52,953 nucleotides of DNA, filler included, from Basidiobolus ranarum (GCA_040143965.1; 3 parts of 3 records of this genome joined end to end with filler, not necessarily neighbours in it); one strand, 5' to 3'. Positions 1 through 52,953 are shown, numbered from the whole stretch's first letter. The notes: generated from the letters alone by a model not told the origin. Translations and numbers: made by a program.

Positions 1-1789
1 AAGCATCAGTTACACATAGAGCCGCGATTAGTTTCAGGGTCAGGTATTCGACTCACGCAGGATACATTCAGAACAAGGAGAAGGGAGTTAAGAAGGAGCT
101 ACTTTTGATGCAGTTTTACGATCATTGATAATCAACTTTATATTTATCCACAACCGATATGAATCATAGAATCAAGAAATCTCACCCTGATTTGCCTAGG
201 ATCACAAGTTGGCAAAGAGCACTGAAGGCTTTTCCTTAAACACGTTGACTAATGGCACCAGTGATAGGACCCTTACCAACAATAGTATTGCTCTTAGCAT
301 CGACGATATGTCTGAGTAAAACTTTACTGGTAGATACATCAACAATATTACTAGTATTCTTAGGTCGAATGGTCATTGATGAAAGTGATAATACCTGATA
401 ATAATACAATTATTCCGTCTGTTTGGTCATCTTGAAGATTATGGAAATAGGTAATACCATTTTCAACAGATAGGACTTGCTAATGTCAGACAAGTTTGAG
501 ATATAAAGAATGCATTTCTCAAGAACTATGAAGGCGAGGGCTCGATCTTTACTGGAAATATCGATTGATCAATGTGGCAGTCCAAGTAGTTCTAAGCCAT
601 TACCTTTTAATATTCCCCTTCTTTAAATTACCTCAATATGAGAGCATTGACAACTTCTACTGTCGTGTATTTGTAGAAATATTCATCATGATTTAAATTT
701 ACTTGGTTTAAACACCCTACTATTACTTAGTTATTTTCTCGTGTTATCAGTTTTCAGATTTTTAAATTTGATCTCTTTTATCATATTCACTAGGGCACAA
801 TTCTTATACACAGATAAAGTTGGTATGCGTTTGTTGGAAAGCTACCTTCAGTTAGATGGTTGAGTAGTTTCCGAAGCGACTTTTATCTTGTATAAGGAGG
901 CCTTCTTAGTTCTCTCATTAGCTGTGTATTGTAATATACTATTAAGAGCCTCTTTCAGTCTTGAAGCGGAAACATGTGAGCTCGGTTAAAAACCAACCAC
1001 TCCCTGGAATTATCTATTGTTTCTATTCTAGGGCCAGATATTAAAACTCGGCTCCGGAAAAGGAAGGAAAAGAACTAGCCAAGATTCAACTTCTATGTGA
1101 ATAAACGGGATCAAAACCTGACTCACTGTTTCAAAGACGTTAAAAGATTGCATCTAGAGTCCAAGTCAATTGGTTCTACAAACCACTAGGCATTCCCCTT
1201 TCACTTTTGCCTTCACCCTTCCCCTATTCTACAACATATTTAACCGTAGTTGACATCTGGCATTACTTAACCACATCGAAATATATTCTAAACAAATCAA
1301 TAATTACTCACTCATTCCAAATGAAATCATGCATAAGTTGTAAGTTTCCAGTATGTATGTATTAGTAGCACCTTAACTTGGTTTGATTTTGCATTACTTA
1401 ACCTGCGTTGTTGAGGATCTTCTGTGATCTGCATACCCCTTTGTACAATCTCGTCTTTCTTTTCTGAAACCAGCTTACTTCACGTTACTCTGCATAGCAT
1501 GTAACATATGATGTATCCGCGGGTATTTCAGATTCTAGTCAATAATTTAAAGTAAAGTTTCACATAAATTTTGAATGTGTCGGGTAACAAGCAAAAGGCT
1601 CAAAACAAGTGTTAGAATCGACTGTTTCAACATAACGAAGCCTGCTTCGAGTCAGATATAAATATGTGGTCAAGTATTTCTGGTTTGATTGCCATCCATT
1701 TGTTCATTTGATTTCTTGGTAGTGCCAAGTTACTCAGTCTATTCTCTCGCCACCGCATCAGTCTAATCTATTGATCTCACTAAGCTACC

Positions 1790-1981
1790 ATGGCCAGCTT
1801 CAACGTCTCGATTCTTTTGTGTGTATTCAGCATACTCCTAATCTCTTCGTGTGTTCTGGCTCAGAGTGAATCTCAAATGATCGAAGACCAAGGGGTTTTG
1901 GAGAGAGAGGAGGGCTTGGGTGATGTGTTAAAACTAGGGCTCAACTTGCTAAACCTGGGTCCCATCAAGGTCGGAAACTAG
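1790..1981 (+). CDS. Small secreted prepropeptide (63 aa): signal peptide, acidic spacer, C-terminal Gly/Leu-rich amphipathic peptide
   Basis: Hydrophobic N-terminus ending VLA-Q. TATAAA at 1657-1662, good Kozak context (accATGG), AATAAA near 2050. No recognised homologue. Confidence 0.7.
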   Translation: MASFNVSILLCVFSILLISSCVLAQSESQMIEDQGVLEREEGLGDVLKLGLNLLNLGPIKVGN

Positions 1982-3689
1982 GAAAGTTAGATGAATTCTA
2001 TATAAGTCAATATTCTAAGACCAACACGAATGATATAAGTACCATTATCAATAAATTTATTATAGATTACTCCTAGCTTTATGTATATGAACTTTTCTAT
2101 GATAGATTGGCGAACTAAGCTTTATCTTCAAACATCACTTGAATCCTTCTATTATCTTGGTAAATTAGTTAATCTAGTCCTCACGATCAAGTTGCTTGAC
2201 GAGGTCTGGTCTGGTCGTCCAGATAAATGAAGCCGTGTACGGAAGCCCTTCAATACCCCTTAGCACTGTACGTTTTAATGTCACTCGCTATGGAAGATCT
2301 TTCATGACCAACAGCAGGTACCTACCACAATTGAATACATGACAACGAGGCTTCAGGATACAAAATGGATGATATGCAGAAAAAATCAAGTTGGTGGATT
2401 ATTCTTCGAAGAGGCACGGATCTTGGGGATCCCAATTTAGCTGGAACACCATGCACGTAACCTGTATTGGTAATGGATATGATACCGCTTTCAAATCGAC
2501 TCATTATCCACTTTTCAAAGGCGGAACAATGAACTTAAGGTTACATGGAGGTGTATGTCGGAAATGAAATTGTGTCTGAGTCTTTAGTGTGTGAGACACA
2601 TATACCAGTACCCATTCCCTAGCAATAATGCTGTTTTCTGCACGAGTGTAAAGGCCACCCTGCCTAAACCGCGCTTTCTGGTCTCCCCTCGTTTGAGAAG
2701 TTGTATAGAAATATCTATTTCATTGAATACCTGAGCTATGATACTCCTAGAAGGGCATATCCACCGCACGTGCGGTATGTAGGTCTACTTCAACCTCTCC
2801 ATTTTTGGCGACTAATTATTTCTGTAGAACTGCTGATTTGATCTATAGCTCATTAATAGCAGTCTAAAAGTGGGCCATATTAATATGGTTGTTTCTAGTA
2901 TTCGATAGCCCCAATTTGGAACGAGTATCATATCGCTCTTACTGACCAATCATCGAGCTGTATCCATGCAAGGTCTAGGCCTGAGTGTTTATTACCTGAA
3001 TGATGAAATTGGCACCTAAGCGTCCTTATTAAACCCACTGAATCAAATTGTGTTAGGGTGCGTTTATAAATTTGTCCAGCCAGACAGCACAACAACTCAG
3101 TCAAAACTAACAAACAAACTGCTACCTTTGTTTGAGTCCTTTGAAGTAGAAGGAAAGAAAGGTGGGGCGTAAGAGACTGTAATTGACTGAGAAATTACTA
3201 GGCATGCAGAAAAATCACAATCGCATCACTATAGGGTCTACGCTAATTAAACCAACAACTGCTATGTGTAGCAAGTGGCAATGAAAACTCACTATAAGCA
3301 AAATAATGTTATTCTGCTGCTACAATAGCAATCATTATGATTTACGATTTAGTCCAGCTGGCCCTCTTTCCATTTATAAATCAACCGTGTACCCGTAGTC
3401 ATCGGTTGTATACACAATCTCGTAAGTCTTAAATATTCCAGTTTACGACTTTGGCCAGAACATATCTCGATAGTTCTTATTCTTTTTTCTTCCACCCTTG
3501 CACGAACAAAATTTTACTTTTAAACCTTCACTTGGTGAACAGCTGTTGTCTCTTTACTCGACTGTCTAGATACATTATTATCTACTTTATATTGTTGGTT
3601 TAGTGATAAAATCCCTTTTTTTTCTTTTTACGAATAGTTTACGTTAAGGATATTATCTATTTGTTTATACCCAGTCTCCATATTTTCTC

Positions 3690-4264
3690 ATGACTGCCAA
3701 GCAACCCGACCTAAATGACCTCTTCAACCCTGCTTCTAATACTACCGAAAATTTCAGGTATTCCACAGATTTCACCCGAGAACTACTTGCCGAATTTGAT
3801 ACACATCGTAGAAAAATGCATCAAGAATTAGAATCTCAACGAATGGCCTTGGTAAACGTTGTTTACTAGTTTATGTATGCATCCTTTTCTTTGGTTATCT
3901 TTTACTCACCAGGATGTTTTTACAGGAATCTGGAGTTCCGTTACCTGATGAGCAAACAGTTACGGAATCTACCCCGCAGAAGAAGCAGGAAAATCCTGAC
4001 GAGGTTCCACCGAAACCGGTATCTCCGGTCCAAGAGCGTAAAACTGGACACAAACTAAAAACCCTTCGCAAGAATATCCTTCATATGTGGCGCAATCACG
4101 AAGCAACTGGTAAAGAAGAAGTGAATGATGTACGCAGGGCTAAGAGTTGGAATCCCAAAGAGAGTCAGGAAAAAGCTCGTGCAAAGGACAGACGCTCCAT
4201 ATTCGGTACTTGGAAAAACTTCACCTTAACGACCTGCATCGAAGATACTACAGTGGATACGTAA
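3690..4264 (+). CDS. Hypothetical protein, 2 exons (3690-3851, 3926-4264), ~166 aa, charged and likely disordered
   Basis: ATG at 3690 gives MTAKQPDLNDLF...QRMAL. A phase-0 intron GTAAAC...TACTCAC...TACAG (3852-3925) joins it in frame to ORF 3914-4264. Confidence 0.65.
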
Positions 4265-5155
4265 ATCTTCATGTGGTATGGTAATTATACTAAGAATCCA
4301 TCATGTATTCTCATGTATCGCTTACCATTGTTTTTTGAAGAAACCCATATGAATGATGTGATCCTGAATCTAGTTATCCAAATTCTTTTTTGCACTGGAT
4401 GCGAAGGAGTCCATAACCCCCATGTTCTCAACTATTACTTCCGTGGTGATACCTTTTATCAAATACTTGATACAATTTAAATCCAGCCATCCTGAATATT
4501 GACATATTATCTAATACCCCATACCCATACCCATATCCATACCTATTGAACTTCACTTGTAAACAGCCTTATTAATTCCTTCCTACACCATTCCCCTTTA
4601 ATCCGATACCAGTATCAAATACAGCCTTGAATCAATATTAATAATCCAAAGTGATCGCAATGCTTTATATATAGTTGATTATATTGGAGTTCACTGTGTG
4701 GTGATTATATGTACTCCACTTGAGAGCATCTACTGGGCCCACGGAACATTACCCATCGGACTGTAGAAATTAACTATTACCATTCGGAAGAAAATAAGCC
4801 CTTAGTTTGGGGGAAATTACATGGATGATATATCGGCAACACCATCAACTAAAATTATTGATATAGTTGGAAGTAATATATGTATCTAGTGTGAGGTTCA
4901 CATTTTATCTAGCTCCTTACTATTGATTCTTGCAATCCGACATACTATTCTCTTGTAGCTGATGCAAAAAATCACACATCAAATTAATTAGTAAGCTTTC
5001 TAGTGGCTGATTGGGGTAAACGGATGAATCGTTGGGAATATATTTTGTTCCACATATATTTAAGTATCAATAATGGTATCTCGATCTTGCAACTACTCCA
5101 TTGAGCGTATACCGTAGAGTTCGTTATATTTATTAGAGGTATACTTGCTCTTAGA

Positions 5156-6340
5156 ATGGCTCTTCTTGCGAACTTCAGAGTATATCGTAGCCTCCAGGCA
5201 ATTCCAACATTTGGTATTTCTCGTAGTTTCAGCACTTCCAAACGAAACAACGTTCCAGTGCAACTAGAATCCCTACATTTTAAACCAGAAATCTCTTCAA
5301 ATACGCGAGCTATTCCTACAGTTTTGATAGTACATGGATTGTTAGGAGCTAAAGAAAATTGGAGAGCTATTGGCAAAATGCTTTCTAAACAACTCCAAAC
5401 TGACGTTCATTCTTTGGATTTGAGGAACCATGGGAGTAGTCCACACATAACTGAGATGACTTACTCAGCCATGGCCCAGGATTTGATTGAATTTATTGAA
5501 AAAAAGAACCTTAAAGAAGTAGCTCTAGTTGGACATTCGATGTACGTTTTATAATAGAGTTTCTTCATTTACAAATTGCGTTGGGTGACTATTCACGTAA
5601 TCTATATCACAGTCAGTCAACACTTGAAGCTAGGTACTTTTATTTAACTAAACATTCGGTTTTAGGGGTGGACGAGTTGCTATGACAACAGCATTCAATT
5701 ACAAGTCAAAAATATCCAGTTTAGTTCTCGTAGATGTAGCACCTAATTCACCGAGCGTCATTGATACCTTTCGTAAGTATATCGAGTCTATGAAACGAGC
5801 AGAGGAAAAAGGCGTTGACAGTCTAAGTAGTGCTAATGACATATTGAAAGAAAGCTGCTCGGTAACATAGTATTTCGCCCCCTGCTTCTCTTTTGCTTAT
5901 TATTAATTACAAATGGCTAAAACTTGGATAGGTTGAGTCCATACGTCAATTCCTTCTTACAAATTTGAAACGAGATCATTCCACTGGGAAATATTCCTTC
6001 CGTATTCCGTTGGATATTCTTTTGAGTAATCTTGAGACTCTTAAACAATTCCATCCCGTTGTCGGGAAAGAGAATTTCACGAAGCCTACATTATGCATAG
6101 CTGGAAGCCGTTCTAATTATGTTAAGCCTGATCAATACGAAGTGATTCGGCAATATTTTCCGAATATCGAATTCGAAGTAGTTGATACAGGTCACTGGGG
6201 TAAGTACTTTATTAGATGACAAGAAACCGAGAATATACTCTAACTAGGCTTCACCTTAACAATAATCAGTTCAAGCAGAAAGCCCAAGGGAGTTCGTCAG
6301 GATCCTCACGAAGTTCTTGAATGAACAGTACATCAATTAA
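5156..6340 (+). CDS. Alpha/beta hydrolase, ABHD11/Imo32/Eat1-like, probably mitochondrial; 4 exons
   Basis: HGLLG oxyanion motif, DLRNHGSSPH, GHS|MGG nucleophile elbow across intron 5542-5665, C-terminal GHWV|QAE. N-terminus is Arg/Ser-rich and presequence-like. Confidence 0.9.
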
Positions 6341-7001
6341 GCATATAGAGAGAGGTCTAAGAAGGCTAACACTCGCTAACAAATCCCTATCCTTCTTAGA
6401 TTACGGATACTTACTGATACTTCTAAGAATTTGATTAAATTTCAATCCTCCTCATCCACGTGATCGGTACTTTTCAAATCAATTCATTGCGACTGGTAAT
6501 TTCATTTAATCCCTCTAATTTCACTACCATATACATTATCCCGGGCAACCAAAGTACTTTATCCCAGGATACTGAGGATCTATGAATAATGTCGGTGAAG
6601 ATGTTAGCTAGAAGTTTTTGAACAAATCAGAGCCTCAATAATTTCAATCCCAAAAGTATCCTGAATCAATCCAGCAAATCAGTAAGCATACAATCAAATG
6701 AACCTAGATTGAATTGAAACCATTGAACCAAAGGGCATATTGACAATAAAGAAAGTTATATCCATTTAACGAATTTCGTCATTATCTTGGTAAGATGAAG
6801 CTCTTCCCAGATATAATAAGAAATACGTTCTTTGATCAGAATTAGTTCATTTCTCCATGAAGCCTTATTCGCGGAAGTGACTCTTTCAATCAAGCTTCTC
6901 TAACCGTGAGCTCTGACAAAACTCATCAAACTACGGACATATAAACGGAACTTGGAGAACTTATCTCTATATCCAAATTCAAATTCTGATATTATATTAC
7001 T

Positions 7002-8352
7002 ATGAAGTATTCGTTTCAAACCTTCCTTTACGGGCTACTTTTCGTTTTGACTATATTCCAAGCGGTCGTCGTATCCGGAGAACCAAGCTCTCAACAAATT
7101 GGGGATGTGAATCTGATGTTGGAAGCAGTGAATCAAGAGCGCCAAAAAGTAGGAGCGCCATCGTTGAAGCTGGATTCGTAAGTATTCGGATGGGTTCTTC
7201 CATTTCATTCACCCATTTCTCACTGTATCATCACCATTAGACGCCTGGTAGCGGCTGCTCAAGCGCACTCTGATTACCAAGCTCGAACCAAAACACTTAC
7301 CCACGATGAAGGGAGTGCTGATCCTGCGGAAAGAATCCGCAAAGCAGGTGTCAAGTACTCCGCCTATGGAGAGAACGTAGCATCGGGATATTCCACTATT
7401 CAGCAGGTTATGAAGGGCTGGATGAATTCTGATGGTCAGTGAAAAATTATTTACAATGAAGTACTTCAGCTAGTATGTACTAAACCGATTCATTCACTCT
7501 AGGTCATCGCAAAAATATTTTGAACGCCCGTTTCACTCATATGGGATCTGGTTTTAACAATAATGGTGACTATTGGACTCAAGACTTTGCTTTAGTAGAT
7601 AATCCTGAAAGTACAGGTACTATGACCTCGAATCCTCCACCTACCTCAACAGTCGATACAATTAGCTCTGTTGATCCTCCTACTAGTCGTGGAGTCTCAA
7701 CTATTACACTTACAGTAACTACGACCGTAACAGCTAAAGTATCAACGATAATAACAGCATCACCATCCCTCACCAGCCCTGAAATCCCGACTACCACCTC
7801 CTCACCAGCACCTAGCAACAACCCTAGCGATCCTGACGCTATGCTTGCAGCTGTTAACGCTGAGCGAGAAAGGGCAAAGATTCCGCTCCTAAAGCTAGAC
7901 AAGTACGTATGATTTGAAATACAGGTTCTTCCCACAGAAGCTAAATGATGACTTCTTATTTAAATAGACGCTTGAGTGAAGCAGCTCAACAATATGCGGA
8001 TATTCTAGCGCAGAGCAGAAGTTTAAGCTCAAACGCAGGTGATAATAGTTTGGTAAAACGTACAGAAGCTCTGGGACTGAATTGGGTAGAGACTGGTGAA
8101 AACATAGCTAAAGGATATGATAATATCAGTAGTGTTATGCAAGCATTTTTAAATTCTCCAGGTAAATATCACTACAATCCCTTTGAAATCATTATTAAAT
8201 TCTCCAAATTCTAACCCTCTGTTTAATCCATAATAGATCGGCGTAAAATCATTTTGAATGCCAAATTCATCATATTCGGTAGTGGATTCAACTCGAATGG
8301 AAATTATTGGACTCAAGAGTTCCTCGCTCTGTCTAATACTACCACTTGTTGA
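7002..8352 (+). CDS. Secreted protein with two tandem CAP/SCP (YkwD-like) domains separated by a Ser/Thr/Pro linker; 5 exons
   Basis: Signal peptide. Domain 1: VNQERQK...AAQAHSD...THDEG...GENVASG...WMNSDGHRKNILN...YWTQDF. Domain 2: VNAERER...GENIAKG...YWTQEF. Introns 7178-7240, 7435-7502, 7903-7967, 8162-8236. TATAAA at 6940. Confidence 0.9.
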
Positions 8353-8650
8353 GTCAGAGTGTGAGTGGTGTGCTTAAATCTCTTCTTTGATTGAGTAATA
8401 CAGATGCCTTGATCGAAGTACAAACTTGATTGTTGTTCCAAAAGGAATTCCCTAGATTACTCGTTTGAATTTATATATCACTTCCTTACTTTATTCAATA
8501 TATGTTGAAAAATAAACATTTGCTGTGCAAAGTAACCACTTTAACCGATATCATTTAAGTGATATATTTCATATGAAAGAACAGTTATTAACTAGGATGT
8601 AACAGATTGAAAATTAACCATTTTATTGGTGTTAGTGAATGTCAAATGAT

Positions 8651-9406
8651 TTACAGGTATTTACGACGACGTTCCTCTCGCTTTCTACTTCTCTCCTCTT
8701 TTTCTTTTTGGGTCACTAACAACCTGTATATAACAAAGAATAGTTCCACCGCATCTTTGTACAATTTAAAAGTATCAGTGATGGGATCTACCTTTTCCCC
8801 CATGGATTGTTCTACTCTACGTATGATAAGGTGTGTATCATATAAAACGTAGAGACTGATGGAAACAACACCCAATAGAAGATGAAGGGTAGCAAACTTT
8901 TGAGTAAACATAGAAGCGAATGCAAAAATCAAACTACCAGCAGATAAAAAGCTGAGTAAAATGCTGAGTTGATAGAATTGTTGACGTCTACCAGTAGTAA
9001 AGAATCCAGCCACAGAGAAAGAACCAAAGACCACTAGAGCACTCCAAAAGGCGGTGTGAATAAGCTCTTCGTAATGGTTAAGTCCCTCCTCAATGAAAGG
9101 TCCAAGTATGAACCCATCGCTAAATGCGAACGCGAATAAACAGGCTAAACGTAATGTCTTCCGAGTGGTACTAAGGAATATCAAACCAAAGATAGAGGCT
9201 AAACCCGATAAACTTATGATACCTGAGAAACGGCTAAAAAAATCGACGTATAAATATCCCCAACAACCAAAGGCAGCACAGATCAATGTACTACCAAGTA
9301 GTAGGTAAACTTCTCTCAAGTGACGACGGACTGGCTCGGAAAGAACAGCGTTTTCGTTAGAAAACATATTGGCAAAACTTTGAGTTGCTTGTAATAAAAT
9401 ATCCAT
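8651..9406 (-). CDS. Bax inhibitor-1 (TMBIM6-like) family membrane protein
   Basis: VRRHLREVYLLL, G-x-ILGP, YVLYDTHLI motifs, 6-7 hydrophobic segments and a basic C-terminal tail. Intronless. Confidence 0.88.
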   Translation of the reverse strand: MDILLQATQSFANMFSNENAVLSEPVRRHLREVYLLLGSTLICAAFGCWGYLYVDFFSRFSGIISLSGLASIFGLIFLSTTRKTLRLACLFAFAFSDGFILGPFIEEGLNHYEELIHTAFWSALVVFGSFSVAGFFTTGRRQQFYQLSILLSFLSAGSLIFAFASMFTQKFATLHLLLGVVSISLYVLYDTHLIIRRVEQSMGEKVDPITDTFKLYKDAVELFFVIYRLLVTQKEKEERSRKREERRRKYL

Positions 9407-10263
9407 ATTGACGATGAATCAGTTATGGGAGAGCGAAATGGCGGTAACGACAGATATATAGAGATTTCGTTGTAGAAAACCCTAGAACGATGACTTGCGG
9501 CACTAAATGACTGCGGCGATTTTGGACCTAAAACCTGGATTGATCTGATTCGCAGAAATCGAATTAGAAAGTCTGACATCTCCATAAATTGAACATTACA
9601 AATTCCATAAATCAAACGTTCTCCATTCGAAGTAGATACAACATTTCCTATCCAGATTGATATCACAACTTCATGTTAAACGATATCGTATCAGGTATAT
9701 TTCCCGTAAATCCCTGAATCATCCACAGAGACAAGCATATAGCGATGCGCGCTCATCTGATTCGGATAGTAACATTTCCCTAGTTAGCATACAGTAATAA
9801 ACACTTGAAAATATCCACGACCACGCATGGCTATGGCTCTTAAAACTCTAATCCTGGCTCAGCTCGTATGTAGCTTCACTATTTGTCTACTTCTGTCCCA
9901 GAACTCACTCGTATTGGATTCCATTTAGACTTGCCCTGAAGCTATGTCACACTATTCCTAAGCCATGGAGTTTACTTAAAATATCAAACATCGCCCAAGT
10001 TGGTTACATTGATTCTCTAGCTCTGACTAGAGGTGGGTGTACAGGGAGCCGATTTCTTGCTGCTTTAAATAGGGCGACAAATGTGGACACATAATAAAAA
10101 GTACTCTAGTGCAAAAACAAGCATCTCCGAGTGGGGATTACATTGGAGCTATTGCAGAAAAGTAGCTCGGGTAATTTTCAAACTCAAAAATGCCACCTTT
10201 ATAAATGCTTTCCTACCGTGATTGGAAGAACAACAAATACCACCTTCTCTATCTCAGTAAATC

Positions 10264-10644
10264 ATGAAGTTCTTCAGTGTTTCATTCGTTGTCGCCTGCT
10301 TCTTCACCTGTATACTCTCTGCTCCTTATCCATTCGATCTAGGTACAGCTCTAGGTACCCTAACAAATGCCAAGCCCCAAAGTGCGAGGCCAATCTCAAG
10401 CATTGAGAAATGCGACATCATCAAAGCGAATCTCAAAATCATGGAACTGGTGACTGTCGATACCATTTTTTGCTTGGATAGTCATATACCGGTTCAACCC
10501 GAGATATTGAAATTGGAGTCACAAAATTCCCAAGATTGTATGGTCTTGAAGGATTCCATCGCTGTCAAGCTTGATGCTTTGGGACAACTAAGAGTTCGTG
10601 CCTTTGTATGTTTACCGCAAGTTGCTCTGTTTGTCTCTCTTTAA
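10264..10644 (+). CDS. Small secreted protein (126 aa) with two Cys-bracketed internal repeats
   Basis: Signal peptide MKFFSVSFVVACFFTCILSA-P. TATAAA at 10200-10205. Repeats CDIIKANLKIMELVTVDTIFCL and CMVLKDSIAVKLDALGQLRVRAFVCL. Confidence 0.75.
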   Translation: MKFFSVSFVVACFFTCILSAPYPFDLGTALGTLTNAKPQSARPISSIEKCDIIKANLKIMELVTVDTIFCLDSHIPVQPEILKLESQNSQDCMVLKDSIAVKLDALGQLRVRAFVCLPQVALFVSL

Positions 10645-10819
10645 ACATTAGTATTGTGATGGATAGATTACTATCAACAATTTGCTTACACCTATGAACC
10701 CCTGCTATTTCCAAGAATAAAATATTGATTATTGTCTCCCTTATCTTCAACGAGGAAGACTCGCCATACACTTACCCATTGACTAACTTTTCACAATAAC
10801 CCCCTTAGCTTTGACAACA

Positions 10820-12214
10820 TCATGGATGTGGGAGTATTTGTATCAAGAAATCCCGAATCTCAAGGGTTAGATTGATCTTTAATGTTGTATTAATGTGGCC
10901 AATTCTCAGCGGTTTGTAAGAATCCCAGCTGAGCCAATCGACAACATCCATGATGTAACCATGGCTAATTGCTGCTAGTTGGCCAATGATGGTATCAGCT
11001 GAGTATTGGAGACAACATTCTATTTGTTCGATGATTTTTTGCAAAGATTATTTCAGTTTAGTATCAATATACGAACTCACCAATGACTGAAGGCGCACCT
11101 CATAAAGACTAGCGATAATAAAGGATTCACTTTGATATGTGCTTCTTGTCAGCTAACTGGACAGGTGGGATCCATGTATGAAGTGAATAGACTTCATTGA
11201 TTGCCCTTGGAGTGCCTGGTTGCACAGCTTCTCATGGCCCTGATCTGCCAGCATAGAGGCCAATATGGCAATATCTTTGTTACAACATTGATCTAGTCAC
11301 AAAAGGAAGCTTAGAAGGTCGTATTGTAAACGATCCGTATAACGTCCCAATTGATCTACTGGTCACGGCGTCACGAGACTCCTTTCGAAGTCAGACCTCT
11401 CAGATGAGTCAATGACGGCTTAGTTAACCAGAGAAAGGTATCTAGCTCCCGTGGAGAGAGATACGCTTATTAAAGGCCAAGAAGATCGCGGGTCCTGTGT
11501 CATCATGTAACCAATCCACCCTTCAAGTACTTTCTTGGCTAATTGCTCCATAATAGCTGTTGCATCAAGTTTGACTAATCCTTACTTCAGTACTACTTTT
11601 CTGGGAGCTCGTAATGTCCGTCCTAAAAATACTTTTCTTTCCATAAGCGTAAAGGCACTGAGAGTCATATGGAGGAGAGTGCCAAGATCTTGCTAAATCT
11701 TTTACATTGGAGCTACACCATCTGAGATCAGGTTCCAAAGATGGCACTGGCTGACAGCCTTGTGGTATTGGATTAGTATTGAGACCAATGCTAACCGTCT
11801 TGACCAAGTCTTTGTCCCCACAGTTTGTTGGCAGTAGAGACTGCATATGGTGCTCATATCCGTGGTCAATGAAGATGTTGACTCATGTAACTCAAATATC
11901 CTAAAATTCCGTCGGTTCAGAGGTCAAACCAAATGATTGAAAGTAGAAATGTAAGTCAACGGGCGCAGTCTGGTCAGTATTTGTAAGTTATGTTGGACTG
12001 TTTCATAGGCCAAGACGAAACATTTCAAAATAGCAAGGTAATCTTTAGTCAGACGGTGGTGCGACCTGAGCTTGTTATGACTTAAGCTTCTTTTAGTAGA
12101 TTCTACTGCAATGTTCTTTCCATAATCCTTGATGTTAATGTTATGAGTCACATGTAGCCAAGTCATCAGTGAGAGTATTTCCCCATAAGCGTCAATCTGG
12201 GTATTCTCCTCCAA
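10820..12214 (-). pseudogene. Decayed ~465-codon reading frame of unknown family with multiple nonsense codons and no frameshift
   Basis: ORFs 11924-12214 and 10820-11044 share one frame. Hand translation between them stays protein-like with 9 internal stops in total, against roughly 25 expected in random DNA of this composition. Confidence 0.6.
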
Positions 12215-12794
12215 CCGCTGCCCAAAAGCTGCGAACCTTCTTCAATATGAAACATCACGTCAATCATTACCGAGAGCTCATCATGGAACGATTACAAGAC
12301 GAACTAGTTGTCCAGGCCCAACACAGCATTAGCACAAGTCGGGTCTCTTGCAGAAAATAGTGCAGGTCTAGATACTTTCAGCAGGTCAACTGGGCCACGA
12401 GATGTTATGATGCACTCGAGAGCACTAAGCTATTGTTAAGCGTCTTGATAATCATTGACGTGATTGACATGCAAGATCTTGTGGTACCAGATTTCCATCT
12501 GTATATTCCCCCTACTGGAAGAGTATTTCGAGTTTAATGATCGAAATATTAGGTACTACCTGGACGAAGATAATCTATCATCAGTGATCCAGGTTCCTTT
12601 TACGGATAACCACCACAAATCAATTTGATTTGGCCCCATTATGTGTCACTTAAGCTTACTTTCTGCACATCCCCTAGGTATATAGTCTGCTGTTGGCTGC
12701 AAGAAAAAGAGGAAAAGTGTCCCCTCCATAAGCTCAGCTTTGCCACCAACCTAGAATCTCAACCATCAACCATTGCGTCTAAAACTTATTCAAC

Positions 12795-13634
12795 ATGACA
12801 AATCTACTGATAGAAACCCAAACTCTTCATCAATTCCCTCATGTTGTTGATTGGGATTTGGAATATGAAGAAATAGCCCCTAAGAAGGACAACAATGACG
12901 AAGAGAGTAACTCCCACACCGAGCTCCTTCAATTTGCTAGCACCATCCATCTACCTACCAAAGAAGAGTTCCGCCAAATTGTTCAGGATAAGGAAAAATC
13001 CGCCGAATTGTATTCTGCTCTGCTGGAAGCCTGCTCTCAACTTGATGAGCTAACATTGCAGCATAAAGAAAAAGCGCCTAAGAACGTGGATACCCTTCCC
13101 CAGTACTGGACTGTTCTTGGCTCCCCCTACTACCATAAGGCACGCACAATGGCTCTTCGACAATTTCATTCTCCTCAATCCTCTTACTTTCTTCCAAATA
13201 ACGATCAGATGATCCTAGACCTGATTCATAGTTGGAACGTCTTTCCCGATAGTATCTTCCAAAGCAAGCATGGCCGTGAGAGAATCTTAGCCTGGTTGAA
13301 AACATTGTACATATTGGAACGTGCTGCTGTTCGAAATAGAGTAGTGGGAGTTCGCATGAGTAATCGCCATCATCGTAAGTACGATGGCAAGACATTGACT
13401 CGAAGCCTATTGCCGAAAGGATATACAGTTACTCACCAGATGGTCAAGCGAGTTGTTTTGATGAGAGACACCAGCAAGCATAGAGGCTCTTGGAACACCA
13501 TGGATAGCGAGAAAAATTTCTGGAAACACTATCAGGAGGCGTTGGTGGATCTACGTGGAATGTCCCGCCACGAAGCGGAGGCTCATTTGACCAATTTGGT
13601 AAAGAAGGACCAAAATCATTACGGAAAATTTTAA
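12795..13634 (+). CDS. Hypothetical 279-aa intronless protein, possibly transposon-associated
   Basis: Long clean ORF with good start context (caacATGA), acidic N-terminus and basic helical C-terminus, flanked by decayed sequence. No confident domain. Confidence 0.7.
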   Translation: MTNLLIETQTLHQFPHVVDWDLEYEEIAPKKDNNDEESNSHTELLQFASTIHLPTKEEFRQIVQDKEKSAELYSALLEACSQLDELTLQHKEKAPKNVDTLPQYWTVLGSPYYHKARTMALRQFHSPQSSYFLPNNDQMILDLIHSWNVFPDSIFQSKHGRERILAWLKTLYILERAAVRNRVVGVRMSNRHHRKYDGKTLTRSLLPKGYTVTHQMVKRVVLMRDTSKHRGSWNTMDSEKNFWKHYQEALVDLRGMSRHEAEAHLTNLVKKDQNHYGKF

Positions 13635-16600
13635 TATTCTAGTCACCTCACAAGTTCTAATCAGTGAACCAATTTCTATATTTTGTATTGCAGTAACCAT
13701 TATTTTCAATTCTATCAGTTAGTATTCTATTTTTACTTTATTTTATCACTTAAATTGTATTGTACATTCGGCGGATGTCAGATAGTCGTGAATTGATTTG
13801 ATACGTCGCTGACGATGAGTTAGCCTTCTCAATATTTTGCATAAAGTTTCCAACCATTTGAAGAACAAATGAGTAAATTATCATCATCGGATTTGATCAC
13901 TTCACAATAAATCGCTTCGTACTCTCCGTTCCTTTCCGTTGTCTGAGCCGACATCCTGATGGTAATGTGTATATGGCTGGAGTATCCTTTAGTTAGACAA
14001 ACACGTGGTATTCAATCACAACTGACAGGATATAATTCCTTCGTTACATGTATCTGGTAGCCAGTGATTCCCGGTGGCAGTTTATTAACGGACTTTGAAA
14101 ATGATGATGATCGAGATATCCATAGAGCTGTGAACTTAATGTACCAACTGATACAGTTAGCGCAAGTTCCACCCGCTCTCACCTTATTCCTACAATTGAC
14201 CAGAGTGAGGGTTTCATGCCAGCGAAACCAACAAAACAATCACTCCTGTACCCAACCATATTCAAAACACTTTTCTGTAAGCGAGGCAAACAAAGTACAC
14301 CATCGCTGAGACATCACCTAAATCACGCATCAATGATCAGCAAATATGTTGAGGCTGTTGATCTATGCAGGATCATCAAAAAAAGGATCCTTAAAACAGT
14401 ATCATGCATCCTTGAGGCCAAAGCCTGAGCTATATAACTACCACTCCCAGTAGAGAATCGGCAAAACTTGAACTTCCAACAGCTACTCTGGCTTACTACA
14501 TAAAGGTAATTTAGTAAAAATGAGCGCACTGGTACCAACTACGATCGTCGACCGGCCCCGAACCAAACGTACTCTGAGCTTGACAAGTATCCGCAACTCA
14601 AGAATGGGCTACAGCTTGCGAACCTTACGTCGAAAGTTAAGTGTATTTGAGAGGCGCGATCGTAATCCCGAAGCACGCCATCAAACCGGTCAGACCGGCC
14701 CAGAGTGAAATAATTTCGACCTCTCAGGTATGTGAAGATGAGAAACCGTTTCTCATGGAGGCGAGTTTCTTTGAAACCGGTATCCCACTCTTCATCAGCT
14801 CTTATGTAACTTTAACACCCAAATCTTTTCTACAAATTAATTATTCACAGATTAGTCCGTACAACATCGAACCAACCTAAAAGTTCCTTTCATCCCGATT
14901 TTTTGTCAACATGTTTGTATGGCTTTATACTTTTGGTTGCACCACATTACTATCCTTAATCTACCACCTACCCAGTAAATCGCGCAGACATTCCAAAATA
15001 TCCCGTAGTGAATGTATACTCAAGTCAAATTTCCGCACTTTTTATCCAACTAATTTAATAAAGAAATGGCTTGCGCTATCATCTAACAAGCTGTGATGGC
15101 CTGCACTTAGGTGCACGATTCCACCAGAATTGTGCTGAACGAGGATACAGGGATACTAACTATCTGTGAGATTGTGAATATCCGTCCTGATAGACATAAT
15201 GAGCTATGAACTCCAGAAAAAGGAAAAAGTCACTGTGGTTCGTTAAAAGCAATTGTGAGTCCACATAGAAGTGCAAGCTCTCAACTGAATGCAAGCCGCT
15301 AAATAGTGTTTGAATGAGGAAACAACTTCGGAGCTAGATAAAAAACACGAGCTTTATGTGTCTCGCATAGCATACTAGTATAACAGAAACCTCGTCATAC
15401 GGTAACAGCTATGTAAATTTAGGAATGCTGAATACTATATTTTGTCCTGGGACAATCAATAGGGCAGTTAGAGAATCACTAAACTCACTGATAAAGATAA
15501 TCTATGTGTACTAGGATCCCATAATTATGGAGATGTCAGATAGTGCTGTGTACCATAGTAGTGTACTAATGGTGAGCTACCTGATAAACTGGTAACGATT
15601 CTACCAATGAAGGTTGAGCCATTGGGAGTTACCACATGCCACAATCTGCTCCTTACCATTCATGCATATTCCCTTGAGGATAATATTGCACGCTGCAAAG
15701 TGTGGAGACTGTAGATAATAAAATGCAACCTGTAGCACAATGTTGAGAAGAAGCGTACCAATATCCTTAAGATAGATCATTGTCCCCATCAGAGCTCACT
15801 TTGGCTCGATAAATGAATGCCACAAAATTGTCACACCACTTAATAAACGTAATTCTCCTATAACTGGTTTTATACATATCAGTATCTTCGTCTAGTTCTC
15901 CGATATGGCCGATCTCAAGTAGCCCTCTGGGGCTTGGGGTGTTTAGTGGTGGCACTGCCAAAACCTCTTTTGTCTGCACACATAATATTGAGATAAACTT
16001 CAAGGTGCTGATTTTGAACCTCTGGAAATTCTGGTTATGCTTTCCAATGAGTTCTGATGACTGAAGACAATAACAATCTCCGATTTTTTTTGCAACGTTA
16101 TGTCCAAATAATAACACCAATACTGGTCTAATGTCAGACTTTACAGTCTTATTGAAGAAAGAAATTAAACTGAAGATAACCGACGAGAGGAAAAGTAGAA
16201 CGAGTTTGCCCATTCATATGCTACTTGATCTTCCTGTAGCTGTGCGAATGTAAAGATTAAAGTGGGAGGGTCTTATGAGTTCGTTTTGCTGTCTCTTAGA
16301 CTTGAAATATACAAGGCCAAAAGATAAGGTTCCATAGTCTAACCTGGTCATACAAACACTCTGCTTTCTCGTAATCTGGTCAATAGTTCATTGAACCGTC
16401 TAGCTACTTCAAGGTGATAAGCAAATTAGGTCAGAAAATTACGTAGAATACATCACACAATAATCCTGAGTCCTAGTTGGACTTTCTTCCAATCTCCTCC
16501 GCCTAAATGAATCATAAATATGATGATTAAGGAAAGAGTCCGATACACTGAAATACCTTAAATATAACCAATTCTAATTCTTATTATCCGATTCAGCAAT

Positions 16601-16915
16601 TCGTACCAGGTGATTAGCTCATTGTAGCTCAAATGTTATTCTAGTCGACGTAATGCGTGCTAACAAATCGAGTAGAACCTAAGGGTTAGGGTTAGAAGTA
16701 GTCACAAATTCTTATTTGCTGCAAGGTCCAACTGTATATAGTAATAAAACCAAGATTGTGAAAAATTAATTCGGCTTAATACTACTGAGATATTACTGTT
16801 AATGCAGTCATTTCCATTTTCAGTATTTTCAATATTATAGAAAGTTGGAATTTGTACACATATCGAGTATATAAATTATTCCCTTTCTCTAAGGATAATA
16901 ACCTTCCCCAAAGCT

Positions 16916-17600
16916 ATGAATCTAGACACGGCTTCAAAGCTATCTGTCTCATTGGAAGAGTATTTGGACTGTGTATTGAATCCTACGTTTGTGATTGAGT
17001 TTCTTCAACCGCCATTAACAAATTCTCTAACGTCAGTTTTGCATGCTAATAACGCAGTCAAAGAATTATGTGGGATAGATCAATACAATCAGAGTAACTC
17101 ATACCTAACTATACAGCAACTCATCGCTCAGCAGGACATAAATGCCTTTTGCGATTGGATTCACGAAATATATCGTGGCACAGCTGCCAATTCAATTATA
17201 ACACACCTCAACAAGTGGACTATAACAAATATTGAGCTTGTGACAACTCAACAAAGCGAAATAAGTCTATTCAGTACTGATGCACGAGTGGAATGGACTT
17301 CGACCGTGGTTAAAAGTTCTATTTTAGTCCTAACTGGGACTTTGATGGAAACTGTTTCAGAGATTTCTAAAGCCACCATTAATGAAGGTAAAAAAAAAGA
17401 GTTAGAACCGAAGGAAGACGATTGGAGGAACGACCCGAAGGTAATTTTATATGAAAAAAATAATACTAGTTGCTCTACATCTAAGTTTAAACACTAACTA
17501 CCTGTTAGCTCGTGAACTTATTATCAGGTGGAGGTGCTATGGGCGAATATTTAAGAACCTACACTTGGCAAGACACATGTGTAGGGCCTTTTTCCCAATG
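16916..17600 (+). CDS. 5' part of a PAS-type sensor hybrid histidine kinase, truncated by the contig end
   Basis: PAS-like N-terminus (PTFVI...VLHANNA). Intron 17441-17508 joins to LVNLLSGGGAMGEYLRTYTWQDTCVGPFSQW, matching the GGxMGxxxRxxDWxxTxLGPxxxW motif that precedes PAS domains in such kinases. Confidence 0.7.
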
Positions 17601-17700
17601 NNNNNNNNNNNNNNNNNNNNNNNNNNNNNNNNNNNNNNNNNNNNTTAATTAATTAANNNNNNNNNNNNNNNNNNNNNNNNNNNNNNNNNNNNNNNNNNNN
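17601..17700. other. Artificial contig spacer (N44-TTAATTAATTAA-N44)
   Basis: Exactly 100 nt with a six-frame stop linker. Genes on both sides are truncated. Confidence 0.97.
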
Positions 17701-18242
17701 AAGGGATCCTCCTTCCCCACCGTGTTCGTCTTCTCTTATCCAAGGGTCACTCTTGCTACCGTCCTCGCCGTACCGGTGAGCGCAAGAGAAAGTCTGTTCG
17801 TGGTTGCATCGTCGGTTCTGACCTTTCTGTTCTCTCCTTGGTTATCGTTAAGCAAGGTGAAACCGAACTCCCAGGATTGACCGATACTACTGTCCCTAAG
17901 CGTTTGGGTCCCAAGAGAGCTTCCAAGCTTAGAAAGATGTTCAATCTTACCAAGGATGATGATGTTCGCAAGTTCGTCATCCGTCGTGAGGTTCAACCCA
18001 AGAATGCTGAGAAGAAGCCTTACACCAAGGCTCCCAAGATCCAGCGTCTTGTTACCCCTCTCACTCTCCAACGTAAGAGACACAGAATCGCTCTTAAGCG
18101 TAAGAACTCTCAAGCCTCCAAGGAAGCTGCTGCTGACTACGCTAAGCTCCTCGCTCAACGTGTTAAGGAACACCGCGAGAAGAAGGAGGAGATCAAGAAG
18201 AGAAGACTCAGTTCCCAACACGCTTCTGCTGCCAAGAACTAA
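17701..18242 (+). CDS. RPS6: 40S ribosomal protein S6/eS6 (5' truncated)
   Basis: [53 protein letters not shown] and C-terminal RRLSS phosphosite. Strong codon bias. Confidence 0.97.
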
Positions 18243-18526
18243 TCTTACTTTAAGCAACAATATCATTCTTAACACAAACCATGTTTATTTAAATAAAACA
18301 CTGTATTGTGGACATATATTCCCAGTTTATTGAAGAAATTCGGATCGATGGATGCTGTCTACTTTGTTAGCTATGGTTTTTATGACAGAATCTATTCGTA
18401 TAGTACCTACAAAGTTTATTCATTTTTAAATCTTAATTTTAACTAAACAGCGATTTGTTAAAGAATGAGTACTAGTGAATGTATAAATGTACTACGAAAG
18501 GAAGGGATGTATGTGAGCGCTGATAT

Positions 18527-18953
18527 TTAATTACGTGTAGGCTTAAGGGTGTCGAACTTGGCACGTTCAGCTACTTCAGATTCAACTTGATCAATAATGG
18601 GTTGAAGATAACGAATATCTTCTTCAGGCTTGGTCCACTTATCCTTAGGAAGCTCAGTGTGACTCAAACTGCATTGCATGGCGACACGTAGACGATATGC
18701 TCTATCGTAGGTCTCCTTTTCGGAGAGACGTCTCAAAGCTTCTCTTACAACGTCACTCTCTTCGGCGATAATATCATCGTAACGTAAACCTAACCAAGAA
18801 AATAAGGATGAATGTCTAGAAGAAACAAGGGGCACAATTACCATTCAACATACCTAATTTACGGTAACCAGCAGCATTGGCATAGGCGTTGCCCAATGGG
18901 ACAAAAATCTTCTTTAAGAAAGAGCTGCCTTTGATGTAATTAGCGAGGGACAT
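18527..18953 (-). CDS. QCR7: Cytochrome b-c1 complex subunit 7 (UQCRB); 2 exons
   Basis: MSLANYIKG...YANAAGYRKLG|LRYDDIIAEE...ALRRL...LPKDKWTKPEED-YLQP. Intron 18790-18853. Confidence 0.95.
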
Positions 18954-19502
18954 ATTGAGGACAAACAAAAGGTAAGTAAATCAAGTGTAGTAAAGAAAGA
19001 AATGTTGTGGGGGAAGATTGGAAATTTTTCGTGTTCGGAAAAAGGGTGAAAAACTGGGATCTATTCAACCTAACTTGATGATCACCCCAATTATTCACAT
19101 TCCAAATGTATATTTCTCCCTCCCATTCTAGAAATAAATAATATATAACTAGCATTAAATTGATCAATATAATTTGGAGCCCCAACAATGCCGACAGGAT
19201 TGAGTAAATTGTAACTTCAAACTGGGGGGATGTGTGCAATGATTTAACATACTTGTGTGATGGCCTTAAGATAGTGAGGGTCTAGTGCAAATAACGTGCA
19301 GTGCTTGGGAATAGTGAATATACTATCATATGGCATTTTCATTTTAGTGCCATGATTATAGTAACGTATAGTTTGTCGATACATTTTTATCGAACTTAGT
19401 TTTGTCTTTACTAAATCACGTGACCAACACAATAGACAGTGTGAGGTTTATTAATCTTTTCATTGTCTCTAAGAGAATTTTGTGAATCAAGAGATTATTG
19501 TT

Positions 19503-20129
19503 TCATTGACGTTTCTTGGAAACGTTCACCATCTCAAAACCGATGGAGTAACGATACACCAATAACAATGGTATAATGAAATAAGGGATGTAGATACCAG
19601 CGGTCATAATTTTTTGTTCTAATGTTTGCTCAAAGTAAGGATTAAACACTAACTCGGCGAGAATAGGAACTAAGGTGGTGGCAACGTGACTTCCGTATAT
19701 GATGGTAGGAATGCGTATGTTCACGTTTCCTATAGCAGAGAAATTCTTTAGCAGCAGTCATTTAACAATTTGTATAAATTTTTGAAAAAAGGAGGAATAC
19801 TTACTGGTAAAATATGCATTCAGATACCAGAAGAAAAATGGTAGTTGGAGAAAAGCTTCTACCCATACCATTCCTTGGAACCACACCATATTGGGTACTT
19901 TAGTAGGTGCTGCTTGTGGATACCCAACGGTTATCGCAAGAAAGGGGTCTTTAAGCATAAGGATAACTTGACCCAAGAGATCTACTGCAAACTTGGGAAA
20001 CCATTCTCTTGGAAAGATGCACTGGACATCAAATAGGATAGTGAAGATAATGTGGCTAATAAAGTAGCCAACGAACAAGGTGTCTAAGCCAGACTTTTTA
20101 AAAGTAGCTTTATCAACTTTACTCGCCAT
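19503..20129 (-). CDS. EXPERA-domain membrane protein (TMEM97/sigma-2 receptor/Ema19-like); 2 exons
   Basis: YFISHIIFTILFD, KDPFL, WF-x-GMVWVEAFLQLPFF, IIYGSHVATT and IYIPYFIIP motifs, with a C-terminal KKxx ER signal. Intron ~19730-19804. Confidence 0.88.
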
Positions 20130-20551
20130 TACTAAAAGTATACTCGAAAGCTAAGAGAGTTTGTAAACACATTTACTCACTTTTAATCAAAATCACATCG
20201 ATTTCTGGGTATTAAATTATGCTGTTACACACGTACTTTGTATACTAAGTGTACTTCCGACGTTACATTATATTATTGGAGAGCCAAGTTAGGCTCATGT
20301 TTTCTCCAGTTGGTATACAGATGCGTATTATTTAAGGCTTTAACAAAGTCCCAGACATCCAAAATATCTGCGAAAAAATTGGTGCATTTAATCATACTCA
20401 ATACATAGGATAAACCAATTTCAATTGTAAACAAAGTACTGTAAACAAACTGTGAAAAAAGGTAACTTTTTGATATTTCTAACAAGGTTCCATCTATTTA
20501 TCCCTTTCACTTATTTGTTTGTTCTCGTGAAAAATACACCGGGGTTTAACT

Positions 20552-21460
20552 ATGGCCTTACCACGTTCACTAAGTCATGGACTTACCCCAGCGGAGATTG
20601 AGTTTTTAGCTGAGAATGAGTTTATCGAGATTTTGCCAAGCTTTCGTATTGACACTCTAGACTTTATTTCGGTACTTTATGAAATAATGAAAGATTGATT
20701 TAAATCCACAGAAGTTAACCAGAGTCTACATGTTTTTTCTATTATTTTGGAACTTTTGACAAATAGGGAAGTTGTGGTCCATTCCGTCCACCTGGAAAAG
20801 CGAAAATACCTCTGTGGTTAGCTCTCACTCTAAAAAAGCAACAGAAATGTACTATAATTCCGCCACAATGGCTTACCGTTGGTAACTAGCTTATTAAGAA
20901 AACTTTTGAAATTTCGAGTTTCATATTGATATTTATTTCATTTCCCAAGAAAATCTTACACAAAAGCTTGAAGAGGAGGAGAGTGAGGGTAAATTCAGTG
21001 AATTACCCTATCGTTACATGGAAATAGCCCATTTAATATTAGAAAGGTAATCACTTGCTCCTAATCAGAAATGTGGTTTTTTCCAACTTCAACTAAATCG
21101 ATGATACATGTTGAGTAGTGCCTCTGAGGATGTTCCACGTTCAGAAAATATTCGTAAACTACTTAAAGATCTGCGAGAAGTACGCCAAAGTAAAGCTAGA
21201 GATGGTTTGACAGCTTTGAATCCAGATTATCTACAGGTAAGTCGAACCATTATCAATATGGTATAATAGCATGAATTAATCTTTTTGGAAAGATGGACAA
21301 TCTTGCTCTGATGGAGATCAATGAGATTCGACCTTTCTTTGGGCGTGCGTTTGATGAATTAAGAAAGCTCACCCCGGTTGAAGATCCATATACCAACACC
21401 TCTCAATCTCAAGACACTTACACCACCACTCCCCGTTCTCGCTCTAATTTTTCACAGTGA
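20552..21460 (+). CDS. PSF2: GINS complex subunit Psf2; 5 exons (missed by the ORF track)
   Basis: Hand-spliced: MALP...EIEFLAENEFIEILP...|GPFRPP...IPLWLALTLKKQQKC-IIPPQWL|...FSELPYRYMEIA|...LLKDLREVRQSK...|MDNLALMEINEIRPFF. Confidence 0.95.
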
Positions 21461-22265
21461 ATCGACAGTATGCATATCAAAGTAAAAGCAGAGATGCGCA
21501 CCCACACATACAAATATCGACTAGTGTTTCTTTTTTCCTGAGAACATCCCCAGAATGCGATCCATCCAATGATGTATATATATGTACATGTATCTAGTAA
21601 ATCGGACCTCAAATGGTAATTCCAACATTTTAGTAAACCTGAGCCAGTTAATGTAATGCCGCTGTCAGACTACTTCTCTTCGCTTAGTTTCAACATAACT
21701 GAATCTTGCATGCTAAGGGATATGCATACCCCGGTGGTTGATTGAACTCTGAGTTGAAACATGTTTATTGATTCAAGAAACAACAAAGATCTCCGAGAAT
21801 AAGGTAGCAACATGTAGATAGAATGAATGGGATTTAAGCAGGGAGAAGAAATAGAAGACACATAAAATGATTCAAGAAATATACGGTGATTAAATGATTA
21901 AGGTAGATTTAGTACGGGAAGCTCTGCTATAATGAAATGTTGGGAGCAGATGATAGGTGTTGAGAAAATTACAAAGCATTACCGTTCCATGATAAATACA
22001 CCTAATAGGAGGTCAGTTACTGCAAATGATTATTGGTTGGAAATAAGCCTACCGAGAATAATATCCTTGTAGCGATGAAAAATGGAGTAGCGACTTTCAT
22101 GAAAACAATGTGCAGTGGAGATCACTTTTGAAGGAGAGATTCACTTGTAAACAGAGTATGTTTCCACCTGGGAATCTGTTACTAGGCACCTCACACTTCA
22201 GTAGCAATTCTGGACTGATTGTGGATATGATGTCGATGACTCCACAATTGTCACTTAGGATCTAC

Positions 22266-24976
22266 TCAGGTAGGGATTTGCACAAGCTCATCATCTTGAG
22301 CAAGGGCTTGGAACCAATAAATTAAATACTCGAGGGGACGAGTGCGAGGCTGCTGTTCTTGCTGAGTAGATGAGGGCTCAGGGTACCAAGTCATGGCAGT
22401 GCCGTTAGTGTTGCTTAGTTGATCAGCTTTATGCTCAATCATAGGTTGCTGTAAAAACATTGTAGTCAAAATGCCTAGAATGTATACAACCAGAGTATAT
22501 AGTATCACTGTTACAGTGCCAGTTCCACGCGTTCTAGTTGCCAATGTGGTGCTATGCATGCCTGAGCTTACAACATCGCTTGAAGCTTTTGAGGAGGAAG
22601 CAAGAGGAGCTTCGTGACGACGACGCACTACATTTTGTCGAGGTGCGGAAATTCTCTGGAGAACTCCAGTAGAGTCACCATATGGTTGTTCACAATTGTC
22701 AGAGTGTGCAAGTAACTCCTGTATAAGAGTTTCTTGTGCTTTGAAATTACTAATCAACTTGCGGTATTCCATCTCCAAGTTCTGATGAAATTCATCGCTT
22801 GGCTCCTCAGTATCAGTTTGGGTCTCCAGTTCAACTTGGTGGTCGCACTGAACTCCAGCTTCTTGAGTGGCGCAGATTTGGGCATTGTTTCGCAGACGAT
22901 CTATCTCTTCATGGAGCGACTGTCTTTCGAGAGCAATAGCCTTCTTTGCTTCTTGAAGCTGGTATACAGCATGTTCCCATTTTCTAGAGGCGTCTTCAGC
23001 CTCCGTCTTGAGATGAGTATTTTGATCTTCTAGATACGCTATATAGCCACTATCCTCTTCATGGGATTCTAAGACGGGTAGAATCTGGTCCTCGTCAGGT
23101 AAGAATATTCCACTTGATTGGTCTTCAAGTAATGATGATAGTTCGAAATGTAGATTTTTTTCACTTTCCACATTAGAAACATCTTCAAGGTCTTTCAAGG
23201 TAACACCTGCGGGTTTGTTAACCCCTTTAATGGCATCGTCCAAATCATGACGCAAGCGGTCAACTACATCCCTGAGGTGTTGATTTTCTTCTTTCAGCTC
23301 GTCAACTTCTTGCTCCAGGGTTTGGGCAAACGCAACTTCTTGCTCCAATCTCGAAACATGCGATTCAAACGCTGAACGCTCCTGCTGATATTTCTTTTGC
23401 TCTATTGCGTAGTTGTCAAGATCCATCTCGGATTTAAGAAGTTCATCCTCTCTCATTCTCAATTGAAGTTGAAGCTTCTCTGTTTCTTCCCTTTTCTCAT
23501 CGTATTGTCGACGCAAGTCGCTATATAGATTCTTATGATGAGAGAGAACTCTAGATATTGATACGATCTCTGACTCCAACTACAATTCAGATCAAAATTT
23601 GATTAGTTAACACTGCGCCAACACTTAAGAAAGATGCATTAATGCTTTACCATTGATATTTGTTGCAGATGGGCCTTCTCATTACTCTTATACTCTTGGA
23701 TTTCACGTTTCTTACTGGTCAATTCCAACTTCATTTCATCGACTCGAGTCTGAAGTTCTGAAATACGCTCCTCGTGTTGTCGTACAGAAAGAGTGAGATT
23801 TTTTTCGGTTTGACGAAGTCTCTTGTTCAACTCCAAAGAAATTCGACTCAAATGACCGATTTGAGATACGGCATCCTTGGACTAAATAAACCATGTTTAA
23901 TTATGGATAATGAGTATATTAACAAAATAAAATCTGAGTACGTACATCGAGGTCAAAATCTTCACCTCCAAATCCCTCAAAGCTTTTCTCTCCTCCTAGA
24001 AAACTATCGTCAAAAACATCATCATCACGGGATTCAATGAAGCTACGACTATTTCTCAAAGATTTGGCGGAATACCCGGGAGAAGTCTAGCGATAAAGGC
24101 ATTAGCAATGGCACTATTGTATTTACATTAATGTTCACAAATACCTTGTAGTATAATAGTTTACCAGAGTCTTGCTCGAGGAAAGGTTCAGGTGAGTAAG
24201 ACTTATCATCTTCTAGATCACTGAGAGTTGGAACGGCAGCATATGCATCCCGTTTTTTGTCTACTTCTATAAGAGAGAGGTGAAATAAGTCACCTAGCAT
24301 CCATCGATGGGTACATCCCGATAAAAGTAGAGAAAATACTTACCAGCTGCAACCTTGCGAGTTGAAAGTGTACGAGTGACTGGAGTTGTCCTTTGTCTTG
24401 AGGCAAGAGGAGAAAGTGGGTGAGTAAAACCCAAAGTGGAATGAGGTCTTGGTGTGGTAGGGGGACGACTATTTCTGACTGGGGTTCTGGGACTTGTAGT
24501 GGTAGTATTAGAAGGAGGTGGTGCAGAAAGTTGGGAAATAAGTCGATAAAGGTCTTGTGGGGAAAGTTCCAATTCAGAGTTTTTGAGGCAAAACTTTTGT
24601 AAGAGTTTTTTTGGTTCAGAGTCTAAAAGCTCTACTCCTTGCTCACGTTCGAAGAAATCCAATATGGGAAATAAATCCTGCGCCACAATTGAACCGCGAT
24701 TTTCTCGGTCAAACTTGGTAAAGATAACTTCCAAATTGGAGTGGAGGGTCGAAAGTGGGCTAATAGGTTCGACCTAGTTAAATTTCAGATGTAGGAAAAG
24801 ACAAAAGTTTTGGAGAGTAAGTTTAGTTGTTGAATAGTTTTACGTTATAAAAAGTAAAAAGGAAAGTATATAAAACTCTGAGAGAGAATGGTAATAGCCA
24901 GAAATACGTAAAGGCAATGGATTGTTACCTTCTTTTTGAGTCCCGCACCATTGTTTTGGGACCGAATAGTTGACAT
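22266..24976 (-). CDS. EF-hand + long coiled-coil + C-terminal TM protein ending QIPT (KASH5/Kms1-like outer nuclear membrane protein); ~6 exons
   Basis: ATG 24976 and intron 24774-24928. EF-hand-like FTKFDRENRGSI, heptad-rich exons 23639-23851 and 22266-23579, TM VTVILYTLVVYILGILTTMFL, then a ~60-aa tail ending IPT. Confidence 0.75.
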
Positions 24977-26379
24977 TGTTATTATGTTCGTTGAGCTATA
25001 CAAGGTGATATATGAGAGGAAAAGCTACAGTTAGGGAGTGGAAATGTAAGGGGAAATTCGCCGAAGTGAACAAAATAGTTGCTATAAGCCACTTACAAAA
25101 TAGTAAAGGTTTAGGAAAAGGATGGGAAGAGTTACAGACAAGATGAGATGAGATGAGAAGGGAGAAAAAAATAGCAAGTTAATACAATGATCATTTAATG
25201 TATCCTTCTCTTGATCTTCGTTAATGAAATGAATGCATCTTATTTAATTAAGAGTGGAATCCAACGATAATAAGGGTTTCCAATTCAGTCAGTCTTTAAA
25301 TAGCAAGCCTACCAACCAGACCGTGGTTTCGCAAAATCTAAAATGCCATTGCGTAGGTAGCAAAACTGGCTTTGGGTTCATTCTCTATTAGATCCTATCT
25401 CTACTAGTTAAAGATAGATCCAAGCTCCACAATGTTGATATTATGTTTAATCTTTAAATTGGATGCATTCTAAGGGCTCTTCGCAGTTTGTCGTTGGGTT
25501 GTAATGGAATGGTTTGATGAAATATGGTGCACCTCTGATGCAATGTCGAGTTTGGTTCAAATGGAAATTCCGGTTACGAATGCAAATTACTCTCCCGTAC
25601 ATTGATTGACGAATTATCGGTTTAGAAATATTTGTTATGTCAGATTTACCCTCCAAGCTAGCTTCCCCTCTAGACAGGTAACTTCCCCACCGAACAGGTT
25701 TCGCACTTGTATGTTTGTGGTGTTTCGATATGGCAAAAGATATGGCAAATTGTATTCATAGTAATACAGGCCTCCCCAAAATTCCTTGTTTCGCCCAATG
25801 ATCTAGTGAGAGGGCTAGGTGCACTGTGTTGTAAAGTAAATCGCAACAAGTCATCCACGTGTATTGTTATTAATGGAGGGCTGAGCTTAGAGGTTACTGA
25901 AGCAAGTTGCTTGTCACAGTCGAGTTCACCAGAAATGTTGTGTCTAAACAATCACTTACGCTTCATTCTAGATTTTATTTAGCACTAGTCTTACTTGATT
26001 AATCTAGGTGATTTTTTTCTAACGAGACGGTTAATTTATCTGATTTTCATCGTGCATTTACTCAACCGATTATTCAGTTAATCTTCCTTTCACTCGTTTG
26101 TATTCGCTGTCAATTGGGACTATTAATATCCGCCACCTTATTTGCATATCAAGACAGTTTTGAAAGATAATAGAGTGCTGTTAAAATTATATAACTTCAT
26201 GCCAAAATACTCTTTGACGTCTCTATAGATTATTCCAATTTCTGCCCTACTTTACGATAAATTTTCGCCGAACTCATTACTGCATTTCGTAGGTCGATAA
26301 ATACACCATCTTCCTTGTATCTCGACTATTTTAAACATAGGTCAAGCTACACACTTCAACAGAAATAGGCTCCATAGCC

Positions 26380-29300
26380 ATGTTTACACTTCCCACGCCT
26401 TGCGAGAGTACCCCATTTTGGGAGGATATAGCCAGCAATCAGTACTTTGTTGTTCAACGCGCTCTAGGTTCAAATAATTTTTTATTAAAAAACGTCCTGG
26501 GAACTATTCAAAACGTGTAAGTCTACTGATTATTATTAGATTGTATCGAAAAATATTTCCAAGGAAGGCAGCTCTTACATATTTTCCTAAAATCATTCCG
26601 AACCCGTTTCCTTGTCCATACGATTAACTTTACTTTTCTATTTATTCCAATATACAGTCTGGATACAAAACAAGCACCTTTCCGGATTCTGTTTCGGCCA
26701 AACAAAAATGGAGAAGGAATGCATCTTATTGCCGAGTCGAATACTCGTGAAGGAATTGAAAAGCCTTGGAAATGGCTTGAAGGTAGGTAAACATTAGTAT
26801 ATTTCATAAACCGTCAAACATGTAACTAACCTCATCGCTAATACCCCATAGATCACCTCGTAAAAGAACTAAAAGCGTTAGACGATCCCTTTGAAAGAGA
26901 AACTTTCGTGTTAACGAAGGTCAACTCTTTGGTATCAAGCTTAGATGCTGGGGACGATTCAGCCAATGATGAAAAGCTGAGAGCTGCTACAAGGGCTTTT
27001 AGACAGACATTTAATATGCCTACTAGTGAAAGAGTGGTGAACTTCTATTCCTGTGGATACAATCGTAACTTCATGATGAATCAAGGGTGGATGTATATAA
27101 GTGAACATTATTTATGTTTCTACTCATTCATCCTTGGCATCGAAGCCAAGATTCAAATTCCACTAAGAGATATTGAAAGCTTACACAAGGAAACTTCAAA
27201 ACGGGGACTATTGTCCGATTCGATCAAAGTGATTACCAGAGACAAGAAAGAGGTAAAGAGAGCAGTGCATCCAATTGATATGTAATACATTGAGAATCAG
27301 GGTCTAAAGACAATCATATTTCTACAGTATTTTTTCTCTAATTTGTTTCGACGCGACGAGGTATGTTAAGTCAATACGAATATTGCGGTATCTCATTCTC
27401 AAGAGTAATCCACTGATTGAATTGCTTTGTAGACCTATGATCTTTTGGTCCAACTAACAAATCTGTCGATGCAAAAGCTGTTACAAAATTCAGCCATGGA
27501 CTTTGCACCAGGTCTATCGTTAGATGCCCATGCTGCCGCTGAGTCTTTGTATGATTCTTCAGATATTACTCAAGGAACCAATTCTTCAGTACGAAAATTA
27601 CAGGCTCAATTTCAAAAAACCTCCTTGAAAGAGGATCTTAAGCAGCAAAAACTTAACGACACATTCCAAACTACATTTCGTCTTCCGTCAACGGAGCACC
27701 TAAATGTTGAAGCAGACGCTATCCTTTCCGTACCTAATCGCGAAGAAAAATACCTTGGAAAGCTTAGCATATCCGAAACGTTCATTACGTTTGTATCTAC
27801 GGATGGAAAACTGTGTTCAACTGCGATTCCTTTGTTTGTAATTCGTAGAGTAGAGAGAATCAATCCCAAGTCAAATCTGTGTATCTTGGCCATCACAACC
27901 TGGCATCAAATGAGAGTTGTATTTCAGATTCAAGGATCGCGCAAGATTGGTGAGAGCTATTGCCTAGCGCTCAAAAACAATCTCAAGGATCAAATTAAAG
28001 CAATGAAAGCCCTCAAGCCGTTCTTACAAACATGTGTCTCAGAGAGCCTGTTAAAAGATAAAGAAAACCTCAAATTTGGTGGACTTGGATTGAAATTCGG
28101 ATATCCGGGTGATGCGAAGAAATCCAAAGAGAAAGGAAAAAATAAGTACTGGCTAAGCTATCTCAAAGAAAACGGTCGTAATCTGACTCTCCTGAAATTC
28201 CCTGATTTTTCTCGTCTAGTGAAAATCGGTCTTCCTAATAGTCTTCGCGGGGAAATCTGGGAAATATGTAGTGGTTCAATCTATTTGAGAAGCATGAATC
28301 CTGACCTCTATCAAAAAATCAACGATGAGAATGCTGGGAAAGTATCGTTGTCTACGGAGGAGATCGAGAAAGATTTGAATCGCTCTTTACCAGAGTATCC
28401 TGCCTACCAAACAGCGGAAGGAATCGACACTTTGCGAAGAGTGCTCACGGCTTATTCCTGGAAAGATCCGGCTCTTGGTTATTGTCAAGCTATGAATATA
28501 GTGGCATCTGCGATTCTCATTTACATGACCGAAGAGCAAGCATTTTGGACTTTGAGTGTACTGTGTGACCGATTTCTTCCTGGGTATTATAGCACATCTA
28601 TGTACGGAGCTCTCCTTGATCAATCCATTTTCGAACACTTGGTAGAACAATGTATGCCCATTCTTCATGAACATTTGAAAAAAACCGATATCCAATTATC
28701 AGTTGCCTGCTTGCCCTGGTTCTTGAGCCTGTTTATCAATACCATGCCTATATCTTTTGCCTTCCGTGTACTAGATTGTTTCTTTATGGAAGGGCCTCAT
28801 GTACTATTCCAGGTTGGCCTTGCCATCATCAAGATTAACGGAGATGAGTTGATGGAAGCGAGTGACGATGGAGCGTTTATTCATACACTAAAGCGCTACT
28901 TCACCAAGTTGGATGATCCTCTCTATCCAAATAGCAAAAACCCACGTGCGAAGCTGTTAACTAAATTCCATGAACTTATGTTGGTTGCGTTTAAGGAGTT
29001 TGCGCATGTGAACACCGATTGTATCACCGAGCTGCGTAAATCTCATCAATTTCGAATTGTTCACAACATTGAGAGTTTTACCAAACGAACGCACATCCGT
29101 AACCTCTTTCATGTATCACGATTCAACAAGGAAGAACTGTCGGTTCTCTACGACAAATTCCACGATGTCCAATTCTATAGCAACAAAAAACAAAGTGAAA
29201 CGCCCGATGTCAAAATGGATTTTTGGAATTTTCAGAAATTTTTAGGCTCCATCGCTCCTTGGGCTGTTATGGAAACTAGTACCGAATCGCAGCGTCTACT

Positions 29301-30144
29301 TAAAGGACACGGATCCTTGATGGTTCAAAAGAAAACCGTTGGTAGTTCGTTTATAGAAAAACTCTTTAAGCACTTCGATAAAGCTCGATGTGGCAGCTTG
29401 TCACTTCAAGATATTGTCATTGGGCTGCAAGACATAATGTTTGGTGATTTGATGTCGCAGATTCAACTTTTCTTTCATCTCCACGATAGCAATGACGATG
29501 GACTTTTGACAAAGGAGGATATTTTACAAATGTCTGAGAGCTTTCTATTTCTGTTCCGGAATGAAAAAGATGACCGATATCTTCGAGCCGTTTCCAATCT
29601 CCTTCAAAACTCAACGCATTATTCCGAATCCCCAACGTATAGTCCACAATTTGTGGAGAGTGTAGATGGAAATGGCGATATCTTTACCAAGCCCAGCTCG
29701 CCAGATGCCCCTGAGGAACTTGAGAAAGATGCCATCATAGTATCGCTGCCTACGTTTCGCATGATAATCCTAGCTGACGAAACATTGGAACAATTCTTTG
29801 ATTATAAATTCGCAGCATCATTCCAACTTACAACGAATTCTAGCGCTGACAGACAAAAAGGCCTTGGTCGTGAGATCTTTGAATCATTACTTAACGAAGG
29901 CTCTAAACTTGCTGATCGTGTATCCCAATTCCCCAAAAGAAAGTTTCCTTCTAAGAAGATATCCACTAATATGGATACACCCTTGAGTGAAGGTAACCTA
30001 ATCGATATCTCAATTCCATCTTTGACGCATAAGGACTCTCACGACGAAGAAAATGACGATGACGACGATCTAATGGCAGTGGATCATATGCTCAGACATC
30101 TGGATGAACCACACAAAGAGGAGTCAATTGACAATTTTGAATAA
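26380..30144 (+). CDS. GYP2: Rab GTPase-activating protein with GRAM, TBC and EF-hand domains (Gyp2/Mdr1, TBC1D8/9-like)
   Basis: GRAM (NFYSCGY...QGWMYISEHYLCFYS), TBC catalytic fingers (IEKDLNRSLP; GYCQAMN) and EF-hand (LHDSNDDGLLTKED). N-terminal exons start at ATG 26380. Confidence 0.92.
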
Positions 30145-30652
30145 ACTGGTAAAGACGACATTCCGAAGCAGCTGCTCAACTCATACTCTTCCACTGTCCG
30201 TACATATCCTGATCGATAAACATCACAAGGAAGAACATTAACCTTATTTGATATACAAGCTCTATTTTTTCACCTTCAAGATCACAAAACCCATTAGATC
30301 TGCTTGAATAGTTAATAAATTCCGAATGTTTATATTGTAAATGGTGTTTTATCTTTCGTTACGAAACAACATATCATTCGGGCTATGACAAACCATGGAC
30401 ATGGCTTACTTTGTATATTTAGACAGTGGTTTTTATTTTATTGACCTTGAACAAATCATCTTGAGTAACCTTCAAAATCATACTATATTTACGTTTATTA
30501 GGTACCTATTGACCAAGTTTTAAGCTACCCCGTATTACAATTGTGCAGTGTAAGTGTTTGTACATATGTATATTATGCTCAAGATAACACAAAGAATTTC
30601 CGTACTCATAGGGCCTACGAAGTACCGCTACCCTTGCTTTTTGAATGTTTTC

Positions 30653-31856
30653 TCATTCAACACTTTCTTGCTCCTCTGGTTCTGTCTCATGCAATTCCGA
30701 GTTGGGGAGATCAGAGACTTCTTCAGCTCGTTGTATCTTCCGTGCTTCTTCCTCTTCCTCCTCCCTCTCTATTGTACGAGCTCTTTTACGTGCTGCCAAT
30801 CTAGCCAAAGCACGCTCACGGTTCTCCCGAATACGACGGAGTTGATCCGCCTCGATATCACCATTTGACCCGGTGAATTGCAATCCATCCTCCATATCTG
30901 CAACTGGGCTTTGAGTCTCTTCATCCGATTGAATAACCATTGGAGCGTCAACCTCTTCGTGGTCACCGAAATTCCAATCGGTTATTGTATCAGGTCTTGA
31001 ATATGTCAAAGTTAAGTATGATATTCGTAAGATTCAAGACTTGTATGATATTAAAAAAACCCACCGATTGTTATCAATCTGAATTTGCACGCCTAAAAGT
31101 TACCATGCATCAGTAAATACCTCTCAACACAATGAAAGTGACAATTTTGAAAGTATACCAGAAGCTATACCACGATTTTCACGTTCAGCTTTAATTAATT
31201 CCTCACGAAAAACCTGAGTTTGGAATAGGAGGAATTTCATCAGTGACGGAAAAGGACCATATAGAAAATACCTTTAAATACCTTCAGTCTCCTCTCTGAA
31301 CATAATTTTTCAATCTTTTTAATCGCATCAGGGAAGCGCATTTTAGGGAATAATTGATGACACCATAATTGATAAAAGTCCAGAAGATGTCGAAGGTCCT
31401 CAAACTATTTATAAATTTCCATTAAAGTGGTTAGGTCACCACTAGGTAAAGAGGAAGTATAGTGAAGAAGAGTATACCTCTTGCCCTTTACCCTTGAACT
31501 TTAGTTTTGGTCCCTTTTCTTTTATATACATCAAACCATTGGGTTGAAGCAAACTGTAGAAGAAAGTTTAGAATACAAGACGAACTAGTCAAAGTTCAAC
31601 TCACTTTTTTCTTGGCCATCTCAACAGGTATATTCTAATTACCTTACCGATTTGCATCTAATTTAGGTTGTGGTTCTCTTTTCTGCCGAGTTTTCACTTT
31701 ATCCAAGTTTTCGTTAGATAGTGAAGTAGCACCAAGGAGGTCATTGTCGCTATGGTCATCAAAAGAAGCTCTGCTGTTCACGTGTTCAGAGCCCTCTCTG
31801 AAAGATTCCAAGGGGATTTTTTTATGGTTCTCAGCATCTAATTCATATTCAAACAT
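30653..31856 (-). CDS. CSM3: Replication fork protection component Csm3/Swi3/TIPIN; ~6 exons
   Basis: Hand-spliced: KREPQPKLDANR|LLQPNGL...KLKFKGKGQE|FEDLRHLLDFYQLWCHQLFPKMRFPDAIKKIEKL (Swi3 domain). C-terminal RIRENRERALARLAARK. Confidence 0.9.
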
Positions 31857-32138
31857 GTTTCTCTATACTTATACTTTCAAGTTAGGTTTTAGAAGTTAAG
31901 GTATATTTTATATATACATCAGTGTACGAAGTCAACTAGGCATTGTTTATTTATTTTCCAAATTCAAACTTTGTGATTGGTGCACTGGAGTTAACTTGAT
32001 TTTAATGAAGAATCGGAAAACTATAGTAAAGTTGGAAAAATAATCCCGAATTAATTAACAATCTTTCATTTTATTCGATCATTTCCTTCAAACTAAATAT
32101 GGTTTTTGAACATCTCGAGCTTACTTTGAACATAAACT

Positions 32139-32556
32139 ACGCGTGGAGGCTCAAGCTTCAGGAAATGCATCTCCAACCAAGCGAATCAGTAACTATAGAT
32201 TGGTAAAGAGGATGTATACCAAGGAAACAGCGCCATTGAACACGCGTTCAATAAGCGATCTGATTCTTTGTCGTATAATAAAATAGAGTTGCTTGGTTAG
32301 TGAATGAACTTCAACAAAACCAACACAAAGTCAATTAAGCAAACTTATCCAACGATCATTCGATAGATGTTCCCCATATAGAGAGACAAGCAACAGGCAA
32401 GCATGGATAGGTAGCTAAGAGGCTAAAAATAGCACTGTTGGCCTGGATTCACACCAGATACATACGGTAAATGGAGTATCAACGCCGTTTAAAGAATATT
32501 CCATGATCGATCAGCCAACCATAGGTTTGTTACCATTTTCTGACTCCTAGACGCGT
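32139..32556. promoter_or_regulatory. Three ACGCGT (MCB-like) boxes in the CSM3 upstream/divergent promoter region
   Basis: Exact ACGCGT at 32139, 32242 and 32551, 280-700 nt upstream of the CSM3 ATG. Confidence 0.5.
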
Positions 32557-32789
32557 TATACTTGGTGTGATTGGCCACGTCAAGAAGAAAATCTATCTTG
32601 GGACAGCTTTTCTTAGTCCAGCTAATAATAAATAGATTTCATTTACTTTAACATTCCTTTTTGCATTTCGTGGTCCAATTTTTTATTCCTTTGTTCGTAG
32701 CATAATCGTCCTTTTTTTCTTCGGAAATACTTTGGATATTCGCCCACTGTCACGGCATTTATCACATATTGCTTCGACTACCTGCTCCG

Positions 32790-34140
32790 ATGAGACTTGA
32801 TTTTTTGAAATATTTCATGTTTTTACTGAGATTCGCAATACTTCTTGGCATAACCACCTACGTTAAGGCCGATTCTTCCAACTCGAACGTTCCTAGCGAC
32901 AGTAATATTCCTATGCTAACTAATTAATTAAGCTGCTTCGAATTAACCACCACATTTACAGTCCAGGATATTAACAGTGAATGCGGTCCAGATATTTATT
33001 GCTTGCCTAAAGCAGGGGATTTGTGGGTTCCTCAAGAAAATGGTTTTCTTCAATGGAACAAAAACTATCCCACATTTTTAAACACAGGTTCGGTCAATAT
33101 AGGCCTATACAACACCTTATCTGGTAATCCAGTGCAATTGTGGAATCACTATAGAAATGAAGGCATTCTTGTCATCAATAATTTCACGACCGATTGGTTT
33201 CTGGATCTAAACAATGTTTCTCCATATGAGAATATCACTCAAGAGTTTTACTTTGACATTACTGCCATATACGATACGAATGCACCTTATAAACCTGGGC
33301 CTACTTTTTTTATTGAACGTATGTTTATTTAAGTTGAGTATATTGTTGACTATGAATACGTATTAATGGTCATACGATTCGTATTTAAGGACCAATGCTC
33401 TTACCCACTCCCATCCTACCTGCTACTCCAATGCACAATAAGACGTCTACAACATCTACGAGTACCAAACCAACGAGTACCAGCCCCAGCCCCAGTTCCT
33501 CCAGCTTTTCCTATGGCCCTACTAATCCTAGTGTACAAACACAGGGCACCTCTGGTCTCTCAGCTGGGGCTATTGGGGGGATTGCTGTTGGCAGTGTATT
33601 GCTGGTTACCATAGTAGCTTGATATCCTTTTTACTTTATCTGTCAAATCTACTCTGGATTCACTTAATTTGATCATTATATCCTTAACTTTCACCTACTT
33701 TGTTTTATATACTTCGCCGTAGACGAAGAAATCAACTAGCTAAACCCGGGCTAGGAACCAATAGTGATCACAACTCCAGTCACGTTATTGTCAATGCTGT
33801 AAGTGATAATAACTCAGATAATGACGTAGATGGTCAGTTACAGATGGCAGAGGCATCTAGTCCCGTCAAACGAAACTCACTGCGACTTACAGTAAAGGGA
33901 GCCCAAGAGCTTGCCCATGCTTATCGAAAAATGCTCACCAACCAGGATGCCATCGAAGACAGTCAGCCATCTAGTCAACAACGGAATTTATACAGTGACG
34001 AATTGCTTCGTCGAGAACTAGCAGCAGAAGGACATGGTGTTAAGAATGTTTCCACCTCACCAGCTATCGTTGTTGTAGGTGAAGATCAAAATAGTCTATG
34101 TAGTATGACTGCCGATACCACGGATTCCAGTGAATTATGA
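32790..34140 (+). CDS. Type I single-pass membrane protein (~380 aa): signal peptide, lumenal domain, S/T/P stalk, TM, cytosolic tail; 4 exons, one AT-AC intron
   Basis: Exons 32790-32901, 32962-33318, 33390-33621 and 33699-34140 sum to 1143 nt in one frame. TM GAIGGIAVGSVLLVTIVAC|LFYIL is followed by RRRRR. Confidence 0.85.
33622..33698 (+). other. U12-type (minor spliceosome) AT-AC intron, 77 nt
   Basis: 5' site ATATCCTTT, branch site TCCTTAAC at 33681-33688, 3' end TAC at 33696-33698. Removal eliminates the TGA at 33620-33622 and restores the frame within the TM helix. Confidence 0.9.
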
Positions 34141-34442
34141 TGAATTCCCCACCCGTTCGCCATCCGTTAATATATACCCTTGATTTGCATCATTTAATTC
34201 CCATTCATGTCTCATTTTAATTCATTCTCGTCGTTAATAGATTATGTTGCCTTCAAATGTATGATAAATCCTTTTTGTCTCCTTCTCATCTTATTAATGT
34301 TTTCCTGTTCTTCCACTGTTCTTCCACTGTTCTTTTCATATGTTTAGAGTTTAGAGTCTATTATCCAGTATGTAGTATGCAGTGTTCGATGTATTCTCAT
34401 TTTGGGGTAAAGTATAGATATATATATACAATTTAGAATATT

Positions 34443-34501
34443 CCAACTGATTTCAACCAACTGAGTTTCAACCAACTGAATTTCAACCAACTGAGTTTCA
34501 A
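34443..34501. repeat. Minisatellite, 4 x ~15 bp CCAACTGAnTTTCAA
   Basis: Direct tandem copies at 34443, 34457, 34472 and 34487. Partial further matches at ~34561 and inverted at ~34628. Confidence 0.85.
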
Positions 34502-35020
34502 CTGTGATGAAAACAATCGACATCCAGTGCTATTTTTTTTATTAATCTTTGTTATAATAACAACTGAGTATTGGTATCAAATCAACCAACCATCTATCTG
34601 ATATATGTATGATTGGATGATTGATCTGGTTGAAATTTCACTCCCAGTCAATCCCATATTTACGCTATTTGAATATCAGAAAACTGCTGTGGCTAATTTA
34701 ATTAAGAATATTGGAAAATCCATGTAATCTCTCATTTTGAAGCTATACCATATAAACAATGTCTTTACAACATATATGCAATTACTCCCAAAAATCCCAA
34801 TGCTGAGTTAGTGAATAAATAGCTAATATTTATACTAGTTTTGTAAGCCAATATACACTTGCCAATTTTCCCCTAAAAGGTCAGCAACTTCATAAATATC
34901 AAGTTCTTCAGAATATAGCCCAAGTGTTTCCACTCAGTTTCCTCTCTGTTGAAAGTGACATAGCTTAAGCATCAATATAGTTATATAGCTAGCTCTCTAA
35001 ATTTCACTCAAATCTGACCA

Positions 35021-35290
35021 GGAATATTATTACAAACTTGGAAGTTTCCCAGATATATACTTCTCTCAAGTTGGTCTAAAAGACATAGAAATTTGCATTG
35101 ATATTCCTGGGATCTTCTTAAAGATATTGTTGAAATTAGCATTGCCTAAACACCTATATAGTCATATATAACTTAGTAATTAGTTATCTTATAACTCACT
35201 AAGATATTATCAATTATTCTCAATTGGAATTTACTTAGAATATTTTTACCAACTTAGAAGTTCTCAGATATATAGATTTTTCAAACTTGT
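35021..35290. repeat. Degenerate dispersed repeat (two related segments) running into the contig end; related copy at 49419-49525
   Basis: 35226-35290 aligns by eye with 49419-49484 (GAATATTTTT...AACTT-GAAGTTCTCAGAT...TTTTTCAAACTTGT). 35021-35116 is a more diverged third copy. Confidence 0.65.
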
Positions 35291-35390
35291 NNNNNNNNNN
35301 NNNNNNNNNNNNNNNNNNNNNNNNNNNNNNNNNNTTAATTAATTAANNNNNNNNNNNNNNNNNNNNNNNNNNNNNNNNNNNNNNNNNNNN
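35291..35390. other. Artificial contig spacer (N44-TTAATTAATTAA-N44)
   Basis: Identical 100-nt linker to the one at 17601-17700. Confidence 0.97.
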
Positions 35391-36341
35391 GTTACATTTG
35401 AACGAATTCAATTCAAAACTGCCACTGCCAATAACGGGAAAAGACGGGCTGCTCAACAATACTATTTGCTTGTTATCGAACTTATTGCCGAATGTGACAA
35501 TGGTGAACAATACCAAGTAGCAACAACGCATTCTGCACCACTAGTTGTGCGTGGCCGCAGCCCTGGCCATTACGCCGACAACAACGAACGTTTTGGTGGT
35601 CTTAATCCGAATGGATCCTCCGATGAAAGATACTATCCCCATCATCGATTATCATCTGATATGGGCTCACCATACTCCGCCTTCCCTCCATACCCCCCAT
35701 ACACTGGTCACCCCTCGGCCCAAATGATGATGACACCGCCGACGCCAAATACCGGAAATACATTCCAGAACCCCTCACCTTACATGATGCACAGTCTGCC
35801 AGACAGTGGTAACGCAACACCCGAGATTTTTTCCAATGGGATAGGGTCCGGGCTAAATTCTAGTATTCCATCCCCCATAGTCAATGAATCAGGACCTCCA
35901 AGTCACCAACCCCAAGGAAAACCTTTACCCAGGATGAATCAGCTACCGATTGGTCTAAATATACACAATGTTCATCCCGAAGGAGATGAAAATTGGTCAC
36001 GTCCACGCATTGACTCGTATAATTCTGGAAATCCCTATGGTACTGAAGAGAGTCCAGGTTATCAGCAACACCACACTATGTCGAATTCAGGGTTTAATAG
36101 CTATGATCAAGGAAACATGAAGACTTCGGTTGATTCCATGACTTCCGACAGATTTGGCACTCAGGAAGGAATGAATTATCCACAGACCATGAGCAATTCC
36201 TATCATTCTCAAGATTACTCTAATCAGATGTACTGGCCAAGTCAGCACTCAAGTGGGTATCCACAGGATTCCAGCCGCCCTCTTCCACCCCAGCACTCCC
36301 AAACTCACCCGTATACCTACTCCTCACATGAGAACAAGTAA
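35391..36341 (+). CDS. NDT80/PhoG-family transcription factor (5' truncated): end of the DNA-binding domain plus a low-complexity P/S/N/Q tail
   Basis: Frame is open from the contig start: VTFERIQFKTATANNGKRRAAQQYY...SAPLVVRGRSPGHY. Confidence 0.92.
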   Translation, partial: VTFERIQFKTATANNGKRRAAQQYYLLVIELIAECDNGEQYQVATTHSAPLVVRGRSPGHYADNNERFGGLNPNGSSDERYYPHHRLSSDMGSPYSAFPPYPPYTGHPSAQMMMTPPTPNTGNTFQNPSPYMMHSLPDSGNATPEIFSNGIGSGLNSSIPSPIVNESGPPSHQPQGKPLPRMNQLPIGLNIHNVHPEGDENWSRPRIDSYNSGNPYGTEESPGYQQHHTMSNSGFNSYDQGNMKTSVDSMTSDRFGTQEGMNYPQTMSNSYHSQDYSNQMYWPSQHSSGYPQDSSRPLPPQHSQTHPYTYSSHENK

Positions 36342-39300
36342 CCAACCAAGTTTTTGATCACTCCCAATTTACTTCTGAGATCATACCCTTCATCTCTGTA
36401 CATGCCCCACTATTTGCATTCACTCCCCCACACCTTGATTCATTATTACCTCTATACCTGCACTCATTCTATTACTGTGAGTTACAGGTATATTTGTTTG
36501 AAAACGTTAATTCCATACTTCTAATCACTTGTACACCTTCCAAAAGGTATTCTATCCACCTGTCGGTCTAGCATTAGCCAAAGTAATAGTAATACCATGA
36601 CCTCACTGATTGTAGACATAGCATTTATGATTGTATTCCACTAGTCCCCTATAATGGAAATAATAGTATTTGTCTATAAAAACCGCAATCATAACAACGA
36701 AAGGGTCCCTGCTCACCACTCCTCCAACTCAATCTTGTTTCATCACATTCGCATATGCATAATGAAGTACAGGGTTCAAATGGAGTCATTAGAGCCCCAT
36801 TAGGGTTTCCTCTTATCACTCAGCCAACTTTACCCAAGAGATCGCATTGAAGTACAATCGCATCTGCCTAGTGCGAAGCTTCACACCTTTCTCTAGTATG
36901 CCAGAGATTGGTGAGGGTGGAAACAGCAATTATAATTTAGAAAATAGGAGGAAGCGAGGGATTTCATCGAGCTCCCACCCAATTTCCCATAGAATTCAAG
37001 AATCTTGGATTTTATCTGGGCTTAATTGGAGTGATATTAAATCTGTTGTTGTGGCATAGATGGAGGAGACCTCAGACACCCAATGTAGCACACATATCAT
37101 TGAAATGTCATCATAAATAGAGGAATGGAACCCCATCCCCCTCCTCACGTGATTTGTTACTATTTCACTTGGGTGATACTGCACCCTTAAAACTACCAAT
37201 GGAGTGAAATAATGCGATCTTTATCGAATTACTATTATTATTCAACCGGGTGAACGAAAGTCCTACTTTCGATTCTAATCTTCAACAGAATTTCTGGTTG
37301 GGGTAAAGAGGTTGGTGGAATGTTACCAAATAACGGGAATCACGTGAACCTGGTCACTTGTTCTCGCTTGCTCCAAGCGATATGAAACCTTCATCGAAAA
37401 TATGGACGCGAAGGATGCATTCCCCTTGCTTAGATAGCACCTCCAACATGAAATTAACCGAAATCATAGAGTTTAGAAACGATATTAAAGTGGAACTCCA
37501 CGAGTAAGCGTAAGGGATGAAGCATATGGGCATTGCCAAAAAGAAACCGAATGGGCTGCCATTTCTTCACCAGAACAGAACGCGTACTATGTTCAGAGAA
37601 TATAGGATTTCAAATCAATTGGAAGATATGATAGATTCCAATTCATGAAAGAAATATTTTAACCATGTCCGAAGGAATTCTCTGGTGTTACCATGGTATG
37701 TTACCCAGCCGAAATCTTGTGGGGTTTCCGTGGATTTGGATCGTGTGAATGTAACACCAATCCAATGGAAAAGGAAGGACATATCTCCATAAGTATTTGG
37801 TGGCACATTGTGAGAAGGATCGTAAAATACACACCACCGTAGCTGGTTTCACTTCTCTCGCTATCACAAGTCATCAATCCAATCGTCATTCATGGTTCCG
37901 CAAGACCTGCAGCGAAACACACCCACGTCAGTTTGGTAAGAAGTGAACCCACTGCATCTATCCTCAGCCTGGTATTTTCTTGAGAATGAGCATGCCCTGT
38001 ACTGTACGTATGGGCATGTGCCCTTCCAGGAGGCCGAGCGTATCTCCAACTGACAAATCTATACCTGTGTGGCCCTGGCTGTGTCCCGAAACATGTATTA
38101 CTAAAACCATTGTAGCACAACTACCATTGAATGAACTCCACTAAAGTAGGTTATACTCATTTAACAGATAATACTATAGATAATTGCAACTAATGACCCG
38201 TACATTCACCAGATTTGTACTTGATGTAGGACCGCGAAACATTTCTTGTTTCAGATCCAACCTTTGACAAGGTTTAGTCATGAAATGGAAATGCGTTTGT
38301 ATGTTTGATATTCAAACAGTAGTCTTACTTGAATGCTAATAGTGGTTACTATAGCTGGACACATGCGTTCAACCACTGAATAATGATAGACATCTTAACA
38401 GGTATGTATTGGTTTAAACACGATGTCCTAGCTGAGGCTGGTAAAGTTTAATCCGCTCAATGAAGTAATTAAAACCAAGATCAGTAAGACTTGGATGTTC
38501 TAAATTACTATTATGTGTCCGATCCAGGCAAATCTTGCGATATAATAATCCACTAACACTGAAGATTGGTAAATTAATAGCAATAGGACCAACTAGGTTT
38601 TGAGAATTACTCTATTGGATAACTCTTACGTTATCAGCTGTGGGCTTAGTTGTTTCATTAATACAGTCACCTCTTAGAAAATGGCTATATTAAGCAGGAA
38701 CATACTCGGGCCTAGGACCCTCTATTTAGCTTGAGTTGAAACTTCTACACAGCATGGAGGCAGCACCCTTACACACAGGGCAAAGGCATGCAACTATGAT
38801 TAATCCACAATAAATACAATGGAAAAGTTGAAGGTATTCTCTTATTTACAATTTCACGGGGCTTTTTCCTTAATACATCTACAACTGAGATGTTCACAGG
38901 GATGGTGGAATGTATCCTCATATATTGCTTAGTGAATGCTATGTTTTGGATGCCTTCATCAATGAGAGATGATAAAAAACATATTCCAAACTAAGAGAAC
39001 ACTAAGCCAAACCTTTCATTCAGTTGAGTATTCATATTATATTTGAACAATTAGGATTTTCAACACGGCTTCTATGAACCTGGGAAGGCTACGAGATGAT
39101 TCTCATTCTACGAATCTGCACATCCCTGAACCATTGCTAAATGAATCAATAGGTACTCTTCTTTCTGGAACTTCATAGGGTTTAGCTGGCATGGATACAT
39201 TTAGTTTGGCATGAATATGGAAGTTAACTTCGTTAAAATTTGGAAGAATATTTATTTTATCTCTTTCATGATCATAAGCAACCAAATCAATCATGATAGA

Positions 39301-39954
39301 TTGTGATCATGAAATTCTGACCTCATCTTCTAATGGTACAGCAAATACAGAATGATGACCATAGTCAATACCCACTGCATTACCTTATGTATAATGATCA
39401 ATTCTCCAACCAGATATTCTTCCTAAATCCAAGATCGATATCTACTCTTTTATATAATGAGCATCTTAACCCTAACTTGAAAAGTTGCACTATCCCATCT
39501 TTTCGTTGGTCAACCAGTAGGGGTATCTTGTATCAAGAGATCTGAGGAATATCAAATATGCAGCTCTCCACAAGGTTCAGAGCTCAGAAATAATTGTCGA
39601 TTGGGTCAGTAGTGATACTTAAGATACGGATTGGGTAGTTAAATATTCATTGAAAATATACTCGTAGAGTTAATATATAAGTTGAAATAATACTCTATCG
39701 CATACGGGCACGCTACAGGCTACTGATATCCACCACATAAATAACGGTGAAGGAAGATATTCAGCTGCCATTACAATTGATAATTCTCAAATAAACGATC
39801 AATTGATATGGGAATTGATTTATTAGGTAAATGGGATACAAGTATATGAAATACAAACATGCGATGGAGAAATAATAAAATCATAAATTTAGAATAGAAT
39901 GACTGAAGTCGAGGCATATGCAATGACTCCCGAAGAATTCTCTGGCTAGCCAGC

Positions 39955-41625
39955 TTAATTCTTACCCTCTTGGGCGCCATCCACTTCGGAATTTACCTGT
40001 TCAGTTTGACCAGAGGCACGTACTTCCTCCAGAGAAGATTTGGCTTTGGAAAGCTCTGCTTGTGCTTGTTCTAATTGGGACTTAACAGCTTCTAATTCGG
40101 CTTTGGAATGCTCGGCCTCCTTGGCTAATTGTAAATGTTGCTCTGATTGCTCACGAGCTCTGGCAAGTTCTTTCTCAAGTTCTTGGATTCTACTTTCCTT
40201 GGTAGACTCTACGTTGGAGAGGTTACGGCTTAATTGGTCATACTCCTCTCTCAAGTTAACAAATTCATTGGAAGTAGCGTGTTCCATGGATTTGATCTTG
40301 TTCTCCATGGCCAGAATGGCTTGATCTTTTTGGGATACAATTTGAGACATGCGTTGTTGACCAAATCCAAGTTCATGAGTGAGCTGATCAATAACGGCCT
40401 TAGCCTTTCCGAGATCGTTAACGAGATTAGCTTCACGAGATTGAGTTTCTCTGACTTGACGAGCAAGAGTCTCTTGCTCGGCATAGATGGACTTGCGTTC
40501 GTGATTAAGCTGTTCAATTTGTTGTTGAAGGTTAGCTTGTTGCTCACGATGAGTCGAGTGTACTTGCTCCACATCGTAGGAAGAGGCTTGAAGAGCCTTC
40601 ACGTTCTCCTTCTCGATAGACAATTGCTTGAAAAGAACTTGGTTAGTGTAGTTCAATGAGTCAGCCTTGGTCTCAAGAGTCTTCAACTTGTTCTCAAAGG
40701 ATTTTTTATCCATTTGCTGATCATTTAGTTTCTCACTCACTTCATCGAATTCTTTTTGAATTTGATTTTGTAGTGACTTCAAGGATTCATTTTGTCTAGT
40801 CAAATGATGAATAGCCTCTTCCTTATCATTGAGGACTTGACGAAGTTCATCCAATTCTTTGGCAGAGACTTGAGGCTCAGCTTTGAGAGGAGTGAAAGAC
40901 TCGACAGGTGGTTGAACGGTAGTTTCCTTAGCGATTTCTTGTACCTTGGCAACAGGGACATCTTCCACTACCGCGGCGTTGCTCTTGTTCTTCTTTGATT
41001 TCTTTTCAGAAGAAGCCACTGGAGCTTGTACCTTAGGCTCTTCCTGCTTGACAACTGGAATAGGATCAGAGACCTTGGGAGCGGCCTCCACAACGGGAAC
41101 GACCTCAGTAGGAAGTACAGAAGCGGCTACTTGAGGTTGAGTAGCCAAAGACGTTTGCTTCTTAGACTTGGATCCCTTAGACTTTTTGCCTTCTTTCCTC
41201 TCGGTAAGAGCTGGGCTACGATTAACCTCAAGAGCTGCATAAGGATTGCTGGAAGCAACCGATACATCGGCACCGTACTCCTCCTCATCTTCGAGAGCTT
41301 CAACGATCTCCTCCACTTTCTCTACAATCGTAGGAGGGGCAACGACCTTAGCACCATTAGTGGCCTTTGAGCGCTTGCCAGCATTTCCTGTGGCCTTAGG
41401 GTTAGCTTTAGCTCCATTGGCTTTGGCTGGAGCCTTGAGAGTAGTAACCTTGGCCTTCTTGGTAGCCTTTTTCTTGTTTTCACGTTCTACTTCTTCCAAG
41501 AGAGCAGCTTGAACCTTGGAGTGATCAACGGTGGGTTTATTGTTGATGAAGTTGAAGTAGTAGTAGGCACTAGAGGCAACAACTACACCAAACGCAACAA
41601 GAAGAGAAACAAAGCTAGAGTCCAT
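39955..41625 (-). CDS. N-terminally membrane-anchored, Lys/Ala-rich, long coiled-coil protein (~556 aa; kinectin/p180-like architecture)
   Basis: Likely start MDSSFVSLLVAFGVVVASSAYYYF (ATG 41625). Lys-rich low-complexity region followed by ~250 aa of heptads. Codon usage typical of highly expressed genes. Confidence 0.8.
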   Translation of the reverse strand: MDSSFVSLLVAFGVVVASSAYYYFNFINNKPTVDHSKVQAALLEEVERENKKKATKKAKVTTLKAPAKANGAKANPKATGNAGKRSKATNGAKVVAPPTIVEKVEEIVEALEDEEEYGADVSVASSNPYAALEVNRSPALTERKEGKKSKGSKSKKQTSLATQPQVAASVLPTEVVPVVEAAPKVSDPIPVVKQEEPKVQAPVASSEKKSKKNKSNAAVVEDVPVAKVQEIAKETTVQPPVESFTPLKAEPQVSAKELDELRQVLNDKEEAIHHLTRQNESLKSLQNQIQKEFDEVSEKLNDQQMDKKSFENKLKTLETKADSLNYTNQVLFKQLSIEKENVKALQASSYDVEQVHSTHREQQANLQQQIEQLNHERKSIYAEQETLARQVRETQSREANLVNDLGKAKAVIDQLTHELGFGQQRMSQIVSQKDQAILAMENKIKSMEHATSNEFVNLREEYDQLSRNLSNVESTKESRIQELEKELARAREQSEQHLQLAKEAEHSKAELEAVKSQLEQAQAELSKAKSSLEEVRASGQTEQVNSEVDGAQEGKN

Positions 41626-43963
41626 GATAAAGTCAAACAACCGGGTTCCAAAGAGTGGAGAGAGAGAGAAAGATAATAAGTAACAATTCGTTAACGAAGG
41701 GAAAGTTGATATGAATATAGCGTTCTCAATCGACGATGCGCACAATGTGGCTTACAGAGCGAAGTGAGCCGGGGTGTTATCCAATGTCCAGGGTTGTAAG
41801 AGCTGAATTGAAATTCATGGTCAAATATATTCCGGATCAAGAATAATCAACATTACTTCTAACAAGTTATCGTTCGATGGAAATGGATATTTTATGAACT
41901 TGGATTGCATAATAACCTCGAGCATTCGAGATTCTCTCTAGCTCCGATTGTGATCAAAACCCTTTGTCAATCCGCCTGAGGCGATCAGATAAGGTTTCTT
42001 CCAAAATCTCGAATCCTGCAACACAACCTAGGTTTCTCAAGAGTGAAACTAGACCAATTACCAGGGGAGACATCAAATCTCGCGACAACCGTGGCCCAAA
42101 CTCAAATACCTCAGATTCAAAGAAATCGAGAACTACGAGGCCAATCAAAGAGCTCATAAACTATACCAGGGCATGAAGGAGTTCAATGGGATCTTATATT
42201 TGTCGAATCAGCGCCGGCCACAGGGTTAGCTTCCTCTGCAAGTGGCACTCTAAATATAGGCCTAGTTACTCAGTTTCCTTAGAGGATCTCAATTCGTTTC
42301 AGCAAGTTTAATGACCCGAGTATCAAAGCAAATGGACACTCTCGTCTACTGCAGTTTCGTTACACCGCGATTAGCTCAGCTTTGATTTTGTACCTACTTC
42401 GCACTACATGGTACCTCCCAACTTTATGCTTGCAAGACATGAAAGTTAGTTACTAGAAACCCCAATGGGACCATTCATTTTGTCCAATGGAAATTCAGTT
42501 TGGTGAGTGTCATACTCTTGTAATTAACGCATGTGTCTAACCCTAAACCCTAATCACGACAAATTCCATTGTTAACGCAGGGCTGATATTCTAGTTAAAT
42601 CACCATAGTTGCTTGCAACGAATGAGACCTGATTGAAGGTCGTGTCTATATTAAGTCTACTTATCCTACGAACTCAAAAGGAGTATTTGCCAAATTGGCT
42701 GGCGAATATACCATATTCAGTACATATAATCTGGTTTATAAAGTTGGTTAATTTGAAATTTAAGCAGAAATTTGAGTTACAATATGGCAGTTCTTAGATC
42801 ATATCTAGAACTAGATACACGCTAGATGTTTTCGCTACTAGCCGATGTGTACGTTCGTTTATAGATGTTGATACCGTTAACAAAGAGCGAGCAAAAGTAA
42901 ACATACGTCCGAAAGGGTGGTTATCTTCTCATTTCAAGTCGCCTAGAATATTGAAATTCTGGACTTGAGAGCATCGACCGTTTTCTTTGTTCTTATTTAT
43001 TCTCGAACCCGCGTTGTTTAGAGTTCATCTTAACGCTGTCTACGCTCTCAAGTTCTGATTGGTGACCCGGAGGGCTCCATATGAACGGAGGGCAGCAAAG
43101 TTTATTTTGCCAGGAATCTCGTTAGGAATCGCCTAAACGAGGAATAACCAATGTTGGTGATGATAAGAGAAGTTAAATTACCCAGGATTTCCAAGTATGT
43201 AGTTCATGTGACGAGCATTTGGCACAATTAGATCTATGTTGAAGCTTCATCAGCCTCAGAGAGTGAATCACATATGTATTGAGTAATCATGTAATGGCAT
43301 CCAAGTGTCTGGTCCTAAAACCGCCCCTTTTGTGGTATATAAGGGATCTATATACTGATTGAGGTGACTTGCTAGACGTAAACTTGAAACAACCAGTGCT
43401 TGCCTCAAAGCTTCGAGATGGATCTCGCTATTTTCGACGAACAAAAGCCCATAGATTGCGGATACGGATGACAATCTATATCTCGATCTTATATGGGTTT
43501 CGGGCTATTTTGGGTGCATTTCAACTGACTAAGTATTCGTTATTCATAAAGCTCATGCCACCAGTTAGAGCCCGACCTTCATGGCGCTTTGAGTACATAG
43601 TGTCCAATCTCAAAAGTGGAATAAATACAAGTATGGGAATTCTCGTCAATCTGGCTTTAATATTGCAAGCTCGGAGAGAATTTCACTCTTTTGGATTCAA
43701 ATATAGTTACTAATTCTTGTCCGAAAGCCAATCAAGGACAACCATAAATGTTGTTTTTTCCACTTTCCAGTTCTTCCAACTTCGCCGCAGCCTTCCACTC
43801 TCTTTGATTAGAAATAATAATAACGAAGATTTTTCGTCATCACAACAATTTCTCATTTAAATGCTCTTTCTCTCATAACTATAAATACAAATTATCGCTT
43901 TCTCTAGATTACTATTCTCTAAAAGTGTCTTCTTTTGTGCTCTATTAAAGAAATACTTCAGTC

Positions 43964-46317
43964 ATGGTTATGTATGTCAAGAAACGCGACGGAAGGCAAG
44001 AGCGTGTTGCTTTTGATAAAATCACAGCTCGAGTTAATAAACTATGTTATGGACTTGACACAAACTACGTTGATTCTGCTGCTGTTGCTCAAAGAGTCAT
44101 ATCCGGTGTATATGAGGGTGTCACCACTCAAGAGTTGGACAACCTAGCCGCCGAAACCGCTGCTTATATGACCACAAAGCACCCTGACTATGCCATATTA
44201 GCGGCACGTATTGCCGTATCAAACCTTCATAAGGAGACAAAAAAGCAATTCTCTTCAGTCATTAGTGACTTGTATCACTACGTAAATCCTAAAACCGAGA
44301 AACCCTCCCCTAAAATCGCCAAAGAAACCTATGAGATCGTTATGAAGAATGCGGAACGTCTCGACTCCGCTATCATTTATGATAGAGACTTCAATTATAA
44401 TTATTTTGGGTTTAAAACACTCGAGCGGTCTTATTTACTTAAATTAGATAGTCAAGTTGCTGAGAGACCTCAGCACTTGGTTATGAGAGTCTCCGTGGGG
44501 ATTCATGGCGAAGATATTGATGCTGCAATCGAGACATACAATTACATGTCAGAAAAATACTTTACCCACGCATCTCCAACTTTGTTTAATGCGGGAACAC
44601 CCATTCCACAACTTAGCAGTTGTTTTTTGGTCTCTATGAGAGAAGACTCAATCGAAGGGATTTACGATACTTTGAAAACTTGTGCATTGATCTCAAAATC
44701 AGCTGGTGGAATTGGTCTGAATGTACATACAATCCGAGCCTCCGGATCGTACATTGCTGGCACCAATGGAACCTCAAATGGGTTGATACCGATGTTACGA
44801 GTGTTCAATAATACTGCCAGGTACGTAGATCAAGGCGGTAATAAGCGACCAGGGGCATTTGCTATCTACTTAGAGCCATGGCATTTTGATATATTCGACT
44901 TTTTGGATTTGCGTAAGAATACTGGTAAAGAAGAGTCACGAGCCCGTGATTTATTTTACGCGTTATGGATCTCTGATGTATTTATGAAGAGAGTAGAACG
45001 TGATGAGGACTGGAGTTTATTTTGCCCCGCAGAGGCCCCCGGCTTGGAGGAATGCTGGGGAGATGAATTCGAAGCGCTATACACATCATATGAACGCAAG
45101 GGACTTGCTCGAAAGACCATCAAAGCACAGAAGTTGTGGTATGCCATCCTAGACGCACAAATTGAAACTGGAAATCCATTTATGCTCTATAAGGATGCTT
45201 GTAATCGTAAGTCCAATCAGCAAAACCTAGGCACCATAAAATCTAGTAATCTTTGCTGCGAAATTGTCGAGTACTCGAGTCCAGATGAAGTTGCTGTATG
45301 CAATCTTGGTAGTTTGGCACTCCCACGTATGTTAGCTCAAAAGAAGTCTTTAACTTTGAAGAATTACACAAGGTCACTAAGATCCTCACCAAGAATCTCA
45401 ACAAAGTAATCGATGTCAATTACTATCCGATTGAAGAAGCACGTCGTTCTAATATGCGCCATCGTCCAGTTGGTTTGGGAGTACAAGGTCTTGCTGATGC
45501 ATTTATCAAGATGCGCATGCCATTTGAATCCGCCGCGGCGATAGACTTGAACAAGAAAATCTTCGAGACCATCTATCATGCGGCGCTAGAGTCATCTTGT
45601 GAGATTGCCGAGCGTGATGGTCCTTATTCTACATACGAAGGTTCACCAGTTTCCAAGGGAATTCTACAGTATGATATGTGGGGTGTTGAGCCAAGTGACT
45701 TGTGGAATTGGGAAGAGCTGAAGGAGAAGATTGCTCGTCACGGTATACGCAATTCATTATTGGTCGCTCCAATGCCCACTGCTTCTACTTCCCAAATTCT
45801 TGGTTTTAATGAATGCTTCGAGCCTTATACCTCCAACATTTATACTCGTAGAGTTTTGGCTGGGGAATTTCAAATCGTCAATCCATGGCTACTAAAAGAT
45901 TTGGTTGACTTGGGATTATGGAATGACAGTTTGAAGAACCGAATTATCTCCGATAGTGGATCAATTCAGAGTATACCATCGATCCCTAAAGAGCTTAAAG
46001 AATTGTATAAAACTGTTTGGGAAATCAAACAGAAAGTGATTGTCGATATGGCCGCCGATAGAGGAGCATTCATTGATCAATCGCAATCACTTAACATCTT
46101 TATTGCCGAGCCTTCTTACTCCAAACTCACATCAATGCACTTTTATGGATGGAAGAAAGGATTAAAAACGGGCATGTATTATTTAAGAACTAGACCAGCC
46201 GTAGACGCTATCAAGTTTACGGTAGATCAACTTTCCCTTAAAAAAGAAGCAAGTGAAGAAGCCAAATTACAGTGCTCAATTGATAACAAGGACGATTGTA
46301 CGATGTGTAGCGGTTAG
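43964..46317 (+). CDS. RNR1: Ribonucleotide reductase class Ia large subunit, interrupted by an apparent 1-nt deletion at ~45322-45325
   Basis: ATP cone (KRDGRQE...FDKI), [34 protein letters not shown] and C-terminal CTMCSG. ORFs 43964-45409 and 45454-46317 join via a -1 shift at LP|TYV. Confidence 0.93.
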
Positions 46318-46427
46318 GTATCTAGATTTATGTAAACTATTTTTTATGCAGCTGAAAATAAAATTCATTCAAATTAAATATTACTTATATTTTCATAAAT
46401 CAATCCACTACAATTTAACTCATATTG

Positions 46428-47660
46428 TCACATTTCCTCAAGAATGGTGATGCCAACCATCAGACCAACACCTACAAACATGGCGACGATTTGCCAAAAT
46501 GCATCCGATAATTTCTCACGTAAAGTGCCTTGCTCCGAATCTTCAAGAAGTTCGGGGATAACTCCGACGGTGGCAATATAGATGAATCCGCCTGCAGTAG
46601 CTGGAATGATCATTTCACTGGCAGTAATAATGGAATCTCCTTTGCTACTACCTAGAACTCCATTTAAGATGGGTATCAAGTCTGGGTTTCTTGTAGCCTC
46701 CTCGATAGCCACCCCGACAACAGTTCCCAAGAAAGCGCCAATAGCAGTAATAAATTGAGCACCCAAAGCACGACTCCTGCTGAAACCAGATTGAATCAAA
46801 ATAGCATAATCTCCAACTTCATGAGGAATTTCGTGGAAAAATACTGCAGCGAATGTTGAGATACCAATCGCGGGAGAGGTATAGAAAGATGCAGCAATAG
46901 CTAATCCATCTGTGAAGTTATGGGTCATATCTGCGATTAAGTTAAGATAAGCAGATAAATTGACACTTCGTGTGGCGATTTGTTGATCTTTTTTATCTTC
47001 CGATTCATCCGTTTTCTTTCGCTGACGTAGCTGAGTATCAGTCTCGACAACTGCAGTACTTTTACCTTCACTTTCACCATGATGACTATGTGAGTGAGAG
47101 TGTCCTCCACCGCTTGCAAGTCTCATGAATTTGTCCATCAAAAAGAAAAACAAAAAGCCCCCGAAAATTCCCAAACCTACGTACACGTTGCGCCATTTCA
47201 TACTTTCTTCGCTAAGTGAGTCTCCGTGCTCACCCAAGAAAGCTTGAGGTAGGAGGTGCAAGAATACATCTCCCAACAAACCACCTACCGCAAAGCTTAC
47301 CAAAATATTTAAGCTACTTGGACGAATGTTGGGTGGCACAAAAAACAAAATAAAGTTAGGGAATAAGGAGATGTATGCAGTAGCCAGGAAAGAGGAGATC
47401 ATGGGACTCTCGGAAAATAAGAAACTAAAAGTTGATTTTCCTTCGGTCTTGCCACCAGTGCATTCGCCTGATTGACCGTTCCATCCAAAAGCACTGAAGG
47501 AGCATTCTTTGCCATCCAATGTCTCTTCTTGAAGCGGATTTCCGCCAGACTTTTCAGTCTTGATTCTGTGTCCAGCACATAATAGAGTACCAAAGACAAC
47601 TATCAAAATTAGAAGTTTCCAATATCCCTGTTTATTTCCCAAAGAACCGATTGACGGCAT
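46428..47660 (-). CDS. YKE4: ZIP-family zinc transporter, LIV-1 subfamily (Yke4/ZIP7-like)
   Basis: SFAVGGLLGDVFLHLLP, HSHSHSHH loop, HNFTDGLAI and FFHEIPHEVGDYAILI motifs. Confidence 0.92.
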   Translation of the reverse strand: MPSIGSLGNKQGYWKLLILIVVFGTLLCAGHRIKTEKSGGNPLQEETLDGKECSFSAFGWNGQSGECTGGKTEGKSTFSFLFSESPMISSFLATAYISLFPNFILFFVPPNIRPSSLNILVSFAVGGLLGDVFLHLLPQAFLGEHGDSLSEESMKWRNVYVGLGIFGGFLFFFLMDKFMRLASGGGHSHSHSHHGESEGKSTAVVETDTQLRQRKKTDESEDKKDQQIATRSVNLSAYLNLIADMTHNFTDGLAIAASFYTSPAIGISTFAAVFFHEIPHEVGDYAILIQSGFSRSRALGAQFITAIGAFLGTVVGVAIEEATRNPDLIPILNGVLGSSKGDSIITASEMIIPATAGGFIYIATVGVIPELLEDSEQGTLREKLSDAFWQIVAMFVGVGLMVGITILEEM

Positions 47661-48235
47661 GTTTCCAGTTGGTATTATTAAAGTAAGGAAAGGAATGAAT
47701 GATTGTAGTAATAGCTTCGAGCAAATATAAATCTAGCCCAAACGATCCAGGAAACACAACCAACCTGATTGGCTAAATTAGCGTTTAATCTGAGCTTCCA
47801 TTGATTGCCAGCTGACAGGGAGATATTCAAAACATAACCTGATGCGTTTTCAAGGGATCAAGGGTTGAGAACATCGGAATTTCACCAATCCATCCATTTA
47901 GCTTCTCAGTAGATATACCCATCGCGTCAGCGATCTATGAGAGGTGGAATTAGAGTCACTCAAGTTTAGTTTTGACCAGCTTGTAGGACGATGGAATTCC
48001 GCTGTGAAATTATTAGTGGGCACTATAATGCAAATCCCCATCTGAACAATTCAAGAGCATATATTGATTGCATTTGATCCCAAAATTTGGTACATCTGAG
48101 GGACTGAGAGATTACTAAAAGTAGTAGACTTGGTGGTAAAATGGCATACTCAGGATAGACTTAATATGATTCAACAAAAGGATGTTGGACTCTTGAGCTA
48201 GTCCTCCTCCTTTCCAATCGTAGCCTTTTTTTGTC

Positions 48236-48611
48236 ATGTCCGCCGAACAAGCTATTGTTTACGCTGCCCTCATCCTTCAAGATGATGGTGTTGAAATTAC
48301 TGTAAGTTTCTCAGAACATGCAGGTTAACAAATATTTGCTAACTGAGAATATCTAGGCCGACAAGCTTACTACCATTACCAAGGCTGCTGGTGTCGATGT
48401 TGAGCCAGTCTGGGCTTCCCTTTTCGCTAAGGCTTTGGCTGGCAAGAATGTTAGTGACTTGTTGATGAATGTCGGTTCTGCTGGTGCCGCCCCCGCTACA
48501 TCTGCTGGCGCCTCTTCTGGACCATCCGCTGATGCCGCCCCTGCTGCCGATGAGAAGGAAGAAGCCAAGGAAGAATCCGATGATGACATGGGTTTCGGTC
48601 TTTTCGATTAG
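48236..48611 (+). CDS. RPP1: 60S acidic ribosomal protein P1; 2 exons
   Basis: [49 protein letters not shown]...[13 protein letters not shown]. Intron ~48302-48356. Confidence 0.95.
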
Positions 48612-49418
48612 ACAGATAATTTTAACCAACTCGACTCCTCGAAACAATAAACTTAGTCTTTGTGTCATGCTTGCGTATCTGAAAATTATTAATTAGTTTG
48701 GTAATTGATGGATGGCTACGAACTGATATCCGATGATAGCCCAACTGGTAAAAGGACACTGATCTTAGCACCACGAATCGTATGAAATATCGTATTATCA
48801 TAAATGGTGGTAGTAAATCTCACACACATGGTGTAGTAAGCGTTGCAAGTGATAATACATATCCACATGTAGACCCAATTTCTTTATATAGATATATGTC
48901 GAATATATCCTTTTCTCACAAGTCATGGTGTATTAGTTCTTGTCACTTTTGAAGTGGCTAGCCAAGTGTAAATTCATTTAGGAACATGCAAAGCTTGAAG
49001 CCGTTGCAATCCAATTTACAAGCCTAATGCAAAAGATTGTGACTATGTACTATACTGAGCTTAAATAAAGTATTTACTCTAAATTCATTTTGGTATTCTT
49101 CATTGTAACATTAAACTTATCTGATCGTATATATTGGTTTGAGTCTCAATGGTAGAACGTTGGAACTAATAATCGTTGGATATAATATGTTCTTTAACTG
49201 AATATTTCATAGGTCAAAATTAAATCATATATATTGGATATGTTAAAAAATGGTAAGATTTTCAAACTATCTCATACTCCTCTAACCTTCTCCTCAGCTT
49301 CCTAAACGTTTGTTACTTTACTTCATCTCCAATGTAAGTATAAATATTTAGTTTCATTTCAATATTATCATATAGTAAGCTACCTAAATTCCACTGTTAT
49401 TATTCAACATCTTCATGG

Positions 49419-49525
49419 GGAGTTTACTTTGAATATTTTTGAGAACTTGGAAGTTCTCAGATTATATAATTTTTTCAAACTTGTCCAAAAGACCCGAAGC
49501 ATTGTACACATATCCCTAGGACTTT
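49419..49525. repeat. Copy of the degenerate dispersed repeat seen at 35021-35290
   Basis: By-eye alignment to 35226-35290 and 35021-35116. Confidence 0.6.
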
Positions 49526-51337
49526 CCTGAACGCATTCTACATGCTGGCTTGTCTACTTCTTGACAATAGTATAAATGTCTACTTACACTTGATAAATCA
49601 TTGAGTAAAAACCACCGATTCTTCTAGTTCTCCAAATCACTTCCAACAACTCTCAAGATACTCGACCAGTATCTATACTCTGTTTAAGAGATAAGAATTT
49701 CACTTAGATGAATTCAAGGATTGAGGTAGAATATTTAATTGAAGAATCGACCAATATACATTAGGAAAAGACTTAGGTATCACTTAAAGATACCATCAAG
49801 TAAATGCTTCTCCATTAGGGCCAGATGAGAAAGTGAACATCTCAATCTTAATTCTTTGCTTAAGAAAACCTAATAGGATTGCTATATTGGCCAAATATTG
49901 GAAGCGGTTTATCCAGGGCACTGTTCCATAGAGCAGCAAACAATGGGTATATTACTCCACCAAACTACTAGGCTTGTGTATTGCCTATTGTCTAGGACCT
50001 GGAGTTTTATATTTATTGATTTTAATGAGCATAGTATAGTTGCTTTATCATTGCTCATTAGGATATTACTGATGAATAGTAATACAAGGTGTCACAGTAA
50101 TGTTTCCACCAACATATTCAACTGATCCTTGCGGATTATTGTTGATGAAATTGCTCTCTAGGAAGGAAAAAAAGGGCTTAAATATTAACCAGCATTTATA
50201 GTAAAAGAACTTCCTCAGTGAAATTCATACATAGCAAACATTGATGATACAAAGGTTATTTAGTTATTCATTTCTGGCCCCCAAATTAGAGTGAGGGTTC
50301 ATGTCAAAAAGTGGAGTCAGAATACCAAAAGAATCCAATGAGAAAATTGGAAACCCCAAAACGGATTGGAAATAATATGGTAGAAGAGGAGGAAATCCGA
50401 GTTTTGAAGTTTTCACACGGGTTCAACCGAGCACATATATCACATGTGTCATACTAATTTTATGTCATTATGACCTAAGAAGCGATCGTATGAAAACTCT
50501 CACATGGCCCTTGTGGAATGGCGCATTATTCTTGTGGTGGCCAAGTGGGCTTGATTGTCGCCATATAGAAACTGGCGACGGCTATTATTGCCAAAATGAT
50601 CAGAGCAAGCGTTGATCATTGGTATCATCAACGAATCCTGGATTGTGGGCACGACTAATAACAAGTAGGGAGTATTAGAGATAATTTTCTTCCCAGGTGT
50701 CATGTGTCTGAGTCAAAAGTGGCGATAAATTCCTTTATCACACCTGCTGATTTGTTAAAGTAAGGCAACTCTGCAGCAGTTTTTCTACTACTGCCATAAA
50801 CTCTGTAGCCAGATTGGCCGAGAAACTCAAGGTCGGACTACGTTATGTCAACGTCTTTTCGGATATTATTCAAAATTACATGGCAAAATGTGGCATTTCG
50901 ACGAAGGATGATACTTTACTAACTCAGTCAGTTAGAGGAGAAATGTAAAAAACTGAAAAATGAGGGTTGCTACTATCACTACCCAGTAAAGAGTTACTAC
51001 AATAACTTATCACATTGATCAACTCCCCCATTACTTCTGATCCTCAGTTAGCCGTTCCTATACTTAATCTATTTAGAAAATACTCATAAGCCATTATCTC
51101 TTTCTGTTCAATTTATATCAACAGTGTTTCAACTGTAGTCAGTTTATCTTATCAAATTATGCACTCTTCCCAACAAAATGTGAATTTTTTTTAAGGTAAT
51201 ATTAGCCTAGTTATACTTGCTCGTTACTTTTAAAGATTTTATAATTGATGATTTATAGAAATTTCTATTTCAAAAAACCAGTGGTGGGAATATTGGAGAG
51301 TTAGGCTTACAGCATTACGATACCTTCAATGAGTTTC

Positions 51338-52351
51338 TTAGAAGGGTATCAAATCCCCCTTCAGTAAACCAATGGCATTTTTGCCCTCTGCTTTGATGGT
51401 CGTATACCAGCCCTTCAATGAACTGGTGAGTGCCTTCTGATAACCGTTTATCTCTGGTTTGACATATTTGCCGACATAGGAATCAAGACCCTTGAGTATA
51501 ACACTTTTCAACAAGTCGCCAATGCTACCACCGTCCGCGCCATTATCTTGACATTTTCTAGTCCAGCAGTTAACAGCCGACTCTACAGTTAGTCCTTTAG
51601 GTGCATTAGCTTTAACGCAAGTATTTCTTGGGTGATTGTCGCACAATTGCTTGATTCCACTCTCGGTAATGTTGTGACAGTCATTCACAGTAGGATAAGG
51701 CTTCTTCCAGTCACGGTCAAATTTCAAACCACTTTTTAGACACTCTACATCTGTTGAATCGCAGGTAGACAACAACAAGGGATTCAGTATCATATTTATA
51801 GCGGAGTCAGGAGCTTTGGGTCCAGGAGCGAGGTAGCTAACCCATCTTGCGCTATTCTTCACATGGAAAGTGTCAATTTTCACATAGCCACTGTCGATTT
51901 CATCCTTATAAGCTGTTTCCAACATCTGTTGATTAAATTTAATTCTCTTGAAGTAGTACATATCACTATCTTGGGACACAGGTAGCATTATGCTCTCCAA
52001 ATAAGTGTCAACCCATAGTCCGATATTGTTGCCATATTCGCTTTTCTTCACTGAAATCTTGGAGAGAACTTCATCACAGTGTAAGAAGTCATAGATGTCG
52101 GACCATTGGGTATATCCATCTTGATTGCAAACTTGTATGTTTCCAAGAACGCTGTTGGAAAGGTTGTCTGTACTGTAGATGTGAGCCAAAATCTCATATC
52201 GATCCGAGTTATCCGGAGAAAGTCCATTCAGGTTTCCGTTGATACAGCCGGATTTCTTGTATCCAATGGAGTCAAAGAACAGGAATGGGATGGCATCAGT
52301 CAGAGAAGTCCCGCTAGCCACAGCCAAGAGAATGCACAGAAGAGTCTTCAT
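51338..52351 (-). CDS. Secreted 337-aa protein with a Cys-rich C-terminal half, unknown function
   Basis: Signal peptide MKTLLCILLAVASGTSLTDA, 10 Cys in the mature region, intronless. TATA-like TATATATAA ~60 nt upstream (52411-52420). Confidence 0.8.
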   Translation of the reverse strand: MKTLLCILLAVASGTSLTDAIPFLFFDSIGYKKSGCINGNLNGLSPDNSDRYEILAHIYSTDNLSNSVLGNIQVCNQDGYTQWSDIYDFLHCDEVLSKISVKKSEYGNNIGLWVDTYLESIMLPVSQDSDMYYFKRIKFNQQMLETAYKDEIDSGYVKIDTFHVKNSARWVSYLAPGPKAPDSAINMILNPLLLSTCDSTDVECLKSGLKFDRDWKKPYPTVNDCHNITESGIKQLCDNHPRNTCVKANAPKGLTVESAVNCWTRKCQDNGADGGSIGDLLKSVILKGLDSYVGKYVKPEINGYQKALTSSLKGWYTTIKAEGKNAIGLLKGDLIPF

Positions 52352-52953
52352 ATTCGTAAAAGCTTGGAAATCTTCAAGTATGTATATGACAGTATGAACA
52401 GAGTGTTCATTTATATATAAACTTTTATCCTGTCAACTTTTAGAGAGCATAATTTGCATAGAAGTATTCACCAAATAAAGTAACACTTTGATAACTCTTT
52501 TTGTTGACCAATGTAAATGTGTGACCGAACTTTGGTGCTTTGAGGTTCTGCAATACGAAGAGATGATCAGTCTACCTTGGTACACTTGCATCCGCACTGG
52601 GACAAAAGGAGCCTTAAAATTCCACTTTGGATGCTAGGCTGAGATGAAGTAACTACTGATTGGATTAATGCTTGCTAAAAAACAATAGCCAATTGTTAAA
52701 ACAATGACTTCTAAACTAATAAGCAGTTATTTCTAATTATAGGTGGCGTCCTTTAGCCAGAACAGAATTGAGACGGTCGTTCCTACTTGATATACGTACA
52801 TGCATATGCAATGTGTGATGGAGGACTTGGAACACGCTATAGGCTTTAATTGCTGCTTTATTTGCTTGTACTCTTCTAAACCAAAAATTAATTAATAAAT
52901 AAGAACATATACCCACTCCTTCCCACCCTATAAAGATTAATAATAAATTATCA

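Follow-up and report, generated by a model that had tools for sequence, protein, structure and literature searches.

An AT-AC intron, very probably U12-dependent, in the transmembrane segment of a Basidiobolus ranarum membrane-protein gene, and its apparent footprints in paralogues

At one locus of the early-diverging fungus Basidiobolus ranarum, the coding sequence of a membrane protein is broken in the middle of its transmembrane (TM) helix. The upstream open frame (33389-33622) reads ...GAIGGIAVGSVLLVTIVA (...VTIVA) and then runs into TGA at 33620-33622. A second frame further downstream, 33688-34140, gives ...LFYILRRRRRNQ... (LFYILRRRRR), which looks like the continuation of the same helix. 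The locus therefore raises the question of whether the two frames belong to one protein and, if so, what kind of intron separates them. Judging from the motifs, the reading frames and the homologues, positions 33622-33698 are very probably a genuine U12-dependent AT-AC intron in K7432_006643, a gene for a 380-aa type-I membrane glycoprotein.

The gene and its AT-AC intron

All positions refer to the window, that is, the whole 52,953-nt stretch of DNA that was analysed. Two blocks in it, at 17601-17700 and 35291-35390, have the form N44-TTAATTAATTAA-N44 and are linkers with stops in all six frames, so the window was made by placing three assembly pieces one after another. The AT-AC gene is on the middle one, 17701-35290 (17,590 nt). 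The other genes of the window were recognised by Pfam on long open frames:

8651..9418, minus strand, Bax-inhibitor-1 family protein
27433..30144, plus strand, RabGAP-TBC protein with EF-hands
35343..36341, plus strand, NDT80/PhoG-like DNA-binding protein
43949..46317, plus strand, ribonucleotide reductase large subunit, in two overlapping frames
46428..47732, minus strand, ZIP zinc transporter

Genes across a linker, for example the NDT80-like frame, need not neighbour the AT-AC gene. The two overlapping frames of the ribonucleotide reductase imply at least one intron near 45300-45400. The AT-AC gene itself is made up of four exons and, in addition to the AT-AC intron, two ordinary introns:

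32790..32901, plus strand, exon 1, with the start codon and a signal-peptide-like N-terminus, ending in phase 1
32902..32961, plus strand, intron 1, ordinary GT-AG, 60 nt, GTAATA...ACAG
32962..33318, plus strand, exon 2, extracellular domain with CGPDIYCLP and WN..YPTF motifs
33319..33389, plus strand, intron 2, ordinary GT-AG, 71 nt, GTATGT...TAAG
33390..33621, plus strand, exon 3, encoding the Ser/Thr/Pro-rich stalk followed by the initial 17 TM-helix residues, ending with TG of codon 234
33699..34140, plus strand, exon 4, beginning with the third base of Cys234 and encoding the remainder of the TM helix (LFYIL), the RRRRR stop-transfer and the conserved cytosolic tail, up to the stop

Joining 32790-32901, 32962-33318, 33390-33621 and 33699-34140 gives a coding sequence of 1143 nt, corresponding to 380 codons and a stop. 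In a Kyte-Doolittle scan of the product, the most hydrophobic 19-mer was found at residues 221-239, across the AT-AC junction. Shortly 3' of the stop codon there are two tandem arrays, CTGTTCTTCCA x2.7 at 34305-34334 and CCAACTGAGTTTCAA x4.1 at 34443-34502, which are probably in the 3' UTR or flank.

The elements of the AT-AC intron are as follows:

33622..33698, plus strand, intron read as U12-type AT-AC, 77 nt, phase 2, on the basis of its motifs, the combined pattern, excision and alignment
33622..33630, plus strand, 5' splice site ATATCCTTT, its A being the first intron base
33681..33688, plus strand, branch-site motif TCCTTAAC, an exact match 10 nt before the terminal AC
33697..33698, plus strand, 3' terminal AC, the last two intron bases

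The 5' splice site consensus of U12-type AT-AC introns is ATATCCTT, which is present here from the first intron base onwards; the 5' splice site matches ATATCCTTT in 9/9 positions. A further 51 nt separate the 5' ATATCCTT from the branch TCCTTAAC. For the branch site of minor introns, the available text of El Marabti et al. 2021 (PMC8199999) gives UCCUUAAC, places it 10-20 nt (optimally 11-13 nt) from the 3' splice site and describes the polypyrimidine tract as absent from these introns. The exact TCCTTAAC at 33681-33688 agrees with this motif. Counted from the last intron base (33698), its two A residues lie at distances of 12 nt (33686) and 11 nt (33687), within the optimal range. By the established U12 pathway, U11 would be expected to pair with ATATCCTTT and U12 with TCCTTAAC.

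After excision the junction reads GCT TG|T TTG, the intron splitting the Cys codon 234. The A of the in-frame TGA is intron base 1, so that an intron left in the transcript leads to an immediate stop. Retention is thus predicted to give, through TG+A, a tail-less product ending after 17 hydrophobic residues. The initial annotation had claimed a canonical U12 AT-AC intron in the TM segment of a single-pass membrane-protein gene from an early-diverging fungus, and this core reading holds. Its coordinates, motifs, intron length, TG|T junction and 380-aa product were all confirmed in the sequence, as were the GT-AG type of the other two introns and the position of the retention stop, which falls within the TM helix and uses the first A of the intron.

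A second ATATCCTT within the intron overlaps the branch motif, forming ATATCCTTAAC at 33678-33688 on the plus strand, and this 11-mer has one further copy in the window, at 3643-3653 on the minus strand. No branch motif that could serve the inner ATATCCTT was found downstream of it, and the overlap is probably a coincidence resulting from the CCTT core that is common to both consensus motifs.

Chance matches and competing junctions

By itself, neither of the two 8-mers is unusual, and neither is rarer than expected by chance in a window with 39% G+C. RTATCCTT has 11 matches in the window against 5.26 +/- 2.44 expected, with 2 out of 100 shuffles reaching 11, and TCCTTAAC has 3 against 2.16 +/- 1.57 expected, with 36 out of 100 shuffles reaching 3. 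The combined pattern ATATCCTT-N30-60-TCCTTAAC-N6-14-AC was found once in the window, at 33622-33698, and in none of the 100 shuffles. This single match is placed exactly at the break of the two open frames, and its excision restores a conserved helix. The other 10 RTATCCTT sites of the window were checked as well, and each lacks an open upstream frame, a branch motif at a workable distance, or both.

Other ways of joining the two frames were enumerated with donors at 33480-33622 and acceptors at 33640-33799, for junctions of the GT-AG, GC-AG, AT-AC, AT-AG and GT-AC types that join the frames without a stop. There are 96 stop-free pairs joining both frames. All of the 8 GT-AG and 16 GC-AG pairs among them use acceptors at or beyond 33722 and lose the second half of the helix together with at least three of the five arginines; none of these 24 keeps the TM helix. 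Their donors (GTTCCT, GTGTAC, GTCTCT, GTGTAT and GC...) are unlike the likely U2 donors of the window, GTAAGT, GTACGT and GTATGT, a comparison set which consists of a rough heuristic intron list and the gene's own two GT-AG introns.

Terminal dinucleotides alone are said not to decide the type of spliceosome, so the AT-AC intron could in principle be excised by the major (U2-type) spliceosome instead of the minor one. For this intron such a route is extremely unlikely, as ATATCCTTT is matched in full and the exact TCCTTAAC is located 10-12 nt from the 3' end, the two being the recognition elements of U11 and U12, whereas the U2-type introns of the window begin with the three donor hexamers given above. 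In addition, the available text of the surveys cited below reports hundreds of minor introns from the genus, as well as the minor snRNAs. Removal of 33622-33698 by the minor spliceosome is therefore the preferred reading.

The protein family and its deposited models

In 380/380 residues the spliced model is the same as P0001, deposited at NCBI as the hypothetical protein K7432_006643 of Basidiobolus ranarum, which means that the public annotation already uses the 33621^33699 junction. The '99%' identity to P0001 in the search and alignment output is due to the first TTG, which the tool read as Met. In UniRef, P0001 carries the automatic name 'Mid2 domain-containing protein'. By searching with the exon-4 translation, 9 longer proteins were found, all from B. 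ranarum or B. meristosporus, with P0001 as the best.

In alignments of 9 and 20 members, the exon translations flank exactly one column (Cys) and the TM segment is ungapped, except for the paralogue anomalies described below. Excision thus restores the reading frame and matches the homologues without a gap; the nearest relatives read ...TIIAC|LVYF.RRRRR at the junction. The strongest conservation in the family is found 3' of the intron, where SLRLTVK.AQ.LA..YR and YSDELLRRELAAEG.GV are nearly invariant in 9/9 relatives, indicating that exon 4 is under selection as part of the K7432_006643 protein.

In a word-based search, 27 of the 8000 candidates that were scored reached E <= 0.001. Twelve of them, all from Basidiobolus, matched at E <= 5.4e-62, and the other 15 at E >= 2.6e-11, covering at most 30% of the query. 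This had suggested a family confined to Basidiobolus, a suggestion that was overturned by an exhaustive profile search. This search gave 17 matches with E <= 1e-30, 174 with E <= 1e-10 and 12,978 with E <= 0.001, the majority in the last set covering the stalk and TM helix only. Among the 20 profile matches that were looked up are 10 from B. ranarum, 1 from B. meristosporus and 3 from other named fungi. Relatives of the full-length type that carry the tail motif come from Neoconidiobolus thromboides (P0035), Calcarisporiella thermophila (P0047) and Ambispora leptoticha (P0044). These sequences show a fungal family older than Basidiobolus, with members seen in fungi only.

No significant Pfam family was found for the K7432_006643 protein. 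PF14610 (Psg1/Ykl077w) had no match in P0001 at E <= 0.1 and its gathering score was not reached; the paralogue P0004 scored 32.0 bits (cut-off 30.1), P0005 25.8 and P0007 18.6. The K7432_006643 protein is at best a distant relative of Psg1. It has in common with Psg1/Ykl077w and the 'Mid2 domain' proteins a signal peptide, a small Cys-containing ectodomain, a Ser/Thr stalk and a single TM helix, whose basic stop-transfer is followed by a cytosolic tail, whereas the conserved tail motifs of its own family are outside the Pfam model for Psg1.

Several other family members have models that change at the position of the intron. K7432_013540 (P0029, 211 aa) ends ...VGSVLLVTAVA and then stops, at the same alignment column as the window junction. 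For K7432_009463, two isoforms have been deposited, which are identical through ...VLAAAGI; the long isoform (P0170, 346 aa) goes on ALVVYRRRNMK..., and the short one (P0033, 237 aa) reads YLFI and then stops. K7432_009049 (P0059, 220 aa) ends ...GALVAGI-YPFVSIL-stop at the junction column. In B. meristosporus, K493DRAFT_334152 (P0011) contains a charged in-frame insertion of 16-17 residues starting YPL, which its B. ranarum orthologue P0028 does not have. If the insertion is removed, by an AT-AC or a GT-AG reading, P0011 is one residue shorter or longer than P0028 (alignment columns 306-323), which can be explained by either a slightly shifted junction in P0028 or a one-codon indel in the clade. 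The TM helix is absent altogether from K493DRAFT_343781 (P0012). The closest B. meristosporus relatives, P0002 and P0003, have the same junction residues as K7432_006643, ...IAC|L....

Among the 171 proteins scanned, truncated ends were found only in P0029, P0033 and P0059, plus the unrelated 1005-aa P0101, and YP[LF] was seen behind a hydrophobic stretch in P0011 and P0059 alone. Eleven B. ranarum family loci extend to the junction column. For 3 of them the deposited model stops there or at most 7 codons on, and read-through leads to a stop within 0-7 codons in 4 of the 5 loci examined.

TAT CCT TTx encodes Y-P-F/L. An Ile, Gly or stop before YPF/L fits AT|A, GG|A or TG|A, respectively, and by the genetic code these paralogue ends are what would be expected from read-through of a phase-2 intron beginning ATATCCTT. 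On the same reasoning, the Ile that is retained in both K7432_009463 isoforms would exclude G as the first intron base. As far as can be told from protein models, the position and type of the intron are conserved, four other loci showing either a stop, a split between isoforms or read-through into YP[FL]. Footprints at the same column in four other Basidiobolus loci point to an intron that is common to old paralogues: what appears to be the same phase-2 intron is at the same codon in several of them, in B. ranarum as well as B. meristosporus. The intron would then be older than the duplication of these genes, and it probably predates the divergence of paralogues that are now ~25-50% identical.

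The same models could also be taken at face value. The short product would then be the normal one, with the gene ending at TGA 33620-33622, the downstream frame being a remnant or a separate unit and the truncated paralogue models being true, and the three of 11 B. ranarum loci with models that stop at or just after the column would agree with this. It is nevertheless very unlikely, as the downstream frame lacks its own start codon in phase with a signal sequence, completes the TM helix and the RRRRR stop-transfer, and contains SLRLTVK.AQ and YSDELLRRELAAEG.GV, the most conserved blocks of the family. Furthermore, the full-length deposited K7432_006643 is identical to the spliced product, and K7432_009463 also has a full-length deposited isoform.

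The recurrence of the footprints bears on another possibility, namely that an assembly error or a pseudogene has produced a 77-nt insertion or frameshift which merely resembles an intron. The assembly is indeed fragmented, the gene being on a piece of 17,590 nt, but random damage would not yield exact U12 motifs with the right spacing, could not be excised exactly to restore a conserved helix and would hardly be seen again at this column in four further loci from two species. Such an artefact is scarcely credible, and a U12-dependent intron common to the old paralogues is the explanation that we prefer.

The initial annotation also expected standard gene predictors to mis-annotate this gene. 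For K7432_006643 this was not the case, since its deposited protein uses the AT-AC junction, but for the paralogues the expectation was apparently right, as their models are truncated or carry an insertion. Mis-modelling, or real retention, at this intron thus seems to be common in deposited annotations. Models that are cut short or carry an insertion at the intron mean that annotation of Basidiobolus needs gene calling that is aware of AT-AC introns.

Two further pairs of family models are incomplete. P0036 and P0038 (K7432_008223 and K7432_008222) have adjacent locus tags on one contig of 14,019 nt and resemble the two halves, N- and C-terminal, of a single family member that was split, the TM region being absent between the halves. 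P0030 and P0010 (K7432_014000 and K7432_014051) are N- and C-terminal fragments on separate contigs of 5,854 and 5,778 nt. These split models are further signs that the family is hard to model in a fragmented assembly. When metagenome contigs were scanned with a 4-row alignment of the family, 272 pattern matches were obtained, of which 0 were confirmed as relatives.

Minor splicing in Basidiobolus and in other lineages

In the available text of Larue & Roy 2023 (PMC10639083), 249 minor introns (0.554%) are given for B. meristosporus, which is the highest density reported for a fungus. The criterion of presence in that survey calls for a minimum of two minor snRNAs; convincing minor introns are described there as not found in Ascomycota or Basidiomycota, old genes as favoured by minor introns, and minor-intron retention as measured in Rhizophagus. 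The corresponding number in the available text of Olthof et al. 2024 (PMC11347168) is 237 minor introns in B. meristosporus. Genes for U11, U12 and U6atac snRNAs are described there from zoopagomycote species, B. meristosporus included, and U4atac in B. meristosporus as a putative divergent match only. These introns are from the same genus and belong to the same class as 33622-33698, and the orthologous B. meristosporus intron may already be in the published per-intron lists.

A mention of B. ranarum was not found in the available text of either survey. It is this literature on its congener that supports a putative working minor spliceosome in B. ranarum. The Rfam scan of the 52,953-nt window gave 0 matches at gathering thresholds, a result which says nothing on the rest of the genome. 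In the literature on Basidiobolus U12 introns no treatment of this membrane-protein family was found; there was also no paper found on the B. ranarum annotation pipeline, and one preprint mentions the B. ranarum genome in NCBI.

As for the origin of the intron, its being common to deep Basidiobolus paralogues means that it is not a recent gain in K7432_006643. An introner-like origin was considered and rejected, as there is no other copy of the intron in the 53-kb window, where the best other match is 13 nt. A tandem-duplication origin, for which the two ATATCCTT copies in the intron were judged by eye, was also rejected because the flanks do not match.

The initial annotation went on to suggest a splicing-controlled truncation switch and a gain of the intron in the fungal lineage. 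The switch is speculation, and what speaks for the two ideas are hints from the paralogues, one of which (K7432_009463) has a deposited short isoform of exactly the retention type. Retention of a slowly spliced intron could be a conserved device that sets the ratio of full-length to tail-less protein across the family. A wider proposal, which combines a family-wide retention switch set by the activity of the minor spliceosome with a Basidiobolus minor-intron count that is partly due to fungal-lineage gain and family expansion, is in our view rather unlikely. If it were true, part of the record minor-intron count of Basidiobolus would come from gain and gene-family expansion, not from ancient inheritance.

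As Basidiobolus is already known from publications as the most minor-intron-rich fungus, the intron is a correct but fairly ordinary find and will not surprise a specialist. It adds one well-defined example to the known picture of active minor splicing and many U12 introns in this genus. What is modestly new is an intron that appears to hold one fixed TM codon throughout an expanded family of fungal membrane proteins, together with one deposited short isoform of the retention type and several deposited paralogue models which break exactly at the intron. A fungus-only family with the intron in old paralogues could be a convenient test case for dating minor-intron gain versus inheritance, and the same family would be convenient for measuring minor-intron retention in a fungus.

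U12-type AT-AC introns have reportedly been described in animals and plants. The Basidiobolus intron is like them in its 5' ATATCCTT, its UCCUUAAC branch site, the short distance from branch to 3' end and its AT-AC ends. It is different from vertebrate minor introns, which are typically much longer than its 77 nt, and from the U12 introns of animals and plants in having as host a fungus-only membrane-protein family and not an old 'information-processing' gene, a class which, according to the available text of Larue & Roy (PMC10639083), has more than its share of minor introns. The same text cites an expansion of minor introns in Physarum polycephalum, another lineage beyond animals and plants that has many minor introns and that raises the question of gain. 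In contrast to that case, the Basidiobolus intron gives no sign of gain, and its sharing among paralogues is explained by gene duplication.
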